Positions 1 to 64,000 of a DNA stretch of 64,000 bases are shown here, one piece after another. This DNA comes from a virus. The notes under the pieces are model-generated. The model saw nothing but the letters and a program-made list of their open reading frames with translations. It was not told the DNA's origin and searched no databases. The position numbers and the translations under genes are program-made. The DNA lies in the IMG/VR virus record IMGVR_UViG_3300027759_000077, positions 6,946 through 70,945 of that record, one strand, 5' to 3'. Within the stretch, counting starts at the first letter, position 1. The number at the start of each line of letters is the position of its first letter.

Positions 1-1333
1 GGGCAACAATACACAGGAACTCATTAGAAAGTTCAGACCAATAGTTATCTAATGCTACTCCACGGGTTGTTCCTAAACACCTAGCCGTTACAGCTAAGAC
101 AGCAACAGACATAAAGTCCTCAGGGCATTGGAGAGATTGACTATGCTGGTGAATAAATTCTCGAATAGACGGTGGGAACACCTCGACTGGAAATTCTTGA
201 GGCTCCCCCGGAGTAAAAAAATTGACACGCTCTTTCTCTTTATCGTGGAAGGAACGGATTTTATTAAGCGCATCAATACCCCATGTTTGAGTAGGAACTA
301 AACCTAGTGTTAATGCATCATCAATACCTTTAGCTTTTGAATTGGTGATGTCCCAAGATTCAAACCCAAGGTCGTAACCTTTTGCAACTAAGTCTTCGGC
401 GAAAAGTCTAAGGAGTCTAGCAACACCGCCCATAGTTATGACATCGGGATAATCAAAGGACAGTAAAACCCTACGTGGCGATAAAGCTTGAATGATTGGC
501 AAGCTGCTTGGCCAAGCGTTTACACCGGGGATAGAAATGGTGTATGTTCCACTAAGCTTATAAGCGATGTCCGATTTTATTTCACCTTCGGTAATTCGTA
601 TCGTGTTTAAATCATCAAGCCGGTTAAGGGGGCAATGCACAGGGGTTCCAGCACTTGGTCCTTTAGTAGTAGACCAAATGATGTATTTAGGACTGTAAGA
701 CCTACGTGTTTTTAAACTGATTATCTTGTTGTTCAAACCTCGTATTGGTAAGACCATACCTTTAGGGTCGATTGCAAATACAAATTTTCCAGCATGAGTT
801 GGACTAGGTTTAAAACCAGGGATAGAAACGAGCTTGTCACCGTAAATGTTTTGTAAGCTTTTGAGTAGGTTGTCTTGGTCAAAGTTAGTAAGAAGGGATC
901 TGTAACCTAACTCCATTGCGAAAGATTGACCCATACCCCTAAGTTCTAACTCGGCAATGTGAGATGAATGCAAACCTAAAAAGGTAAGGACGTGTGTATA
1001 TACATCGTGGAGAAGATCAACATCTCGATTCTCAGAAGAAGAAACCTTTTCAAAAATTAAAGAGCTAGCTGGGTCTTCGCCTGTAGGACAAAAGAGATCA
1101 GCGTAAGTTAAACCTATGGATGCCAAGACATCTTCCGTGCTGCAACCGGTTCGGCAATGTACTATTAATTTGCCAGCATCACCGATGCTAAGTCTAAGAG
1201 AAGGGTTTCGATCACTACCTTTACTACTGTGCGAAAGGCAAGGGCAAGGGACTACCCAGCCATCAGACTCAGATTTAAGAGGCCCGAAACGGGCAAGAAC
1301 TTGGAGAATGTAATCTGGAATATCTGTTGCCAT
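1..1333 (-). CDS. DNA primase/helicase-type replication protein (N-terminal Zn-binding domain, TOPRIM/DUF3854-like domain, start of DUF3987-like domain); truncated at window edge
   Basis: Absent from the ORF track because no stop lies in the window. Manual translation from ATG at 1333: MATDIPDY...VPCPCLSH..DRNPSL..LIVHCRTGC (Zn finger), ITEGEIKSDIA...IPGV...LSFD (TOPRIM), FPVEVFPPSIREFI..QCPEDF (DUF3987-like). The stretches translated, including positions 1-300, are open in this frame. Confidence 0.8.
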   Translation of the reverse strand, partial: MATDIPDYILQVLARFGPLKSESDGWVVPCPCLSHSSKGSDRNPSLRLSIGDAGKLIVHCRTGCSTEDVLASIGLTYADLFCPTGEDPASSLIFEKVSSSENRDVDLLHDVYTHVLTFLGLHSSHIAELELRGMGQSFAMELGYRSLLTNFDQDNLLKSLQNIYGDKLVSIPGFKPSPTHAGKFVFAIDPKGMVLPIRGLNNKIISLKTRRSYSPKYIIWSTTKGPSAGTPVHCPLNRLDDLNTIRITEGEIKSDIAYKLSGTYTISIPGVNAWPSSLPIIQALSPRRVLLSFDYPDVITMGGVARLLRLFAEDLVAKGYDLGFESWDITNSKAKGIDDALTLGLVPTQTWGIDALNKIRSFHDKEKERVNFFTPGEPQEFPVEVFPPSIREFIHQHSQSLQCPEDFMSVAVLAVTARCLGTTRGVALDNYWSELSNEFLCIVA

Positions 1334-1365
1334 TTAGTCATCCTTGAGCGAGTGGTAATAAATAA

Positions 1366-1394
1366 GTACCCAGAGAAACAAGTCCTCTGGGTAC
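1366..1394 (-). terminator. Intrinsic terminator-like hairpin
   Basis: 10-bp stem GTACCCAGAG/CTCTGGGTAC with a 9-nt loop, followed on the minus strand by TTATTTATT. Confidence 0.6.
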
Positions 1395-1408
1395 ATTACG
1401 GGCTTAAC

Positions 1409-1924
1409 TTAATACCCGACTTTTTCGACTCTAGGTTCTTGTGCCCTAGCAAAGCACTCGGATAGAACATTCTTGTTCATCTCTTTGTACTTTGAAATCG
1501 CTGCGGGAGAAATCTCTGGCGCACGTGTCGAAGGAAACACTAGATTCCACCAATCCTTGTCAGCACCACCCCTAGTGTCTGGCGTGTAGCGTGGCTTGAC
1601 GCAAACGCCTTTTCCAACTAGAGACAAAGCATTAGGATGCGAAGGGTTTAAGATTTCGATGTTCGGGGAATTAAGACCGAGGTTTTTAAGGTCCCGAAAG
1701 TTACGTTCAATCTGCTCAGGCTTGGGAGCGAAAGAGAAGTAGATAGTCTTTACAGATCGAAGATCGTCTGAAAGAGTCTCAACACCATCGGCTTCTGTTT
1801 TGCCTTTCATACGATGGGTAACTTCCACACCTAAACGAAGCTGTGGGTCACCGTCTTTGTTCTCAGCCAACACCTGACTAGTGATGGTTCCCTGATACAA
1901 GCTAGCTGAATCGTACTGATTCAT
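1409..1924 (-). CDS. Putative single-stranded DNA-binding (DUF669-like) protein
   Basis: Likely start MNQYDS (AGGAG upstream). Lies between the recombinase and the primase; beta-rich with an LVGKGVCV motif. Confidence 0.45.
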   Translation of the reverse strand: MNQYDSASLYQGTITSQVLAENKDGDPQLRLGVEVTHRMKGKTEADGVETLSDDLRSVKTIYFSFAPKPEQIERNFRDLKNLGLNSPNIEILNPSHPNALSLVGKGVCVKPRYTPDTRGGADKDWWNLVFPSTRAPEISPAAISKYKEMNKNVLSECFARAQEPRVEKVGY

Positions 1925-2033
1925 AAGAAACTCCTTTAAAACTACAAGTAAAACTGAAGACATTAAAGACAATCTTTAACGCAACTCCAATATTTAAATT
2001 CTAAGAATTACCAAACCAAACATTCAAAAAATT

Positions 2034-2393
2034 TTATAGAGGTTCGGAAGATTTTTGTTTTTGTTTTTCCAACAGACAGATGTCATCAAGAGTCAATGGA
2101 AGAGACTTATCTTTGATCTTTTCGAGTGTCGAAATGAAAGCTATTAGATTCCACAAGGCAGCAATGTGATGGTCTTCATCAGTCCTGCCCTCTAAGAATT
2201 GAAACAGATGACGCAAATGGGAGTCGAGATACCGGCCCAGAGGTTGTCCCTTCTCCCAGTTGCGATCACCGTACAGTTGAGCGCCAGATTCAAACCGTTT
2301 TGATAACAGGGAAATTACTTCCCACGGTATTAAATCGTAGCGCCCTTTGCCTTCCCTAGTGTCTCTTTGCGAACCTGTGGTAAACTTTTCCAT
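2034..2393 (-). CDS. dATP/dGTP diphosphohydrolase domain protein (DUF5664 family)
   Basis: Motifs GKGRYDLIP, GAQLYGDRNWEKG, SHLRHL, EDHHIAALWN. Confidence 0.85.
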   Translation of the reverse strand: MEKFTTGSQRDTREGKGRYDLIPWEVISLLSKRFESGAQLYGDRNWEKGQPLGRYLDSHLRHLFQFLEGRTDEDHHIAALWNLIAFISTLEKIKDKSLPLTLDDICLLEKQKQKSSEPL

Positions 2394-2415
2394 GTCTAAC
2401 CTCTATGAATGGGGC

Positions 2416-3153
2416 TTAACTCAACGCTTCCTTTTTAGATTTAAGAAAGCTCATAGCGTAAGGTGAAGCACTTGCGTCTTCAACTGATTTGAATTCCGTT
2501 CCTAGCGCATAGTTTAAATCTTCTAATGAAGTCTTGGTTGCATCCATTAATTCCTGTGCCGAATAAGAATCTTTCATCGGAACAGAAACGATAGGAGTGG
2601 CTTCTTTTTGCATGAGCAAAGGAGGATTGCTGGGTGTTATGTCGATGGCAAAACTTGAGCCATCCTCACCAAAATCTTCGGGGACATACAGTCCCGTACA
2701 AATGTCAGGACAATGAAACTTGCCTGCATTACTTATACATCTAGCAAAAAGCATGTTGGTCGGGTAAGCGTTGTAAGTCGCATTCCTAGTAAGTCCCGCA
2801 GCCTTTGCTTGAACCATCGTAAAGGTTGTAGGTATCTGAGGCTTTCCATCTTTGGTAATTTGGATAGTACAAACAGTAGGACTTAACTCTAAGACTTCGT
2901 AATCATAGCGCTCAGATTTACGAATCAATGCGGCGATAAGATTAGCATTGGGTGCGGGTTTCCCCTGTATAATATTGATCTGATCACAAGCCGTAAACTC
3001 GTCGATCCCCAACGCACGACCCTTGATGATCTTAACGAAAGCTTGAGAAACACTACGCAAGTCCTTAAAAAATCCACACTCAAACAGGTGGCGAGCTACA
3101 CGCTCAATACCTTCGTACCCATCCGAAACCCTAGTAAGGTTATTTTCGGCCAT
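2416..3153 (-). CDS. RecT/Red-beta-like ssDNA annealing recombinase
   Basis: VKIIKGRALGI..INIIQGKP, FTMVQAKAAGL..YNAYPTNMLFARCIS..CPD..GLYVPED. Confidence 0.8.
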   Translation of the reverse strand: MAENNLTRVSDGYEGIERVARHLFECGFFKDLRSVSQAFVKIIKGRALGIDEFTACDQINIIQGKPAPNANLIAALIRKSERYDYEVLELSPTVCTIQITKDGKPQIPTTFTMVQAKAAGLTRNATYNAYPTNMLFARCISNAGKFHCPDICTGLYVPEDFGEDGSSFAIDITPSNPPLLMQKEATPIVSVPMKDSYSAQELMDATKTSLEDLNYALGTEFKSVEDASASPYAMSFLKSKKEALS

Positions 3154-3367
3154 TTTTAGTCTCCTCTGAGTTAGCAGCCATCACGGAAAAGTAATCACTA
3201 ACAATCTGATAACGAGTGGTTACCGATAGATTTTCAATCCACCAAGTGATGGCTTTAGAAAACAGATCATCAGTGAGTACCGGATATTTCTCACACACAG
3301 ACGGATTAGAAAAACTTTTCTTGACACTAATTTTATCGTCGTGAGTGTGAAATAGATCGTTAGACAT
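3140..3367 (-). CDS. Hypothetical protein
   Basis: 75-aa ORF with GGAG RBS, overlapping the start of the RecT-like gene. Confidence 0.55.
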   Translation of the reverse strand: MSNDLFHTHDDKISVKKSFSNPSVCEKYPVLTDDLFSKAITWWIENLSVTTRYQIVSDYFSVMAANSEETKNGRK

Positions 3368-3466
3368 GCTAGGTACTCCGGTAGGGGTTTCATATCATAA
3401 TCGCAAATTGTTAAGAAAAGTCAAGGACAACGGTAGGAATAATTAGTCATGGGTATTATTTTTATG

Positions 3467-3494
3467 TTGATAAATTAATACAAATGTTTACAAT
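3467..3494 (+). promoter_or_regulatory. Putative sigma70-type promoter in the divergent intergenic region
   Basis: TTGATA-16 nt-TACAAT upstream of the rightward RHH gene. Confidence 0.35.
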
Positions 3495-3537
3495 ACATAG
3501 AGTTACACCTTTTACAATTGTCGAGGTTGCTTTCAAA

Positions 3538-3882
3538 ATGTCTTCCGAATATGTAAAAAGATCAATAGTGTTGACGGAGACCGTCGCTGAAGAAGTGGAG
3601 AGAATAGCCACCCTGCAAGGGCGAAGTTTCGCCAGTCTTGTCAGAGATGCAATCAATCTTTGGCTAGAACAAAAAGATTTACACGTTACAAAAACAACAT
3701 CATCCGCATTCGAAATAGAACTTACAAACGAAGAGCAAGAAATAGTTAAAAAATTAAGTGCTCTATTAGGAGTGGATAATGCGGGGGTAATCAAACAATG
3801 CTGGAACGAAGGACTCACACCTACGATAGATTTAGCCATGAAGCGCAAAACCCATTTAGAGGCAATGACCAAAAACCTTTGA
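3538..3882 (+). CDS. Ribbon-helix-helix (CopG-like) DNA-binding regulator
   Basis: Likely start MSSEYV (GAGG upstream). KRSIVLTETVAEEVERIATLQGRSFASLVRDAI fits RHH, and a second RHH-like unit follows. Confidence 0.65.
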   Translation: MSSEYVKRSIVLTETVAEEVERIATLQGRSFASLVRDAINLWLEQKDLHVTKTTSSAFEIELTNEEQEIVKKLSALLGVDNAGVIKQCWNEGLTPTIDLAMKRKTHLEAMTKNL

Positions 3883-4493
3883 GGGTTCACAACCTTGAGC
3901 AGGGCAGTCCGGAGTGGCTGAACTGGAGAATGACGGGGATAGGTTCGAGTGATGCGCCAACCATTATGAATGGCAGTCATTTCAACAGGAACCGGCATGA
4001 TCTGTGGAACGAAAAATTGGGTAAGGTTTTGCCACGCACCTTTAACGCATTTCAAAGTTACAGGATGCGACGAGGACAAATACTGGAGCCCGATGCACGG
4101 TACTGGTATGCCCAATCGATGCAAGTAGAAGTAGAACCCATCTGTTGTACCCATTCGTGTTTTGATTGGATTAAAGGCAGCTTGGATGGCTGGGTAACGG
4201 GATCCAGAACAGTCTTGGAAATCAAAGCACCGAATGATAAAGATCACGATCTTGCTTTGGATCAACAAATACCGAAGAAATATATACCGCAAGTGTTGCA
4301 CTTGCTTCTCGTAACAGGGGGCAGTCAACTTCATTATCTATCATACTCTCCTGGGCGACCTAAAGCGGAACGGTTTGCATTAGTAAGCTTCCTTCCAGAA
4401 GCAACTGCCTTACGAGAGTTGCTAAGGAAAGAAGAAACTTTCTGGAACTGCTTACAATCCGAAACACCACCAGACGACCATCTCTTCCTATAA
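3879..4493 (+). CDS. YqaJ/lambda-exonuclease-like protein
   Basis: LEQGSPEWLNWRMTGIGSSDA, GQILEP, GSLDG, LEIKAP, YIPQV. Likely TTG start overlapping the upstream TGA. Confidence 0.9.
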   Translation: MRVHNLEQGSPEWLNWRMTGIGSSDAPTIMNGSHFNRNRHDLWNEKLGKVLPRTFNAFQSYRMRRGQILEPDARYWYAQSMQVEVEPICCTHSCFDWIKGSLDGWVTGSRTVLEIKAPNDKDHDLALDQQIPKKYIPQVLHLLLVTGGSQLHYLSYSPGRPKAERFALVSFLPEATALRELLRKEETFWNCLQSETPPDDHLFL

Positions 4494-4500
4494 CACTACC

Positions 4501-4908
4501 AGAACGGCACAGAACGTCATGGAATGTCATAGGGTAAAATGACATTTCAAAACGGTGTAAGTATCCATTTCGTATAGCTTTAAAAAAATCAAATCATGAA
4601 ATGTCAAGAATGCTCATGCTTGGGTAGGAAAGTAACTACATACCTATCGTCAATAAGGCCATAAGATTTCAGTATATATTAAGTAATTATTATTATTATT
4701 ATTATATTACATATCTCTTTATAACATTTTTACATACTGGTAATACATTGTTATACCTATAAGACTATATATGTATATCTTCTTACTAGAATGTTGTGCA
4801 TTGTGGACATACCAAATCTTAATAACACAAACCATTACAATATAACAACTTACAACATTTCAGAATGTCATTTATCTTGTGACATTGCAGGACGTTCTGT
4901 GTCGTTTC
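4501..4908. repeat. About 48-bp imperfect inverted repeat flanking an AT-rich core (origin/operator-like)
   Basis: 4501-4548 AGAACGGCACAGAACGTCATGGAATGTCATAGGGTAAAATGACATT matches the reverse complement of 4861-4908. Each arm contains an AATGTCA-N9/10-TGACATT palindrome. The core holds an (ATT)n run. Confidence 0.75.
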
Positions 4909-4960
4909 AATAAAGGTTTTTTAAATGCGTTTTGGATTTTAGTAATAAGAAAGGAGCGCC

Positions 4961-5239
4961 ATGGAAAAAAGTAAAGTGTATCGAGACGGTAAATCAACAG
5001 GGATCTTTAGTGTAGTTATGCGAATTAAAGATGTTGATTATAACCTATTTTTTTCGAGTAAAGCCGTGTATTTAGAACGATATGAAACAGGTGGAGATAG
5101 AAGAGTAATCAGATATAAAGTTGAAAAAGACACGTGCTCTTGCCCTGCCTTTTCAACGTATACAGGGCCTTGTAAACATATTCTTTCCCTTCGTAAACTC
5201 AATGAAGTCTTATCTTTACGATTAAAGGAAAACGAATAA
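4961..5239 (+). CDS. SWIM zinc-finger protein
   Basis: CSCPAF.....CKHI motif; AGGAG RBS. Confidence 0.8.
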   Translation: MEKSKVYRDGKSTGIFSVVMRIKDVDYNLFFSSKAVYLERYETGGDRRVIRYKVEKDTCSCPAFSTYTGPCKHILSLRKLNEVLSLRLKENE

Positions 5240-5312
5240 GTGTAAAAAAAGAATTATTCCCCTTACATAGTAGGAATAAGTATGTATGCTTCACACTAAC
5301 AGGAGTCAATGA

Positions 5313-5756
5313 ATGTCACATGTAGTCGTATTAGCCCTTGAGATCAAGAATCTAGCTGCCGTTAAACGAATGTGTAGCAATCTTGGTTGGACGTTTCTTG
5401 AAAACAAAAAAACATACACATGGTACGGACGAACAGCGGGAAGCTATTCCGGTACGGATGGAGCTTTGAACCTCGGCATGACTGAAAGCGATCTAGGGAA
5501 GTGTACCCACGCTATTTCATTACCGGATTGTAAATACCAACTAGGGCTTAAAGAAGAAGCTTCGGGCAAGTACACCCTACTGTGGGACTCGTATGAAGGT
5601 ACGTTGCAGAAAGCGATGGGAGGTAAGCAAGGCGAAAGATTTATGCAGGAGTATGGGTTAGCGGCAGTACAAGTAGAAGCTGACGAGCAAGGCTACCAGT
5701 ATACAACAAAAAAATTAGATAACGGTTCTTACGAAATTGAAGTCGAAACCTACTAG
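5313..5756 (+). CDS. DUF1257 (Ycf35-like) family protein
   Basis: MSHVVVLALEIKNLAAVKRMC..LGW start; YTLLWDSY; FMQEYG; GY....LDNGSYEIEV end. Confidence 0.75.
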   Translation: MSHVVVLALEIKNLAAVKRMCSNLGWTFLENKKTYTWYGRTAGSYSGTDGALNLGMTESDLGKCTHAISLPDCKYQLGLKEEASGKYTLLWDSYEGTLQKAMGGKQGERFMQEYGLAAVQVEADEQGYQYTTKKLDNGSYEIEVETY

Positions 5757-5764
5757 GAGAAAAC

Positions 5765-6193
5765 ATGAATATTCAAAACGAATTCGGTATCGTCGATAAC
5801 AGCCTGACCGCTCTCTTAGAACGAGGGAGAGATGAAGTAGGACATGTACATAAACAAAAATCAAAATGCCTCGATCAGTTTTACGCAGAAGTTCCAGAAT
5901 CGATTCGACAGTATGAAGACAAAACCAGCTTTTCATTCAGAGAAAACGATGCCGTGATTGCAGAGTTTGAAGTTCCTACTACTGTTTCCAACAACACCAG
6001 AACAGTACGGTTACGACTCATATCTTACATGACATCTATTTCCCCCGGAGCCCTCAACAGTTTTACGTGGTCATATGGATTTAAGGTCTTTGGATCGATG
6101 CATTGGACTCACTGCAACTCTTTGGAACACGCTCTATATGCAGGAGCTACGGTGGATATGTCTACTCCAGTAATTAAATTGTTTGGGGGTTAA
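5765..6193 (+). CDS. Hypothetical protein
   Basis: 142-aa ORF with AGGAG RBS inside the operon. Confidence 0.6.
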   Translation: MNIQNEFGIVDNSLTALLERGRDEVGHVHKQKSKCLDQFYAEVPESIRQYEDKTSFSFRENDAVIAEFEVPTTVSNNTRTVRLRLISYMTSISPGALNSFTWSYGFKVFGSMHWTHCNSLEHALYAGATVDMSTPVIKLFGG

Positions 6194-6194
6194 C

Positions 6195-6377
6195 ATGAAA
6201 AGGATCACATTTGTAGTGGATAAAAAGGGAACCGTTACGCTGGAAGCAACTGGATTTGTTGGCGATGCCTGTGCCCTAAAAACAAAAAAATTCATGGACG
6301 CTTTAGGATCAGTAGTTGGAGAAGAAAAAAAGCCGGAGTTTTTTGAGTTTACGGATCAGTGTTTAGAAAAACAATAA
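6195..6377 (+). CDS. DUF2997 family protein
   Basis: MKRITFVVDKKGTVTLEATGFVGDAC..T..FMDALG.V..EEKKPEFF. Confidence 0.8.
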   Translation: MKRITFVVDKKGTVTLEATGFVGDACALKTKKFMDALGSVVGEEKKPEFFEFTDQCLEKQ

Positions 6378-6389
6378 CCAGGAGCAAGT

Positions 6390-6734
6390 ATGAAAGCCAG
6401 AAGCCAGAAGCAAGAAAAAATCACAAGACTAGAGTGGAGACTGCAAGATGTTAATTCGGGTAAAATATTTGATCGAATATACACCACTGAATTAAAAGCT
6501 CGTTGGCACGAAGCTAAATTTAACCAAAATGGAATGCTCTTTAACAGTCCGTACCGAACACAGGTAGTACATGTAAAAGCAACCTATGCGCTAAATTTAG
6601 TTATGGACAAAACACCCCTAAAAATTAAGGTCATAACTACATGTTTACCGAACGAATCCAAAACTATATCAACGCTGGCTTTGCCGGGAACTGGATACTT
6701 ACGTATGAACCGGAGGAAGCCCAGCGAGAAATGA
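6390..6734 (+). CDS. Hypothetical protein
   Basis: 114-aa ORF with AGGAG RBS, overlapping the start of the AAA gene. Confidence 0.5.
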   Translation: MKARSQKQEKITRLEWRLQDVNSGKIFDRIYTTELKARWHEAKFNQNGMLFNSPYRTQVVHVKATYALNLVMDKTPLKIKVITTCLPNESKTISTLALPGTGYLRMNRRKPSEK

Positions 6735-8113
6735 CACGTCTCGCCTTCTCAAAAGGCTACGAGATTGTCGTGTGGGATATCGCTAAAGGTCTAGTCAATC
6801 CTATGCGTCCCACAGATGCGGTGGATCCTAAAACAAGAAGTCCACTTTCCCCGTTTGCAGCATTCTCAAAAGTGCAAAGTGAAGTTCCAAGGGTAGTACT
6901 GCTTTGGAACTACCACCTCTTTATTAAAGAGCGAGAAGTGTTACAAGCGTTTTACAACGCAGTGTTAGACGGCCAGAAAGATTTGATTTACTACTTTGTG
7001 CTTTCCTGTACTGGAGAGATGCCAAAAGAAGTCGAAAAAATGATTGTTCTGCACCAGCATAAACTGCCCTCTGACATAGAGATTGCAGACATCGCTAACG
7101 ACCTATTAGAAAAGCCAGACAAAACTCCTGTGAGCAAGTCTGTTATTTATGCAGCTAGAGGACTTACACGTCGAGAAGTTGAAGGTGCGTTCTCGATATC
7201 TATTACCACGGAGGGTGACATTAACCCTAGCGTTGTAACAAACTACAAAAAAGAATCTGTAAGCAAAAGCGGGTTCCTTACCTATTACGAAGGTAACACA
7301 AACTTTAAGAACATCTGTGGATTAGAACATTTAAAAAGCTACTGCAAAAAGATTTTAAAAGATGGTGCAGAGATTCAGCCTCACGGGGTATTGCTTTTAG
7401 GACCACCAGGAACAGGGAAAAGTCAATTTGCAAAAGCATTAGGAAGCGAAATAAACCGCCCTGTATTAATGTGTGACATTGGGAAAATCTACGCAAAACA
7501 TGTAGGCGAAACTGAAGCAAACCTAAGAGAACTTATAGACATTGCTGAAAGCGTTGCGCCTTGCATCCTGTTTATCGATGAGTTGGAAAAAGCACTTGGT
7601 GGCTCAAAGTCTGGCAATGATAGCGGCGTAAGTCTTAGGGTCTTTGGTCGCTTGCTGACATGGCTATCTGACAAGACATCAGACGTATTCGTGATCGGGA
7701 CATGCAACGACGTTTCTTCTTTGGATGCTGCCTTTGCCAGAGAAGGTAGATTCGATTCGCTCTTCTTTGTTGACCTACCGTCTAAAGTGGAGCGGGAAAA
7801 GTTATGGTCTTTTTATTTGGATAAGTATTCGGTGAAGAAAGATGTCGAAGTAAATGATGAAGGCTGGACAGGAGCGGAGATAGAAGGCTGCGTCAAGAAA
7901 TCGAAACAGTTAGAAATCAGCTTAGCCAATGCAGCGAAGTACATCATACCCGTATCGCTTAGTAGGAAGGATGAGATCGAGAAGCTTAGAGAATGGAGCA
8001 AGATGATGTGCCTAAGTTCAGACTATGAAGGTAAGTACATAGGTGCAGTTAGTGAAAAACAACAGACAATTAAAGCGATCAGTCCACGAAGAACTCTGAT
8101 AGGAGAAGTATGA
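6641..8113 (+). CDS. Ycf46-like AAA+ ATPase
   Basis: Walker A GPPGTGKS, Walker B ILFIDE, FVIGTCN, AFAREGRFD..FFVDLP, GWTGAEIE. Degenerate N-terminal AAA-like domain. Confidence 0.9.
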   Translation: MFTERIQNYINAGFAGNWILTYEPEEAQREMTRLAFSKGYEIVVWDIAKGLVNPMRPTDAVDPKTRSPLSPFAAFSKVQSEVPRVVLLWNYHLFIKEREVLQAFYNAVLDGQKDLIYYFVLSCTGEMPKEVEKMIVLHQHKLPSDIEIADIANDLLEKPDKTPVSKSVIYAARGLTRREVEGAFSISITTEGDINPSVVTNYKKESVSKSGFLTYYEGNTNFKNICGLEHLKSYCKKILKDGAEIQPHGVLLLGPPGTGKSQFAKALGSEINRPVLMCDIGKIYAKHVGETEANLRELIDIAESVAPCILFIDELEKALGGSKSGNDSGVSLRVFGRLLTWLSDKTSDVFVIGTCNDVSSLDAAFAREGRFDSLFFVDLPSKVEREKLWSFYLDKYSVKKDVEVNDEGWTGAEIEGCVKKSKQLEISLANAAKYIIPVSLSRKDEIEKLREWSKMMCLSSDYEGKYIGAVSEKQQTIKAISPRRTLIGEV

Positions 8114-8352
8114 GTGATAGTAAAAAGAACCTTTGTTCTGGTGAAAAAGCTTCGGTTAATAAAGTCAGCATCGCTGTAGATAAGGAAGGCGATCTTGTAG
8201 TAGTTTTGCATGGTAAAAACTTAGAGCAAAAAAAGAACTTCTCTTTAGTTCTAACCTCCGCAAACACTTTGGATTTGTCTGAAACTTTATTCTCAATCCG
8301 AAAAGAACTAGACACAAAAACATCAACAGGAGACGAATCGCAATGGAACTAA
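8110..8352 (+). CDS. Hypothetical protein
   Basis: ATGA overlap with the AAA gene; 80 aa. Confidence 0.6.
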   Translation: MSDSKKNLCSGEKASVNKVSIAVDKEGDLVVVLHGKNLEQKKNFSLVLTSANTLDLSETLFSIRKELDTKTSTGDESQWN

Positions 8353-9320
8353 AACGATTGCCAGTTACCCAATCTGAAAACCTAGAGTCACAAGTCATGG
8401 GGTGCTCTCTGAGTACCCACTGGTGGGGCATCACAAAAAAGGCGGGATCGGAAGCGCTAGACGCTGTAGCTATCAGCTTAGGTACATCACAGAAGTATTT
8501 AAAAATTGAAAAACGATTGATAGGTCGTAACAACACTTATTATAAAAATTTGTGCAGGACTAAAAACTCAATCGTAAGTTTCTGGAAAGACACCACCCTC
8601 CCGTACGTAGAGTCTGGTGTGCGTCTGATCCGAAAAGATAACATTCAAAGATTTGAAACTCAGATGTCATCTTTTAGGCAAGAGTTAGCTAATAGAGTTT
8701 CAGATATGATTTCTAACTACGATCAGTTAAAAACTGAAAGTAAACAGGCTTTAAAAGGATTGTATAACGAAAGCGATTACCCCGAAAATCTTAGCGACCT
8801 GTTTTCTTTTTACTGGGAATACCCAAATTTAAACCCGCCAGAATACCTCATGTTGCATAATCCGGAACTGTATCGGAGACAACAACAGGCTGTTAAAGCT
8901 AAATTTGAAGATGCGGTTCTTAAAGCGGAAAAAGCTTTTGGTAAAGAGTTACAAGACTTAGTCGTAAATCTTGCTGAAAGAATGTCCCCAAATCCCGATG
9001 GATCAAAGAAAATATTTAGGGACACCACAGTAACTGAAAACTTTAAAACGTTCTTTAGAAAGTTTAATGAGATCAGTGTATCAAACAGTTCAGACCTAAA
9101 CGCTATCGTGGCACAAGCAGAGAGTATTTTGGGTAATGTAAATGCGGAGTATCTTCGGGCTGATGGAAATGAGCGTTCCGATCTTGCAAACAAAATGAAG
9201 AATTTGTCCAGTTTGTTAGAATCTAAAATTGGAGTTCAGCCTAGAAGGACTCTTATTAGATCCTCATCTGTTCCGGTAATTCAATCACCAGCAAGCAGTG
9301 CTCCTGTAAGTGTGCTATGA
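8343..9320 (+). CDS. DUF3150-like helical protein
   Basis: WWGITKK, TLPYVESGVRLI, LYNESDYP, NPDGSKKIFRDT. From recall, this family occurs beside Ycf46-like AAA genes. Confidence 0.6.
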   Translation: MELKRLPVTQSENLESQVMGCSLSTHWWGITKKAGSEALDAVAISLGTSQKYLKIEKRLIGRNNTYYKNLCRTKNSIVSFWKDTTLPYVESGVRLIRKDNIQRFETQMSSFRQELANRVSDMISNYDQLKTESKQALKGLYNESDYPENLSDLFSFYWEYPNLNPPEYLMLHNPELYRRQQQAVKAKFEDAVLKAEKAFGKELQDLVVNLAERMSPNPDGSKKIFRDTTVTENFKTFFRKFNEISVSNSSDLNAIVAQAESILGNVNAEYLRADGNERSDLANKMKNLSSLLESKIGVQPRRTLIRSSSVPVIQSPASSAPVSVL

Positions 9321-9571
9321 GTTTAAAAATATTTGTTAAGCCCTCAGGTTCCGTCGTATCTCTTTATAACGAAAAATTGGATATACGAAAGCTTGGCAAC
9401 TCGGTTATGCGTCGAGTAGCTAGCATCGAACCTGGGGAGGGGCAAGAGTCTAACCAATGGGTAGTAACACTAGAGGAAGACAAAACCCGAATAGGTTGTT
9501 TTTCTTTAAGGTCAGAAGCCTTGGAGTTCGAAGAAACCACAGTAGTACGGAGGCTACGAAATGGAAAGTGA
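9317..9571 (+). CDS. Conserved small protein of the AAA cluster
   Basis: IFVKPSGSVVSLYNE..LG..MRRVASIEP..W..GCF..RSEALEFE. ATGA overlap. Confidence 0.65.
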   Translation: MSLKIFVKPSGSVVSLYNEKLDIRKLGNSVMRRVASIEPGEGQESNQWVVTLEEDKTRIGCFSLRSEALEFEETTVVRRLRNGK

Positions 9572-9863
9572 ATTAGAAAAAACAATCAACAAATTTTTCA
9601 CAAGGAAGTTTGAAGAGAACTCGGAAAAAGTAGAACATCTTTTAGAACAATCACAACAAGAAGGTGTAGCAGCCATTAGCACAGCAATAGAAGACGGTCT
9701 GAAAAAAGTAAAACAAGAACTAGAAGTCTACTTAGATGAAAAAAAGCAAGAGTTAGATGAGTTAGAAAAAAGACTGACAAAAAAGATTGCGTTAGAAGTC
9801 AGACAAAGTTTTGAATCTAACACAAAAACAAACAGGAGATTCCCATGGTTGTGGACCAAATAA
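9561..9863 (+). CDS. Coiled-coil hypothetical protein
   Basis: Glu/Lys-rich heptads; overlaps its neighbour. Confidence 0.6.
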   Translation: MESELEKTINKFFTRKFEENSEKVEHLLEQSQQEGVAAISTAIEDGLKKVKQELEVYLDEKKQELDELEKRLTKKIALEVRQSFESNTKTNRRFPWLWTK

Positions 9864-9982
9864 TTTCAACAATTAGTAATTCATCCGGCGATGTAGTAAT
9901 AGGTCTTGCTTTAGCAATCGTGGACATTTTAGCTGAAGTGTTCACAAATCTTTTAGTTTATATTTTAGAAAGGATTCTTTAA
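9845..9982 (+). CDS. Small hydrophobic protein (45 aa, not in ORF track)
   Basis: MVVDQIISTISNSSGDVVIGLALAIVDILAEVFTNLLVYILERIL; its stop is TAATG-coupled to the next gene. Confidence 0.5.
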   Translation: MVVDQIISTISNSSGDVVIGLALAIVDILAEVFTNLLVYILERIL

Positions 9983-10233
9983 TGACTGAGTCAGATACGT
10001 TTTTTGGCACAATGTGGCACATCTGGTTTGTTGCAGCTTCAGTAGATAACCCCGTTATAAAAGGGTTTTATACAGTAGCTGTAACACGGGAAGAAGCTCT
10101 TAGAGATTTTAAGAATTACGCTTCTCACGTTTTAAAAACTAATATTGATAACGAAGATGTAAACATTGAAGCGTATGTAGACAATGTCGTAGTAAGCCCT
10201 TTCTTTAAAACAATCACTATTAATTCGGACTGA
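9982..10233 (+). CDS. Hypothetical protein
   Basis: 83-aa ORF with an AGGA RBS. Confidence 0.55.
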   Translation: MTESDTFFGTMWHIWFVAASVDNPVIKGFYTVAVTREEALRDFKNYASHVLKTNIDNEDVNIEAYVDNVVVSPFFKTITINSD

Positions 10234-10235
10234 AG

Positions 10236-10478
10236 ATGTACCTGACCAAAAAAGAAGTGGCAACACGGATCAATGTCAGTCTAAGTACGGTTAACAGGAT
10301 TCTCATAGATGGAAAACTTCCATTTATTAGAGTCTCACCAAAAGTAGTTAGAATACAGGAAATTGATTTCCAGAAGTGGGTAAAGGAATGCCGAGTAACA
10401 GAGAACCGGAAAAAGGCAGTTTCGTTAAACTTAATCTCCCAGATTGGTTTAATACTAAAGAAGCCAAAGAAGCTTTAA
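10236..10478 (+). CDS. Excisionase-like HTH (HTH_17) DNA-binding protein
   Basis: YLTKKEVATRINVSLSTVNRILIDGKLPFIRVS.KVVRI. Confidence 0.85.
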   Translation: MYLTKKEVATRINVSLSTVNRILIDGKLPFIRVSPKVVRIQEIDFQKWVKECRVTENRKKAVSLNLISQIGLILKKPKKL

Positions 10479-10690
10479 ACCAAGCTTACAATACAGGGTT
10501 ACCTACCTCTCACATCAGAGGTAAAGAGCCTAATGAAAAGTCTCAAATACTTATACCTTTTGACGATGGTGATAGCCCATACAAGAGACTATTTAGTGAA
10601 TATATATGGATAACAATTTGCGCCAAAGCCAGCAAGATGCACATGAACCATGGGCTGCTTTGGTTAACTAACCACAAGGATTCAAAATGA
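10376..10690 (+). CDS. Hypothetical protein (start uncertain)
   Basis: Fills the gap to the next gene with an ATGA overlap. Confidence 0.45.
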   Translation: MGKGMPSNREPEKGSFVKLNLPDWFNTKEAKEALNQAYNTGLPTSHIRGKEPNEKSQILIPFDDGDSPYKRLFSEYIWITICAKASKMHMNHGLLWLTNHKDSK

Positions 10691-11196
10691 TAATGACTCA
10701 AGAAGTTATTGAAGAGTACGGCGACCGTATAGTTCGAGAAGTATCTGTTGAAGCCCACGCTATGTTAACAGTTGGAACATTGATAGGTATTAAGTTGGTT
10801 AAAGAAGGAACAATAACTACACCAGAAGAATCAATAATCGGCGGTATAATTCTGCTTTCGGGAAACTCCTTAGTTGCAGCACACTACCGAGAAATTAGTG
10901 GTAACGATTTTAAGCGTTCATCTTATCTCCTGTTCCCAACCACAATAGGAATGCTTAAGTCTAGTGTTCAGTCTCTTGCTGGAAAAAACACCGTTGTTGA
11001 TTTCCCTCCGTTCGACCCTTTAAAACTTTACGCTTATATTTTTTATGGGAATGGATTCACAATTAAAGAAATCCCATTCTATAACTCGGTAGAAAAGATC
11101 AGCGAAATGGCTAGTCTTGTTGCCAAGAAAATACACATGCTTCCAGCCAGCAAAGAACTTGAAGAACTTTTAGACACCTACAAAAAGGCAGAATAA
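10687..11196 (+). CDS. Hypothetical protein
   Basis: 169-aa ORF within the operon. Confidence 0.6.
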   Translation: MIMTQEVIEEYGDRIVREVSVEAHAMLTVGTLIGIKLVKEGTITTPEESIIGGIILLSGNSLVAAHYREISGNDFKRSSYLLFPTTIGMLKSSVQSLAGKNTVVDFPPFDPLKLYAYIFYGNGFTIKEIPFYNSVEKISEMASLVAKKIHMLPASKELEELLDTYKKAE

Positions 11197-11198
11197 CT

Positions 11199-12071
11199 AT
11201 GAAGATTACCAATAAGTTTAATTTACCTTTGTCTTTAGTAGCAGCCGTTTCAAACGACACTTACTCTAAAGGCGATGCAAATATCTCTGTCACTTCACTT
11301 TGGAAATCACCAAGAATCATGGTGCTAGAAGAACGGCATGCTGAAGAGCTTGAGCGAGATGTTATCGATTCTCTTTGGTCACTCTTAGGTAAAGGTGTGC
11401 ATGAGGTTTTATGCAACGCAGATAATGATCCCGATGTAATGACCGAAAAGCGAATGTCGATTGAAGTCTCTGGGTGGAAAGTGTCAGGACAATTTGACCG
11501 CTACCTCCCCAGCACAAAAACGCTACAGGATTACAAAGTAACTTCAGCTTGGTCACTGGTGTACGACTCTCGTCGGGAAGACTGGGAGAATCAGCTTAAT
11601 ACCTACGCTTACATATTAAGGACTTTTGGTTTTGAAGTTTTCAACTTGGAAGTGGTTGCAGTGTTACGAGACTGGAGCCAAGCCGAAGCTCTTAGAAATC
11701 AAAACTATCCTCAGCAACCTATTGCCACAATACCACTAAAGCTTTGGACAAACTTTGAAGCTCAAGAACGAATTGCAGAGCGGGTGAAATTGCATCAAGA
11801 TGCAAAACTGACACTACCCCTGTGTACGGAAAAAGACCAATGGGCTCAGCCTGGTAAATGGGCAGTCATGAAAACGAGCAGGAAGTCAGCGGTAAAACTG
11901 TATGACTCCCATGCCGAAGCCCTCTTACATTTAGAAGAAGGTAACGATTCTAAACTTTACGCTGTAGAGCGTAAAGGAACTAAAACTCGGTGCGAAAGGT
12001 ATTGCGCCGTGAAGGATTTCTGCGACCAATATAAAATGGAGTCTACACATGCGCTTGATGATCTGGAATAA
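11199..12071 (+). CDS. PD-(D/E)XK (Cas4/RecB-like) exonuclease
   Basis: GKGVHEVL, EKR, SGQFD, DYKVT, QLNTYAY, and C-terminal C..CERYCAVKDFC (possible Fe-S cluster). Confidence 0.8.
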   Translation: MKITNKFNLPLSLVAAVSNDTYSKGDANISVTSLWKSPRIMVLEERHAEELERDVIDSLWSLLGKGVHEVLCNADNDPDVMTEKRMSIEVSGWKVSGQFDRYLPSTKTLQDYKVTSAWSLVYDSRREDWENQLNTYAYILRTFGFEVFNLEVVAVLRDWSQAEALRNQNYPQQPIATIPLKLWTNFEAQERIAERVKLHQDAKLTLPLCTEKDQWAQPGKWAVMKTSRKSAVKLYDSHAEALLHLEEGNDSKLYAVERKGTKTRCERYCAVKDFCDQYKMESTHALDDLE

Positions 12072-12300
12072 TCGCCCCAAGCTTATTAAACAAAACGGCT
12101 ATTTTGTCACTGGTACAGTGATCATAATTTCAGAATCGCTGCCTTCAGCAATCAACATGATTACCAATCCAAAACTAAGTGGGCTCCCTGCCGATTTGGT
12201 TTCTAAAGAGATTGCAAACCTTCCCGACATCAACGCACAGGTGCTTTCTAAAGATATCGGCATCTGGGCATTTCCATCTAACGACACGGAGGACGAATGA
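12049..12300 (+). CDS. Hypothetical protein
   Basis: 83 aa, overlapping its neighbours. Confidence 0.45.
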   Translation: MRLMIWNNRPKLIKQNGYFVTGTVIIISESLPSAINMITNPKLSGLPADLVSKEIANLPDINAQVLSKDIGIWAFPSNDTEDE

Positions 12301-12494
12301 TAACTAAAACTGAAACATCAAAAGAGCTACTTGAAAATCTGACCTACTTGGTAAAAGACTTTCAAGCTGAGTGGAAAGCTAACGAAAACAATTTGAACGA
12401 TATTCCATATGACGGATGGCCTTGTGCTGGACTTCCGTTTTTTAAAAAAGCTTTAAAGCTAATAAACAAACTTAAAAAGAATCAACCCGATTAA
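12297..12494 (+). CDS. Hypothetical protein
   Basis: GGAGG RBS; ATGA overlap. Confidence 0.55.
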   Translation: MITKTETSKELLENLTYLVKDFQAEWKANENNLNDIPYDGWPCAGLPFFKKALKLINKLKKNQPD

Positions 12495-12557
12495 CCAAAG
12501 CGTTGCTTTGGATTTACCGCTGGGATTTCCCCAGTATTTTTCATGGAGGATGGTGCT

Positions 12558-12788
12558 ATGTTTTCATTCGTGTTAGCCACTGTAGTGGCAATTTCTTCGG
12601 TGTCGGTAGACGGTATCTTTGGCAAGAAGTCTTCTTGCGCCGGTGGTACTTGTTCTGCTCCTGTTGCTGTAGCTGCAAAGCCAGCGGTAGCGGAAAAGAA
12701 AGTCGAAGCCAAAGTTACAACATCTTGCTCGAAAAAAGCGAGAGGACATTTTAAACTCTTTACTTCCCGCAAGGGCTGTAAGAGCTAG
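12558..12788 (+). CDS. Small secreted Cys-containing peptide
   Basis: GGAGG RBS; signal-like MFSFVLATVVAISSVSVDG; CAGGTC motif; basic tail. Confidence 0.65.
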   Translation: MFSFVLATVVAISSVSVDGIFGKKSSCAGGTCSAPVAVAAKPAVAEKKVEAKVTTSCSKKARGHFKLFTSRKGCKS

Positions 12789-12822
12789 AAAAGTAATGTT
12801 TTAATTTTGGGTTGATAGGGTT

Positions 12823-12859
12823 AGGGGGAGAGGGGTAAAACCTTCTCCCTCTTTTTTTT
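12823..12859 (+). terminator. Intrinsic terminator
   Basis: Stem AGGGGGAGAGGG/CCTTCTCCCTCT (with G-U pairs) followed by a T-run. Confidence 0.75.
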
Positions 12860-12870
12860 AAAGGATACAT

Positions 12871-13527
12871 ATGATTGAAACACCAGCAAAAAATCATCGA
12901 ACGCATGTCGAGTTTATAGAAGCAAAGTTTAGAGCTTGGGAAGATAGACAAGAAGAATTATTGGAAATGAAACTTTACGAATTTTGGGGAATTGCAGAAG
13001 AAGCTGTTCAGCAAGTAAAAGATGAATGGGAAAATGAAAAGCAGATCATAAAAAAAGAACAAGAAGAAACAGTAACGGAAACTTATCCTTATTATGTACT
13101 TGGAAGAAAACAAAATAGTCTAGATCATGAAATAGCAGAAACATTTTTTAAAGAGGTATGGAAACTTACACTTGGAACTACATCGTTCTGTGGAAAAGAT
13201 AAAACTTTTGGGCCTAACGGTATCGAATGTCGAATAGTAAAAAGCCCTAATAATTTATTTACAGAAGGAAATATAAGTTATTACTATAAAAACGGAGGAT
13301 GTGGTGGGGGATATTTTAATTTTTTTAATAATCACACCGCTTTTGAAACTTTAGAAGAAGCACAAGAAGATGTATTAACAGAATGTATCTCAATACACAA
13401 AAGGCAGTTTGATCAATTTCCAGAAGATACGAAACAAGACAAACTTATCAAACATTTACAAAGCTTACTTAACACTATTAAAGGTGGAGTAGTTAAAGAA
13501 GCTTCGGGACAGCTTACATTCTTTTAA
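12871..13527 (+). CDS. Hypothetical protein
   Basis: 218-aa ORF with AGGA RBS. Confidence 0.6.
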   Translation: MIETPAKNHRTHVEFIEAKFRAWEDRQEELLEMKLYEFWGIAEEAVQQVKDEWENEKQIIKKEQEETVTETYPYYVLGRKQNSLDHEIAETFFKEVWKLTLGTTSFCGKDKTFGPNGIECRIVKSPNNLFTEGNISYYYKNGGCGGGYFNFFNNHTAFETLEEAQEDVLTECISIHKRQFDQFPEDTKQDKLIKHLQSLLNTIKGGVVKEASGQLTFF

Positions 13528-13536
13528 GGGATTAAA

Positions 13537-13749
13537 ATGAAAGAGACAAAAACTCGCTATATTGTTTGCTACATGCTCAGAAAGCCTGTCAATAAAAAGG
13601 ACGTTTTTTCAGAGCCTACATTGTTCTCTGACTACGATTGTTTTGAAACACTCAAAGAAACAAAAGTGTTTTATAAAACCCTATTAGAGCGAAGGGAACT
13701 GTACAGTGCCAGCATTACAAAAATATTAGAGTCTACCGATTATTTTTAA
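13537..13749 (+). CDS. Hypothetical protein
   Basis: 70-aa ORF with RBS. Confidence 0.55.
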   Translation: MKETKTRYIVCYMLRKPVNKKDVFSEPTLFSDYDCFETLKETKVFYKTLLERRELYSASITKILESTDYF

Positions 13750-13759
13750 GGAGTTTAAA

Positions 13760-13987
13760 ATGGATAACGATTTTAGAATTTATGTAGACCGTGGAGGTAA
13801 GATGCCACAGCTACGCTATAAGAAATGGAGGAGTGCTACACACCCCTATTACATTCGATACTCAGGGGATCATCCAGTAGCTCTCAAAGGCCCTGTTGAA
13901 TTGTTAGCTGAAGACATAACAAAGACAAAAGTTTTTAGCTATGCTCAACACGAATACGTAAGCATGGCGAACATACCGCAAGAGTAA
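13760..13987 (+). CDS. Hypothetical protein
   Basis: 75-aa ORF with AGGAG RBS. Confidence 0.55.
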   Translation: MDNDFRIYVDRGGKMPQLRYKKWRSATHPYYIRYSGDHPVALKGPVELLAEDITKTKVFSYAQHEYVSMANIPQE

Positions 13988-14020
13988 GAAATGAACGCAT
14001 GGAAGTTGAAAAACGATAAG

Positions 14021-14049
14021 ATTTTGGCCCACGCATTGGCCCACGCAAA
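14021..14049 (+). repeat. Putative integrase arm-type site, left (tandem TTGGCCCACGCA x2)
   Basis: 29-bp ATTTTGGCCCACGCATTGGCCCACGCAAA, identical to 14349-14377. Confidence 0.8.
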
Positions 14050-14100
14050 AAACAAATACACATTAAATCCCAGTAAAAACACAATAAATAAAAGAAACGG

Positions 14101-14148
14101 AACGGATTTCTAATCCGTCGGTCACTGGTTCGAATCCAGTCAGGGGCA
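14101..14148 (+). other. attP core: 3' half of tRNA-Arg(TCT)
   Basis: Anticodon arm ACGGA-TTTCTAA-TCCGT, T arm ACTGG-TTCGAAT-CCAGT, acceptor 3' strand CAGGGGC-A. No D arm or 5' acceptor strand upstream. Adjacent to the integrase. Confidence 0.85.
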
Positions 14149-14348
14149 TTTTCATTTCCTCTTTAATCTAGTAATCATTCTTCCTACCAGACTTCAATTA
14201 ATACACGGGATAATCAGTGATAATAGGCTTTTCATAGTAAGAACCATTCTTCTTTTAAACGTAAAAACTTAAAGGATAGGATGGTTCTTATTTTTTTTGG
14301 CCCTTTTCAAAACCACCACAATCTTGCTGTTTGTGACTTTATGATTCA

Positions 14349-14377
14349 ATTTTGGCCCACGCATTGGCCCACGCAAA
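14349..14377 (+). repeat. Putative integrase arm-type site, right
   Basis: Second identical 29-bp copy, on the other side of the tRNA core. Confidence 0.8.
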
Positions 14378-14421
14378 CTGATTCTCTATACTCCTATTGG
14401 TGGTTCAAAAAGGAGATTCAA

Positions 14422-15732
14422 ATGGCACACGTGGAAAGAATCAAAAGGGTCTACTACCTCTTAGATGGAAAACGAGTAAGCTCGTCCACTAAAGGTGCTG
14501 TCAAAACCGTCGAGTTATCGAAGGATTTCTATGGGGTGTTTAGAGATCATGAGGGTAAAAGACACAGGCTAAGACTGCCTGGTATAACAACCAAAGCCAA
14601 GGCTGTTGAAGAGTTCAAGTCAGCAATCTCTAAAATTAAAAAAACAACCGAAGAAGATTTGGATAAAAACGAAGAAGATGTTGATAAATTAATAACCCTG
14701 TATGAAGAGTCTTTAACCAATGAGGGGCTTAAGAGTCAGACAGTGAGCGATGAGACATCAAAGGTAAAGTTTATCATCTTGAAGTCTCTACAAGTTATTC
14801 GTTTGGAGGAGATAGATATTTCAATAATTCAAGAAAAATTAAAAAATAGTTCTTCCCACACCAACAGTAAGAAGCCCAAACCCTTATCCACCCGAACTAA
14901 GAACTTTTATATCGGAGCCCTTGTTCGGTTTGGGAAGTGGTTAAAGCGAAAAAAATATTGGGATAAAAACATCTTCACCCGCCTAAAAAAGTTTAGAGGG
15001 GTAGAGGTTAAGATAAGAAGGTTTATGACCCAGCTTGAGTTGGAGGCTATCTTCAAAACAGCTAAGGCAAGAATGCCCTATAACGTCGGAAGGACAGCTA
15101 AGACTATATCCATCCAACTGTCTAGCGGTAAGTATGAGCTAACACGCAAAGTAAAAGGTAAGGTAATCTCTTGCGGTTTCTTTGATACTAAAAAGCAAGC
15201 GGAGAAAGCGTCACGCAGCATGACCTTAGCCAAAGGACAAGAAAGGGTTTTGTTTTATAAGTTCCTGTTCTATACATTGACTCGGGCCGGTAGTGCCAGA
15301 GAAGTTATTGTCGGGCAATTTAATTTCAAGAAAGAGCCTGCTGAAGTTGTCTTGCGAGGCGATCAAGTTAAAAATAAAACAACGGTAACCAAACCTCTGC
15401 ACCCTGCACTGGCAACAGAGTTGAGGCTTTGGATTAAAGAGAATAATCTAACACCGGATGACAAAGTGTTTAACATACGAAAATCTATAGTTGGGGATTT
15501 TAATCGGGATTTAAAAGCGGCGGGTATTCAGAAAGTACTTCCTGACGGAACGAGTTTAGATATTCACTCATTTAAAACAACTGCTATTTCTATGTTAAGC
15601 GATGCGGGGGTTCCAATTAAATGGATACAGCATATGGCAGAACATCAGAAAGCGGAAACAACGTTAGGACATTATGCCAGAGTCAATCAAACTAATCTAA
15701 GTCAGATGTTTCATCATCTTCCAACTCTGTAG
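14422..15732 (+). CDS. int: Tyrosine recombinase / phage integrase
   Basis: Likely start MAHVER (AGGAG RBS). Catalytic pattern YTLTR..., KNK, DIHSFK, MAEH, TTLGHY. Lies next to attP. Confidence 0.9.
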   Translation: MAHVERIKRVYYLLDGKRVSSSTKGAVKTVELSKDFYGVFRDHEGKRHRLRLPGITTKAKAVEEFKSAISKIKKTTEEDLDKNEEDVDKLITLYEESLTNEGLKSQTVSDETSKVKFIILKSLQVIRLEEIDISIIQEKLKNSSSHTNSKKPKPLSTRTKNFYIGALVRFGKWLKRKKYWDKNIFTRLKKFRGVEVKIRRFMTQLELEAIFKTAKARMPYNVGRTAKTISIQLSSGKYELTRKVKGKVISCGFFDTKKQAEKASRSMTLAKGQERVLFYKFLFYTLTRAGSAREVIVGQFNFKKEPAEVVLRGDQVKNKTTVTKPLHPALATELRLWIKENNLTPDDKVFNIRKSIVGDFNRDLKAAGIQKVLPDGTSLDIHSFKTTAISMLSDAGVPIKWIQHMAEHQKAETTLGHYARVNQTNLSQMFHHLPTL

Positions 15733-16261
15733 GTTCTTCCTTTTTTAAAAGTTCTTTTTCCAAAGCGATTTTTTTAAAAGTCTCTTTTCTTTTTAAAATC
15801 GACTCTTCTGTAGAATGACGTGAAAAAAATCGGTTAGCAACTAAAGTATTAAATTCTGTGTACATTCTTTTCCACTCTTGTGGACATGTTTCTTTTTTGT
15901 GTTTTATTCCCGTTGGTTTTTTTGGTGGGCGGGGGAGTCTCATATGTTCTAAGGTGTTGTTTTTTAAAACCTTATTCATTCGTTGTTGAACTTTTTCCCG
16001 TGAAGAGAGCAGATGAGTTCCTGGCTTGATAGTTACAAAATCCCTTCTCACCATGATAAGACACTCTTCCCCCATATCGTTTGTATAAAAGACAGTCCAG
16101 TAAAACCATTGCCCCTTTTCAATAAGATACCATGCGCTACAGTCACATGTTTTGGGTGTTATAAAAACAAGGCCGGAAAGAAGGTTGCTGACCCTCGTTC
16201 CGGCAAGGAGTTTGATAGTAGCTGTGTGAACTTCTTTACTACGCTTTGCTTTGCGATCCAT
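15692..16261 (-). CDS. Hypothetical basic protein, last gene of the late operon
   Basis: 189 aa, Lys-rich; overlaps the holin-like gene and converges on int. Confidence 0.55.
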   Translation of the reverse strand: MDRKAKRSKEVHTATIKLLAGTRVSNLLSGLVFITPKTCDCSAWYLIEKGQWFYWTVFYTNDMGEECLIMVRRDFVTIKPGTHLLSSREKVQQRMNKVLKNNTLEHMRLPRPPKKPTGIKHKKETCPQEWKRMYTEFNTLVANRFFSRHSTEESILKRKETFKKIALEKELLKKEEPTELEDDETSDLD

Positions 16262-16412
16262 TAGAAATTGCCTGTCTTAGGCCAAAGGCAGCAAGTGCCG
16301 CCATAAGTGATTGAAACGCTGTGTCAACAGAGCCCTGTGAGAACTGGTAAAATGCCAAGGCCAAAAGGCCAATGGCTGCGAGGTTGGTTTTGTAACCTTT
16401 TAGAGCATCCAT
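16239..16412 (-). CDS. Holin-like small membrane protein
   Basis: Likely start MDALKGYKT; two hydrophobic helices ending AAFGLRQAI. Confidence 0.6.
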   Translation of the reverse strand: MDALKGYKTNLAAIGLLALAFYQFSQGSVDTAFQSLMAALAAFGLRQAISNGSQSKA

Positions 16413-16416
16413 GAGA

Positions 16417-16683
16417 TTAACCTTTCTTTTCGGAGGGGGGGTTAAGAGCATTAATGATAGCAGATAGTTTTTCCTTCTTACGATTCTCCGCAGCGACCAT
16501 CTCGAGGATTGTGTCATAGTGATCCTTTGGTTCGAGAGTGGGAACAACTTCGACATCGGGTGCAACCTTTACGGGGACAACTGTAAAGGCTGGGATTGCA
16601 AATTTGCTGCTGTACTTGGAACAAGCGATCCAGCCTAAAACAAATCCTGCAACAATATAACCAGCGTGTGACATATCAAACAT
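16417..16683 (-). CDS. Membrane-anchored protein (lysis module)
   Basis: N-terminal TM segment AGYIVAGFVLGWIAC. Confidence 0.6.
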   Translation of the reverse strand: MFDMSHAGYIVAGFVLGWIACSKYSSKFAIPAFTVVPVKVAPDVEVVPTLEPKDHYDTILEMVAAENRKKEKLSAIINALNPPSEKKG

Positions 16684-17467
16684 GGGAACCTACTTTTTTG
16701 TTAGGGATTAAAAACAAGATCAAGGCTAGAAATGCCAAGACAGCAAAAGGGATGTAGTCACTGACAAAGGGAAACACTAGGGGCTTTCGCTTGTCAGGAT
16801 CTTTGTCGGGAGTGTAGTTTGGATCTGCTTTACGAAGAGCCGTAGCCAAGCCAATAGCTCCGTCAGCGTAGTCATCTTGTCTGTGTAACACCTTCCCCGT
16901 TGGAAGCTGAAGGTAGATAGTGGGTTTGCCTTCGGTAAAGAACCCTTGTCTTACTGCCCAGTTGTCAGGAGCGTAGTCTTGTATTAGGTACTTCTCTGAA
17001 AAGCTGGTTAGGGAAGGATCGTTTTCTAAGTCCTTGCGAACTTGTTTACGGATAGCTTCTGGCCCAATGATAGTAAGACGCAGTAGGCTCTTGTCATTAG
17101 GGACATTCTTCTCTTGCAAAGCCTGCAACGCTTCTTCCCCTGTTGCATCAATGCCGTTGATGATGTATCGCTCACGGGTATGGGGAGTAAGTCGGTTCAC
17201 ACCAAAGTTGGTTATCTCTGGCTTACGGGGTAAGTAATTCGCCGGTAAAGGATGGGGTGGGGTATTTTCCCCACCCTTGAAAGTGTCTGTCAAAGGGTCG
17301 TAAGGATGGTACTCGTTGAGGTCAAGGTGGTAGTTGCCTACTTGTTTGCCGTTTACAATAAGAGCTATCTGAGTCTTGTCCGTCATGGATACCCACTCAA
17401 CTGAGGGGCTTGCTGGTGCATCCCATGCACCAAGACTAAGCACTAAAAATAGCAAGGTAGCGTTCAT
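16676..17467 (-). CDS. Exported protein with signal peptide, thioredoxin-like domain lacking CxxC, and C-terminal TM anchor
   Basis: Likely start MNATLLFLVLSLGA; PTIYLQLPTGKVLHRQ; C-terminal FAVLAFLALILFLIP. Confidence 0.55.
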   Translation of the reverse strand: MNATLLFLVLSLGAWDAPASPSVEWVSMTDKTQIALIVNGKQVGNYHLDLNEYHPYDPLTDTFKGGENTPPHPLPANYLPRKPEITNFGVNRLTPHTRERYIINGIDATGEEALQALQEKNVPNDKSLLRLTIIGPEAIRKQVRKDLENDPSLTSFSEKYLIQDYAPDNWAVRQGFFTEGKPTIYLQLPTGKVLHRQDDYADGAIGLATALRKADPNYTPDKDPDKRKPLVFPFVSDYIPFAVLAFLALILFLIPNKKVGSHV

Positions 17468-17475
17468 GGGGAATC

Positions 17476-18291
17476 CTATGGTATGGGTATTGGTGGCGGG
17501 GGTGGAGAGATCCAGATGAACGTCCATCCAGAAGATCCATCTGTCCAACGGTCTACAAACTCTTTCGGGCTCATCCAAATCAACTCTCCGGGCTTACCGT
17601 TGTTATCCCAGATCGCAGCGTACTTTTCATCCAAATGGGCGAGGCAAACCATATGAGCAATGGTTCCTGTGTATCGTACCTTGTCTCTTCCTGAGTAGGT
17701 GATTGCAGGGAAGCGTCCTGTGTCGAGGGCGGTCTTGAGGATCTGTAAGTCTTTACCTTCGTATTGGATATAGCCGGGAGCAGGGGAGAGTAGGTGTTCT
17801 TTGCTGTAACGGGTGACTTGCTTGTCCACCTTTTCGGGCCAGCCACCACCAGGCTCTTTAGCGCACCAGTCTCGTAGTCCACGCATGGCTTCAAGGTTTG
17901 ACCATCGTGCTGCCATCTCGATGGAACTCATCACGCACATTCCAGCCCCGTCTTTTTTGGAGCCGATGTTGGTAATGTGTTCGCTAAGTGGAAAGTCAAT
18001 TTGGATTTCGGTTTTGTTATCGGGAGCTATTTTTCCACCTAGTTTTATAGTTGTAGTAGAAAGGTTTACAGGATCGAATGGGTCGTCAACGTCACGCAAA
18101 GGAAAGATTGGAAGAATAGGGCGGGGTGGATTTTTAGGGTTGGAGGGAGGTTTCGGTTTTGCAGGGATCATCCAAGGTCGACTAGATTCGGGTGAAGCAG
18201 CTTTAGGTGTTAACGTAAAGCATAAGAAAATCAAGGATGCCAATACCAAGGCAAACTCAAGGAAAGTTTTTATGTTTGTTATGCGGTTCAT
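17476..18291 (-). CDS. Membrane-anchored papain-like (C39-like) cysteine peptidase
   Basis: N-terminal TM, Pro-rich linker, then GMCVMSS (Cys), AHMV (His), IWDNN (Asp). Confidence 0.65.
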   Translation of the reverse strand: MNRITNIKTFLEFALVLASLIFLCFTLTPKAASPESSRPWMIPAKPKPPSNPKNPPRPILPIFPLRDVDDPFDPVNLSTTTIKLGGKIAPDNKTEIQIDFPLSEHITNIGSKKDGAGMCVMSSIEMAARWSNLEAMRGLRDWCAKEPGGGWPEKVDKQVTRYSKEHLLSPAPGYIQYEGKDLQILKTALDTGRFPAITYSGRDKVRYTGTIAHMVCLAHLDEKYAAIWDNNGKPGELIWMSPKEFVDRWTDGSSGWTFIWISPPPPPIPIP

Positions 18292-18431
18292 TAGCTACCT
18301 CGGCGATTAGATAGCATGGTAATAGCTAGGAAAATGCCACCAACAACCATAGCGCCGTCTCGTACACCTCTCCAGTAAATGAGGTTGACAAGCATAGTGA
18401 TGGGGGTAAAAACGGAGTCGATCAGTTCCAT
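18291..18431 (-). CDS. Small membrane protein (46 aa, not in ORF track)
   Basis: MELIDSVFTPITMLVNLIYWRGVRDGAMVVGGIFLAITMLSNRRGS; GGAGG RBS; TAATG coupling. Confidence 0.6.
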   Translation of the reverse strand: MELIDSVFTPITMLVNLIYWRGVRDGAMVVGGIFLAITMLSNRRGS

Positions 18432-18522
18432 CGTGAACCTCCTAGACTGGAAACCTACAATAATACTTTACAGGATATATATAGTATAATTGTATTATAT
18501 ATGCGATACAAGGGTAAAAGAG

Positions 18523-19248
18523 TTAGCACTTGTATTCTGGATCGATATGCCACCCCATGGTGGTGAAATTAGCGTCTAGTTTTAGGTCAAAGCGATTGGC
18601 TAAATCTTGGTAGTTTTCAATAGAATGTGAGGTGTGCCAAACAATACCGGGGTAAGCAACTAACCTATCGGGGCCTATAATATTAAGCTTACCCATCTCA
18701 CCATCAAAAAAGTCGTCTACACAAGAGCCTATCAACACTTCGGTTGCCACGCCATTTAAAGATTGCATTCGCATCTTGTCTAAAATTATAGGGTGATACC
18801 ACTTCGCTGGATCTAATAAGACAATCTCGGTACGTAAAGGAAAAGAGGTAATACCCTCTTTACATGCCTCAGAAGCAATAGAAAAGCGCCCTAGTTTTAA
18901 AGATGCCTTACAGCTTTGTATCCACTTAAACTTGTCGATGCACATTCGTTGGGAAAGCTTTATCAAGTATTTGAAACGTCGGAAAAAAGCCCACTGAATT
19001 CCAAGGTGGAAAGCAACTAAATCGCCGCCAGCATGACCCAATCTTTGTGGGTTTGACCACAAAGTTACATCAGAGTATTTCTTTGTTAGCTCCATAAGTT
19101 CTTCGTAGCAATTTAAAGTTAAGCTTTTTGCAGAGCAGTCATCACTTATAAAAATGGGGACAGGGCCGTTGTGGGATCTGATCAGATTAATCTGAAGTTC
19201 CATTAAACGGGGGTAGTTAAAACACCCAATTACAACTCCTGTGTCCAT
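18523..19248 (-). CDS. GT-A fold glycosyltransferase-like protein
   Basis: VVIGCFNYP..., IFISDDCS, NPQRLGHAGG pattern resembling a GT2 N-terminus. Confidence 0.6.
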   Translation of the reverse strand: MDTGVVIGCFNYPRLMELQINLIRSHNGPVPIFISDDCSAKSLTLNCYEELMELTKKYSDVTLWSNPQRLGHAGGDLVAFHLGIQWAFFRRFKYLIKLSQRMCIDKFKWIQSCKASLKLGRFSIASEACKEGITSFPLRTEIVLLDPAKWYHPIILDKMRMQSLNGVATEVLIGSCVDDFFDGEMGKLNIIGPDRLVAYPGIVWHTSHSIENYQDLANRFDLKLDANFTTMGWHIDPEYKC

Positions 19249-19251
19249 GTC

Positions 19252-19614
19252 TTATCCTATAAAAGGGGAATCGCCTTGGTAGTCGGGACAAAAGACGCAT
19301 GATGTAATTTGGTCACTCACAACACCCCTTGTACATTGCCCATGTTTTTCACACTTGTGAATAAATTTTAAGGGGCAATGGCAGTTAGACCTTTGGATAA
19401 TTGGGCCAAGGCTAACGCATGGAAGACCACGGGGATTTTTTGATAGTTCGGGGGAATATTGGATTGCTCCTATCGGCCCACGTTCGGTAGGTTGCTTTCC
19501 CCAGTAAACAGACCACGTTGGACTGTAGTGGTATAGCCAGCATTGACGGCAATCAGCGGCTTGATAATATCTACCTGTAGTAACACGGTTACAAATACAT
19601 GGTCTTGCCTGCAT
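19252..19614 (-). CDS. Cys-rich hypothetical protein
   Basis: CICNR, CRQC, CHC, CEKHGQC, CVFCPDY. Confidence 0.65.
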   Translation of the reverse strand: MQARPCICNRVTTGRYYQAADCRQCWLYHYSPTWSVYWGKQPTERGPIGAIQYSPELSKNPRGLPCVSLGPIIQRSNCHCPLKFIHKCEKHGQCTRGVVSDQITSCVFCPDYQGDSPFIG

Positions 19615-20492
19615 TAAAAGTTTCCTCTTCGGATTAGAATGGATTCAATTCCCATAATTTCAGAAATTACAGGGTTTTTGGGTATCAGTGTAATATGCTT
19701 TAAGTACAAAAGTCCTTGTAAACAAACATAACAAAAATCAGATGCTGAGAAGTCAGCGAAAGCGTAAGGCTGAGGTGTCCAACCATCCACTTGATTGGCA
19801 CGGGCGTAAGGTATTACTCTTGTGTTCTTTATAAACTTAATATCCGTATTCCAATGGAAGCTTTCAAACCTAAAAAAAGTTGGAGTGTTTTTAGTTTTAA
19901 CAAATCCAGTAGAATTTCGTTTAGTAATTAGTGGCGTGTATGTGTAAGGAAAAACTTCTGCAACAGGGTGTGAGTTTGTCCATGCAAGTTTTTCAGCCGT
20001 ATATTCCGTAGTGGAGCTAAAGTTGAAAAACTTTGATTTTAAAGGCATTTCAACATTGATATCAGAAAAAGAAAAAAGAAACCTTCTTCCTGGGTCAAGA
20101 TAAGATGCATGGCCTGCATAAGGCAAAAGCAATTTGTAATTGTAGTAATAGCTTGTTGGGTCATAATTTATATTTGCAAGATTCTCAATAGGAGCAGGGA
20201 CTATAAATTTTTTGTTTTCTAAAACTAGAAAAGGATCTTTGCATTTAGCATTAGTCTTAAATGTAATTTCAAACATGGGGCTTGTTTTAGGAACAGTACA
20301 CTCCGCAGAACGTGCGCTGCTTTTAGTAGGTTCATCAGAACTTTTCAAACTTGTTTTTCTTTTCGTTACTTTAAAACCGGAGATGTAAAAGACCTTGGAC
20401 GGACAAGCTCCTACTGTGCCACCCTCGTAAGCATCAAATCCTTCGCCTGTATAGAATCCGGTCATTACAGGGTCGTAAGGTTTATCTGCCAT
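19614..20492 (-). CDS. Hypothetical virion-associated protein
   Basis: 292 aa, translationally coupled within the tail region. Confidence 0.55.
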   Translation of the reverse strand: MADKPYDPVMTGFYTGEGFDAYEGGTVGACPSKVFYISGFKVTKRKTSLKSSDEPTKSSARSAECTVPKTSPMFEITFKTNAKCKDPFLVLENKKFIVPAPIENLANINYDPTSYYYNYKLLLPYAGHASYLDPGRRFLFSFSDINVEMPLKSKFFNFSSTTEYTAEKLAWTNSHPVAEVFPYTYTPLITKRNSTGFVKTKNTPTFFRFESFHWNTDIKFIKNTRVIPYARANQVDGWTPQPYAFADFSASDFCYVCLQGLLYLKHITLIPKNPVISEIMGIESILIRRGNF

Positions 20493-20496
20493 GACG

Positions 20497-22986
20497 TTAA
20501 GCCTTTCTGTAATTGATGTTCATAGACAAAGGAGCGTCGTAATAAGAATATCCTTTTCCAGAACCAAAAGAATGTATCGACATTGGAAAATTAGGTAGGA
20601 CACTAAAAGGGGTAGATATTTTTTTATATGGAAAATAAACAGCAGACCTAGCAAGGTTGTTAAACTCCGGCAAGTTATACCAATATAAACTCCAATTAAA
20701 CCAACTAAAACTAGTTGTTGCATACGTTACGTTGGCAGTACTTCTTGCTGCGGGATATCGCATAACAACGTCTGAAGATAAAGATTCGTTAATGCTATCA
20801 GCAGATTCATACGAAAGAATCCTGTTTGTGTAATCGCCTGTGTATACGTAGTTCCAATCCACAGCAGCAACAGCTTGTGTTCCAGATATTGGTTTTTCAA
20901 TTTCAATAAAAGGAGGATGTTCGGCAAAATCTTCGGGGTCTTGCGGAAGCCAGAAAAAAGGATCAATACCATAACCTGTCGCACTTAAAGACCCTGTAGC
21001 TTGGTCTGAAGGAGTCATATAAACATAAGGTAAATTATAAGAAACCTGCGATATATATTTCTTACCGTCCCACATAAAAAAATATACTTTTGGAGCAGAG
21101 TTACAATTAGTCCCATTGTCGTAAGCAGTTTGTCCTGCCCAAGGAAGATACCCACTTCCTTTATTTGTAAGTCTAAAATTTGAAAGCTGTACGTGTTTTT
21201 TAGGTTCGACTGTATAGTTTACCAATCCATTAAAATTACCACCTCGCCTGTAAAGCTTTCGCTCCATCTTCCAATGACTTACTCCGCAACTATCTGAAAA
21301 GTCTGCGTCAGGAGGAGTTAACGTGACGGTTTTACTAACCTTAGCGTTAAGGTAATCAGTTACTGTAAAGGTGTAATCTCCAGTAACTTTTTTTAAATTT
21401 CCAATTAGACCAACGGTTTTTAAAAGGTCTGCGGGAGGTGTAGTACCCGTGGGTACTTCCAATAAAACTTTTGAGTTCCAAGGATCTATTGATGGTGAGT
21501 TAATACCCCCTTGACTATCCGATAAACCTAGCGCCCACAAATTTTGGCCGTTAAAAAGCTGATTAGAAAAATTAGTGTAGTTGTTGTAATACGTTGAATA
21601 GTAATCAGAATAATAAGTGTAAACATTATAAGCTTTATTAATGTAAGCAAATATCCAAGAACTAGTACCATAAGAAAAATTTTTGGTAGTAAGTGCCAAA
21701 GGCCAATCATACATGTACTTATAATCCGATAACCAACCTGTGTTTGGGTAAGCCCAATGATAAGGCAAAGGGGCTGTAGGCATGCTTAAAATAAAGCTAG
21801 AAGGATAGCTTTGATGAGTACGAGTTGATTTTGTTCCATCGTTTGGAAACGAAAGATTATTTATTAATTTTTTAAAAAGTGATGTTGAAGTGAGTGATAT
21901 ATCAGTAGAGTTTTTTACGGTAAAAGTATAAGGAGGAGTACCACCTAACGCATCCACCTTAAAATTAAATCCATGATGGGGTTTTATTGTTAAAGTGTCA
22001 GGGCATTGTAATCGTAAGACTCCTTCTGCGGGGGGAAGGTAATTAGCGTGTGACAAATAAATAGTAAAGTCTTTTGAAATTTCATCATCCGTGTCTGGAT
22101 CTAAAACTCGCACTGTTACGTCGTAACTAACTTGCCTGGTTGGATACAAAGGTATTGTTAAGGTTCCAGACTGACTCATAGTCACACCATCTATGAGAGG
22201 ATCCAACGACCATTCCAAATTAAAGTTTTCTCGATTGGCTATGAAGTTGTAAATAAATTCTTTGGTTTGATAACCGGCAGGGATATCTTCATCCTTCGTA
22301 AGGATCTCAAGGTCTTCTGTAGATCCCGGAACGTAGGTTATTTTAACTGGTTTATTATAGTCATCGATTCCTGTCATTTCCGTACCGTCCCCAACACCAT
22401 CGATGAAAACAGCAGGCTGTCCTAAATACTCGGCGATGTAGTAATACTCTTCGGCTTGATGTTTAAGGAGGAAAGAAGGAGTGATCTTGAATTTAGCAGC
22501 GTCTAAAAGAGAAGATGAGTATGGTGCTGATGCATCACCTTTATCATAAATAGGAAGATTTGTAGCTGGAACTTCTGGACACTCGGAAGTTAAATCAACA
22601 CAGTAAGGATCTTCTATTTCAAAAGTATCGTCTGCATCTACGGAGACTGTTTGAACAGATACACCGGTCATTAACCTTTTAGTGTTTAAGGTATAGATAG
22701 TTAAAATGAGTTCTTCCGCAGCGGTGTTTGTTTCGCTACCAAGTCCTGTAAGTAAGTTAGCTTCTAAATTGAATTTGGCCATGCCTGCAATATGAGCCGT
22801 AGGTGTAAAGGTAGCGGTGTAATCAAAAGTGCCAGCAGAAGCAAGGTCTGATAGGGTTCCGTTAGTTACGTCAACAAGGTCTAGAGTGAAATCGGTAACA
22901 AGACTTCCCATCGCAAAATAAATGATGGCGGTTTCTGATTTATTAACAATACTTTTATTTGAAGTAATCGATACAGTAAACGGCAT
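20497..22986 (-). CDS. Virion surface protein with Ig-like domains
   Basis: N-terminal FTVSITS..VTDFTLDLVDVTNGTLS..YTATFTPT (bacterial Ig-like); GGTPPYTF and GDYTFTVTD (He_PIG-like). Confidence 0.65.
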   Translation of the reverse strand: MPFTVSITSNKSIVNKSETAIIYFAMGSLVTDFTLDLVDVTNGTLSDLASAGTFDYTATFTPTAHIAGMAKFNLEANLLTGLGSETNTAAEELILTIYTLNTKRLMTGVSVQTVSVDADDTFEIEDPYCVDLTSECPEVPATNLPIYDKGDASAPYSSSLLDAAKFKITPSFLLKHQAEEYYYIAEYLGQPAVFIDGVGDGTEMTGIDDYNKPVKITYVPGSTEDLEILTKDEDIPAGYQTKEFIYNFIANRENFNLEWSLDPLIDGVTMSQSGTLTIPLYPTRQVSYDVTVRVLDPDTDDEISKDFTIYLSHANYLPPAEGVLRLQCPDTLTIKPHHGFNFKVDALGGTPPYTFTVKNSTDISLTSTSLFKKLINNLSFPNDGTKSTRTHQSYPSSFILSMPTAPLPYHWAYPNTGWLSDYKYMYDWPLALTTKNFSYGTSSWIFAYINKAYNVYTYYSDYYSTYYNNYTNFSNQLFNGQNLWALGLSDSQGGINSPSIDPWNSKVLLEVPTGTTPPADLLKTVGLIGNLKKVTGDYTFTVTDYLNAKVSKTVTLTPPDADFSDSCGVSHWKMERKLYRRGGNFNGLVNYTVEPKKHVQLSNFRLTNKGSGYLPWAGQTAYDNGTNCNSAPKVYFFMWDGKKYISQVSYNLPYVYMTPSDQATGSLSATGYGIDPFFWLPQDPEDFAEHPPFIEIEKPISGTQAVAAVDWNYVYTGDYTNRILSYESADSINESLSSDVVMRYPAARSTANVTYATTSFSWFNWSLYWYNLPEFNNLARSAVYFPYKKISTPFSVLPNFPMSIHSFGSGKGYSYYDAPLSMNINYRKA

Positions 22987-22994
22987 ACGAACTC

Positions 22995-25900
22995 CTAAAC
23001 GGAACCTGTGTGTTCAAAACCAAAACGGATAACATAATCTATCGGGGGTATAGCGGGTGGATTAAACCAGTTATGTATAAATTCTTTTGAATGCCCTAAG
23101 GGGCAAGCGTTTACATTTGACTCACAATTGTATTCGCTCTCATATATTTTAGTGCCATCATAATGATGAGTGTAATTGCATCCGGGATTCCATACGTCCC
23201 AAGGACTACAGCTTGAACGTAAAGTCGAAACGGAATTGCCTGTATTAGTACAATAACCGGTCGAACCAGGGTAAGCATTAGCTGAGCTAGTATAACAACC
23301 CGGAGCCCCCGGATAACTCATAGAATTTATAATGGGCTGGTTATATGAGTTTGTGTCCGGATAAGGGATTGGGTTTGGATGAAGGTTTGGATAGGGTAAC
23401 GGAGCCATATCAACATTGTATTTTACTTGCGAAATATAAGAAGTGTAAGAACTAAAAGATCCTTGATCTAAATGAAGAACAGCGTCACCTTTAAAGTTTG
23501 GATCGCCAATTTTAGGATTTTCACCATAACCTTTTTTAATACCAATTGGAGAACCAAAATAATTAAAAGAATTAAGCATTGAAATATTGTAATAAGACAA
23601 ATTAGTCGTGTCTCGGGTTCTATAATCATTAGACATATTATAATTACTATTATAATTAAAACCACCATAAGACTGACTTGTTGTATGAAAACCGTAGGGA
23701 GGTTCGAGAGTTGTTGATTGTAAACTTAAGCCTGATAAAGAATCACATAAAAACTTTTGCTCTAAAATTGGATCGTCTTTAGGAAAGTAAGTTCCCGTAG
23801 CCTTTATATTAACATACCCCGGTGTAAGTGATACATTGTTAGGCTCCATTTTAACTTTAATGCTTAAGATGGTACAAAGTGAATTTGTAAAAGAACCTGT
23901 AGCGACGGCAGTAGTAGATCGCCAACCATATTGATAATCATTTACTGAAGTGTAACTAGAATTAGAACCACTAGGATATATAAACTGCACAAAAGTATTT
24001 ACGGTTACAGGTGATGTCGTATGTGGTAATCCGTCATACCAAAAATAATCACAGGCAGTGGAGTATACAGGGTAGGAGTCATAGACTCGATAACCTATGC
24101 CTTTATAACCGTAAAGAACACTTCCGGGCCAATAGTAAATTAAATAGGGGGCTGCTGCTGATATTTTTGCAGAATACGAATCTGAAGCTTGCCTATAAAC
24201 GGCAGCAATATGCTCTGCGATTTCTTTGGGGTTTTTTAAAGAGTACGACAATCCAATTTTTACAAACCCCGGTTTTCCACTTTCGGAACCAGTAGTCATT
24301 GGTGGTCCGTTTGTTCTAACCCCATTGACTACATTAGAGCATTCAAACATTTGATGATTTTCAATACTTAACGTGTCGTGAAAACCTCTAGTTCCAAAAT
24401 ATGAAACGGGATATTTTTGCCCCAATTGAGAAGTATTGTACGGTGTGTTCCAATAGCCTTGGTAAATCCAACAAAGGTTTGATGGCTCTCTATCGTTAAA
24501 AGTATCTAAAACCAAAGTCCCAGCTTCTAAATAAACCGAGTTATCTAATAAGTAAAAACTGCTTTTTTGTTCTGGGATTGATAAGTTTTTAATCCAGCTA
24601 AGAGCGTCTTTATTGTTTTGAAAATTCGAAGCATCCCCACCTATTCCAAGAGTGCTCCAAAGATAAGGCTCAGTCATAAAAGTTTGAACTGGACCTCTGT
24701 CTTTGTCAAATAATATTCCAACGGTAGATTTTCCAACAGCAGGGTACATGTTGTTGTAATAGTCTTTTAGACCTTTAAAATCGATCTCAGACAAAATGCT
24801 ATTTAAATAAAGAGAAGAGTATGGGTTATACCATCCTTGGTAATAATACCAACCTAAAACACTTGGAGCATATGCAATTGAGTTACTTAGCTTAGCTAAA
24901 TGGTATAAAGCTTGATTAGCTTCTGATTGCTGTACAACTGAAGTATAAAATTCAGAGGGGGATGATTCCGGTATTAATTTAAACTCGTCTAATTTAACCG
25001 CCTGTTTTAAATTTAAAAACGAAGAAGGCATATATGAATAGCCATATGTCGCATAAAGCGTCATAGCGTATATGTTTTTGTAAGCACTTATTGGAAACTT
25101 ATAAGCTACTAATTTAGAAAAATCAGACGCAAGATAAAAATATTGTGGGTAACTACTATCTGAAACTTCATCTAAATTAAATTCCGAAACCGTTGTAACA
25201 CCTACAGTAGGATATCCGGGTATTGCGGGAGGAGGAGGAGAAGTCGATGTAGGTACGGGGTAAATGCGAACCATTGCGTCTGTTAAAGTAGACGGGTATT
25301 TAAACCCTCCATTTGGTATTAGTCCTTCCAAAGCAAATTGAGAAAAAAGAACTTTACTTTTTATTTTTCTTGTTGAAAGTATTGGGAGCCAATAATTTTG
25401 GCAGTAATAAGTGTAGTTGCCAGAATACAAATTTGAGTAGTAAGACAGCGCTCTATTATATAGCGGAAAGGGAAGTGTTATCTTTTCATCCGTTCCAATT
25501 ACTTTGTAAGATACTACAGCATCTGATGGTTTGTAATATGTTTCATAGCTTCCAGAGGTATCAACAGGATGCCAATATAATTGGCTTTTAAAATCACTTC
25601 GATGAGCTTTGTAATAAGGAGGATCTAAATCTTCAACAACGACTTTTGTTTGCGGGAAATAATAAGGCGGGTTAAAATATTGTCTTTTGTAAAGTTTAGC
25701 TTTCAACGTTCCGTTTAAACGAACCCTTACGGTTGCATTTCCCCAAGGGTAATAATAACTTGGAAACCCACATTGTTGAGGGTTAGCAGGATTTGCAGTA
25801 ATACAAACATTAGAAGTTCCATCTAATCCTGCACCCTGTTCAAGGTTTTGCTCTTCTGTAATAATGCTGTAATATTCAGACCCGTCGCCATTTACAGAAA

Positions 25901-27437
25901 AAACATGTTTTCCAATATGATCGTAAACTGCAAGCGGCACATCGGGAAGAGGCCCATACGCATCACCAGTTTGACCTGACATAAAAGGGGTTAAAACAAA
26001 CTGTTTAAAATTGGGTTGAGGTGGTATTGTAAACGGATACGTACACGGACTAGCACCAGCGAATGCGGGGTACTCGACAGAGAGCGACTGGAATCTAGAC
26101 TGCCACCAAAATTCTTCGAAGACGCTTCCCGTTGTTATAGAGCCTGTTAAAGGATGCCCCGTAGGTACAGTTTTTAAACTTCCGTAAGAACCTTCAGACT
26201 CTTCTTTTTCAATTAAGATAGGTCGTCCAGCTACGCATGTGTTTCCATAAAGCGTACTGTTGAGGTAGTTAACAAAATTTGAACTAAAGGACCAAAAGAA
26301 AGCTTTGCTGGGTAGTGAAGCAAATAAGGGATCAAATTCGTACAAGAAATTTCCGGTAGTTCTTACATACTGTTTACCAGCAATAACCTCAATATATTCA
26401 CTGTTGTAATAAGCGGGACCCGATATAGAACCCGAAGCCGCTATTGTTAAAGGAGATGTGAAACTATATAAGAAAGGGATTTCATTAGCTAGACTAGTAT
26501 ATGAAGTCGTTTCATTAACGGTATTGTTAACGCTTTTAAATGTTTGACGACTTGATGCAGAATCAAAATAGTAAGTAGAAAAACCGCTGTTAGAAGCGTT
26601 GTTCCAGTAGTAACCTTCGTTTACCTGAGTAATATAAGCAAGACCAAAAGAGTCTGAATACCCCCCTCCAAAAAAGCCTACACTCACTACGCAGTATGGA
26701 TTCTCGCACAAATCGCCAGGAGGAAATATTCCAGCTTTACTGTTTAAATAACAAATAACATAAGTGTAAGTAGAAGATGTACTATCAAAATATGCGTAAC
26801 TAAGTTCTGAATAAAATTTTCTTTGAGTTTGATATAAACCACCAAAAGGTGATACGATAACAATTACTTCATCGCTGCCTAAAGTTCCACGTCCTGCCCA
26901 ACACTTTCTTTGGATTTCTTTTTTTACCCCGTAATGTTTATTTTGACTAGTTGAGTAAAAGTATAAAGACGGAATATCAGAGTACTCTTCAAATACATTT
27001 GCAGTTTTGTTTAAAACAATTTTTACATATTCGGGGGATGGGACATCGTTGTATTTAAAACTAGGGTTAAAATCAAAAAGAGTAGACCCCGTTTTAAACC
27101 AACCGGTATTTGAATTTAAAGAAGGGGTAGGGGTTCCATTGGTAGGGTTATAAAAGTATCCATAATACGAATACCACATATATCCGTAATACCAATAATT
27201 GTAATTCCCAACTTTATTTATCGCTTTGGGCTTAAAAAACATGGCCAGTTCTTCGGGGCCTGTATCCCAATTACCGGGGAATTGGTATTCCTCGTCTACT
27301 ACTTTATCTTCGCAAAGACAGTCTTGAGCATCTTGGGAAAGAGAAGATAACCTTCGAACCTTAGAGGGCAATTTGATCGTGGTGTATTCAAGATTGAAAC
27401 TTGTAATAGCGTTTACGGTGTTTGAAGGTTCGGTCAT
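22995..27437 (-). CDS. Large Tyr/Ser/Pro-rich tail/receptor-region protein
   Basis: Uninterrupted 1480-aa ORF in the tail module; no recognisable domain. Confidence 0.6.
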   Translation of the reverse strand: MTEPSNTVNAITSFNLEYTTIKLPSKVRRLSSLSQDAQDCLCEDKVVDEEYQFPGNWDTGPEELAMFFKPKAINKVGNYNYWYYGYMWYSYYGYFYNPTNGTPTPSLNSNTGWFKTGSTLFDFNPSFKYNDVPSPEYVKIVLNKTANVFEEYSDIPSLYFYSTSQNKHYGVKKEIQRKCWAGRGTLGSDEVIVIVSPFGGLYQTQRKFYSELSYAYFDSTSSTYTYVICYLNSKAGIFPPGDLCENPYCVVSVGFFGGGYSDSFGLAYITQVNEGYYWNNASNSGFSTYYFDSASSRQTFKSVNNTVNETTSYTSLANEIPFLYSFTSPLTIAASGSISGPAYYNSEYIEVIAGKQYVRTTGNFLYEFDPLFASLPSKAFFWSFSSNFVNYLNSTLYGNTCVAGRPILIEKEESEGSYGSLKTVPTGHPLTGSITTGSVFEEFWWQSRFQSLSVEYPAFAGASPCTYPFTIPPQPNFKQFVLTPFMSGQTGDAYGPLPDVPLAVYDHIGKHVFSVNGDGSEYYSIITEEQNLEQGAGLDGTSNVCITANPANPQQCGFPSYYYPWGNATVRVRLNGTLKAKLYKRQYFNPPYYFPQTKVVVEDLDPPYYKAHRSDFKSQLYWHPVDTSGSYETYYKPSDAVVSYKVIGTDEKITLPFPLYNRALSYYSNLYSGNYTYYCQNYWLPILSTRKIKSKVLFSQFALEGLIPNGGFKYPSTLTDAMVRIYPVPTSTSPPPPAIPGYPTVGVTTVSEFNLDEVSDSSYPQYFYLASDFSKLVAYKFPISAYKNIYAMTLYATYGYSYMPSSFLNLKQAVKLDEFKLIPESSPSEFYTSVVQQSEANQALYHLAKLSNSIAYAPSVLGWYYYQGWYNPYSSLYLNSILSEIDFKGLKDYYNNMYPAVGKSTVGILFDKDRGPVQTFMTEPYLWSTLGIGGDASNFQNNKDALSWIKNLSIPEQKSSFYLLDNSVYLEAGTLVLDTFNDREPSNLCWIYQGYWNTPYNTSQLGQKYPVSYFGTRGFHDTLSIENHQMFECSNVVNGVRTNGPPMTTGSESGKPGFVKIGLSYSLKNPKEIAEHIAAVYRQASDSYSAKISAAAPYLIYYWPGSVLYGYKGIGYRVYDSYPVYSTACDYFWYDGLPHTTSPVTVNTFVQFIYPSGSNSSYTSVNDYQYGWRSTTAVATGSFTNSLCTILSIKVKMEPNNVSLTPGYVNIKATGTYFPKDDPILEQKFLCDSLSGLSLQSTTLEPPYGFHTTSQSYGGFNYNSNYNMSNDYRTRDTTNLSYYNISMLNSFNYFGSPIGIKKGYGENPKIGDPNFKGDAVLHLDQGSFSSYTSYISQVKYNVDMAPLPYPNLHPNPIPYPDTNSYNQPIINSMSYPGAPGCYTSSANAYPGSTGYCTNTGNSVSTLRSSCSPWDVWNPGCNYTHHYDGTKIYESEYNCESNVNACPLGHSKEFIHNWFNPPAIPPIDYVIRFGFEHTGSV

Positions 27438-27438
27438 G

Positions 27439-30400
27439 TTAAGGTTCCAAAGCCGTTACTCTAGCCTCAAGGCTTGTTAATCGGGAAGTTAAAGTAGTGA
27501 TTTTGGAATTAGCGGTAACTAAGTCTTGTTGCAGTACGGTTATATTTCCGTTTGCCGTATTTAAATCCGTCTGCAATGTAGTGATATTGTTGTTAGCAGT
27601 ATTCAAATTCATTTGCAGGGAAGATATATTTCCGTTTGCATTACTTAAATCAGATTGCAAAGTAGAAATACTGTTATTGGCAGAAGACAAACTCATTTGC
27701 AGGGAGGATATGCTATTACTAAATCCACTAACTTGAGAGTACATGGAATCTACAGTTCCATGTAATGAAGTAATATCGTTTTGTATGGTGCTAATCTGCA
27801 TACTAAACATGCTGACTTGCGAATATAAAGAACTAAACGAATCTACCGTTGTACGTAAAGTATTAATATCATTTTGTATGGTATTAATTTGCATGCTAAA
27901 CATACTGACTTGCGAGTACAAAGAATTAAACGAATCTACCGTTGTACGTAAAGTATTAATGTCATTTTGTATGGTGCTAATTGTCATGCTAAACATGCTG
28001 ACTTGCGAGTATAAAGAGTTTAGCGTGTTGTTTATTGTTGTTTCATTATTCTGAAGCGTGGAAATATTCGATTCAATCGTGTTAAATCTGGAGTTTAAAA
28101 CAGTAGGATCAAGAGAAGATAAATTATTTTCAAGTGTTGTTACTCTAATTGTTAATGCCGTTAACGCTGTTGTTGTTGTGGATATGTTGTTTTCGTCTGT
28201 ATCAAGTCTAGTAGTTAAAGCCGTGACTTTATTTTCTGTTGTTGTAACTCTTGTTGTTATTGCATTTAACCCATTTGTAATCGTAGTTACGTTGCCTTCG
28301 TCCGTGTTAAGTCTAGTAGTTAAAGAGGTAACGTTAACTTCAACTGTTGCTACTCTTGTTGTTAATGCAGTTAACCCAGTTGTAACCGTGGTTATATTTC
28401 CTTCAGAAGAAGTGGCTCTATTTCCAAGAGCAGTTATACTAGTGTCATGGGATGAGTCTTTAGATGTTAAGTTTGAAATTGAGGTATTTGTTGCGGTAAT
28501 AAATAGGGTTAGTGTATTAACGGTGGAAGTACTTGTACTTTCCAAAGCAGAAACTTTACTAGACAGCAAAGTAATACTTGTGTCTTGAGTTTGGTTTTGC
28601 GTTTGCAAAGTTGTGATGTTAGATTCAATAGATGTAAACCGGCCATTTAAAGAAGATAAATCAATATTGGTAGTACTGTTTTCAAGAGCAGTTACCCTTA
28701 CCGTTAACGCTGTTACATTACTCGATGTAGTAGTTATCGTTACTTCAGCAGTATTTACTCTTATCATTAACGCCGCTGCGTCGTTGATTGTTCCCGTTAA
28801 TTTTCCATCTAAGTTAGTTACCTTTGTTGTTAATGCTGTTAAGTTAGTATTTGTAGTTCCAAGATTTGTAACCATTGTAGAAACGTTAGTTTCTAAAGTG
28901 GCTATTTTTCCATCTTCTTCTGCATTCTTAGCCGTTAATGTTACAATAGTTGCATTTGTAGATGTGATAAAAGCGTTCAACGCTGTAGTTATTGTAACGT
29001 CGCCATTTGTTCTGTTTGTAATTTCTAAATTAAGATTTGTAGTTAAGGTAGTTGTAGCAGTTTGAAGGGTAGTTATGCTGTCCTCTACAACAGTAACTCT
29101 ACTTGTTAATACAACTGCCTTACTATTTGTCGTATTTAAATCGCTTTGTAAAGTTGTTAGTTTAGATTCTGCTGAAGTTACACGGGAAGTTATCGAAGTT
29201 ATATTTGCGGTTTGAGTTGAATCGGTTATTTGCAAAGCAAGAATTGCATTTTCAATACCTACAAAACGGGCGTTTACTCCTGAGATATTATTGCTAATAA
29301 GAAAAGCTTCTATGGCCCCAATACGTGTTTCACAAACACCGGTTCTAGTTGCAACCGCTGTAAGATTAAAGTTTGTAGATACTATATCACTTGCGATAGT
29401 AACAACTTTACTTTCAACAGTTCCTATTCTGCTTTCTACAGATCCTACCCTTGTATCTAAATACGTGTATTGGCTGTCTACATAAGTAAGTAAAGCGTAC
29501 TTTGAAAAATTTATTGAATCAAAAAATGCGGTGTAATCAGAGACTTGAATGGCAGTAACTTGACCATAGCTATTAGTGGTAATACTTAAAAACTTTTTCT
29601 CCCCACCGTAAGTTCCTGCACTTCCTAAAGAAGCTAAAGCAACGTTTAAACTTTTCCCAGACGTTGTCAAAGTAATACCAGGACCACCAGTGGCAGATTC
29701 AATTAAGCCGGGCTTATTATTTATATTCTCCCAATCAACTTCTGTATCAAGTTCATTAACATCACTAATAATCCCATAGTTATCAACTGTTATTTCAAGT
29801 GTAGTGGTGGGACTACCGTAGGTTCCTGAAGCTTTAGAACTAGCAAGCGATATATTACCTTGACTTATTTTTATAGGCTCGATTGCAGTAAGCCCCGCAC
29901 CATCTAAACCTAATGTTATTCGTCCAAAAGCGTCCACCGTAAATTTAGCGTTGCCATAAACACCAGGAGTTACCCCTGTTTTGCTTAAGCTTATAGAGCC
30001 AACAGTAGTAATTGGACCACCTATAATACCATCTTTTGTGGTAATAAGAGTAATGCCAACCATCGGTTCTACTTCTTCAAAAATGGGGCAGATGTTAGTT
30101 ATAACATCAATAGTAGAAGAAGAGGATCCAGACCCTCCACCCCCACCGGTGTTATTAAACATCATGTAGTTGCCATGCCCATAATACAATTTGACAACTG
30201 TACCCAAAGCAACCAGTTGATTGTTTACCTCGTATGCAGGAAGACGAGTTGGACTACCAGCGTTTCCATAACCTTTCTCAAGTTTGTTAACATCACGGCA
30301 AGAGAGTAAGGTTTGATCGTAAGAGGAACTGTCGTTGATTATTTTTTTTGCGGATCCCGAACCCGAACCGGATAATGCGGGATTGATTCGGAAAAATTGC

Positions 30401-30744
30401 TGGTTGTTTCTACTTACATCTACGTCTTCAATAACTTCAACCCACCCGTAAGCATAGACATAGTCAGGGCAAGTGCTTGCTTTTTTTGCTGAGCCTGAGC
30501 CTGACCCCGAAAGGGGCTTTGATATTCTCTTTACCGATACTATTTGCGCCCAAATAGGAGGCCGAGCTATGTTCTGAGATAAAGAATACGAGTTTCCTGA
30601 GCTTGAACTTGTAGACTCAATACCACCACCAGAAGGGTTTTGTACACTAGCCCCTGCCACCGCACTCGAAACTTTATTTAAGTTTGAAGCGGAAAGCGAA
30701 CCTCCTGCAAGTACCTTGTCAATAATTGGTTGAGAAGAAGGCAT
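27439..30744 (-). CDS. Long coiled-coil tail fibre protein
   Basis: GVTPGVYG..TVDAFGRIT fibre motifs followed by roughly 650 aa of Thr/Ser-rich heptads (LTTRVTTLE). Confidence 0.75.
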   Translation of the reverse strand: MPSSQPIIDKVLAGGSLSASNLNKVSSAVAGASVQNPSGGGIESTSSSSGNSYSLSQNIARPPIWAQIVSVKRISKPLSGSGSGSAKKASTCPDYVYAYGWVEVIEDVDVSRNNQQFFRINPALSGSGSGSAKKIINDSSSYDQTLLSCRDVNKLEKGYGNAGSPTRLPAYEVNNQLVALGTVVKLYYGHGNYMMFNNTGGGGGSGSSSSTIDVITNICPIFEEVEPMVGITLITTKDGIIGGPITTVGSISLSKTGVTPGVYGNAKFTVDAFGRITLGLDGAGLTAIEPIKISQGNISLASSKASGTYGSPTTTLEITVDNYGIISDVNELDTEVDWENINNKPGLIESATGGPGITLTTSGKSLNVALASLGSAGTYGGEKKFLSITTNSYGQVTAIQVSDYTAFFDSINFSKYALLTYVDSQYTYLDTRVGSVESRIGTVESKVVTIASDIVSTNFNLTAVATRTGVCETRIGAIEAFLISNNISGVNARFVGIENAILALQITDSTQTANITSITSRVTSAESKLTTLQSDLNTTNSKAVVLTSRVTVVEDSITTLQTATTTLTTNLNLEITNRTNGDVTITTALNAFITSTNATIVTLTAKNAEEDGKIATLETNVSTMVTNLGTTNTNLTALTTKVTNLDGKLTGTINDAAALMIRVNTAEVTITTTSSNVTALTVRVTALENSTTNIDLSSLNGRFTSIESNITTLQTQNQTQDTSITLLSSKVSALESTSTSTVNTLTLFITATNTSISNLTSKDSSHDTSITALGNRATSSEGNITTVTTGLTALTTRVATVEVNVTSLTTRLNTDEGNVTTITNGLNAITTRVTTTENKVTALTTRLDTDENNISTTTTALTALTIRVTTLENNLSSLDPTVLNSRFNTIESNISTLQNNETTINNTLNSLYSQVSMFSMTISTIQNDINTLRTTVDSFNSLYSQVSMFSMQINTIQNDINTLRTTVDSFSSLYSQVSMFSMQISTIQNDITSLHGTVDSMYSQVSGFSNSISSLQMSLSSANNSISTLQSDLSNANGNISSLQMNLNTANNNITTLQTDLNTANGNITVLQQDLVTANSKITTLTSRLTSLEARVTALEP
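27730..28020 (-). repeat. 93-bp (31-aa) tandem repeat, about 3 copies, in the fibre gene
   Basis: SLYSQVSMFSMxIxTIQNDINTLRTTVDSF units; AAACGAATCTACCGTTGTACGTAAAGTATTAAT at 27835 and 27928. Confidence 0.85.
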
Positions 30745-30806
30745 AACGCTCCTAAGGGCTATTAAGAACTTATCATAGCGTTAAAGGTGTTTGTTAGCAA
30801 CCGATT

Positions 30807-31136
30807 TTACCTCACCAAAGCAACTTCTTCTAGGGTAGTAGCAGCTTCCACAGCTTTACGCTTTAAGGCAAAGGTGCTGGACATCTCCGCACGGGCTGCA
30901 CCGTAACGAAGCAGTAGGGTGGTCATCTCGGCAAAGGTTGCAAATTGAACACTAGAGTTGTCTTTTGCAATGATGGCGGGAATTGGTAAGCCTAAGGCAG
31001 AATCTTCTTCCACCATAATGTTATGATGTACTGTAGAACCTTTGTGAAGGTAAGAAGTATCTAGGTTGTAGCTAGGTTTTAACTTGCCTTTGTGAGCATA
31101 CGGAAAAGATAAGACGGTCAAATGCTTAATAGTCAT
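30807..31136 (-). CDS. Tail fibre assembly/chaperone-like protein (DUF4376-like C-terminus)
   Basis: C-terminal KRKAVEAATTLEEVALV pattern. Confidence 0.5.
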   Translation of the reverse strand: MTIKHLTVLSFPYAHKGKLKPSYNLDTSYLHKGSTVHHNIMVEEDSALGLPIPAIIAKDNSSVQFATFAEMTTLLLRYGAARAEMSSTFALKRKAVEAATTLEEVALVR

Positions 31137-31144
31137 TGTTTTCC

Positions 31145-31342
31145 TTATACCTGTGCATCGAAGTAAGTTTTTAGCAACCGCTTAAGCTGCTGGACTTTGG
31201 CTTCGATCTCGCTGCCATCTGCGAAAAAGTCTTGCTCGTTCATCGTTTTCTTTTTGTTGCGATTAACGAAGGTAATGGAATAGCCTGTGATTGGCAACCC
31301 TTGATCATTGCTTTTAGTTTGTTCGCAAATTAAAATTTCCAT
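31145..31342 (-). CDS. Hypothetical protein
   Basis: 65 aa with AGGAG RBS. Confidence 0.6.
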   Translation of the reverse strand: MEILICEQTKSNDQGLPITGYSITFVNRNKKKTMNEQDFFADGSEIEAKVQQLKRLLKTYFDAQV

Positions 31343-31352
31343 GTGTGCTCCT

Positions 31353-32135
31353 TTAGGTTTTGATGATGAAGTTCATAACTAAAACTGGGGGTATTATAGC
31401 ATGTCGGCTGTTACCACCTTCTGCAACATTGTTAATACCGATAGAGTGCTGATGCTCGGTGCTTGCAGACGTAACAGGATTAACACCGGCGGAGTCATTG
31501 CCCATGACATAATTGCCAGCAACTAATCCAGCACTAGATACATTAGGGTTGTAAACATAAACTGGTTTTACATGAGAGTGAGTGTGGGTAGCGTTGGCAT
31601 TCATAAACCCTGTTATTTGATTACTTCCACCAGCGGATGATCCAACCGTGTTAGCGTGTGTATGACTGGCTAATTCTGTAGTTGTTAGCAAATGCGTTTC
31701 TTCGCCAAACCATTGGCCTCTAGTTCTTGCTGTCATTGCTGTACCAGATGGGCTTGTACCATTTACACCCGAAGAATTTAAACCTAATCCTGTTCCTGCC
31801 CCCATAGGCATTCGGCTTCTAAGGTCTGGAAGGTTAAAAGTGGTCGATCCATCTCCAACTCCAAAAGCAACACCAATAGCAGAAAACAGCGCACTATAGG
31901 TAGTTCTTGAAATAGAATCGCCATTTGACAACAACCATCCGCTTGGAGCAGTAGTAGTTACAACCCCTGCACTTACTGTTTGAGTAACATTTCCTGCGTA
32001 CATTTGCATAGAGCCAGATGGCAATAGGGAAATAACTGTACCGCCAACCCACGCTGAACCATTAAACACCCAAAGTTTATTGTTGTAAGTGTAGGTTTGA
32101 TTGGTTGTCGGGGATGAGGGAAAATCTATTGGCAT
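31353..32135 (-). CDS. Tail fibre protein with phage tail-collar domain
   Basis: APSGWLLSNGDSISRTTYSALFSAIG..FG.GDGSTTFNLPDLR, ELASHTH, PPVLVMNFIIKT. Confidence 0.9.
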   Translation of the reverse strand: MPIDFPSSPTTNQTYTYNNKLWVFNGSAWVGGTVISLLPSGSMQMYAGNVTQTVSAGVVTTTAPSGWLLSNGDSISRTTYSALFSAIGVAFGVGDGSTTFNLPDLRSRMPMGAGTGLGLNSSGVNGTSPSGTAMTARTRGQWFGEETHLLTTTELASHTHANTVGSSAGGSNQITGFMNANATHTHSHVKPVYVYNPNVSSAGLVAGNYVMGNDSAGVNPVTSASTEHQHSIGINNVAEGGNSRHAIIPPVLVMNFIIKT

Positions 32136-32142
32136 AACTTCC

Positions 32143-32352
32143 TTAAGGCTTAAGTAATTTTGTGTCGCTTATCGGTTCCACATACCCTAGAGAAACTACC
32201 GCAGTTTCCCTGTCTGAAAACCAATACCAACCTTCTACAGGGTAGGTGTACTCTTCATGCTGGTTTTCATAGAGTGCGTAGTCTGGCCCCTGCACCGTGG
32301 TAGGAGCTTCTAGTAATTCGGTTCCGTCTATTTTGTAAAATGGCATAGTCAT
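32143..32352 (-). CDS. Small fibre-associated protein
   Basis: FYKIDGTELLEAP..YTYPVEGWYWF. Confidence 0.6.
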   Translation of the reverse strand: MTMPFYKIDGTELLEAPTTVQGPDYALYENQHEEYTYPVEGWYWFSDRETAVVSLGYVEPISDTKLLKP

Positions 32353-32355
32353 TCC

Positions 32356-33993
32356 TTAGAAAGTAACAGCCCATCCCTTAAGAGTGGCGATGGTTGAGTT
32401 TAAAAGTCTTGCAGTTATAGTGGTCGTACCCGATGCGGAAGCTGGGACACTCAGCGTAATATTGGTGTTAAGGGTAACAGCCGTGATGGTGGTTGGATAA
32501 TTCACCGTACCGCTGCCATTGGTAGTCAATGCGATAGCAGCACCGCCCACGGTTAACGCTAATTGGAAGGTGTTAGCTGTTGCTGAAATAACATAGTAAG
32601 TAGTGTTGATAATCACGCCAGTAGTTGTGACTATGGTTGCAAAAGAAACTGGTGTACCGTCAGCGAGTCCGTGTGCTGTCCTAGTCACTGTGTCGCCAGT
32701 GTCTTGAAGCGTTACCGCTACTGCATCTGAAACACCAGTGGTTCCGGTGACATACATTCCCACCGTGTAACCTGTTGTAGAAGACATTGTCACGGTGGTT
32801 GAGCCAGATGTCCTTGTTCCCGTAATGCTACTTGAGGCGACTACTCCATAGTTTCCGGTAACAGTAATTGTCTGTGATGGCCCAGCACCTAGATTGGTGA
32901 AAATTTCTTCTAGTCGAGCTTTGGAAAGTTTGCATGATGCGTAGGAGATCGTCATTTTTGTTCCGGTCATAGCGTTTTTAGAAAGCTGGTTGCAGGCGCT
33001 AAACATGGAAAGAAAGTTTCCAGTTGATACTACGGCTGCGTTTAGTGCTGGTACGGTCTGAAGCGAATAGCAATTATTGAACATACTTGACATACTCGTC
33101 ACCGATGCAGTGTTAAACAGAGGTACGGTTTGCAGGGAGAAGCAATTAGTAAACATTTGCGACATAGTTGTTACCAATACAATATTAAACAGAGGTACGG
33201 TCTGAAGCGAATAGCAATTACTGAACATTTGCCCCATAGTTGTTACCGATGCAGTGTTAAACAGAGGTACGGTCTGAAGCGAATAGCAATTACTGAACAT
33301 TTGCAACATATTCATTACTGCTGCGGTGTTAAATAACGGTACGGTTTGCAGGGAGAGGCAACTGTAAAACATACTTGTCATGCTAGTTGCACTGTTCGTC
33401 CACAGTGTTGCCACCGACTGAAGGCTGTAACAGCTGTAGAATTTATAACTCCAATCGCTAACGCTATTCTGGTAGACCGCCACTTGCTCCAGATCGGCCA
33501 TCCTAATCGTGGGTAAATTCGAGCTAATGATCAGCGTAGTTAGCGATGCACCAGCAACAGCGATAGCTAAAAACCCAGAACTGTAAGCGGAAAGCCCAGT
33601 TTGCGTGTGTTTCCGAAACAGGTCTAGACTAGTAAAAGTTTGCCCTGCCTGCATGGTTACGCTGACGATTACTTGCTTGTATCCACGGCTGCAAAGGGTG
33701 GTGTTTCCGGTGTCATAAGTAGCGTAATTATACTCATGGTTTGCTTGCACACCGCTGGCAAAGTTTTCAGTAACACCGTCACCCCAGTCAACCGTGTAAG
33801 CACCCGCAGCAGACAAGGCTAGAAAATTAGAGTCTGGATAAACAGCATGAAGACCTACAAAACGATTATCGCTGTCGGTAAGCGTTGGCAACGCAACCCA
33901 ATCGGCTGGTCGAACATAGGGTGTCGCTGCGGTAGTTGATGTTCTCAGTCCACGGGTGGCAATACTTCTTTTATTTAAACTGCTTACGGTCAT
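32356..33993 (-). CDS. Receptor-binding protein with BspA/DUF285-like 24-aa repeats
   Basis: RPADWVALP, VDWGDG, about 7 MFxNCYSLQTVPLFNTxxV repeats, C-terminal IATLKGWAVT. Confidence 0.75.
   Translation of the reverse strand: MTVSSLNKRSIATRGLRTSTTAATPYVRPADWVALPTLTDSDNRFVGLHAVYPDSNFLALSAAGAYTVDWGDGVTENFASGVQANHEYNYATYDTGNTTLCSRGYKQVIVSVTMQAGQTFTSLDLFRKHTQTGLSAYSSGFLAIAVAGASLTTLIISSNLPTIRMADLEQVAVYQNSVSDWSYKFYSCYSLQSVATLWTNSATSMTSMFYSCLSLQTVPLFNTAAVMNMLQMFSNCYSLQTVPLFNTASVTTMGQMFSNCYSLQTVPLFNIVLVTTMSQMFTNCFSLQTVPLFNTASVTSMSSMFNNCYSLQTVPALNAAVVSTGNFLSMFSACNQLSKNAMTGTKMTISYASCKLSKARLEEIFTNLGAGPSQTITVTGNYGVVASSSITGTRTSGSTTVTMSSTTGYTVGMYVTGTTGVSDAVAVTLQDTGDTVTRTAHGLADGTPVSFATIVTTTGVIINTTYYVISATANTFQLALTVGGAAIALTTNGSGTVNYPTTITAVTLNTNITLSVPASASGTTTITARLLNSTIATLKGWAVTF
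32990..33460 (-). repeat. 72-bp tandem repeat array encoding the LRR-like units
   Basis: AAACAGAGGTACGGTCTGAAGCGAATAGCAATTA at 33187 and 33259, plus further degenerate copies. Confidence 0.8.
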
Positions 33994-34319
33994 GTAATCT
34001 CTACTCCAAAAACAGAGAATGAAACATTCGCAGTTCCAGCATAAACAGAAATAACATCAGTAGTTGCTAGTGCTATTCCAAGAGTAAGCAAAATCGTATC
34101 GTTAGCCGATACCGTCGCATCATAGGCGACGTAATGTTGGTTAGCGATTGCAGCACCAGCGGGCCGTACTGCGATCCTATAGGTTGTGCTTACTATGCCG
34201 ATATTGCATATCGACAAAGTAGAAGCGATTGATTGTGTCGATGTGGGTGCCGTGTAGAGTGTGGTCAGCGTTGTCGCTGCCGGATTACTCTGGCCTAAGA
34301 CCTTATGAGTCATAGCCAT
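33990..34319 (-). CDS. Small virion structural protein
   Basis: KVLGQSNPAATTLTTLYTAP...VSFSVFGVEIT, a type common in freshwater phage fibre loci (recall). Confidence 0.7.
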   Translation of the reverse strand: MAMTHKVLGQSNPAATTLTTLYTAPTSTQSIASTLSICNIGIVSTTYRIAVRPAGAAIANQHYVAYDATVSANDTILLTLGIALATTDVISVYAGTANVSFSVFGVEIT

Positions 34320-34322
34320 AAT

Positions 34323-35777
34323 TTACATGCCTCCTAATAAAAACGGATGGAAAATTAGATCGGTGCTACCACTACTCCCACTACTCCCATACGCTTCAAC
34401 CCACTGAGAAGTGTTTCCGTCATTTATGTAAATTAATAAAGAAGCGCTGTTTGTATCAAACCACCAATCTCCACTTACGGGAGAGGTAGGTGCTGTTGCA
34501 GATGTGGTTACTGAACTGCCACCGCTTGCTGTTGCCCAAGACGGAGCAATACCGGAGCCAGCACTTGTAAGCACTTGACCTGTTGTCCCTGCTGCACCCG
34601 CAACAAGCAGTTCGCCTTTGTTAGTCATAGTGAACTTAGAAGTAACCGCCCCTCCTACATCACGGGTAAGAAAATCTATTGTTCCACCTATGCCTGTGGA
34701 TGTGTCTGAGATAGTACCTATGCTGTCAAAAGTTATACGAGATGCTTCAAGGTAAGTATTTGTTGAACCTACATAACCGTAACCACTCATAGTAAGCAAA
34801 TCATCGCCAGTTGTAATGACTAATGGGGAAGTTACTGTGCCTCGGGATTTGCGTGAATTAATAGCGTAAGCGACTGTGTCAAAAGAACTTCGAGAAGGTT
34901 GGAATCCATTTGCGATGAATCTAGAATTTTCAATACCGAGGATCGAAACAGCCATAGTTCCAGCGTCAGGTCTACTTAGCCCCGTAGTATTTTCAGAAAA
35001 GAAAGTTAAACCGGGCGCACTAGTAGATCCTATTGCAGTCATAAATCTATTTGACGAAAAACGTGCAAATTCTCCACCACCCGTGTTTTCAACTAATATT
35101 TCATCCGCTCTAAGTCTTAGGTAATTTCCTAAAGGATTAGCTAGGCCACAGCCAGGCGCATTAGCAAAACTATACGCTGGGAAAGCATCATTTGCAGTTG
35201 CAGCCAATATTTGCGTAGTTGTCGGACTCACGCTAAATACATGAGAACCTCTTGAATACACAGATAGCGGTGACATAGTAGAAGCAGCAAGCGTGGAAAG
35301 TTTCAGCCCCACTTGGTTAGGAACACCGCTAGTACTTGTTCCACTAGTTGCAGCAGTAGTTTCGCCTAGTTCTAGTGCAGATGTAGTATCTGTTGTCCTT
35401 GCCCAGTTCCAGCGAATACCAAAGTTTGCGTTGGCAATACCAGCTTGGGTTGCTGTAGCTGCAGATACTGCATTAAGAGTACCACCACCACCGCCACTAC
35501 CATTAGATGCAGCGGTGATTCTTCCTTGAGCATTAACAGTAATATTTGCGTTAGTGTATGCAGCAGCAATTACAGCAGTAGCATCAAGCTGGGAGTTGGT
35601 AACTGTTCCAGTATGATTTGAAAATGCCAAAGACGACACTAATATTTGACTAGTACCAAGTGTGTCAGTAACCCATATTTTACCATCCGTCACATTTACA
35701 GACATTTCCCCAGCAGAAGAAGCTGTCGGAACAGAAGAAGCTGTATATGATCTTTTTGGCTTAATTATGTTAGCCAC
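34323..35777 (-). CDS. Tail fibre protein
   Basis: IKPKRS..VP...GEMSVNVTDGKIW N-terminus, ITVNAQGRITAASNG, GTTGQVLTSAG, APTSPVSGDWWFD. Confidence 0.75.
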   Translation of the reverse strand: MANIIKPKRSYTASSVPTASSAGEMSVNVTDGKIWVTDTLGTSQILVSSLAFSNHTGTVTNSQLDATAVIAAAYTNANITVNAQGRITAASNGSGGGGGTLNAVSAATATQAGIANANFGIRWNWARTTDTTSALELGETTAATSGTSTSGVPNQVGLKLSTLAASTMSPLSVYSRGSHVFSVSPTTTQILAATANDAFPAYSFANAPGCGLANPLGNYLRLRADEILVENTGGGEFARFSSNRFMTAIGSTSAPGLTFFSENTTGLSRPDAGTMAVSILGIENSRFIANGFQPSRSSFDTVAYAINSRKSRGTVTSPLVITTGDDLLTMSGYGYVGSTNTYLEASRITFDSIGTISDTSTGIGGTIDFLTRDVGGAVTSKFTMTNKGELLVAGAAGTTGQVLTSAGSGIAPSWATASGGSSVTTSATAPTSPVSGDWWFDTNSASLLIYINDGNTSQWVEAYGSSGSSGSTDLIFHPFLLGGM

Positions 35778-37606
35778 TAAAATGTCCCCCCATCGACAAC
35801 CACACCATCAAGAGCCGTTGCAGAAAGAACAGACACACCATTAATCTTGTACGCTTTTCCAGTAACTAAGTTCATGTGTTCTGAAAAGTCCCACGAAGAT
35901 GTTCCGGTAGTATATAAAATCGTATGGTCAACTAACCCATGAAGCGTGATACCCCCGCCTGTCGCACCTGATTCCAGAGCATTTCCAACAGCAAGCTCAA
36001 TGTTCTTATCTTGGACAGTTAATGTGTTAGAGCTAATTGTAGTAGTAGCCCCTTGAACTGTAAGGTTCCCAGTAACTACCAAGGCTCCCGAAACGGTTCC
36101 ACCGGAAGACGGGAGGTAACCAGCAGTTGTATCTAAAGCGAATGTTCCTGCGGAAGTCATCTTCACAAAAGAAGAAGACACATAACTAAGTCCTGCAACG
36201 GAAGTTAGATTAGCCGAAGATGCTTGACCACCCAATCCAGATAAAGTGTAGGCTGGAACATTTAATGCATTGGAAGTTAAAGTTGCAGCACCGCTTGACC
36301 CTGAGGTGGTTAGCGATGAAATACGACTGGTGTAGGAAGTATTAAAGCTTGTCCAATCTGCTGAACTTAAAGCCCCTCGGTTCGTTGCCGATGCTGTCGG
36401 GACATTAAGGGTTATAACAGGAGTTATGGTTCCTGTTGCTACGGTGCTGGTTAAATCTGTTCCTGTTGTCCCAAGGGTTACTGCTGCTACGGAAGTTACC
36501 GTTCCAACTGTTGTGGAATAATTTGATGGATTGGTTGCAGGGTATGCACCCAATGCAGTTAAAGCTGCTGCTGCGGTAGTGCTCCCTGTGCCACCTTGGG
36601 GAATGCTAAGTGCCGTGGTCAGTCCCGTGAGGGACGTGATGTTGCTGTTAGCTCCTGTCGAAGCGTAGTTTAAAGCGGGAATATCAGTGGCAACTAAAGC
36701 ACGGAACCCAACGGATGAAGCTGCTCCTGTTGCGGGGCCAGCAAAAACCGTAGCTGCTGCTTGAGTTTTAAATCCGATCCCAAACGTACCACTGGTGGTA
36801 ATCTCAGTCCCGCCGTCTAGGGTCATATAATTGGTGTTTACCATCATGCTAACAGAAGTGACTGTGCCTGTTGTAGAAGAAGTTCCAGCACCGATTGCAG
36901 TTCTGAAAGTTGCAGCATCCAAAGCAGAAACCGTATTATCAACATTAAACCTTGGGAATGTAATTGCAGTAGGATTAGTAAGGGTAAACATACTAGCACC
37001 TACTGTAGTCGCACCTAAAGAGGTTCTACCTGTTGCAGCGATAAGGCTTGTCGCACCACCATCCCACTGAAGCCTTTGCGTAAATGCAGCATCCCAACTC
37101 ATTTGGGAAGCGTTTGTAGGAATAAAGTAACCAGAAGTTAAAGTCACCGCCAATGAACCCGAAGTTGTAACAGGAGATCCTGTTATAGTCAGTCCAGTAG
37201 GTACAGTAAGACCAACAGAAGTTACCGTACCAACACTAGTAGTGTAACCGTTTGGGTTGGTCGCAGGGTATGCACCTAGGTTTGTTAAAGCTCCCGAAGC
37301 GGTGGAAGCTCCCGTACCGCCGTCTGCAATAGCAAGGTCGGTAATGCCTGAGATAGAACCACCTGTGATGGTGATGTTGGAAAAAGTCTTAGGCCCAGAA
37401 ACAGTTTGAGTGCTGCCTGTGGTAACAAAACCACCAGAGCCTGCAACCGGTATTACGGAAGAGGCAAAGCCAACACCACCATCTCCAAAGCCGTAATACA
37501 ATGTATTGTCTGCCTCATTGTACGCAATTTCCGCAGGGGCTAAAGTTGTAGGCGCTCCAACAGCACCGTTAGAAGCTCTACGTTTAATGCGAATTGTGTT
37601 TGCCAT
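35777..37606 (-). CDS. Tail fibre protein
   Basis: IRIKRR..GAPTTLAPAEIAYNE N-terminus, LAIADGGTGA repeats, GTVTSV repeats, VDGGTF end. Confidence 0.8.
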   Translation of the reverse strand: MANTIRIKRRASNGAVGAPTTLAPAEIAYNEADNTLYYGFGDGGVGFASSVIPVAGSGGFVTTGSTQTVSGPKTFSNITITGGSISGITDLAIADGGTGASTASGALTNLGAYPATNPNGYTTSVGTVTSVGLTVPTGLTITGSPVTTSGSLAVTLTSGYFIPTNASQMSWDAAFTQRLQWDGGATSLIAATGRTSLGATTVGASMFTLTNPTAITFPRFNVDNTVSALDAATFRTAIGAGTSSTTGTVTSVSMMVNTNYMTLDGGTEITTSGTFGIGFKTQAAATVFAGPATGAASSVGFRALVATDIPALNYASTGANSNITSLTGLTTALSIPQGGTGSTTAAAALTALGAYPATNPSNYSTTVGTVTSVAAVTLGTTGTDLTSTVATGTITPVITLNVPTASATNRGALSSADWTSFNTSYTSRISSLTTSGSSGAATLTSNALNVPAYTLSGLGGQASSANLTSVAGLSYVSSSFVKMTSAGTFALDTTAGYLPSSGGTVSGALVVTGNLTVQGATTTISSNTLTVQDKNIELAVGNALESGATGGGITLHGLVDHTILYTTGTSSWDFSEHMNLVTGKAYKINGVSVLSATALDGVVVDGGTF

Positions 37607-37629
37607 GATCGGAAATCCTTTAGGTTAAG

Positions 37630-37866
37630 TTACCAGTTACCGCCGTCAATCGTTTCGGTGTTTACATTAGTCCACGTTGAACCGTTGAATTTCAAAAACT
37701 GATTGCTGGCTGGGCCGGTGATAGTTACATCGTTCATAAGAGAAAGAGAGGTAGCAGCGGAAGCTCCGGGAGGGCCTTGGGTTCCGGTTTGGGATACGGT
37801 TAATTGGGTGGTTTGCGGGTTGACGGTTACTAGTATCGTTTGCGGGGTGATGGTAATGTCTGGCAT
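37630..37866 (-). CDS. Small fibre-associated protein
   Basis: GTQGPPG; LMNDVTITGPASNQFLKFNGSTWTN; IDGGNW end. Confidence 0.65.
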   Translation of the reverse strand: MPDITITPQTILVTVNPQTTQLTVSQTGTQGPPGASAATSLSLMNDVTITGPASNQFLKFNGSTWTNVNTETIDGGNW

Positions 37867-38213
37867 TAGCGGGTTACCTCCGGTGAGACAATGGCTTCTC
37901 CTTGCAACGCTCGAAAAACAAACCCTGTTGGGCTTACAAGTTCTAGGTCATAAACGTAGCTTTTGGCAATAAGAGTTGCAGTAGTTATTGCGGACAGTAA
38001 AAGCATCACTACCCCACTAAGCGGGGTTATGACTATTCTGCTGTTTTCAGTGGTCAGTTCTAAGATAACTTCGGGTGCGGTGTAGGAAGCTCGTAGCTGC
38101 ATACGAGCAGTGTACCCCGTAAGGTTAAGAGGGGTTCCGTCTGCGTTTTTAAGGGCAATCTCTAAGGATAGATTAGCACCTTGGTCGATGTTAAGTTCGT
38201 ATATTTCAACCAT
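37866..38213 (-). CDS. Baseplate/fibre attachment (BppU-like) protein
   Basis: Likely start MVEIYELNIDQGA; PLNLTGYTARMQLR; YVYDLEL; VSPEVTR. Confidence 0.7.
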   Translation of the reverse strand: MVEIYELNIDQGANLSLEIALKNADGTPLNLTGYTARMQLRASYTAPEVILELTTENSRIVITPLSGVVMLLLSAITTATLIAKSYVYDLELVSPTGFVFRALQGEAIVSPEVTR

Positions 38214-38282
38214 ATTTGCCCTTTCAATATAGTGATTGTATATTACACTAACTGACAAAATTTAGAAATGTATAATTTCAAA

Positions 38283-39350
38283 TTAACCTTTATTAACTTC
38301 TTCATAATCCGTAAACAAGTCCTTAAAATCCTTGTATTCGTAAACTGTTTTCCCAGTTGGAGTTCCATCATGGGTTATAAGCTTATAAGACTGTTTGCCT
38401 TGTAAAAGGGAATTTACGCTCTGGGCTCCCACATCTGTGGTTGTATCAACAGGGAAGAATTGGAGGAAATGATTATGCCCACGGGCATCTTTTCCCTCTA
38501 TTGCAGCTTGAGGATCGGGATCTAAAAACTTCATTTTAAAAGTGATGTCATATAACCGTTGTTCTTCTAACCATTTAAACGGCTTTAACTCTACATTGGT
38601 TAATAGCAATTGACCTTTAAATGCGTTCATTTCTGGCCAATCGTATTTGTTAACACACCCAATATGCGTTTTAATAGCTTTAGGGATACTAGGAACTCTG
38701 TGGTGGATTAGAATTATTTCTGAAGCGGCTAATATTTTACCGTTAGATCCTGTTACCCGAACACCAGCGGGTTGCGGGGGATTTACAGAATAGTCGTACT
38801 TTACTGTTTTGTCGTCTGCGTTCATCTCAACCCATTTGAACGCACCAAAAGGCAGGGTTAAAAATTCAGCGGAAGGTTGTCGGAAAGTGGTAACGTATCT
38901 CTTTAAAGAGTATTCTGTCGAAACCTCCGAATCACCCTTTACAAAGTACGTAACAGATTCATAACCAATCGTTATTCGAGCTACATCATAAAATGCAACG
39001 TCAAGCAGAGATCCCGAACCTCCCGATGCCCAACTTTTTTGCTGTCCTAAACACTCAATACCTTCCAAAGCATTTGCAACCATAAATGTTTTAGCAAGAC
39101 CACTCATACCTAATGCCGTACCATCAAACCAAACATAATATTGGTCGGGTAAACTCCGCAAAATGGTTTTATTATCATTAGATAATTTAGCAGACCCAAG
39201 CATAAGTTTAATAAAAGCCCAACGCAAGGTGTAAGGAACATCAAAAATTCGAGACGCTTTAAACGTATCTCCAGCGTAGCTCTCTTTAGGAGAACCAGGT
39301 CTTTCGTAATACGTAATTTTTGGACCACCTTTAATCTGTACTTCTGGCAT
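38283..39350 (-). CDS. Putative distal tail/hub protein
   Basis: Immediately downstream of the tape measure gene; beta-rich. Confidence 0.5.
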   Translation of the reverse strand: MPEVQIKGGPKITYYERPGSPKESYAGDTFKASRIFDVPYTLRWAFIKLMLGSAKLSNDNKTILRSLPDQYYVWFDGTALGMSGLAKTFMVANALEGIECLGQQKSWASGGSGSLLDVAFYDVARITIGYESVTYFVKGDSEVSTEYSLKRYVTTFRQPSAEFLTLPFGAFKWVEMNADDKTVKYDYSVNPPQPAGVRVTGSNGKILAASEIILIHHRVPSIPKAIKTHIGCVNKYDWPEMNAFKGQLLLTNVELKPFKWLEEQRLYDITFKMKFLDPDPQAAIEGKDARGHNHFLQFFPVDTTTDVGAQSVNSLLQGKQSYKLITHDGTPTGKTVYEYKDFKDLFTDYEEVNKG

Positions 39351-39361
39351 TAAAATCTCCT

Positions 39362-42300
39362 TTATGCGCCTACACCTTCGGGTTTCTTTTCAGCAATAAC
39401 TTTGTTAGTACCATTAAGTTTTTGTAGTTCTATTAACATTCTTGCAAGACTTTGTTCCTGTATCTTTTTGAGTTCTACAGTCATAGGGTCATCGCCTAAC
39501 GCTGACACTTGAATTTTCTTGTATGCTTCTTCCACGGACGAAAACGAGGATTGGGATTTCATAGATCCCATCGAAGCCGCTACACCTTGTTTAGCCGATG
39601 CTATGTCATCTGCCTTTTTCTTTTTTGCAGCTTCCGCTTCTTCTTCGGGAGTCTTTTTCTTTTGTCCGGGAAGTTCAAATTTCGGTAATTTGAAATCAAA
39701 CTTAGGAAGCTTGAGGTCTTTAAAATCTGGCATGGGTGGAAGTTTAAATCCAAGACCGGTATCTATACCCTTGGGGTTATCCCGAGCAGAAGCTTGTTCC
39801 GCAGTAACTCCGTTGTCTCGATCTGTAACAGCTTGATTTCTAACCTTGGCTTGATTAGGATCTTGTTCAACAAGGAGTTGGTTTTCTAAAGCGTTTAACT
39901 TTCTGCCTTCTTCTTGAACCGTTCCTTCTCTCATAGACTTAGCGGCTTTTTTATCCATCTTCACGCCGTTTTTACCATACTCTAAATCGTTAGCGTCATT
40001 TTTAGATTTTAAAGCTACTTTACGTTGTTTCGCAGCTTCCGTTTCTAAAGCGTTAACCCTACCTTCTTTAGTTTTACCGCCTGTATCTGCAATGCCTTCG
40101 GCATACTTTTTCTCAGTACTTGTTTCACGTGAATTTTTATCGCCTTGGCTTTTAGCTTCGGCAGCTTTTATTGCAGCCTTTTCCCATAATCCTATAGCAA
40201 CAATACCAGCACCTAAGGCTAACGCAAACGCTGCAAGCATAGGATTAGCTGCAATAACAGCAATAGCGGCCTTTGCCATATTCGCAACATAGGTCCATGT
40301 CGATGCAACAGCAGCAGCAAAGGAGGTAACTAACCCTGCACACCATGTATAAAGCAATGTAAACAATCCACTTAACGAGCCTACGGTTGTAAAGAACCCT
40401 GCAACCGCCCCAAAGAGAGCTACAACAGAACCCACTAAACCCGAGAAAAATCCAATAACTGCCATAACCGTTCCACCAAACATAGCCCATATTCCGATGG
40501 CAGCACCAATAACTCCAACAAGACCAAATAAAACTTGTCCTAACATATTAAAAAATGGAGCTAATGGTGAGAAAAGACCGAGAATATAACCACCAATCGA
40601 AGCACCAATGCCTACAAAAAACCCGACGAAAGACGTAACAGCACCTAGCAAAGTTCCAACGACAGAAACAATAATTCCAACTCCCGTAGCTAAAGCAGAA
40701 ACTACAAAAGAAACACCACTCACTAACATGTTTAAAGCGGGTCCTAATAATCCAGCCTTATCTAAGATGGCTACAACTAAAACTCCAAACGCTACCAGTG
40801 GCATTGAAAGTAAAGAGAAGCCCGCTGCTAATCCTGTGATAATTGGAATTACAATTCCAAGGACTGGGGCAAACATGGTAAGGCCAGCAACAAAAAGTCC
40901 AACCCCTACTAAAAATTCAAGAGTCCCTTGATCAATGCTGTCAATAAATTTGGTAACTCCTGTTACTAAACCACCCATAACTCCTGTGCCGTTCTGAATG
41001 TCTTTTGCCCAACCTTGAATAATAGAAGAAGCTCTTAAGAACACGGGTATTAAACCAATGCCAATGCTTCCGGTTAATAAAGCGATAGAGCCTTGTAGGG
41101 TTGAAAACGTATCGGGACTAGCACCTTTAACAAAATTGCCAAGGGAATACATGGCTCCTTGAACGGCTTTACCCAAAGCCATGAAGGATCCACCAATAAC
41201 TCCAACCCTAGAATTTGCAATAAAATCTTTAACCCATGCTCCGAGGGGAGCTAAAGGATCCCCAGAAGAACTACCCATTGAGGTAGGTCTAGTTGCTGGA
41301 GGAGGAGTACCACCCCCAGAACCACCTTTGGAAGAACCGCCTTTAGACGAACCGCTTGAGCCACCTTTGGAAGAGCCACCTTTACTACCACCAGCGGTTG
41401 TGCCACTTGCAGCGTAAACAGGAGGTTTTTTAATCTTGCCGTCATTGATGTTATCTAAAAGGTCTTTGTTCTTTTCAGACTCAGAACGTTTAATAACACG
41501 TTCGCCCTTTTCTAACATGTAAGGTTGACCCTCAGGGGTCATTGCAGGGACAGTATCAGAACCCCTAGGTTTGAAAATCAAGTCGCTTAAGGATTTACTA
41601 TTGTCTTTTTTATTGCTTACATCGCCACCAAGAGCACGGTAACTGTTTTCAAATGTATCATCTGTATTCCAATTATTCTTAACCATCTCTTTGTTTGGTT
41701 TAGGCTTCCATTTTTTCTTAGGCTTAGCTTCACCAAAAATGTTATCGAATATATTGCCAAAGAACCCCTTCTTTTCAATATCGCCGCCACCAGAACGATA
41801 TTTGTTTTCAAAGTTGGTGTCTGTGTCCCAATTGTTTTTGGTCGGATGGTAATTAGTAGGGGGCTTCCATTTCTTTTTTGGTTTTGCCTTCCCGAAAATG
41901 CTGTTAAAGATGCCACCAAAAATACTGGGCTTTTCAACGGAAGTTCCGTCTGAAGCGTACCCAATAGTACCGCCCATGCTCTTATAAATATCAAGACTAT
42001 CTTTTGGTTTATCGAGGTCTTTGTCTAATTCTAAAGGTGGCGACGATGCAAGATCATAATTATCATCTAAAACATCATATTGTTTAGAAAGCCTTTCTCT
42101 GATTTCATCTTTTCTGTCTTCCGCATCTTCTCCCTCAAGTCCATCCCTTATTCTTTCTCCTAGTAATTGGTTAATCAATTTATTTCTTAGCCATTCTTTC
42201 GTTCTATCACCAGTACTTAAACCTGACGACAACCCTGCCCTTTCCTCCTCCTCTTCTTTTTCCTTAGCTATATCTTCCCAAAACTTTTTTTGATTTGGTG

Positions 42301-45300
42301 TATAATTGGCTTCTACTTCTTTCTGCGCAGCAGCTTCATCTTCCACTCTTTTGTCATCTTTATTTACATCGTAGTCGTCAAAATCTAACTCAAAAGGGTT
42401 TTCTTCAAAATCATTTGTATTTAGATCCCACTCCGAACCCATCTCTAAACCTTCTTGCGGACCCTGGTCATTTTCGTCTTCTAACGCTTCCGAAAAATCG
42501 GGGTCTGATAATTCGGGAGTTGCAATTTCTTCTGGTGCATTTACAACAGGAGGTTTAGAAACCGAAGTGGAACTCGGCTTAGACGTAGTGGGAGTTGCTG
42601 AAGATGTAGAAAAAACGGGCGAGTCAAGATCAGAAGAATCATCTGCATTTATAGTTTCGTAATTGTCACTGTCAAGTTCATAATCGTCATTAGCTATATT
42701 TTCTGCTGCAACTTCTTCTGGCTCTTCAATAGCATTTTGCTCAATGTACTCATCGGGTATTTCCTCAGCATCATCACCGATTTTTGTGGGATTTTTAGTT
42801 GGGGCACTTCCCCCTGCAAGTTCTGCTTCTACTTCCTCTAACTTAATAGCATGGTTTTCATCGTCCCACGCTTGACTTCTATTGACTTGAGCTTGTGCCT
42901 CATCGGCAGCATAATCAAAAGCCTCATCGTCACCTAAAATACCACTACCTTTAACACTCGAATCGTGTCCATAGCGAGGGGTTGGTTTTGATCCTCCTTT
43001 TGGAGCAGGGTTTGCAGTCGGACTTGCCGGTGCTCCTGTCGATGCGGGATTAACCGGTGCTGGCTTTTTCTTTGGCGGGGGAGTAGAACCTTTGTTTGGT
43101 ACTCCTCTTTGTGGAACGGGTGTTTCTTCTTCGTCATCATCGCTGTCTACAGCAACTGCAAATTTTTCTAATGCTTTAGCTGTAGCAACTAAAGCATCTC
43201 GTAAAAGCTGAGCTTTGATTTCTAGGTCTTGTAATTCTTTATTCCACAACTCTAGTTCTTCGGGGTCTAAAGAATCACCAAAGATACCTATGTGATTTGT
43301 AATCGAATCAATGGCAGTATTAACAGAATCATCAGCTTTGGTTAATGCTTTTCCAAAAAGGATAAGATCCTCTTCATCTTTTACATTAACATTTTTTGAA
43401 AACCCTTCTGCGTCTTTAGCATCGTCATGGGCTTTTTCAACCTTCTTGGTTGTTACACCCTCAACATGTTTTTGGAAAAAGCCTTTTTCATCACCAGGTT
43501 CTTTAGCGTCTTCTTGAACAGGTTCTTTATAGGCTTGACCCGAAAGACGATTCCATGTTTCGGCAATCGCTTCGCCAAGAGTAAGGGGGATTTGCTCTTT
43601 AAACTTATCTGTTGCAGGGGCTGTAGGATTCTTAATCTCAAACTTGTCTTTATCTTCGGCACTAGCTTCTTTAGTTTTAGCAGCGTCTTTAGTAGTAGCA
43701 TCTTTAGTTACTTCTGGTTCTTTATCAGCGTCTGCTTTTGTAGCACTGGCACTAGCAGCAGCGGCGGCAGAAGCGGCTTTAGCTGCTCTACGAGTTTCAT
43801 TTAACTGAGCTATTATAAGATTCCCATTAGCACGGGCAAGCTTTAAGAACAAAGGGTTAGCCGTTGCTTTTCCATTTTTTAATATTTCACTTGCGTATTT
43901 TTTAATCCCATCAAGCAATGCAACCAACTCGTCATCTGTAGAAGATTCCAATAGCTTTGAATCTATTCTTTTCGTTGCAAAATCGGGTTCTGCTGTATTT
44001 ACCGGTGCGGTTACGGGAGTTGACCCCGCTGTGACTATTGGAGGTGTTCCTACTACGGGTTCCGTCGTAGCTCCCGCTGTTGGAACAGGTCCCGCTGTAG
44101 ACCCTGCTGCTGCTGGATTAACGGGCGATGACCCTGCTGTAGAAGCGGGGGTAGCTGGGGTAACGGGCTTACCAGTAGATGCTTCTATTGCAGCACTACA
44201 GCGTGGGCATTTTACCTTTTTCCCTGCTGCCGAAATAGGTAGTTTGTACGTCGCTCCACAAGCTCCACACGTAACCGAAATAGCTTGTGGGGAAGAACCG
44301 CTTCCTGTGCCAGACGCTGCGGGTGCTTCGGGTGGAACTATCGATGATGTGGAAGTTGGAAAACTAAAAGCTAAAGGAGAAACTGGTTTTGGCCCAGATG
44401 CAGCCGCTGGCTTAGCTGCGGGTGTTGTAGCTGCGGGTTTCTTTTTTGGTTTCGGTGTAGCTGTAGGGTTTACTACGGGGGTATTAATACTGTTGAGTGT
44501 TTTTTCTTTTCTTTGTATCAAACTGTTTAAATAAGTACTAGCCGTTTTAATACCAGGGCTAGTGTCACTACCGTCAATATTGGCTTGTAATTCTTTTTCT
44601 AAACCTAGCTTGCTAGTAGCCTCTTTGATCATGTCGTCTAAGGTAGTAAGAATCAACCCAGACACTTGTGTCGTGTCTTCTTTATTTCCGACCTTAATTT
44701 TTTTAATACTTAATAATTCATTAAAATCTTTTCTTAACCGGTTAAGTTTTTTATTCGCAAGCTCAATTTTTTCTTTTATCTTGTCTTGTTTTTTCGTACC
44801 ACCTACATCGTAGAATCCCGCTAATGCTGCTCCACTCGCACTAAGCGCAAAAATAGAAGCTATTAATTTGGCAAGAAACGGTATGGAAGAATTACCGCCT
44901 TCAGTAGGACCAGCCGAAGGTGGAACTACAGGAGGCACGGCTGATGGTGCTACTACAGGTATATCTGGAACTACTGGTGGTACTATTGGAACTACGGGTG
45001 GAACTACAGGAACTATGGGCGGTACTTCAGCGGGTATTTCCGGTGGAACTATTGGGACAACAGGCGGGACTATTTGAATTGGGGGAGGGACTACTTCAGG
45101 GGTCGGGACTATACCGTTAGCTGCATTAAATTGTTCAATATGATGTTGACGAAACTCTGGGCTTAACCGGGGGCTTCTCCAAGTTTCGGGGGCTATTGGC
45201 TCTGCGCCCTTTTGACCGTGTAGTCCTTTTTTATCTTTTGCTGCTTGATTTCTAGCAGCGGCAAAGGCAGCTTCATCTTGAGGCTCTACCATGTACGGCA

Positions 45301-48300
45301 TGCCGTGACCTTCAGCAACCATCTGCTGACTTATCGACTGACCCGAATCAGCGTCAATTAAATCGCCAACTCTACGATTATGGGAAACCCCTTTAAGCTT
45401 TAACTTTAATTTTTTGTTGGTAAGTAATTTAGCAAGCGCCGCTTTTGCTGCTTTAGCTCCGGGCTGTTCTTGCCACTTGTCGCCCTTAGACTCAGGGGCA
45501 TCGTAGCCGTACATACGAAGACTAAGTTGTTGGGTAGAACCGTCGGCAAATTTAATCGTTAACTTTACGGTATCGCCGTCAGTAACACTGTCGACAAGGG
45601 CAAAAGGTAAGTCGGCAAGAGCTACGTTTTTATTTACATTTGGCGGGGGTGTAGTTGGGGTGTTACCAAAAACAACAGAACCAGATTGGTTTGCAGCCGC
45701 TCCACCACCCAAACCTCCTGCGGGAGCCTGTGTATCTGTCAGGGGCATTGAAGGTGCATTGAAGGCTGCAAGGGCGGCTGCTTGTTGCTGCTGGTTTCTT
45801 ACTGCTTGGATTTGTGCAGAATGTTTTGCAGCCGCTGCTTTCTTGGCTGCTTCGACTTGAGCGGGAGTTGAAATAGGCTTTGATTGTGGTTCTACTCTCG
45901 GAGGTAATCCAGCGACTTCTCTCTCTTCTTCCTGTTTCTCTATTACATCTCTAACACGGTCTTTTTCTACTTGAGCTTCTACCCTTGAGTCTTGAATGTG
46001 ACTCTCAAGAGGTTTACTTTCAGCACCCCCAGCCATGCCTACCATTAAACTGCCTAACACGGCAGCAGAAATGACGGGGACTTTGAGGCTTTTAAATGCT
46101 CTGGTTATAAAAGCTTGAAGAGGCTTGGTAACATTAATAGTGGATAAAGCAAATTGAACGTTTTTATCTTTAGGGGCTTTAGCTTTAATAAGGTCCGGTA
46201 TATTGGCTCCGGAAAACATCTTAATGACTGCCGCCATAATCAATTCTTGCGGGTCGGATAAATAACCCTTTTTAACTTTTTTACCATTAGAATCTGTAGT
46301 CGTATCCGAAAACGCATTATCATCAACGCCTTCACCAGACGTAACAATTGCTTGTAATAGTTCTTTTTGACCGCCTTCAAGACTCACAGGAGAGCCTGTT
46401 TTATTCAGTAGTCCGTGAAGTACTTCCTCTAACAGGGAAGCTCGGACTTGTGCTAGTTGTGCTTCATTGCCTTTTTCAAAAGCACTAGGAGGAACGGCAA
46501 GCTCTAAACCCTGCGAAAATTGATCGCTACCTTTTTCTTTTATACGGTGGACTGCACCCGAATAAGAAGCACCTTTATTTTTTCCTGTCCCCTCTATTGA
46601 CTCACCAGCATGAATAGAAATAACTTTAAAAAGTTTTGGAATACTAATTCCTAATTGTTTTCCTAAGCTATCAATTAAACTTGAAACATTGTCTTCAAAA
46701 TTCTCCTCCTGCCCCTCTTCAATAGCATCTTTATTACGTGCCTCTATACTGTTTGGATAATAATCTTTTACATCTTCGGGTTTAAATTTAGCAAACGATC
46801 CAACTAAAGGAGCTAAAATACTTTCTAACACACTCATAGCAGAAACAAAAATATCATCTCCCGAAACACGTTCTTTAAAGTTTTGTGTTGATTGCGATTT
46901 AATACCACCAATATTTTCCCTAATACCCTTCATAAACTCAGCAAGAGCACCAACATTAGAATCTATTTTTGCATTGTCTTCCGCTTTAGTTTTAGGCCCT
47001 CTAGTATCTAATGACTCGGGAAGAGCTTGCATCTGTTCTAAAATTTTAAGAAAGACCAGCCCTTCTGCTGCTACGTCACCGCTAGCATCATGAGCTACGG
47101 ACTCAACACCAAAATGTTCTGCAAGAACCTCAATAGTAAAGTCGGTCTTGCCTTCATAGTCGTTTCGTTTATCTTTCGCCGCATTAGCTCTAGCAACATT
47201 GGCATCTTCTGGAAACTCAGCATCATCCAATCGTTTTGCGTGAACTTCGTTTAAAGCGTCTTGTATTTCGCTGTGAGGGTCTTTTCCCAGAAGGACATTA
47301 GCTTTCTTTTGAAAAGTAATTAACTGTTTTAATAAAGAAGCTAAATCTACTGTTTTAGTAACACTAGAATCATTTCGTTCTTGTTCGGTACTAGGAAGTA
47401 TTCTCTTAAGCTGATTTTTTAAAGGATCAGTTTCATCTTCATGGCCTGCATTTTTACCCAGTTTTTGATCAAATGAGCTTTTAGCCACCCCAACCATTCC
47501 ACCCTCTTTACCTTCAAATTCATCAAGAAAACTACTTAAGATAGTAGCAGCTTCATCTTTACTAACCTTAGGGGCAGCGTTATACGCATTACGAAGATTA
47601 TCAAACTTATCATTTTCGGCAAGAGAGTGAGTATCTGGCTTATCCACAAAAATATTTAGACTTTTAACAACGTTACCCGTAGCTTTATCAATGACACTAG
47701 CTGCAACTTGTATGATTTCAGCGGATCTAAAATACTCATCTGTGCCCACCTTAGTACCACTTTTAGATGCAGTTTCGGTATCAACCACTATGATATATTT
47801 CTCAGAAATATCAGATTGTTTGACAGCCTCAGTAAATTCTTGCTTATCTTTCTTTGATCCCTTTTTTTTCTTACCTACCTTATTATCTTCTGGGGCTAAA
47901 GGATTTTTGGGGTCAGGATTGATAATGGCATCTACGTCTTTTTTACCGGATTTTCTTTTAGACTTTATTGAAGACCAAAGCCCATCCATTCGTTCTTCAC
48001 CCAGCATCGTAACGGAATATTTCTTGTCATAAAAAGTTTGTAAGTCTTCAATAAACTTTACGTAATAAGATTTTTCTTCTTCAATTCGATCTTTATCATC
48101 AGACTTTTTATAATTAGGATCCGCATCTTTAATTTTGTTTTCTTCTTTGGTTTTCTTTTTTTGCTCGATACGCTCCAGTTGCTCAGGGGTCTTAGCTTTG
48201 TTTCTAATACTTTCCATTGCAGTTAAGTGTGCGGATAAAACAGATTCTTTTAAACCTAAGTAAGACATGTACTCTTGTAAAGGCTGCGAGTAAGAAGCAG

Positions 48301-50323
48301 ATACACCAAGGGTATCTCCTAAAGCCTCTCGTTCTTTTTCTGCCATCCGTTCTCTTGGTTTCCAATCACTATCATCGTTATCCTTCTTGATACCAGCACC
48401 GGTATGTTTTACATCTTCTGCAAAACCACCTTTTTTAATACCTTGCATACGTCTTAAATGGGCGCTTAATTCTTCTTCTTTAGCGAATAAAAAATCAACG
48501 TAGGGGGCAATGCGATCTTCCCCAAATTCGTCAATCATCGTGTGCGTATCACCAGCATCTTTAGCAGCGTTTTTTCGGTCTTGGTACGGTTTTGCAAGAG
48601 GAGCTTGCTTTGCTCTACGCTCGTCTCGTTCAGTCTTTGTTTGTAATTCTCTGGCTTTTTTTTGTAGGTCGTAAAATGTTTTTGCCTTGTTTACTTTTAG
48701 CTGCAAAAAAGCAAGGTACGGAGCAATCTTTTCGAGATCATCGTTTTCTTGTTTTGTATTGCCAGTACCTAAATCAATAACCAGGCTTTCTTTTTTCTTT
48801 CGTGCTGTTTCACCAGCATAAAATTCTTCCGAGTGTTGCTTCTTTTTTTGAAGCCATGCAGTGTACAAGGCTAAAGAAGCCGCTTGGTCTGAAGCAGCGG
48901 TTTTAGAAGCGTCGCTAGTAGGGTCTAGTAAACTAGCGGCTTTGGCAGCTTTGGCATCGGCATAATACTTTTGGGTGTCGGCAGCTTTTTTATTGAGGTA
49001 TTCTAAATGGGCTTTTTCCCCCTCAGCTATGCGGGCTTTTTCAGAAGTGTTTTCGGGAGTACCGGGGGTTGCCTTTTTCAACTTTACGCTTGCGTGATAC
49101 TCTTTTGTTAATTGGGATTTGTCCGTAAGATATTTTTCATGTGCAACTTTGTCTTCAGCACGACGTGCTTCCTCTTCCGCAAATTCGGCAGTCCCAACGG
49201 TTTTTTTAGCGTTTTTTATTTTTTCATAATAGTTTTTAGATATTTCTGCCTTATTAGCAAGGTATTCTAATTGAGATTTTTCTTCGTCTTTTAAACGATC
49301 TTTTTCACTATCGTTTTCGGGAGTGCCGGGAGTACTCTTTTTTAACTTTATGTTTTCATGATATTCTTTTGTTAATTTAGATTTTTGGGCAAGGTATTCT
49401 AAATGGGCTTTATTATCTTCATTACGATGCTTTTGTTCTTCAGCGTTTTCTACTGTTCCAATTGTGTTTTTAGCGGTCTTTATTTTTTCGTAATAGTCTT
49501 TAGTCATTGCCGCTTTTTTAACAAGGTAAGCTAAATGATCTTTTTCTTCGTCTTTTAAACGAGATTGTTCCGCTGTGTTTTCTGTCGTTCCAATTGTATT
49601 TTTAGCGGTCTTTATTTTTTCGTAATAGGCTTTGGTCATCTCAGCTTTTTTAACAAGGTAAGCTAAATGATCCTTCTCTTCATCTTTTAAGCGAGCTTGT
49701 TCCGCTGTGTTCTCAGGTGTGCCGGGGGTAGCTTTCTTTGCCTTGACCGCATTGTGATAGTCTTGTGTTAGTTTTGTTTTGTCAGCAAGATATTTTTCAT
49801 GTGAGGCTTTGTCTTCAGCACGACGTTTTTCTTCTTCTGCAAACTCGGCAGTACCCGCAGTTGTTTTTGCGGTTTTTATTTTTTCGTAATAGTTCTTCGT
49901 CATCTCCGCTTTGTCACGTAAAAACTGTTCGTGATCTTTAAGGCGCTGAGCATCGTCTTTCGTGGAATCTGACGTTCCTGTTTCTTTTGCGATTTGTTGC
50001 TTGATACGGATTTTACCAAGTTCACGGAAAGCGAATTGGTTAAAGTGATCGTGATCTGATTGACGATCCATGCGGTGAGGAGATGAAGATCCGCTAGGTT
50101 TACTAAAGTGTGACCTAGCGGAATGCATTATAAATGCGAGGTGGGAAAACTCGATGCCAATGGTTTTGGCAGATTCTTGAATAGCATCTAGCTGAACACT
50201 AAAGCGGGAGAGAGAAGCGGACATCTGAGAAAAGTTCTCAAATATCTTTCGGACAGCTTCCTGTCCTGTATAAGGAACTTGGGAAAGTTTGGGGTTCTTG
50301 TGTCCGTCACCTTGACTTGCCAT
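39362..50323 (-). CDS. Giant multidomain tape measure protein (3653 aa)
   Basis: Follows the frameshifted tail chaperone. Long Gly/Ala/hydrophobic C-terminal tract and GSDTVPAM..GERVI motif; embedded DEDDh, SNase and Zn-ribbon domains. Confidence 0.8.
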   Translation of the reverse strand: MASQGDGHKNPKLSQVPYTGQEAVRKIFENFSQMSASLSRFSVQLDAIQESAKTIGIEFSHLAFIMHSARSHFSKPSGSSSPHRMDRQSDHDHFNQFAFRELGKIRIKQQIAKETGTSDSTKDDAQRLKDHEQFLRDKAEMTKNYYEKIKTAKTTAGTAEFAEEEKRRAEDKASHEKYLADKTKLTQDYHNAVKAKKATPGTPENTAEQARLKDEEKDHLAYLVKKAEMTKAYYEKIKTAKNTIGTTENTAEQSRLKDEEKDHLAYLVKKAAMTKDYYEKIKTAKNTIGTVENAEEQKHRNEDNKAHLEYLAQKSKLTKEYHENIKLKKSTPGTPENDSEKDRLKDEEKSQLEYLANKAEISKNYYEKIKNAKKTVGTAEFAEEEARRAEDKVAHEKYLTDKSQLTKEYHASVKLKKATPGTPENTSEKARIAEGEKAHLEYLNKKAADTQKYYADAKAAKAASLLDPTSDASKTAASDQAASLALYTAWLQKKKQHSEEFYAGETARKKKESLVIDLGTGNTKQENDDLEKIAPYLAFLQLKVNKAKTFYDLQKKARELQTKTERDERRAKQAPLAKPYQDRKNAAKDAGDTHTMIDEFGEDRIAPYVDFLFAKEEELSAHLRRMQGIKKGGFAEDVKHTGAGIKKDNDDSDWKPRERMAEKEREALGDTLGVSASYSQPLQEYMSYLGLKESVLSAHLTAMESIRNKAKTPEQLERIEQKKKTKEENKIKDADPNYKKSDDKDRIEEEKSYYVKFIEDLQTFYDKKYSVTMLGEERMDGLWSSIKSKRKSGKKDVDAIINPDPKNPLAPEDNKVGKKKKGSKKDKQEFTEAVKQSDISEKYIIVVDTETASKSGTKVGTDEYFRSAEIIQVAASVIDKATGNVVKSLNIFVDKPDTHSLAENDKFDNLRNAYNAAPKVSKDEAATILSSFLDEFEGKEGGMVGVAKSSFDQKLGKNAGHEDETDPLKNQLKRILPSTEQERNDSSVTKTVDLASLLKQLITFQKKANVLLGKDPHSEIQDALNEVHAKRLDDAEFPEDANVARANAAKDKRNDYEGKTDFTIEVLAEHFGVESVAHDASGDVAAEGLVFLKILEQMQALPESLDTRGPKTKAEDNAKIDSNVGALAEFMKGIRENIGGIKSQSTQNFKERVSGDDIFVSAMSVLESILAPLVGSFAKFKPEDVKDYYPNSIEARNKDAIEEGQEENFEDNVSSLIDSLGKQLGISIPKLFKVISIHAGESIEGTGKNKGASYSGAVHRIKEKGSDQFSQGLELAVPPSAFEKGNEAQLAQVRASLLEEVLHGLLNKTGSPVSLEGGQKELLQAIVTSGEGVDDNAFSDTTTDSNGKKVKKGYLSDPQELIMAAVIKMFSGANIPDLIKAKAPKDKNVQFALSTINVTKPLQAFITRAFKSLKVPVISAAVLGSLMVGMAGGAESKPLESHIQDSRVEAQVEKDRVRDVIEKQEEEREVAGLPPRVEPQSKPISTPAQVEAAKKAAAAKHSAQIQAVRNQQQQAAALAAFNAPSMPLTDTQAPAGGLGGGAAANQSGSVVFGNTPTTPPPNVNKNVALADLPFALVDSVTDGDTVKLTIKFADGSTQQLSLRMYGYDAPESKGDKWQEQPGAKAAKAALAKLLTNKKLKLKLKGVSHNRRVGDLIDADSGQSISQQMVAEGHGMPYMVEPQDEAAFAAARNQAAKDKKGLHGQKGAEPIAPETWRSPRLSPEFRQHHIEQFNAANGIVPTPEVVPPPIQIVPPVVPIVPPEIPAEVPPIVPVVPPVVPIVPPVVPDIPVVAPSAVPPVVPPSAGPTEGGNSSIPFLAKLIASIFALSASGAALAGFYDVGGTKKQDKIKEKIELANKKLNRLRKDFNELLSIKKIKVGNKEDTTQVSGLILTTLDDMIKEATSKLGLEKELQANIDGSDTSPGIKTASTYLNSLIQRKEKTLNSINTPVVNPTATPKPKKKPAATTPAAKPAAASGPKPVSPLAFSFPTSTSSIVPPEAPAASGTGSGSSPQAISVTCGACGATYKLPISAAGKKVKCPRCSAAIEASTGKPVTPATPASTAGSSPVNPAAAGSTAGPVPTAGATTEPVVGTPPIVTAGSTPVTAPVNTAEPDFATKRIDSKLLESSTDDELVALLDGIKKYASEILKNGKATANPLFLKLARANGNLIIAQLNETRRAAKAASAAAAASASATKADADKEPEVTKDATTKDAAKTKEASAEDKDKFEIKNPTAPATDKFKEQIPLTLGEAIAETWNRLSGQAYKEPVQEDAKEPGDEKGFFQKHVEGVTTKKVEKAHDDAKDAEGFSKNVNVKDEEDLILFGKALTKADDSVNTAIDSITNHIGIFGDSLDPEELELWNKELQDLEIKAQLLRDALVATAKALEKFAVAVDSDDDEEETPVPQRGVPNKGSTPPPKKKPAPVNPASTGAPASPTANPAPKGGSKPTPRYGHDSSVKGSGILGDDEAFDYAADEAQAQVNRSQAWDDENHAIKLEEVEAELAGGSAPTKNPTKIGDDAEEIPDEYIEQNAIEEPEEVAAENIANDDYELDSDNYETINADDSSDLDSPVFSTSSATPTTSKPSSTSVSKPPVVNAPEEIATPELSDPDFSEALEDENDQGPQEGLEMGSEWDLNTNDFEENPFELDFDDYDVNKDDKRVEDEAAAQKEVEANYTPNQKKFWEDIAKEKEEEEERAGLSSGLSTGDRTKEWLRNKLINQLLGERIRDGLEGEDAEDRKDEIRERLSKQYDVLDDNYDLASSPPLELDKDLDKPKDSLDIYKSMGGTIGYASDGTSVEKPSIFGGIFNSIFGKAKPKKKWKPPTNYHPTKNNWDTDTNFENKYRSGGGDIEKKGFFGNIFDNIFGEAKPKKKWKPKPNKEMVKNNWNTDDTFENSYRALGGDVSNKKDNSKSLSDLIFKPRGSDTVPAMTPEGQPYMLEKGERVIKRSESEKNKDLLDNINDGKIKKPPVYAASGTTAGGSKGGSSKGGSSGSSKGGSSKGGSGGGTPPPATRPTSMGSSSGDPLAPLGAWVKDFIANSRVGVIGGSFMALGKAVQGAMYSLGNFVKGASPDTFSTLQGSIALLTGSIGIGLIPVFLRASSIIQGWAKDIQNGTGVMGGLVTGVTKFIDSIDQGTLEFLVGVGLFVAGLTMFAPVLGIVIPIITGLAAGFSLLSMPLVAFGVLVVAILDKAGLLGPALNMLVSGVSFVVSALATGVGIIVSVVGTLLGAVTSFVGFFVGIGASIGGYILGLFSPLAPFFNMLGQVLFGLVGVIGAAIGIWAMFGGTVMAVIGFFSGLVGSVVALFGAVAGFFTTVGSLSGLFTLLYTWCAGLVTSFAAAVASTWTYVANMAKAAIAVIAANPMLAAFALALGAGIVAIGLWEKAAIKAAEAKSQGDKNSRETSTEKKYAEGIADTGGKTKEGRVNALETEAAKQRKVALKSKNDANDLEYGKNGVKMDKKAAKSMREGTVQEEGRKLNALENQLLVEQDPNQAKVRNQAVTDRDNGVTAEQASARDNPKGIDTGLGFKLPPMPDFKDLKLPKFDFKLPKFELPGQKKKTPEEEAEAAKKKKADDIASAKQGVAASMGSMKSQSSFSSVEEAYKKIQVSALGDDPMTVELKKIQEQSLARMLIELQKLNGTNKVIAEKKPEGVGA
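48950..49950 (-). repeat. 132-bp (44-aa) repeat, about 8 copies, in the TMP N-terminus
   Basis: KDEEKDHLAYLVKKAxMTKxYYEKIKTAKNTIGTxEN units; AACAAGGTAAGCTAAATGATC recurs with a 132-bp period. Confidence 0.8.
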
Positions 50324-50328
50324 GACAA

Positions 50329-50664
50329 TTACCCCTGTTTTTCGTTTTGTTTCTTAATTGCTTCATCAATGAACTTTTGATTATCGGCTTGACCTTTAGT
50401 CCATAATGCTTGTGTCTCTTCTTCCGATAAACTTTTCCAGTCCCTATGAACCTTCCAAAAGATTTCTTTTTCGCTTTGCAATTGCCCAATAGGTTCGTCC
50501 GCTTCTTTTGGTCTAAAGAAAACGTTCTTAATCTGATAAGGAGTTAATAAACCAATCTCTTCCATGCTAAGATTGAAAGGCTCTTTAACTAAAGCGGAAA
50601 AAATACCTGCTACAGTTATCCGGCGGCCTGGTTCTGAGTTGCCTCCGGACCATTCGGGTTTGGG
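50329..50664 (-). CDS. Tail assembly chaperone C-terminal extension (gpT-like), reached by -1 frameshift
   Basis: The -1 frame is open from the slippery site through ITVAGIFSALVKEPFNLSMEEIGLLTPYQI to the stop at 50329. Confidence 0.7.
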   Translation of the reverse strand, partial: PKPEWSGGNSEPGRRITVAGIFSALVKEPFNLSMEEIGLLTPYQIKNVFFRPKEADEPIGQLQSEKEIFWKVHRDWKSLSEEETQALWTKGQADNQKFIDEAIKKQNEKQG

Positions 50665-51059
50665 TCGTTATTTGCTTCCCCAACCTTATTCATCATCTCT
50701 TCCAAACGGCTCTGTACCAATTCATCAACAATGTTGATTTCGATCTCAGGATGGTTTGGAGTAAGACAAAGAAAAAGGATTTTCTTAAAGTGGGTCAACG
50801 TCTGCATGGCTCGCATACAAGGCGGGGATCCAAATGCATAGTAACCTTCTGCAATGTCTTTTTGAGTCTTAGCAATAAGGTCAGAATACTCTTCTGCTGT
50901 TAAATACTGACGCATACGTTTTGCTATGCGAACTGCGTGATCTTCTAAATACCTTTCAAACTCACCTTGGATTTTGTATGTCCACGGGGAACATGTGTAC
51001 GTTTTACCGTCATGTTCAAAACTACTTCCTAATCCCAAAGCTCTCGAAATCTCAGCCAT
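50616..51059 (-). CDS. Tail assembly chaperone (gpG-like)
   Basis: Between the tail tube genes and the TMP; contains a slippery heptamer near its end. Confidence 0.75.
   Translation of the reverse strand: MAEISRALGLGSSFEHDGKTYTCSPWTYKIQGEFERYLEDHAVRIAKRMRQYLTAEEYSDLIAKTQKDIAEGYYAFGSPPCMRAMQTLTHFKKILFLCLTPNHPEIEINIVDELVQSRLEEMMNKVGEANNDPNPNGPEATQNQAAG
50658..50664 (-). promoter_or_regulatory. -1 programmed frameshift site C CCA AAC
   Basis: In-frame XXXYYYZ heptamer (GAC CCA AAC) just after the last upstream stop of the -1 frame. Confidence 0.75.
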
Positions 51060-51068
51060 TTTAAACTC

Positions 51069-51545
51069 CTACAGGAAAATTATGTCATAGTCTGGATGAT
51101 TGTTTTTCCCGCTAAAAACCATCCTAACGATTCCACGAACTTCTACCGTCATCGTTATTTGTGTAATAAGAAATTTTTGAAAGTGCCAATAAGCACCCGG
51201 TAATACTGTCTTACTTGGAAACAATTGTAACGGGTATTCCTTGCCGGGTTGAACGCTGTGTCCTGCTGTAATCCAATTAGTGAACCGTCCTACCCCGTTT
51301 TGATTCACGGCAATTGTGTCATAAAAAGCTTCAATTGTTGCGCTAATATCGCAAACCTTTGGAATGGCATATTTAGTATTAAATTTGTAAGCCGAAGCGT
51401 CTACTCTTTGAGCAGTGGAAGCTTGAGCACCTTGAGTGCTTGTCATATCTTCTGTTTCAACTGAGTAGTCTACTGTCCATTTATTAGCCCGCATGACTTG
51501 ACCCGCTAAAACCACTCTGCCGTCATATCCCATTAATACGGCCAT
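51069..51545 (-). CDS. Tail tube protein paralog 2
   Basis: GYDGRV..KWTVDY..EVRGIVRMVFSGK; similar to 51604-52080. Confidence 0.6.
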   Translation of the reverse strand: MAVLMGYDGRVVLAGQVMRANKWTVDYSVETEDMTSTQGAQASTAQRVDASAYKFNTKYAIPKVCDISATIEAFYDTIAVNQNGVGRFTNWITAGHSVQPGKEYPLQLFPSKTVLPGAYWHFQKFLITQITMTVEVRGIVRMVFSGKNNHPDYDIIFL

Positions 51546-51562
51546 AAATGCCCCTTCAATTA

Positions 51563-51588
51563 TTGAGGAGGTTTTTAAGCCTCCTCAA
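51563..51588 (-). terminator. Hairpin between the tail tube paralogs
   Basis: 9-bp stem TTGAGGAGG/CCTCCTCAA. Confidence 0.55.
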
Positions 51589-51603
51589 CAAAGTTAAACA
51601 TTA

Positions 51604-52080
51604 TTAAGCCAAAGTTATACTTGTACCACCAGATACTTTACCAGAGATGGTGTATTTGATTACACCACGTACTTCGGTATCAACCGTAAGGTTTTCAACC
51701 AAAGCCTCAAACTCAAATTTACGAGTTATAGAAGGATTATTAGCAGCAGCTAAATTACCATATTTAGCTTCAGGTGCTTTATTAGTATACAATTGGCATT
51801 TAATCCTAGCACCGGGCTTAAGCGAAGGTATAATGCCAAGTTCAATGTCGTAAAAAGCATCTAGATTGAATTCAAGATCCGACATGGATTGAACATATCG
51901 ACTAATCGGGGTAATAGCACCGTTAGCACCCCCCGTTTCTTCTTCAAAACTTGAACAATCTTGTAATTCAGTTTTGTAAGTTACAGACCATTTGGTAGCA
52001 AGTAAGTTACTCTCAGCGTATGCTGGGGCAATCCCTGCAACAGTTACACGACCACGAAAACCGGAAATTGCTGTAGCCAT
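51604..52080 (-). CDS. Major tail tube protein (paralog 1)
   Basis: GFRGRV..KWSVTY..EVRGVIKYTISGK; position after the neck genes. Confidence 0.65.
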   Translation of the reverse strand: MATAISGFRGRVTVAGIAPAYAESNLLATKWSVTYKTELQDCSSFEEETGGANGAITPISRYVQSMSDLEFNLDAFYDIELGIIPSLKPGARIKCQLYTNKAPEAKYGNLAAANNPSITRKFEFEALVENLTVDTEVRGVIKYTISGKVSGGTSITLA

Positions 52081-52122
52081 TAAAAATACTCCTAAAGTTA
52101 ATGATTAAGATCAAAAAGTAAA

Positions 52123-52641
52123 CTACTCCCCTGCAAGTCCAATTCGAACTACAACGGGGAGGGTACTGTCGAGGTTGATGATTTTAAGAATGTCACCGGT
52201 TGTAGCTGTCACTGCATAAGCAGCAGCATCTTTACAAGCAAGCTGGAAACAGCCACCATTCTTAATTTTAATTTTATCAGTAGCATCACCCAAGAAACTT
52301 GAGAAAGCAGCGGTTGAGCCACCTACTGAAATAGAGTCTCCGGTGCTAGCATCGGAAACTACAACCTCAATATAAATTAATCGGATTTTGGTAAAAGTGG
52401 TTGTGGCTGAAAAAACGTCAACCAACACACCAGCAAGGTCTAAATCTACGGAAGCACCACCCGCAATGGTGATTTCATCTGCGTAAAATTTGTTTGCTGC
52501 ATTTGCACCAGTGCCTTGGGAAAGACTAGCACTGTAGCCAAAAGAACCGGAATTAGAAGTGTCACTTCCAACATTGGTTGTTTTTGAAAAACCCCAGCTA
52601 AAACCAGCTTTAATTCCAGAAATAGATAGCGAAGTAGCCAT
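52123..52641 (-). CDS. Virion structural protein
   Basis: QGTGANAAN..DLDLAG..VTATTGDILKI; between neck and tail tube genes. Confidence 0.6.
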   Translation of the reverse strand: MATSLSISGIKAGFSWGFSKTTNVGSDTSNSGSFGYSASLSQGTGANAANKFYADEITIAGGASVDLDLAGVLVDVFSATTTFTKIRLIYIEVVVSDASTGDSISVGGSTAAFSSFLGDATDKIKIKNGGCFQLACKDAAAYAVTATTGDILKIINLDSTLPVVVRIGLAGE

Positions 52642-52663
52642 TAAAAATCTCCTTAGTAAAAAA

Positions 52664-53371
52664 CTATAATGTCCTAGTTACTATAATATCGTATGTTACA
52701 GATCCCCGATAGATTAAATTACCATCTTTATACCTAAAATTTTCAGAACCAACAGATTGCTTCACCGGCTGGACAGAAACCGATTTAGTGGTTCCTTGTT
52801 TAAAAGTGATGGGTTGCCAATCAAAATGGGATCGGATCAAGTCGATACACTCATCGGCCAAGAAAGCTCCTGGCGCAAAACAGATGAATTCTAAGTTTGT
52901 ACCTTCAAAATAAAGACTCTCCATCAAAAAGGTAAAGTCCCTGTCGCTGTCTCGAACAATGACATAAGGCATCACAAGTGCTTTTTTATCTATTGATTCG
53001 GGAGCTTCGTTAGCAAACAACCCTCCGGGGAACTTTGCTAACAGGGCAGAGTTGGAGTACCACTTACTTTTTATGGCACTAAGAATAGAGTCAGGTTCGT
53101 TTAAGTCTATAGAAGAAAAAGCGGGTAAAGATATTGACCCTTGAGCGTCTTTAGTTATCGCAAAAATTTGCTGGTAAGAATATGCGTTTCTTCCTGTAAC
53201 GTTTATAACCCCAGAAGCGGAGATAGATGCAAAATAATAATATTGGCTACTAAGGTTATCTGTCGTGCGAACATACAGATCACAAGTATACCCAGCAGGA
53301 AAAGTTAAAGCGCAACCATAAGACGTAGCGTTAGTTCGAGAGAGAGTGAGGGTTGGAAGGGGAAGAGGCAT
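52664..53371 (-). CDS. Tail terminator/completion-like protein with N-terminal extension
   Basis: Synteny; APE..MPYVIV and YRGSVTYDI patterns. Confidence 0.55.
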   Translation of the reverse strand: MPLPLPTLTLSRTNATSYGCALTFPAGYTCDLYVRTTDNLSSQYYYFASISASGVINVTGRNAYSYQQIFAITKDAQGSISLPAFSSIDLNEPDSILSAIKSKWYSNSALLAKFPGGLFANEAPESIDKKALVMPYVIVRDSDRDFTFLMESLYFEGTNLEFICFAPGAFLADECIDLIRSHFDWQPITFKQGTTKSVSVQPVKQSVGSENFRYKDGNLIYRGSVTYDIIVTRTL

Positions 53372-53712
53372 TAGGGAACAACCTCCCGTCCCTCAATCAT
53401 GTAGACGGAATTCTTACCCGCTTGATTAAAAAATCCGGTTATTAAATAATAGGTTTCGCTGCCTACAAGTCTTATACGATCCCCACGTTTAGATTTAAGA
53501 TCCGAGCTAAGGTAAATACGGTGGGTAATTACTATTTGGCGGGAAGCATACTCTTGTCTAATCTTACTAGAAACAGGCTGAATAGATGCATAAATGTTTA
53601 CAGCGTCGGGTACGGGTTCCCAAACTTCCCTTTTTGATCCGGCTGAAGCGTCAATCGTTATCAAAGGTCGTTCAAGAGTTATCAATTGGTTGAGAAGGTG
53701 CGTTGAAAACAT
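53371..53712 (-). CDS. Head closure / head-tail adaptor (SPP1 gp16-like)
   Basis: ITLERP..YASIQPVS..THRIY..GDRI. Confidence 0.75.
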   Translation of the reverse strand: MFSTHLLNQLITLERPLITIDASAGSKREVWEPVPDAVNIYASIQPVSSKIRQEYASRQIVITHRIYLSSDLKSKRGDRIRLVGSETYYLITGFFNQAGKNSVYMIEGREVVP

Positions 53713-54380
53713 TACAGGGATTGCTCCCTATATCTTGTAAGGATTTGATCCACAGAAGCAATCATAGGATTAGTTGCATTCAATGAAGGATCAAATAACT
53801 TGTATTCGTAATCCCCAATTTTTTCGGATGCTAAAACCCCACCAACATTTACATTACGACGCATAAAAGAAACTAAAAGACAAACGGCATATTGGAGGTC
53901 TTGAGGAACCTCTTCAAATCCAGCGGTGTAGCTGACTTTTAGATTGCCGTAGGTAGGCCCTATTTCCGCTGACAATTTGCCGGGGAAGTAAACCCTCCCT
54001 ACTTCCATCCAAACACCACCGATACGAATGACTAACCCAGACTTAGATTCGGTTGTTCCCGTGTCTACATCTAAAACGTAATGGTAACCTTGGGTTAATA
54101 AACTGGCAGGAAGAAAAGAACTTTCACGTGTTCCGTTATAAGCGTTAAAATCTTCGTTAATACTTTGAATAGAAAGGACGGGTCGATTGCGAAGTACAAT
54201 CGATCTTTGCGAGTTACCAGCGTAGTATTCGGTGTAGGTGTTTTTTTCTATGTTTCGTTTGATGCGAGACAAAACGATAGATTCGGCAGCAGATTGGATT
54301 GCTTTGATTTGGCGGTCTTGGGCAGTATCAGACCCCGGAATATTTAAGAATGCCTTAAGCTGTGGGAGGCTAGTGAGCAT
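53712..54380 (-). CDS. Head-tail connector (HK97 gp6/SPP1 gp15-like)
   Basis: LTSLPQLKAFL, VSYTAGFEEVPQDLQYA, SEKIGDYEY. Confidence 0.85.
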   Translation of the reverse strand: MLTSLPQLKAFLNIPGSDTAQDRQIKAIQSAAESIVLSRIKRNIEKNTYTEYYAGNSQRSIVLRNRPVLSIQSINEDFNAYNGTRESSFLPASLLTQGYHYVLDVDTGTTESKSGLVIRIGGVWMEVGRVYFPGKLSAEIGPTYGNLKVSYTAGFEEVPQDLQYAVCLLVSFMRRNVNVGGVLASEKIGDYEYKLFDPSLNATNPMIASVDQILTRYREQSL

Positions 54381-54407
54381 GATATATCCGGGGTTGAAGT
54401 TTACTGC

Positions 54408-54827
54408 TTAGCTAACTAACGCACCATTACCAGTGCCTGCAATTTTCTTGCCTGCAATGATTACAACAGACAAGGGCAAAGCGGTTGGAGCACCGGTTAC
54501 TGTTGCAACAGCACGAAGGTACTGTTTGTTACGAAGAAGCTTACCCAAGAACTGGAACTGGCCACTAAGGTCAGCACCAGAAATGGTGTCAAAAGACTTA
54601 AGGTCTGTCCAAACGGAATCGTCTGAACTCTCTTGTACTTTGACAGCAAGGGTAGGGGCTGTGCCACCAGAAAGGGTTCCGGTAACTAGCAACACATTGA
54701 CGACTCCGTCAGATAGTTGCATGTCAACAGTAGCTCCGGTAACGGTAGATGCGGGTGCGGTAACGGGTGCAATGGTTGCTGCGCCCATACCTTGATTCTT
54801 TAGATCGGCAATAAATGTAGCTGGCAT
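54408..54827 (-). CDS. Capsid decoration/cement protein
   Basis: Directly after the major capsid gene; TGATVD..VKVQESSDDSVWTD..KQYLRAVAT. Confidence 0.7.
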   Translation of the reverse strand: MPATFIADLKNQGMGAATIAPVTAPASTVTGATVDMQLSDGVVNVLLVTGTLSGGTAPTLAVKVQESSDDSVWTDLKSFDTISGADLSGQFQFLGKLLRNKQYLRAVATVTGAPTALPLSVVIIAGKKIAGTGNGALVS

Positions 54828-54858
54828 TGTGAAAGGTCCTTATATTTAGGGTAGTAAA

Positions 54859-54883
54859 GCCCAGAGATTATTAGTCTCTGGGC
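54859..54883 (-). terminator. Terminator-like hairpin after the major capsid gene
   Basis: Stem GCCCAGAGA/TCTCTGGGC followed by TTT on the minus strand. Confidence 0.6.
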
Positions 54884-54898
54884 AAAGATCAAAGGTTA

Positions 54899-56314
54899 TT
54901 AGGATACCAAAAGGTTGTCACACATTACGAAAGATGCTTCATGGCGTGGTGCGCCGTCACAATACATGATCCCTCGATACCACGTTTGGTCGGTAGTAAA
55001 TGGTGTGTCACCTTGTGTTGAAATTTGGAATTCAATCGCACCCGACATAGCAATGAGGTAATCAGCAAAATCACCACCGAGGACGTAGGAAAGATTGCTT
55101 GCGCTACCTTTAGTACGACCAGCAGAAATTTGGGTGCTCTTAAATACGGGGTGACCGTACAAATTGCCAGGGGTGCTTCTTGAGAAGTCGATATTTGCGT
55201 TCAGTTCACGGAACATATTGAACACAAATGGTCCCTTGTTGTCGTTCGCACTAACAGCGTCAGCACGACGATTTGCGATTGCAGCATACATAAGAGGACG
55301 CATGACGAAGGACTTAAACTGTGCGTTTTGTTCTTCGACTTTACCAATCATGTTTGCAACATCTTCTGGTGTGAAGGTGTTACCGTTTGCACCTACAGTG
55401 CTTGAGGTATGCTTGGTGATACCAGCATAATTGATCAAACCTTTAGGCTCATTGGTTGAACCAACAGCTTCCAACAATGACTTATCCAGACGAAGAGCAA
55501 GTACACGGCTAATGTCTTCACGTAAAAACATTTCAACCGATACCGAACTAAATCGGAAAAGTTCATTTGGAACTTTGCAAAGGATACCGAGCTTTTTAGC
55601 TTGCAAGAGCACGTCACCTGTTGCAGGGGTAGAGTCTTGAACTGCACTGGATTCACCAACCCAGTAAGCTGTTCCTGCATTGGTTTGACGTGGGAAAGTA
55701 ATACGTCCATTTGGTGGCATAGCAATGGTGCGAGCACCAGCACTCATGAACACTTCGTTATTACGCAAGAGTTCAATAAGTTCGCCTTGGATAGGAGGAG
55801 CAACTAATGCACCGCCTTGACTTTCGTCGATCCAAGACATGGCTTTTTGAACGCCCCAGTTCTTAGCACGGATGCCACGAACTTCTTCTCTATCGTAGCC
55901 GGTAATACCAGCGGAAACGATTTCCCTGATTTCTTTAGCGAAGCCTTCTTCACCGGGGATTTCAGCGATATAGGCAGAGCCGAATGGAGCCATTACGGTA
56001 TTGGTGTGCGCTTTAGCATAGCCAAGGCGATCAACATAAAGTTTCTGAAGGTTTTGAGCCATTTCCCATTCAACCCTTGCGGTTTCGGGGGAAAGTTCGC
56101 CTCTCAAAAGACCGAACAACTTAACAAAGCTGTAGCCTCTTGAACCCATGGAGTTTTCGCCCTTACGCACGTGAGGAGCGTTGAGGGTGGAATTGTTTCG
56201 AACAGACTTGGAGCCTACTTCGATTTCTTCCAACTTGGTATTAAACTTTGATTGTGTTTCTGTAATGGTGTTGATGGCATCCAGTACAGGTTTCAAATTC
56301 TTCTCTGCGGCCAT
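54899..56314 (-). CDS. HK97-fold major capsid protein
   Basis: SQGGALVAP..LIELLR, AYWVGES, AKKLG, EPKGLIN, LYGHPV, GGDFADY. Confidence 0.95.
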   Translation of the reverse strand: MAAEKNLKPVLDAINTITETQSKFNTKLEEIEVGSKSVRNNSTLNAPHVRKGENSMGSRGYSFVKLFGLLRGELSPETARVEWEMAQNLQKLYVDRLGYAKAHTNTVMAPFGSAYIAEIPGEEGFAKEIREIVSAGITGYDREEVRGIRAKNWGVQKAMSWIDESQGGALVAPPIQGELIELLRNNEVFMSAGARTIAMPPNGRITFPRQTNAGTAYWVGESSAVQDSTPATGDVLLQAKKLGILCKVPNELFRFSSVSVEMFLREDISRVLALRLDKSLLEAVGSTNEPKGLINYAGITKHTSSTVGANGNTFTPEDVANMIGKVEEQNAQFKSFVMRPLMYAAIANRRADAVSANDNKGPFVFNMFRELNANIDFSRSTPGNLYGHPVFKSTQISAGRTKGSASNLSYVLGGDFADYLIAMSGAIEFQISTQGDTPFTTDQTWYRGIMYCDGAPRHEASFVMCDNLLVS

Positions 56315-56324
56315 GAAAGGCTCC

Positions 56325-56543
56325 TTAAAGGGGGGTTAAAAAATTAAATTCACCACAGGTAGTGGTGGATAAAGTTGAAGGAAAAATTCCTATCCTGCCA
56401 TCTGGAAGCAAATGACTTCCAGGCACAGAATAAATAAGAACGGGGGGAAACCTACGGCATTCGCCAACTTGCTTATCTTGGGATTCCCAAAAAGAACAAG
56501 CGGAACAATCACCAGAAGGTTTTTTGGTTTTTAAACTAGCCAT
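56325..56543 (-). CDS. Small 4-Cys protein (HiPIP-like spacing)
   Basis: CSACSFW..GECRRFPP..CGEF. Confidence 0.6.
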   Translation of the reverse strand: MASLKTKKPSGDCSACSFWESQDKQVGECRRFPPVLIYSVPGSHLLPDGRIGIFPSTLSTTTCGEFNFLTPL

Positions 56544-58348
56544 TACCTTCTACCTGTTGCTTCAAATAAACGCTTGTTAAGAGCGTCTTGATTTGATTTC
56601 AAAGTAAGAAGAGCACTGAGGATGGTTTTCATTTCATCTTCTTCTGGCTTTTCATCTTCTTTTGGAGTCAAAGCGTTCATGCAATGATCCATCTTGTCGT
56701 GAAGACTGGTAAGAAGATTGGTGTGAGCGGTAGAACAATCATGCATGGAATGCATTAATTCAGACATAGATTTCAGTACATCTTTTGTATCAACTTCAGT
56801 ATCTTCGTCAGGGTCTTTGTCGTCATCACCGTCTTCATCTTCATCACTGCCTTCATCTTCTTTGTCATCATCAGAATCTTCAGACTTGGCTTTTTTGCCG
56901 TCTTGTTCACTATCGTCGTCTTCATCTTCATTGGCAGCTTTGTCTTTAACATCAACTTCGTCATCATCATCTTCGGGTTCGCCCTTTTTAGCAGACTCAT
57001 CGTCATCGTCTACTTCTTTTTTCTTGTCTTCATCTTCGTCTTCTTTTTTCTTAGACTTACCTTGGGTAGGCGAGGCTACAAGGGCTTCTAAGTCTTTTTT
57101 AAATTTTAGTTGTTCTGTATTCACGGTTACAAGCTCCTTAAAATCAATGTCCGGAAATAAAGTTTTTAATTCTTCTATAGAATATAATAAACGATATTCG
57201 GGAGCGGGTATATAGTATTCTTTATAATGTTTTGCTAAATGATTGTAAACCTCAATCCGCTGTAATTCTGGAATCTCAATACCGCCTTGAGTCCCTAAGA
57301 GTGCAGCCATTGCGGTTCGGACACCTTCCCAAACGGTATCGAGGGTTTTATGATCGTGATGAGGAAGCTTAAACGAAGACTTGTCTTTGGAGTCTTTCCC
57401 ATTAAACCATGCGGTCATTTGTTTGTATTCCGATAACGAAGCGTTCTCTTTTTGAACAGGCCCATCCCATTCCACATTCGTGTCTTTGTGGTTAACTTCA
57501 ACCGCTTTAGTAGGGAGAGAAGAAGGCTCATTAAACGATACAACTGTTTTTGTTTTTTTGGGCATGTAATGAGATAAAGCCCTACGAACGGAAGGGGATA
57601 TTTTTTCTCCTTCGATATGTCCACGGGAGAGGTGGGCAGCTAAAGCGTCTTGGTTTGCAGGGATAGGGACTACAGACCATTCGATCATATCCCACTCAAG
57701 GAATCGGAGGCAAGGCATAGACCTAGTACTGTCCGAACGGAAGTCGATAATGTCTTCGCCAGTCTCTAAGTCGATAAGGTCTTCATCCTCTGATTCAATA
57801 AACGTTGCCCTAATAGGCAAAAAGCCAATAGAAGACGCTTGTAATTCTTTGCGGGCAATCAATCGGAAGATTAGTTCGGACTCACGGGTTTCTCCATGGA
57901 AATAAGCGGTGGAGTAAATCCGGTCATCATATATCTCTAAAGCAAGATTGCCGTCTGGATCCCTAGCGGAGGCGATCGGTAGGTCGTCCGTTTTATGGGC
58001 AAAAAATACACGGGGATTTCGGGTGTAGTTTTTAAGATGGGATACGCAACCTCTCGGCAATACGATATCACCATGACGATCTTTAGATGCCGTTGTGATT
58101 ACAAAACGTGCGGTCATTCGAGTTGTATCAACCTTAGGATCTTCTGCGTCATTAGCATCTAGGCCCAGTAAAGAAGAGCTAGACTCCCCTAGAGTATGAG
58201 CCATGTTTCGAATATATTCGGCAGGCATAGGAAATGCACCAAGCTTACGGGTTTCCTTAGCTTGGTAGTTTTTACGGTCCCTTATGAATGACCGAATTAC
58301 ATCGGGACTAGCTGTTTCTATCGAATTTGGAAGTTCAAATTTACCCAT
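56543..58348 (-). CDS. HK97-type prohead protease with extra domain and acidic scaffold-like tail
   Basis: DRHGDIVLP..NPRVFFAH, SSIGFLP, EWSVVPIPANQDA; then FKLPHH..YNHLAKHY domain; Asp/Glu-rich tail. Confidence 0.9.
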   Translation of the reverse strand: MGKFELPNSIETASPDVIRSFIRDRKNYQAKETRKLGAFPMPAEYIRNMAHTLGESSSSLLGLDANDAEDPKVDTTRMTARFVITTASKDRHGDIVLPRGCVSHLKNYTRNPRVFFAHKTDDLPIASARDPDGNLALEIYDDRIYSTAYFHGETRESELIFRLIARKELQASSIGFLPIRATFIESEDEDLIDLETGEDIIDFRSDSTRSMPCLRFLEWDMIEWSVVPIPANQDALAAHLSRGHIEGEKISPSVRRALSHYMPKKTKTVVSFNEPSSLPTKAVEVNHKDTNVEWDGPVQKENASLSEYKQMTAWFNGKDSKDKSSFKLPHHDHKTLDTVWEGVRTAMAALLGTQGGIEIPELQRIEVYNHLAKHYKEYYIPAPEYRLLYSIEELKTLFPDIDFKELVTVNTEQLKFKKDLEALVASPTQGKSKKKEDEDEDKKKEVDDDDESAKKGEPEDDDDEVDVKDKAANEDEDDDSEQDGKKAKSEDSDDDKEDEGSDEDEDGDDDKDPDEDTEVDTKDVLKSMSELMHSMHDCSTAHTNLLTSLHDKMDHCMNALTPKEDEKPEEDEMKTILSALLTLKSNQDALNKRLFEATGRR

Positions 58349-58350
58349 GA

Positions 58351-59694
58351 CTATACCTCTTTATTATCATTAGGATTGGATAAAGGAGCGGAGACAGGGG
58401 CGTGTTGACCGCCCATAGGACTACTCGCAACGTTAACAGGAAGGATCGGAGTGTTACCCCAGTCGGTAGGATAGGGTTGACGACCTCTCATAATACGCAC
58501 TTCATTTGGTGTAATTGCGCCGCACATGAGGTCTGTTTGAATTTGTTTTTCAACCAACTCAGGATCGTGCGGAGTAATGTCTTCCCACCAAACCTTAAGA
58601 GAATCATCGTAGTTTCTTGCTATTTTTTCGGTGATGACCTGACCAAAGTATCTAAGGATAGGGTTAATGGTCTGCTGCATAAAGGCAGCATGGGAAGCCA
58701 TAACTGAACCGTAAGACATATCATTAGATAATCCGGCAGCAGAAGACGGTACACCAAACAATGCTAGAATGTTGTTTCGAACCTCGGTTGCAGTTTCACC
58801 AAAAAGCATTTGGTTAATGCCTAAGGACAAAGGGTTAACTGAAACACCAGGAGGTAGAAACATTGGCCGGTTGGTTCTTGTCTCGCCTGTGTAGCGTGAC
58901 ATAAATTTAGCTTCAATCCTTTTCAAGTCTTCATCGGAAGGGTCTTGAAACTTTCCATCGAATTGAACAGCTACCGTAGGGAACGTACCGTTCTTGTAGG
59001 CATGCCAACGGGATCGGTTGATCATGTCCATCGTATCGCCCCACTGAGCACCAGCCGTTAAGGGGGAGAATCCATCTATCTTTGAAATGGGGGACTTGTC
59101 TTTGAAAACGACGATCTCATCTACAGGAAGAAACTTACGGAAGTAATTGCCTTCGATAGGACGGATCTCATATCCTTCGATAAGCTTGTCTTGCCCTACG
59201 ATAGGCCACATCCAATGGGAGGGTACTACCCAAATAGCGGCGGGGAGTCCAAATTTGTTCTTAGGCATCCACCAATACGCAATGCCGGTTAAGTGGTGAA
59301 ACAAAATGGTTTCGTACCAAAGGTCATAGGAAGTATCGGGGTCATTGGGATCTTTGAGGAGCCGAAGCAGGGGGTGCTTGTCAGGTACAGGTTCTAAGTC
59401 TTCATGGGTTAGAAGGGGGATTAATGCTTTGTTTTTAAGGAAGTTGGAACGGGGGACTGACTGGGAGTTGTGAAATGTCCATGAAACGTTAGGGACTTGG
59501 GAAGCAATTTGGCGGGCTATGGTACGGATAGCAATGTAGATCCAATGCTTGTAGTTCCGGACCTGTTCAATTCTTGAATCAGTCCATGCAGCTACATACG
59601 GAAGAAAAGAGGGACCGTAGGATAAAAGCGTTGACAGGTCCCTGTCTGAAGCTTGGTCAGGAGGGATCCGTAATTTACGCTTACGTTTTGCCAT
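58351..59694 (-). CDS. HK97-family portal protein
   Basis: HPLLRLLKDPN, GIAYWW, GFSPL, ILALFGVP, GAITPNEVR. Confidence 0.92.
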   Translation of the reverse strand: MAKRKRKLRIPPDQASDRDLSTLLSYGPSFLPYVAAWTDSRIEQVRNYKHWIYIAIRTIARQIASQVPNVSWTFHNSQSVPRSNFLKNKALIPLLTHEDLEPVPDKHPLLRLLKDPNDPDTSYDLWYETILFHHLTGIAYWWMPKNKFGLPAAIWVVPSHWMWPIVGQDKLIEGYEIRPIEGNYFRKFLPVDEIVVFKDKSPISKIDGFSPLTAGAQWGDTMDMINRSRWHAYKNGTFPTVAVQFDGKFQDPSDEDLKRIEAKFMSRYTGETRTNRPMFLPPGVSVNPLSLGINQMLFGETATEVRNNILALFGVPSSAAGLSNDMSYGSVMASHAAFMQQTINPILRYFGQVITEKIARNYDDSLKVWWEDITPHDPELVEKQIQTDLMCGAITPNEVRIMRGRQPYPTDWGNTPILPVNVASSPMGGQHAPVSAPLSNPNDNKEV

Positions 59695-59775
59695 ATGTAT
59701 ACCTTATAATAAAGATCCTTATTATTGATATTATGAGATATAACGAGTTTAGATACAAGAGGAAATGGTGTACTT

Positions 59776-62460
59776 ATGAATTATGAAAACCAAATAGAGC
59801 AGTTAGTAAGAGCATTACATTCGGACAATTATAGCTCTTCTGAGGTCAAAAACAGGCTTAATCAAATAATAGCAATGCCCGATAAATATAACCAAAAAAC
59901 TTTTGAAGCTTGGAGAACAGCCAACGTTAGTAGACAAGGTGCGATCAAGAACCTACTAAACTCAGACAGTGATGGGAAAAGAGCCAAGCATTTAGAGCCT
60001 TGGCTAAAAGAGATAACGGGAGATAATCATGCCGGTGCTGCAAATATTGCTCGATTTACAGCAGATGTAAAATCGGTTTTTGCTTCAGCAGATGCAAAGA
60101 ATAAAACCTTTACCAGAAATCATAAAGCTGAAAATCCAGAAGGAAAATTAGACGGCCCAAAAAAACCGCAGTACGGAACAAGCATGGACCCTTCCCGTTT
60201 CGTTTCCGGACTAGTGTCTTTATTAGCAAGTGGGCCATCGGTGAGCACATTAAAAGCGTACATTTCTAAAAACATTAACCCAACTAATTCTGGTGGCATT
60301 ACTAAAGAGCTAAGGAGCAAAGGTCACGTAGAGTTATTTGATATGGTTGGAAACGGAACTAGAGCGGATACCAAAACTGCGGATAGTGTCTTTGAAGCGC
60401 AAATGAAAATCCACGCTAATGTTGTGAGAGATACAAACTTTAAATCCATGTTTAGATCCTCAGGAGAACTAGGGATAAAAAAGTTGTATGACCTTTTAAA
60501 AAGTAATAACTCAATAGCAATGCAAAGAATAACAGGATACTCCGCTAGTGAGTTGGCAACCATACTAAAAGAAGATGGAATCAAACAATCTTTAGTAAGT
60601 TTATGGCTAGAAGAATTACAAGGGTCAGGGGATTTAAAAAGGGCTATTGAAGGAAGGAAAGAGGATATTAAAAAAGCTACAGCACAACTTATTGAAGATC
60701 AAAAAAAAGACCTCGACCCTCACAAAGTTAAAAATTTAAAAAATATATTTGTAGATTCAGTAATGATGAAAGTGCGAAACGATATTACTAAAACACAATC
60801 AGATGCTAGGAAAGGACTTTTTGGAGATAACGTACTTCCTGACGAGTTAGTTAAAGATATGCGAACATGGACTGTAAAACATTCAATGGCTGAAATTGGT
60901 TCTTTTAAAGATAGTTTAGACCTTGTCAACATTTCTAGTAAAGAGGGACTTTTATCCATCCCTGTATTTACTGGGATTCCGGGTATATACAGTGCAGGGA
61001 TTGGGGTAGAGCCCATCAAGAAACTTTTACAAGACCAAAAAACTCTTGAGTCAACACCGATTGATACAAAAAAAGAAGGTGCTTTAGACACTCGACTAAA
61101 GGATGAAAAGAGTTTAAGAGAAGCGGGAATGAAACATGCGGATGATAAATTAGCAAGTAATGAAAGTATTTACCCTGCTGCGTTTAAACAAGCTAGAAGT
61201 TTGATGCACTATCACGGGGGAAATTTGAAGGCTAATTTTCGCCGTTCTCGTTTACTACGTAATAGCGTAAGAAAAGAAGGAGATAAAAGAAAAGAAGAAA
61301 TAGAAGCGGCAGTAGATGGTTTGATAATTAAAGATAATAGCATATTACTTGGGAATTTATTCAAAGCCGCACTCAAAGATATTGATAAAAAAATTAATGG
61401 CAAAGATGATTTTTACAACGCACGTCATGTAAAAGCGTTGATATCTCTAGCAAGTTTGTCAGGTCGAGCAAGAACAAGCTGGCTATCAATTTGTAATACA
61501 GCTACAGAAATGGTGGCTAGTTTAGAAAGTACAGCAAGTGGAATGGGTAGCACTTTAGATAGGGTTGTCGCAAGAGTGGACATACAAGACATTGCTAGTG
61601 AGTCCACAAGAGAATCGGGGAAAGGAGATGAGCGTAGAGCTAAATGGTCAGACCCTGGTAGACATGATTGGGAAGCTTTAAGAAACTATCAAGCTAACTT
61701 AAACAAACATGGGCCTAGAGCAGATGTAATAAGTAAATACAGCGGTTCGCACTTTGATCACCAAGGAAGAATAAAAACGGATTTATATAGAGTGATTTTT
61801 AAAGAGTGGAAGAAACAGATGTATGCGAATGGACAAGCGAGTGAGATCGAAAGTGCGGGAGGGGTAAATAAAGCTTTTCAACGTTACATGGGAAGTGAAC
61901 ATGCAAGACAAGGTCTTCGAGGTTTAATGGCTGAAGAGCTTCGGGAGTCTATGAGTGAACAAGACTTCAAAATTTATGATAAACGTTTAAGAGAAGAATT
62001 TTATTTGGGTCGGTATGAAAGAGCGCAAAAGTTTTTTACCTTCACAGCGTATGAAACAGTGAAAGGGCCAAACGGAAGAAATGTTATTGTACCTTTACCC
62101 ATGAGAAGAGAATCCACTGAGGAAGGTTCAAGTTTAAATGGTGGAATATATGATGCAGATAAAGCAGATCGGGTGAAAAGTGAACATGAACAGCTTGCTT
62201 ATGTACACGGATTAGCAGATCCTAATTCTACGCTAGATGAAAAGTATAAAGGCTTTACTTTTGTCGGGATGATACACGCTGCAAAAAATGGTGAGGACTT
62301 AAACAGAATCGAACAGCACATCTATGACTACGTTCCAAAAGAGCATCTTGACCAGTTTCAAGAAAATAGCGGCGATACTTCTATTAGCAACCTTTTAAAA
62401 AACCGGAGAGATGAACTAACAGGGCTAGGTAATGCCGCCGGTGTAACTCCCAACTCTTAA
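59776..62460 (+). CDS. Large helical hypothetical protein (894 aa)
   Basis: Long ORF divergent from the portal gene; no recognisable motif. Confidence 0.7.
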   Translation: MNYENQIEQLVRALHSDNYSSSEVKNRLNQIIAMPDKYNQKTFEAWRTANVSRQGAIKNLLNSDSDGKRAKHLEPWLKEITGDNHAGAANIARFTADVKSVFASADAKNKTFTRNHKAENPEGKLDGPKKPQYGTSMDPSRFVSGLVSLLASGPSVSTLKAYISKNINPTNSGGITKELRSKGHVELFDMVGNGTRADTKTADSVFEAQMKIHANVVRDTNFKSMFRSSGELGIKKLYDLLKSNNSIAMQRITGYSASELATILKEDGIKQSLVSLWLEELQGSGDLKRAIEGRKEDIKKATAQLIEDQKKDLDPHKVKNLKNIFVDSVMMKVRNDITKTQSDARKGLFGDNVLPDELVKDMRTWTVKHSMAEIGSFKDSLDLVNISSKEGLLSIPVFTGIPGIYSAGIGVEPIKKLLQDQKTLESTPIDTKKEGALDTRLKDEKSLREAGMKHADDKLASNESIYPAAFKQARSLMHYHGGNLKANFRRSRLLRNSVRKEGDKRKEEIEAAVDGLIIKDNSILLGNLFKAALKDIDKKINGKDDFYNARHVKALISLASLSGRARTSWLSICNTATEMVASLESTASGMGSTLDRVVARVDIQDIASESTRESGKGDERRAKWSDPGRHDWEALRNYQANLNKHGPRADVISKYSGSHFDHQGRIKTDLYRVIFKEWKKQMYANGQASEIESAGGVNKAFQRYMGSEHARQGLRGLMAEELRESMSEQDFKIYDKRLREEFYLGRYERAQKFFTFTAYETVKGPNGRNVIVPLPMRRESTEEGSSLNGGIYDADKADRVKSEHEQLAYVHGLADPNSTLDEKYKGFTFVGMIHAAKNGEDLNRIEQHIYDYVPKEHLDQFQENSGDTSISNLLKNRRDELTGLGNAAGVTPNS

Positions 62461-62659
62461 AGCTAAATTACTTCCTACTTGTTCCTACCAAAGTTTACAG
62501 CACCCCCGTATTCAAACGGGCCTGCCCTCATATTTGCCTTTGTATATGTAACTGATTTGACACCCCCATCCCCCCTTATTAACTGCTTGTGTAGTTGAGT
62601 GTGTGGTGTGTGTTGAATTGAATTGTTACGTACTGAATTGAAATATAAAGGAGTTCGAT

Positions 62660-63187
62660 ATGAGAAATGTAATCGCCTTGAATGTGTTGTTGGTGTTGGT
62701 AGTAAGTGCTCAAGCTAGTGGGGCTTATTGGTTAATTAGCAAGTCAGAACCAAAGGTAATAGCTGAAGTTAAGGTAGCTCATAAGTTTCCAGTTACTAAA
62801 GAAGGTTTAAAATTACCTAATGAATCATATACCGTGTGTCATGTGATCGGGGAAGCTGATCTAAAGGATGGAAACAATGTTCCGCTTTGGTCTTTGTTAG
62901 ATACAGATCAAGGTGTTGTATTCATTACTCATGGTGGTAAAGATGGAAAAATTATAGGTATTAAATATTTCGACGATGACATGCTTGTAGATGATGCAGT
63001 TCGGATATTGAATGATCGCTATGAGGTTAAGATAGATCGAGTTATTTGTTGCTACCCAAAACAAGTAGCTGAAACATCAAAGACTGGAGTAATGCTTTCG
63101 TGTGCTTTCCATGATGGCTGTGTGTACTGCGATGCTGCACGTGGGGATGGTGCAGTTGTAAGGGTGTGGGTATCTAGCCCTGACTAA
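62660..63187 (+). CDS. Secreted protein with possible His/Cys (caspase-like) dyad
   Basis: AGGAG RBS; signal peptide; VVFITHGG...RVICCYP. Confidence 0.6.
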   Translation: MRNVIALNVLLVLVVSAQASGAYWLISKSEPKVIAEVKVAHKFPVTKEGLKLPNESYTVCHVIGEADLKDGNNVPLWSLLDTDQGVVFITHGGKDGKIIGIKYFDDDMLVDDAVRILNDRYEVKIDRVICCYPKQVAETSKTGVMLSCAFHDGCVYCDAARGDGAVVRVWVSSPD

Positions 63188-63193
63188 ACAATT

Positions 63194-63265
63194 GCAGAGG
63201 ACTCCTCGACAGGGGAGTAATGCACTATGTGATCTGATCTAGGTCATGTAACGGTTCCAAGTCCG
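63194..63265 (+). ncRNA. Twister ribozyme (circularly permuted, P5-type-like)
   Basis: GCA-GA-GGA, P1 CUCCUC/GGGGAG, U^AA, P2 UGC/GCA, T2 AC/GU, 10-bp P3, A, P4 CGG/CCG with loop UUCCAAGU, T1 UCC/GGA. The conserved twister core positions are present and both pseudoknots pair. Confidence 0.85.
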
Positions 63266-63270
63266 GCATT

Positions 63271-63307
63271 CAGCTACTTACGCTTTGTAGGTAGCTGTGT
63301 TTGTTTA
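63271..63307 (+). terminator. 11-bp hairpin plus U-rich tract downstream of the ribozyme
   Basis: CAGCTACTTAC-GCTTT-GTAGGTAGCTG then TGTTTGTTT. Confidence 0.5.
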
Positions 63308-63326
63308 TAGATCAAGGAGTTTTATT

Positions 63327-63932
63327 ATGTCTATTGTATTTGTTTGCATGGTTTGTAATCACGAATCTTATCTTTGCAATTGCGGAGATAATTCAGAGTT
63401 TACAGAAGTTGAAGTGTTAGATGAGTGTGAAGGTTCTGTAAGCGGATGCTGTGAAGATGTGCTGTGTGCTGGTTGTGGTAAAGAAGAGTGCTTCTGTGCT
63501 TTTATAGACTTAGTCGAGAGTGACTGGGCCGAGAATGTTTCTGATTGCGATACTGTAGAGCTAGAAGATGAGGACTTTATCTATGCATATGATGCAGAAG
63601 ATGTAGTTGATGTTTGTGACTCATGCAATCAGCAGGGATGCAACGGGCCTAATGAACGAGGGTTCTGCTTAGAGAAGGCATCGGATGAAGAGTACCAGGA
63701 CATGCTTCAAAGGAAGTATTTTCAAGAAAAGGTTGAACCCATAGCTGTTGCAGTTGTACCTATGTGGGTCGAATCATTGATGGTAGTGATGATGATCTTA
63801 AGCTTCTTTGGTTTAGTGATCGACATCGCTACGGGGAAGAACAATAACCCTGTGCTAGTGACGGGGTTTTACTTGTTCTGTGCGTACTTGGTTGTTACGT
63901 ATGGTGCAGTGATCATCTGGTTCTTGTGCTAA
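63327..63932 (+). CDS. Acidic Cys-rich protein with two C-terminal TM helices
   Basis: Likely start MSIVFV (AGGAG RBS); repeated CxxC..C motifs; hydrophobic C-terminus. Confidence 0.65.
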   Translation: MSIVFVCMVCNHESYLCNCGDNSEFTEVEVLDECEGSVSGCCEDVLCAGCGKEECFCAFIDLVESDWAENVSDCDTVELEDEDFIYAYDAEDVVDVCDSCNQQGCNGPNERGFCLEKASDEEYQDMLQRKYFQEKVEPIAVAVVPMWVESLMVVMMILSFFGLVIDIATGKNNNPVLVTGFYLFCAYLVVTYGAVIIWFLC

Positions 63933-64000
63933 TCAATGGTAAGTTAGTTCGTTTGTTTTTTCTTAATAAGCCTTTGCGTGTTGCAGAGGCTTTGTTCTTT

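What the first reader, a model, noticed from the sequence alone, without database searches (positions are those of the whole stretch)
63185..63307. Twister self-cleaving ribozyme directly after a phage stop codon
Seen in sequence: after the TAA at 63185-63187, the DNA can be folded by hand into a permuted twister core. P2 is GCA(63194-96)/UGC(63221-23), followed by the conserved GA. T1 is GGA(63199-201)/UCC(63256-58), P1 is 63202-07/63212-17, and the cleavage motif is U63218^A63219A. T2 is AC(63224-25)/GU(63261-62), P3 is a 10-bp stem (63226-35/63241-50), and P4 is CGG/CCG around the loop UUCCAAGU. TAAACAA(63185-91) can pair with TTGTTTA(63301-07) to close the domain. Established: this matches the twister consensus as I recall it from env9/env22/Osa; T2 is covaried from the usual GC/GC to AC/GU. 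Caveat: the spacer between UAA and T2 is one nt shorter than in those examples. Inference: the phage cuts its own polycistronic mRNA between genes, leaving a 5'-OH downstream product that may be stabilised.
Basis: partly seen in the sequence, partly recalled or inferred. Interest (0 to 1): 0.85.

Follow-up and report, generated by a model that had tools for sequence, protein, structure and literature searches.

The report
Twister ribozyme between two phage genes
A real-looking member of the known twister family of self-cutting RNAs sits between two genes of a freshwater phage, where it most likely cuts the shared messenger RNA into separate pieces; this is a new example of a known kind, not a new kind.

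Summary
Window 63193-63266 (+) is a type-P5 twister ribozyme with an optional P3 stem. Rfam's Twister-P5 model hits it over its full length but below threshold (30.2 vs 37.6 bits). Its closest relatives also score 27-32 bits, while 35 of 41 other phage twister hits pass. A model built from 41 P3-bearing phage twisters, window excluded, scores it 62.3 bits, E 1.4e-14, and finds nothing else in the window. On 73 aligned copies, 97.2% of pair cells are paired and 19 of 23 pairs show compensatory changes. This includes pseudoknots T1 and T2, which the model never saw. The window forms all 23 pairs.

Across 123 phage sites, twisters lie in sense orientation just after a stop codon and about 29 nt before the next start. 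That fits intercistronic mRNA cutting at U63218/A63219. Cleavage itself and its effect on the mRNA are untested.

A conserved terminator-like hairpin follows the ribozyme. The whole cassette is repeated and mosaic among relatives.

Verdict: new member of a known kind, moderate interest.

The parts
62660..63187 (+). Upstream gene, 175 aa, hydrophobic N-terminus, stop TAA 63185-87. Six nt separate the stop from G63194.
   Evidence: ORF list. No Pfam or PHROG hit. Homologues at 27-44% identity sit directly before twisters in L136, L049/L029, L078/L102, L122/L126/L129 and L135.
63193..63266 (+). Type-P5 twister ribozyme with P3 stem (whole element).
   Evidence: Rfam RF02684, model positions 1-58 of 58, 30.2 bits. 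Custom model R1: 63191-63270, 62.3 bits, E 1.4e-14. Motif pattern found once, 0 of 100 shuffles.
63194..63196 (+). P2 5' strand GCA, paired with UGC 63221-63223. The conserved GA follows at 63197-98.
   Evidence: On A3 the P2 helix is 100% paired.
63199..63201 (+). Pseudoknot T1 5' strand GGA, paired with UCC 63256-63258 in loop L4.
   Evidence: Sequence. A/U versus G/C at the third pair covary in 128 of 128 distinct phage cores. T1 is 99.5% paired with all 3 pairs doubly changed on A3, and it was not part of the model.
63202..63217 (+). P1 hairpin: CUCCUC 63202-07, loop GACA 63208-11, GGGGAG 63212-17.
   Evidence: P1 has at least 4 bp in 104 of 129 cores against 2.7% of shuffles. All 6 P1 pairs show compensatory change.
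63218..63219 (+). Predicted scissile bond between U63218 and the conserved A63219.
   Evidence: Position in the Rfam alignment (GUAAUGC). The family's cleavage site is described as a U-A dinucleotide adjoining P1 (PMC5408937, section 8). Not tested experimentally.
63224..63225 (+). Pseudoknot T2 5' strand AC, paired with GU 63261-63262 in loop L4.
   Evidence: AC goes with U and GC with C, with 11 G.U and 0 A.C among 128 cores. T2 is 96.6% paired on A3.
63226..63250 (+). Optional stem P3: 63226-35 with 63241-50, 10 bp, apical loop GAUCU.
   Evidence: 41 of 42 inserts of 17 nt or more at this place fold into a hairpin of at least 5 bp. All 6 modelled P3 pairs show compensatory change.
63252..63265 (+). 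P4 (CGG 63252-54 with CCG 63263-65) enclosing loop L4, UUCCAAGU.
   Evidence: P4 is 99.5% paired on A3. This P4 is short: only 1 pair beyond GG/CC, as in 10 of 129 cores.
63271..63307 (+). Terminator-like hairpin 63271-63297 (12 bp) with U-rich tail 63298-63307. It belongs to the conserved cassette of this subgroup.
   Evidence: Pattern scan. A hairpin is present in 17 of 17 related cassettes. Compensatory pairs appear in RNAalifold on 7 sequences. Terminator function is not shown.
63308..63319 (+). UAGAUCA 63308-14, complementary to the P3 apical region UGAUCUA 63235-41, overlapping the Shine-Dalgarno AAGGAG 63314-19.
   Evidence: Seven contiguous Watson-Crick pairs, shuffle p 0.01. At least 5 pairs in 13 of 17 related cassettes. 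The meaning is unexplained.
63327..63932 (+). Downstream gene, 201 aa, Cys-rich N-terminal part and hydrophobic C-terminus.
   Evidence: No Pfam or PHROG hit. Homologues follow twisters in L130 (89%), L135, L078/L106 and L007/L133.
63185..63191 (+).
   Evidence: Seven Watson-Crick pairs in the window. Not conserved: only 1 of 17 cassettes beats shuffles, and RNAalifold does not predict it.

Best explanation
Window 63193-63266 (+) encodes a genuine type-P5 twister self-cleaving ribozyme carrying the optional P3 stem. It lies in the 139-nt spacer between two same-strand genes of a freshwater phage.

When the spacer is transcribed as part of a polycistronic mRNA, the RNA folds into P2, P1, P3 and P4, locked by pseudoknots T1 and T2. 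It then cuts itself between U63218 and A63219.
- The upstream mRNA would end in the P1 hairpin plus one U, with a 2',3'-cyclic phosphate.
- The downstream mRNA would begin with a 5'-OH, followed by P3, P4, a further stable hairpin, the Shine-Dalgarno sequence and the 201-aa gene.

The likely purpose is to uncouple the fates (stability, translation) of neighbouring cistrons.

Shown: sequence and structure membership, conservation at a syntenic site, and sense, intercistronic placement. Inferred: that it cleaves, and what cleavage does to the two mRNAs.
For: Family match
- Full-length match to Rfam Twister-P5 with the conserved nucleotides in place. It is the top hit of the whole window.
- Model R1, built from 41 P3-type phage twisters with the window excluded, gives 62.3 bits, E 1.4e-14, and is the only hit in 64 kb.

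Structure
- On 73 aligned copies, 97.2% of cells are paired against 69.4% in shuffles and 28-45% when partners are slid.
- 19 of 23 pairs carry compensatory changes; the covariation score is 0.692 against 0.162, exceeded by 0 of 500 shuffles.
- T1 (99.5% paired) and T2 (96.6% paired) covary although they were not in the model. The window row forms all 23 pairs.
- T1 covaries in 128 of 128 cores, and T2 shows no A.C mismatch.
- The native secondary structure is the MFE, z = -5.26.

Conservation
- Homologues of the flanking proteins (27-44% identity) flank twisters in other contigs.
- The ribozyme is 91% identical to L136 where the upstream gene DNA is 65% identical, and 82.5% against 60% for L078.

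Placement, from 123 phage sites
- An ORF of at least 40 codons ends within 30 nt upstream in 107 (antisense control 30).
- An ORF with a ribosome-binding site starts within 150 nt downstream in 103 (control 12).
- Both hold in 92 (control 2).
- The stop lies -1 to +2 nt from the ribozyme in 71 of 107.

Literature: processing of polycistronic transcripts by bacterial twister and hammerhead ribozymes, and their link to phage genes, has been proposed but not proven (PMC6765202 section 13; PMC10085705 introduction passages).
Against: - Rfam's curated threshold is not met: 30.2 against 37.6 bits, and no gathering-level hit.
- P2 has 3 bp and P4 has 3 bp. That is the short end of the family: only 10 of 129 cores have a single pair beyond GG/CC.
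- No cleavage assay exists and no RNA run holds the region, so activity is unproven.
- The R1 seeds were collected with a motif pattern taken from the window's own conserved blocks. The conserved-nucleotide part of the R1 score is therefore not independent; only the stems and pseudoknots are.
- A3 was fitted to the nested helices, which inflates their pair counts. This does not apply to T1 and T2.
- A terminator-like hairpin lies between the ribozyme and the next gene. If it terminates efficiently, the element sits in a 3' UTR rather than between co-transcribed cistrons.
- High ribozyme identity between contigs may partly reflect recombination between cassettes (mosaic modules) rather than purifying selection alone.
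Confidence: 0.8

Rival explanations
1. 3'-UTR device. The 175-aa gene's transcript normally ends at the terminator-like hairpin (63271-63297 plus U-rich tail). The twister, placed between the stop codon and that terminator, cuts the terminator off. This tunes (probably lowers) the stability of the upstream mRNA and releases a small RNA of about 85 nt with a 5'-OH (P3-P4-hairpin).
For: - The hairpin plus U-rich tail is flagged as terminator-like.
- It is present in 17 of 17 cassettes of the subgroup, with compensatory changes.
- Engineered twisters in bacterial 3' UTRs are reported to change expression (PMC6765202 section 13, citing Felletti 2017, which I could not read).
Against: - The terminator scan found 4 sites where shuffles give 3.4, so the call is weak.
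- The U-tract is interrupted (UGUUUGUUUA).
- The Shine-Dalgarno sequence and ATG of the next gene follow within 30 nt, with no promoter-like site between.
- In most phage twisters the next start is about 29 nt away, leaving no room for a terminator.
- This reading is not exclusive of the best explanation.
Confidence: 0.15
2. The element matters mainly at the DNA level. The conserved cassette (twister + hairpin + ribosome-binding site) is a repeated homology block at which small genes are gained, lost and shuffled by recombination. Ribozyme activity is secondary or dispensable.
For: - Cassettes are mosaic. The window's P1 recurs in L136 with a different P3, and its hairpin and tail recur in L130 with different P1 and P3.
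- L127 carries 4 cassettes in 1.5 kb.
- In freshwater DNA contigs, depth rises about 5-fold over 63220-63281 and the flanks differ before 63194 and after 63329.
- One contig has 205 extra letters between two copies of 63247-63329.
Against: - A pure recombination block would not need compensatory changes that keep P1, P3, P4, T1 and T2 paired.
- It would not need strict sense orientation next to stop codons either.
- Shuffling is compatible with, and may be a by-product of, a functional RNA cassette.
Confidence: 0.1
3. An inactive relic, or a structured RNA that keeps the twister fold without cleaving. It might act as a 5'-UTR stabiliser or a protein-binding site.
For: - The Rfam score is below threshold.
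- P2 and P4 are short.
- There is no experimental evidence for cleavage.
Against: - All invariant columns of the 41-sequence alignment are kept, including the UAA at the cleavage site.
- The pseudoknots are maintained by covariation.
- The same subgroup architecture is kept in at least 17 distinct cassettes. Decay would not preserve that.
Confidence: 0.06
4. A chance resemblance in an AT-rich intergenic spacer.
For: Only the sub-threshold Rfam score, E 0.025 over the whole window.
Against: - 0 of 100 shuffles contain the motif pattern.
- R1 gives E 1.4e-14.
- The position is conserved in synteny.
- All 23 structure pairs are formed.
Confidence: 0.01

Closest known systems
Type-P5 twister ribozyme (Rfam RF02684; class defined by Roth et al. 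2014, which I could not read; described in PMC5408937 section 8 and PMC10085705 introduction)
   Same: - Same strand order: P2-5', GAG, T1, closed P1 hairpin, U^AA, P2-3', T2, [P3], P4/L4.
- Same conserved nucleotides and the same two pseudoknots.
- The full model length aligns.
- Phage-borne copies are plentiful, and 35 of 41 tested hits pass Rfam's threshold.
   Different: - It scores 30.2 bits, below the 37.6 threshold.
- T1 has A-U instead of G-C at one pair, and T2 is AC/GU instead of GC/GC.
- P2 has 3 rather than 4 bp, and P4 is short.
- The 25-nt P3 is treated by the model as an insertion.
- Its nearest relatives (L007, L029, two in L078) are likewise sub-threshold at 27-32 bits.
Twisters with a P3 stem used for crystal structures (env22; named in PMC5408937; their sequences were not compared here)
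   Same: P3 is a recognised optional stem of the class. Here, 41 of 42 inserts at this position form a hairpin.
Bacterial and phage hammerhead, twister-sister, pistol and hatchet ribozymes near phage genes (PMC10085705 introduction; PMC8782182 section 7; PMC6154101 section 2.3)
   Same: Small self-cleaving RNAs clustered near phage genes and near each other, with unknown biological role. Arrays are seen here too: for example 4 twisters in L075, 6 in L067, and an HDV-like hit beside a twister in L057.
   Different: These are different folds. The published strongest gene association is with Mu-like phage genes (PMC10085705), which I did not test for this phage.
Repeated promoter/stem-loop cassettes that flank shuffled small genes in T4-type phages (recalled from memory, no call)
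   Same: A short repeated regulatory cassette separates small accessory genes, and its copies appear to mark gene indels and mosaic joints.
   Different: Here the cassette holds a ribozyme, a hairpin and a ribosome-binding site, not a promoter. The analogy is functional only and unproven.

Membership tests
Twister ribozyme (type P5) | [quoted passage not shown] | tested here: met
   P1 is 6 bp, P2 3 bp and P4 3 bp in the window. The same helices are 95-100% paired with compensatory changes on 73 sequences.
Twister ribozyme (type P5) | Double pseudoknot: T1 (3 Watson-Crick pairs, L1 with L4) and T2 (2 pairs, L2 with L4) | tested here: met
   GGA/UCC and AC/GU in the window. T1 covaries in 128 of 128 cores and T2 shows no A.C. 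T1 is 99.5% and T2 96.6% paired on A3, and neither was modelled.
Twister ribozyme (type P5) | About ten or more strongly conserved nucleotides in L1 and L4 | tested here: met
   The Rfam alignment shows identity at GCAGAG, GUAAUGC, GGU, CCAAG and CC. All 25 invariant columns of the 41-sequence alignment A1 are matched.
Twister ribozyme (type P5) | Scissile U-A dinucleotide adjoining P1, with a conserved A on the 3' side | tested here: met
   U63218-A63219 directly follows the P1 3' strand. The definition comes from PMC5408937 section 8.
Twister ribozyme (type P5) | Type-P5 permutation: P1 closed by a loop, chain ends beyond P4 | tested here: met
   P1 is capped by GACA. Among Rfam models only Twister-P5 is listed as hitting here; one lower-scoring overlapping match to a family of the same clan was left out by the tool.
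Twister ribozyme (type P5) | Score at or above Rfam's gathering threshold (37.6 bits) | tested here: not met
   30.2 bits. The whole subgroup scores 27-32 bits, within a continuous range up to 60 bits. This is a limit of the curated model (P3 counted as an insertion, pseudoknots not scored), not a missing feature.
Twister ribozyme (type P5) | Site-specific self-cleavage giving 2',3'-cyclic phosphate and 5'-OH ends | not testable with these tools
   No RNA holder was listed. This needs in vitro transcription or end-specific RNA-seq.
Intrinsic (Rho-independent) terminator, for hairpin 63271-63307 | G+C-rich stem directly followed by a U-tract, and transcripts ending there | tested here: inconclusive
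   The pattern scan is positive (12 bp, 5 G-C, tail TGTTTGTTTA), but the region has 4 such sites against 3.4 in shuffles. The hairpin is conserved in 17 of 17 cassettes. Transcript ends could not be tested.

The most novel reading that the evidence does not exclude
The unit is not just a ribozyme. It is a composite, recombining expression cassette: stop codon, twister, covarying terminator-like hairpin, a pre-SD box complementary to the P3 loop, then SD and ATG. In a lineage of freshwater phages this cassette punctuates arrays of small, mostly Cys-rich genes. The P3-loop/pre-SD pairing (UGAUCUA 63235-41 with UAGAUCA 63308-14) would couple self-cleavage or ribozyme folding to translation initiation of the next cistron. 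The repeated cassette would also serve as the joint at which genes are swapped.
Probability: 0.15. Interest if true: 0.65.

Novelty: new member of a known kind. Interest (0 to 1): 0.4.

Why it matters
Twister ribozymes are well understood chemically, but their biological role in bacteria and phages is still described as elusive (PMC6765202 section 13; PMC13725137 introduction).

This locus does not change the picture of what a twister is. It does three useful things.
- It shows that a whole subgroup of freshwater-phage twisters falls just under Rfam's threshold, so routine annotation misses it.
- It adds quantitative context. Phage type-P5 twisters sit in sense orientation directly after stop codons and a short distance before the next start, often in arrays. 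That is what an intercistronic mRNA-processing role predicts.
- It offers a compact, testable cassette (ribozyme, hairpin, SD) for asking how self-cleavage affects the stability and translation of neighbouring cistrons.

Tried and rejected
- Rfam at gathering threshold over the window: no hit.
- DNA similarity to deposited phages (blastn, 62660-63932): no match.
- Protein-pattern scans of IMG/VR with the 175-aa and 201-aa neighbours: no confirmed relative. Relatives were later found by local tblastn in loci fetched through the ribozyme motif.
- PHROGs and Pfam on the three plus-strand genes: nothing. The only line was a ThrE match at E 0.069, below its cut-off.
- RNA evidence: no RNA holder listed among 24 runs. 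The four DNA runs laid are contigs and say nothing about transcript ends.
- Other twisters in the record: a search of all 70,945 bases with RF02684 gave only this one. R1 also gave only this one in the window.
It is absent from the RNAalifold consensus. I do not count it as part of the element.
- My first script for hairpin boundaries mis-parsed most cassettes and was replaced.
- In one search, 19 of 129 cores scored 0 P1 pairs from the ends. By eye these look like a register offset in my parsing (an extra base after T1), not a missing P1, but I did not re-count them. One P3-type row (L057) is a mis-parse of the lazy pattern.
- MAFFT alignment A2 misaligns P3 in L047 and L101, so I did not use it for P3 counts.
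- Papers not held: Roth 2014, Felletti 2017, Weinberg 2015. What I say about them comes from citing papers or recall. Supplements were not consulted. Supplementary consensus files of PMC10085705 and the original twister papers could bear on how common the AC/GU and P3 variants are.
- No claim that stop-codon adjacency or cassette arrays are unpublished: my searches found no paper describing them, but the primary twister papers could not be read.
Full report
**1. What is there**

The window is the last 64 kb of a 70,945-base IMG/VR virus record estimated 69% complete. PHROG hits to portal, major head protein and integrase show it is a tailed phage.

After a long minus-strand structural block, three plus-strand genes run to the contig end:
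- an 894-aa gene at 59776-62460;
- a 175-aa gene at 62660-63187;
- a 201-aa gene at 63327-63932.

None of the three matches Pfam or PHROGs. The finding lies in the 139-nt spacer between the last two.

**2. The observation**

That covers P2, the GA, T1, P1 with its GACA loop, the U63218/A63219 site, T2, a 10-bp P3, P4 around UUCCAAGU, and the TAAACAA/TTGTTTA complement. The unconstrained minimum-free-energy fold of 63185-63307 reproduces P2, P1, P3 and P4, with z = -5.26 against 200 shuffles.

**3. Family assignment**

Rfam at its gathering thresholds reports nothing in the window. At E-value thresholds, the Twister-P5 model (RF02684) aligns over its whole length, positions 1-58, at 63193-63266. 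The score is 30.2 bits against a cut-off of 37.6, with E 1.2e-4 on 301 bases and 0.025 on the whole window, where it is the top hit. The model treats P3 as an insertion and cannot score pseudoknots.

A pattern made of the three conserved blocks gave these results:
- one match in the window and 0 in 100 shuffles;
- 129 distinct cores, the window's included.

In 20 of those loci Rfam finds 41 Twister-P5 hits. Of these, 35 pass the threshold, with scores running continuously from 60 down to 27 bits. The four lowest (L007, L029, two in L078, 27-32 bits) are the window's nearest relatives. So the sub-threshold score is a property of a subgroup, not a sign of a false hit.

A covariance model built from 41 P3-bearing phage copies, with the window left out, scores the window 62.3 bits, E 1.4e-14, and finds nothing else in 64 kb. 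One caveat applies. The seeds were gathered with blocks shared with the window, so only the helices add independent weight.

**4. Structure test**

Among 128 distinct cores other than the window's:
- The third T1 pair is G-C in 53 and A-U in 75, with no mismatch.
- AC as the T2 strand always goes with U: 54 of 54 directly after UGC, and 5 of 5 after one spacer base.
- GC goes with C, or in 11 cases with U as a wobble.
- Two rows do not parse.

Stem checks:
- P1 forms at least 4 consecutive pairs in 104 of 129 cores, against 2.7% of shuffles.
- P4 extends beyond GG/CC in 126 of 129.
- 41 of 42 long inserts fold as a P3 hairpin.

I then aligned 73 model hits from 44 sources and added T1 and T2 to the stored structure:
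- 97.2% of 1661 cells are standard pairs, against 69.4% in shuffles and 28-45% with partners slid.
- 19 of 23 pairs have compensatory changes.
- The covariation score is 0.692 against 0.162, and 0 of 500 shuffles reach it.
- T1 is 99.5% and T2 96.6% paired. They were not in the model, so the alignment could not have been fitted to them.

The window row forms all 23 pairs.

The defining features I tested come from a review of the class: three essential stems, two pseudoknots, about ten conserved nucleotides, and a U-A scissile dinucleotide next to P1 (PMC5408937, sections 8 and 11, passages).

This is the majority state: in 80 of 128 cores the T2 strand follows UGC directly.

**5. Conservation at the same genomic place**

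Local tblastn shows homologues of the 175-aa protein (27-44% identity) ending right before twisters in L136, L049/L029, L078/L102, L122/L126/L129 and L135. Homologues of the 201-aa protein follow twisters in L130 (89%), L135, L078/L106 and L007/L133. Homologues of the 894-aa protein lie upstream in L078/L102 and L007/L133.

The ribozyme is better conserved than the neighbouring coding DNA: 91% against 65% for L136, and 82.5% against 60% for L078.

**6. Where phage twisters sit**

I analysed 123 sites with enough flank, each with the antisense strand as control.

| Feature | Sense strand | Antisense control |
|---|---|---|
| Open frame of at least 40 codons ending within 30 nt upstream | 107 | 30 |
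| ORF of at least 40 aa with a ribosome-binding site starting within 150 nt downstream | 103 | 12 |
| Both | 92 | 2 |

The stop codon ends -1 to +2 nt from the first G of the ribozyme in 71 of 107 sites. The median distance from the ribozyme to the next start is 29 nt. In the window the distances are 6 nt and 62 nt.

This is the placement expected of an element that acts on a polycistronic mRNA. The idea is already in print as a suggestion, together with the link to phage genes, and the role is described as unresolved (PMC6765202 section 13, read in full; PMC10085705 introduction passages; PMC13725137 introduction passages).

**7. Likely mechanism**

Cutting at U63218/A63219 would leave two products.
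- The upstream mRNA ends in the P1 hairpin plus one nucleotide, with a cyclic phosphate.
- The downstream mRNA starts with a 5'-OH ahead of P3, P4 and a further hairpin.

From general knowledge of bacterial mRNA decay, a 3' hairpin hinders 3' exonucleases, and a 5'-OH is a poor entry point for 5'-end-dependent RNases. I therefore infer that both products are relatively protected and that cleavage uncouples the two cistrons. This step is inference. No RNA holder was listed for the region.

**8. The cassette around it**

In the window's subgroup the ribozyme is followed by a conserved cassette:
- GGCAU;
- a 9-13-bp hairpin, present in 17 of 17 cassettes, with compensatory changes in the 7-sequence RNAalifold consensus;
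- a U-rich tail;
- a UAGAUC-type box, the Shine-Dalgarno sequence and ATG.

The hairpin matches a terminator pattern, but such matches are no more frequent here than in shuffles.

The apical part of P3 is complementary to the box just before the SD. In the window this is 7 Watson-Crick pairs with p 0.01. At least 5 pairs occur in 13 of 17 cassettes. L047 has a different pair of sequences that is also complementary. There are four exceptions. The cassettes are related, so this is a lead, not a result.

**9. Repetition and mosaicism**

- Different cassettes combine the same P1, P3, hairpin and tail variants in different ways.
- L127 has four cassettes in 1.5 kb, separated by small ORFs.
- By my reading of the ORF starts printed, 12 of the 17 downstream ORFs begin with a Cys-rich M-x-N...C-x-x-C type motif. 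No script counted this.
- In freshwater DNA contigs, depth rises from 15 to about 75 over 63220-63281.
- Flanks diverge before 63194 and after 63329.
- One 3.5-kb contig has 205 extra letters between two copies of 63247-63329.

This suggests that genes are gained or lost at cassette boundaries.

**10. Verdict**

This is a genuine, previously unannotated member of the type-P5 twister class, in a phage intercistronic spacer. It is a new member of a known kind. The chemistry and fold are textbook, and the biological role (mRNA processing) is likely but unproven. The cassette architecture and its mosaic repetition are the most interesting loose ends.

Noticed in passing
window 63235-63241 and 63308-63314: The P3 apical region UGAUCUA is the exact reverse complement of UAGAUCA just before, and overlapping, the Shine-Dalgarno sequence. 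Similar complementarity (at least 5 Watson-Crick pairs) occurs in 13 of 17 related cassettes, and L047 has a different sequence pair that is also complementary. The four exceptions are L101, L126, L127 (2312) and L136 (1661).
   Followed up: partly
window 63271-63307; L007, L029, L047, L078, L101, L122, L126, L127, L130, L135, L136: A terminator-like hairpin with a U-rich tail follows the ribozyme in every cassette of this subgroup (17 of 17), with compensatory stem changes. Whether it terminates, attenuates or stabilises is unknown.
   Followed up: partly
L127:863-2379, L136:942-1728, L078:1750-2097; window 63194-63329 in runs X1-X4: The twister cassettes are repeated and mosaic. L127 has four in 1.5 kb. 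Metagenome depth is about 5-fold higher over the cassette than over the flanks. One contig carries a 205-letter insert between two copies of 63247-63329.
   Followed up: partly
window 63327-63932; L130:~170-1072; ORFs after cassettes in L127, L136, L078, L029, L122, L126, L135: By my reading of the ORF starts (no script counted them), 12 of 17 genes downstream of the cassettes begin with a Cys-rich N-terminus (M-x-N...C-x-x-C). L130 encodes a longer version of the window's 201-aa protein, with extra Cys-rich repeats. There are no Pfam or PHROG matches for the window's copy.
   Followed up: no
123 twister sites in L002-L119: Stop codons of upstream ORFs end -1 to +2 nt from the ribozyme's first G in 71 of 107 cases (TAA 61, TAG 33, TGA 13). 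A terminating ribosome would therefore cover P2 and T1, so translation and ribozyme folding might be coupled.
   Followed up: partly
L057:2506-2576 (+): A near-threshold hit to the HDV-like ribozyme of F. prausnitzii (RF02682, 42.4 bits against 44) lies about 340 nt upstream of a twister at 2915-2973. This is another case of different ribozyme classes clustering.
   Followed up: no
window 63968-63992: A second terminator-like hairpin after the 201-aa gene contains the heptamer GCAGAGG, and the contig ends 8 bases later. I cannot tell whether another cassette follows or whether the repeat broke the assembly.
   Followed up: no
window 39362-50323 (-): A single ORF of 3653 aa lies in the structural block of the phage. 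It was not examined.
   Followed up: no
window 56821-56875 (-): A weak Rfam hit to the archaeal C/D-box sR2 family (25.5 bits against 42, E 0.16), inside the 601-aa minus-strand ORF 56543-58348. It is most likely chance.
   Followed up: no

What the first reader, a model, noticed from the sequence alone, without database searches (positions are those of the whole stretch)
63194..64000. Possible ribozyme-bracketed gene unit (ribozyme-punctuated array; candidate circular-RNA system)
Seen in sequence: about 50 nt after the next stop codon (63932) the same opening recurs, TTGCAGAGGC at 63981-63990 versus TTGCAGAGGA at 63192-63201, and is cut off by the window edge. The match is only 9 nt, so a second copy is a prediction. 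Inference: two twisters would excise the Cys-rich membrane-protein ORF as a unit with a 5'-OH and a 2',3'-cyclic phosphate. Those are the ends RtcB ligates (established; the basis of engineered Tornado circRNA vectors). A ligated circle would pair copy-2 T1 (GGC) with the copy-1 loop (UCC), a mismatch that could disfavour re-cleavage. Alternatively, the ribozymes delimit swappable gene cassettes in a variable early region. I do not know of such a system described in a temperate phage.
Basis: partly seen in the sequence, partly recalled or inferred. Interest (0 to 1): 0.85.

Follow-up and report, generated by a model that had tools for sequence, protein, structure and literature searches.

The report
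One twister ribozyme, not a bracket
This phage carries one genuine self-cutting twister RNA in front of a small cysteine-rich membrane-protein gene, but the supposed second copy behind the gene is an ordinary terminator-like hairpin, so the gene is not bracketed by ribozymes here.

Summary
The 9-nt repeat is real: TTGCAGAGG occurs exactly twice in the window, at 63192 and 63981. Its reading as a second twister fails.

- **Contig end.** Base 64000 is the last base of the 70,945-base virus record, so the record itself cannot show what follows.
- **What 63981-63990 is.** It is the loop end and 3' arm of a hairpin at 63968-63992, followed by a T-run. This hairpin belongs to a conserved intergenic family of 7 copies, with 69 of 70 cells paired.
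- **Closest relative.** L015 is 92.4% identical up to base 64000. It then runs on into a T-run, AAGGAG and the ATG of the next gene, with no twister.
- **The upstream element.** 63193-63266 is a genuine type-P5 twister. It scores 30.2 bits, below Rfam's 37.6 cut-off, but both pseudoknots are compensated and covariation over 17 copies is strong.
- **Arrays elsewhere.** Relatives do carry twister arrays, with 2, 3 and 10 copies per record. A syntenic relative brackets a 47-aa gene just upstream of the Cys-rich gene.
- **Prior knowledge.** This arrangement has been in print for phages since 2011 (PMC3088659), and this scan has noted it before on other DNA.
- **Circular RNA.** No RNA ligase was found and no RNA data were available.

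The parts
62660..63187 (+). Upstream gene, 175 aa. It has a hydrophobic N-terminus and no Pfam or PHROG family. Stop TAA at 63185-63187.
   Evidence: ORF list. No family. 31% identical to the 181-aa gene at the same place in L004.
63193..63266 (+). Type-P5 twister ribozyme. P2 is 63194-96 with 63221-23. T1 is 63199-201 with 63256-58. P1 is 63202-07 with 63212-17. The predicted cut lies between U63218 and A63219. T2 is 63224-25 with 63261-62. The P3 hairpin is 63226-63250. P4 is 63252-54 with 63263-65.
   Evidence: RF02684 at 30.2 bits (cut-off 37.6), E 0.00038 in 1 kb and 0.025 in 64 kb. Subfamily model R1 gives 68.3 bits, but this sequence was in the model. Over 17 copies, 97.5% of cells pair and 15 of 23 pairs change on both sides.
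63271..63309 (+). Hairpin (63271-63297, 11-12 bp) plus T-rich run (63298-63309), directly behind the twister. It is terminator-like. It is present behind all 5 twisters of this phage group.
   Evidence: Terminator scan, folds, module alignment A5.
63314..63319 (+). Shine-Dalgarno AAGGAG, 7 nt before the ATG at 63327.
   Evidence: Read. Invariant in the module alignment.
63327..63932 (+). Cys-rich protein gene, 201 aa. The N-terminal half is variable with CxxC motifs. The C-terminal half is conserved and hydrophobic, probably two membrane helices.
   Evidence: 8 relatives plus itself. Alignments. No Pfam or PHROG family.
63968..64000 (+). Conserved intergenic hairpin (63968-63992) plus T-rich run (63993-64000, cut by the contig end).
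   Evidence: Terminator scan. Fold at -17.8 kcal/mol, z -2.85. Family of 7 copies with 69 of 70 cells paired, against at most 57% when slid. L015 continuation.

Best explanation
The stretch holds one twister ribozyme module and one ordinary hairpin junction, not a ribozyme bracket.

The module at 63193-63319 is a type-P5 twister, then a terminator-like hairpin with a U-run, then a Shine-Dalgarno site. It sits between the 175-aa gene and the Cys-rich gene. Inferred mechanism: on a transcript that crosses the junction, the twister cuts itself between U63218 and A63219.
- The upstream message then ends in the 6-bp P1 hairpin with a 2',3'-cyclic phosphate.
- The downstream message starts with a 5'-OH. 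Its first bases can pair with GCAUU at 63266-70, next to the P3 and P4 hairpins.
- Both products would thus have structured, nuclease-resistant ends, and the two genes would be uncoupled in stability and translation.

The element after the Cys-rich gene (63968-64000) is a different, repeated junction: a conserved hairpin plus U-run. In relatives it is followed within about 35 nt by the ribosome-binding site and start of the next small Cys-rich gene. It most likely acts as a partial intrinsic terminator or 3'-end stabiliser.

Both kinds of junction are repeated, similar sequences between small, variable genes. They also look like the places where gene cassettes are gained and lost.
For: Twister (shown):
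- All conserved core letters of RF02684 are present. The two departures are compensated in the pseudoknots: GGA with UCC in place of GGG with CCC, and AC with GU in place of GC with GC (read against the printed consensus).
- Over 17 copies from 9 loci, 97.5% of cells pair, against 26-45% in slid controls. 15 of 23 pairs change on both sides. T1 and T2 each have one doubly changed pair, seen in copy L009a.
- Nine of these 17 copies pass Rfam's own cut-off, at 38.1-43.9 bits.

One copy only (shown): Rfam scans of the window and of the first 7.2 kb, R1 scan, and the whole record, which gives 1 match.

The second site is a hairpin (shown).

Sequence beyond the end (by homology): L015 is 92.4% identical over 539 nt up to base 64000, then continues with a T-run, AAGGAG and ATG. 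The same holds in L005 and L004. A Logan contig of run X3 runs on from 63949 into the same hairpin type.

Cassette variation (shown):
- Window: 175-aa gene, twister, Cys gene.
- L004: 181-aa gene, twister, 47-aa ORF, twister, Cys gene.
- L005 and L015: small ORF, twister, Cys gene.
- The X3 contig repeats the module with 205 other letters between the copies.

Processing role (established proposal, not shown here): PMC3088659 and PMC6765202, passages read.
Against: - Self-cleavage was not tested and cannot be tested with these tools.
- The window copy scores below Rfam's gathering threshold (30.2 against 37.6).
- No RNA run holds this stretch, so nothing is known of transcripts, ends or cleavage.
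- The sequence after base 64000 of this very phage was not seen. The argument rests on relatives, the closest being 92% identical over a 1254-nt contig.
- Whether the hairpins terminate transcription is untested. If the host is a Flavobacteriales bacterium (weak hint), rules for terminators and ribosome-binding sites taken from E. coli may not hold.
- The hairpin alignment has only 7 copies. By shuffling, 9 of 500 shuffles reach the observed covariation score, and only 2 pairs change on both sides.
Confidence: 0.8

Rival explanations
1. A second twister begins at 63981 and continues beyond the contig end. The two ribozymes excise the Cys-rich gene as a unit with 5'-OH and cyclic-phosphate ends, and RtcB closes it into a circular mRNA.
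For: The 9-nt motif occurs only twice in the window, on the same strand, in two neighbouring intergenic gaps. Twister pairs and arrays that bracket genes exist in relatives. The own sequence beyond 64000 is unseen.
Against: The motif is the 3' arm of a conserved hairpin whose GAGG covaries with its partner and reads GGGG or TGGG in relatives. L015, L005 and L004 go from this hairpin into a ribosome-binding site and the next gene, or into another hairpin of the family first. R1 finds no twister there in any of them. G003 has only 2 twisters, both upstream of the Cys-rich gene. No RtcB was found in 0 of 1 own and 0 of 5 related phage records.
Confidence: 0.04
2. The twister-like element at 63193-63266 is a decayed or inactive copy. 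The working parts of the junction are only the hairpin, U-run and ribosome-binding site.
For: It scores below Rfam's cut-off. In L004 a similar hairpin, U-run and SD junction stands behind the Cys-rich gene without a recognisable twister, so the junction can exist without one.
Against: Every conserved core letter is kept, and both pseudoknot changes are compensated. P1 and P3 keep pairing through many double changes across copies that are 71-84% identical. That is the pattern of selection on the fold, not of decay.
Confidence: 0.08
3. The repeated hairpins are mainly DNA-level recombination or regulatory cassette boundaries (combined terminator and promoter elements). The twister is a passenger of one such boundary.
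For: Loop letters GTGTTGCA are conserved beyond what pairing needs. Gene content differs between relatives exactly at these junctions.
Against: No promoter was tested or convincingly matched. The sigma-70 scan found none at the junctions. This reading does not exclude the RNA roles, so it is more an addition than a rival.
Confidence: 0.08

Closest known systems
Type-P5 twister self-cleaving ribozyme (Rfam RF02684, clan CL00120)
   Same: Same order of helices (P2, P1 closed by a loop, UAA cut site, optional P3, P4 with the CCAAG loop). Same conserved letters and both pseudoknots.
   Different: The window copy is below the gathering score. The subfamily uses GGA:UCC and AC:GU in the pseudoknots and a long P3. 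Cleavage is untested.
Clustered hammerhead ribozymes flanking genes in prophages (Perreault et al. 2011, PMC3088659; passages read)
   Same: Self-cleaving ribozymes in the gaps between phage genes, flanking single genes or short blocks. They are proposed to cut long transcripts into gene-length mRNAs, and circular products were considered there.
   Different: The ribozyme class differs (twister, not hammerhead). In this window there is one ribozyme, not a flanking pair. That paper reports that no spliced or circular product was detected.
Twister arrays in phage operons noted earlier in this scan (for example e1-5891544, e1-6065180; AI notes) and seen here in G001 (10 copies) and G002 (3 copies)
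   Same: Same ribozyme type, same place between a stop codon and the next ribosome-binding site, on phage contigs.
   Different: The window's phage has a single copy, followed by a terminator-like hairpin that I did not see behind the twisters in the L014 sequence; L009's junctions I placed from ORF coordinates only.
Engineered ribozyme insulators (RiboJ) and Tornado circular-RNA vectors
   Same: A ribozyme followed by a hairpin in front of a ribosome-binding site resembles RiboJ. Two twisters flanking a payload resemble Tornado.
   Different: Those are man-made. Here there is no second ribozyme, no ligase evidence and no RNA data.
Intrinsic (Rho-independent) terminator
   Same: A G+C-containing stem of 10 bp, a short loop and a T-rich tail directly behind a stop codon region.
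   Different: The T-run is interrupted. The next gene follows at once without a recognised promoter. Function is untested and the host is unknown.

Membership tests
Twister ribozyme, type P5 (RF02684): element at 63193-63266 | Helices P2, P1 and P4 in the P5-permuted order | tested here: met
   cmscan alignment. RNAalifold recovers P2, P1, P3 and P4. 100% of cells pair in P2, P1 and P4 over 16 distinct rows.
Twister ribozyme, type P5 (RF02684): element at 63193-63266 | Conserved core letters (GCAGAG, UAAUGC, CGGU..CCAAG..CCG) | tested here: met
   All are present in the printed alignment. The two departures lie in pseudoknot positions.
Twister ribozyme, type P5 (RF02684): element at 63193-63266 | Pseudoknots T1 and T2 | tested here: met
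   T1 pairs in 100% of cells and T2 in 96.9%. Each has one pair changed on both sides, in copy L009a. The positions of T1 and T2 are from my recall of the twister fold.
Twister ribozyme, type P5 (RF02684): element at 63193-63266 | Score at or above Rfam's gathering threshold | tested here: not met
   30.2 bits against 37.6. Infernal does not score pseudoknots, so the compensated changes count as mismatches. Nine of the 17 aligned copies pass at 38.1-43.9 bits.
Twister ribozyme, type P5 (RF02684): element at 63193-63266 | Site-specific self-cleavage giving a 2',3'-cyclic phosphate and a 5'-OH | not testable with these tools
   No RNA run holds the stretch.
   Untestable in the own record, because the contig ends. 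In homologous spacers of L015, L005 and L004 these elements are absent and R1 gives no hit.
Ribozyme-bracketed gene unit or array | Two or more ribozymes on one strand flanking a gene | tested here: not met
   1 match in the whole 70.9-kb record. The feature is met in relatives: G003 has 2, G002 has 3 and G001 has 10.
Ribozyme plus RtcB circular-RNA system | A ligase for 5'-OH and cyclic-phosphate ends, and back-junction RNA | tested here: inconclusive
   Pfam RtcB: 0 of 1 own and 0 of 5 related phage records. RNA_ligase PF09414: 0 of 3. PF09511: 0 of 3, but the control was silent. The host genome is unknown and could supply RtcB. No RNA data.
Intrinsic terminator (63968-64000 and 63271-63309) | G+C-containing stem followed by a U-run | tested here: met
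   Pattern scan found 3 sites against 1.1 expected, including both of these. Termination itself was not tested.

The most novel reading that the evidence does not exclude
The twister, hairpin and ribosome-binding-site module could be a mobile cassette boundary that does two jobs. It would process the message, and it would supply the homology by which small genes are swapped in and out. Where two modules flank a gene, as with the 273-nt unit around the 47-aa membrane peptide in relative L004, the two half-ribozymes left on the excised RNA could reassemble into one nicked twister. The nick could then be closed by the reverse reaction or by a host RtcB, giving a tiny circular mRNA. Nothing I found excludes this for the relatives. 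In this window there is only one module, so at most the cassette-boundary half of the idea can apply.
Probability: 0.06. Interest if true: 0.7.

Novelty: new member of a known kind. Interest (0 to 1): 0.18.

Why it matters
It matters little as a discovery. It is one more twister between two phage genes, an arrangement in print since 2011 and noted many times in this scan. The useful results are these:
- A high-scored prediction, a ribozyme-bracketed gene and possible circular-RNA system, is removed.
- A sub-threshold Rfam hit is shown to be a genuine twister whose pseudoknot changes are compensated. This illustrates why this subfamily is under-called.
- The phage group shows a tidy case of gene cassettes (small ORF plus twister) present or absent at ribozyme and hairpin junctions. 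That could serve anyone studying what phage ribozymes are for.

Tried and rejected
- **Reading beyond base 64000 in the own genome.** Impossible, because the window end is the record end. The record's first 7.2 kb do not continue it.
- **Close relatives by DNA.** The phage GenBank collection gave no match. An exact 32-nt twister pattern in viral contigs gave 0.
- **Relatives by single proteins in viral contigs.** The 201-aa, 175-aa and 894-aa proteins all gave none. The alignment of 8 proteins then worked.
The Logan and ENA contigs that carry the closest protein relatives (P0002 and P0003, 70-74% identical) could therefore not be fetched.
- **Sequencing runs.** No RNA holder was listed, and no run held half or more of the sampled words. 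Laying four DNA contig sets gave partial relatives only, and no contig bridged the window end. No statement on expression, cleavage or back-junctions can be made.
- **A possible decayed twister behind the Cys-rich gene of L004.** The hairpin, U-run and SD part aligns well, but the part upstream aligns only weakly and R1 gives no hit. I rejected it as unproven.
- **A sigma-70 promoter within the junctions.** None was found by the scan. My by-eye -35/-10 readings were inconsistent between copies, so I dropped them.
- **N4-like phage.** I rejected this on the PHROG hits to ordinary portal, head and tail genes and on the integrase.
- **Literature.** Searches found no paper on twister pairs making circular mRNAs in phages. 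PMC11662667 has no passage on phages, with 0 occurrences. The supplementary figures of PMC3088659 on clustered ribozymes may bear on how common bracketed genes are.

Full report
**The observation.** TTGCAGAGG has exactly two exact matches in the window on both strands, these two. With one mismatch allowed there are 28, against 13.5 expected. The Cys-rich ORF runs 63327-63932 (ATG start; one search lists the longer GTG frame from 63297). The window is G000:C1:6946-70945 of a 70,945-base linear virus record, so base 64000 is the end of the contig. The start of the record is not a continuation: it holds minus-strand genes and no twister.

**The upstream element is a real twister.**
- At gathering thresholds Rfam finds nothing in the window.
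- With E-value reporting, the only credible hit is Twister-P5 (RF02684) at 63193-63266. It scores 30.2 bits against a cut-off of 37.6, with E 0.00038 in 1 kb and 0.025 in 64 kb.
- The printed alignment shows all conserved letters.
- The two departures lie where, by my recall of the twister fold, the pseudoknots T1 and T2 form. Both are compensated: GGA with UCC instead of GGG with CCC, and AC with GU instead of GC with GC.
- I collected 17 copies of this subfamily from the window and 8 other loci and aligned them.
- RNAalifold recovers P2, P1, P3 and P4, with 13 of 19 pairs changed on both sides somewhere.
- With T1 and T2 added by hand, 97.5% of 363 cells pair, against 26-45% when the partners are slid by 1-3 columns. 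15 of 23 pairs change on both sides, and 0 of 500 shuffles reach any observed measure.
- Copy L009a changes T1 (G:C to C:G), T2 (A:U to G:C) and P2 together.
- Nine of the 17 copies pass Rfam's own cut-off, at 38.1-43.9 bits.
- Cleavage itself was not tested.

**The 'second opening' is a hairpin arm.** The terminator scan lists 63968-63992 (11 pairs, 3-nt loop, tail TGTTCTTT) and also 63271-63297 directly behind the twister. The last 76 nt fold into that hairpin at -17.8 kcal/mol, z -2.85. The motif TTGCAGAGGC is the end of the loop plus the 3' arm.

**What lies beyond the end, by homology.**
- The Cys-rich protein has 8 relatives in the large protein collection.
- An alignment of 8 proteins found three viral loci (L003 and L004, which are the same sequence, and L005). 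A closer alignment of 5 found one metagenome contig, L015.
- L015 is 92.4% identical to window 63462-64000 over 539 nt, ending exactly at base 64000. It runs on for 114 nt.
- Those 114 nt are the rest of the T-run, AAGGAG, and the ATG of a small Cys-rich gene.
- L005 shows the same layout behind its Cys-rich gene, and the same hairpin recurs behind two further genes. L004 has two such hairpins in tandem, and L007/L008 have one.
- In 6 of 6 copies whose downstream sequence I read from those calls, the hairpin is followed by a ribosome-binding site and start codon or by another hairpin of the family. None is followed by twister elements.
- Seven copies align without gaps. 69 of 70 cells pair, against at most 57% when slid, and two pairs change on both sides.
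- The window's GAGG reads GGGG or TGGG in the others, each matching its own 5' arm. The likeness to the twister's GCAGAGG is therefore not conserved.
- A covariance model built from the 17 twisters (R1) finds one copy in the window and none in L002. It finds none behind the Cys-rich gene in L004, L005 or L015, at E up to 10.
- Over whole records R1 finds 1 in the own record and 2 in G003. G003 is the 94.7-kb syntenic relative that IMG/VR classes as having direct terminal repeats, with CheckV completeness 77%. Both of its copies lie upstream of the Cys-rich gene.
- A Logan contig of run X3 runs on from 63949 into the same hairpin type.

**Ribozyme-bracketed genes exist, but elsewhere.**
- In L003/L004, two twisters (9426-9499 and 9703-9767) flank a 47-aa hydrophobic ORF directly upstream of the Cys-rich gene. 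The predicted cuts would free a 273-nt unit.
- L014 has three twisters, each starting at or just behind a stop codon and ending 10-20 nt before the next start.
- L009 has six in 3 kb, between seven consecutive genes. Its whole record has ten.
Perreault et al. [quoted passage not shown] They proposed processing into gene-length mRNAs, raised spliced or circular products, and reported detecting neither (PMC3088659, passages).
- A 2019 review repeats the processing proposal for hammerhead and twister, and notes the link with phage genes (PMC6765202, passages).
- Earlier notes of this scan list many twister arrays in phage operons on other DNA. These are unchecked AI notes. They agree with what I saw in G001 and G002.

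**How the module probably works (inferred).** The window's junction reads as follows:
- stop codon at 63185-87
- twister at 63193-63266
- hairpin at 63271-63297
- U-run
- AAGGAG at 63314-19
- ATG at 63327

The same order, with covarying hairpin arms, stands behind all 5 twisters of this phage group. A cut at U63218/A63219 would leave the upstream RNA ending in the P1 hairpin with a cyclic phosphate. The downstream RNA would start with a 5'-OH whose first five bases can pair with 63266-70 beside P3 and P4 (fold of the 3' product). Structured ends of this kind are known, from general knowledge of bacterial mRNA decay, to slow exonucleases and 5'-end-dependent RNase E. I therefore read the module as an mRNA-processing and insulating junction. 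In four of the five copies the upstream stop codon overlaps the twister's first two bases. A terminating ribosome would cover P2 and P1, so a link between translation and cleavage is possible but unexamined.

**Cassette variation.** The order is portal gene (minus strand), a gene of about 900 aa, then small genes, in the window, L004 and L005. Between the 900-aa gene and the Cys-rich gene the three differ:
- The window has the 175-aa gene and one twister.
- L004 has its 181-aa homologue (31% identity), a twister, the 47-aa ORF and a second twister.
- L005 has only a 52-aa ORF and one twister.

The X3 contig repeats the module with 205 other letters between the copies. It is a comparison, not a demonstration of recombination.

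**Circular RNA.** Nothing supports it here. There is only one ribozyme. No RtcB was found in the own record or in 5 related records, and no PF09414 ligase in 3 records. The PF09511 search was uninformative because its control was silent. No RNA run holds the stretch. The host is unknown. The same 94.7-kb contig as G003 is filed in a Flavobacteriales genome bin, which is only a weak hint.

**Verdict.** This is one genuine twister at a gene junction of a probably temperate phage (integrase present), followed one gene later by an ordinary conserved hairpin. The bracket and the circle are not supported. The finding is a new member of a known kind and of low interest.

Noticed in passing
L004 9426-9767 (same as L003; record G003 67656-67997): Two twisters flank a 47-aa hydrophobic ORF. 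The predicted cuts would free a 273-nt unit carrying a ribosome-binding site and the ORF. The two leftover half-ribozymes could reassemble into one nicked twister.
   Followed up: partly
L009 160-3085 minus strand (record G001 17485-24289): Six twisters lie between seven consecutive genes in 3 kb, and ten in the whole 98-kb record. By ORF coordinates each starts within about 2 nt of the preceding stop codon and ends about 15 nt before the next start.
   Followed up: partly
window 62461-62659; L005 9244-9434; L004 8793-8881: The spacer behind the ~900-aa gene is conserved between the three phages, including a C-rich stretch. No ORF or Rfam family was found. It could be a promoter region or a structured RNA.
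   Followed up: no
L004 10445-10592: Behind the Cys-rich gene of L004 there is a hairpin, U-run and SD junction like the one that follows twisters, but no recognisable twister precedes it. It may be a decayed copy, which is unproven.
   Followed up: partly
window 63327-63932 and relatives P0002-P0009: The Cys-rich protein family has a conserved C-terminal hydrophobic half and an N-terminal half that varies greatly in length (174-325 aa in all). It has many CxxC pairs and no Pfam or PHROG family. Neighbouring small genes in relatives are also Cys-rich.
   Followed up: partly
window 39362-50323 minus strand: A 3653-aa ORF lies within the structural gene block. I first took it for an N4-type virion RNA polymerase, then dropped that idea. 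I did not analyse it.
   Followed up: no
L016 (genome collection contig of 94,700 bases): A contig of the same length as virus record G003, with the same match identity (37%) and the same residues matched, is filed in a Flavobacteriales metagenome-assembled genome. This is a weak hint to the host, or a binning artefact.
   Followed up: no
L008 5291-5379: A further, more divergent twister (44 bits with R1) lies 3.8 kb from the first one in that contig.
   Followed up: no
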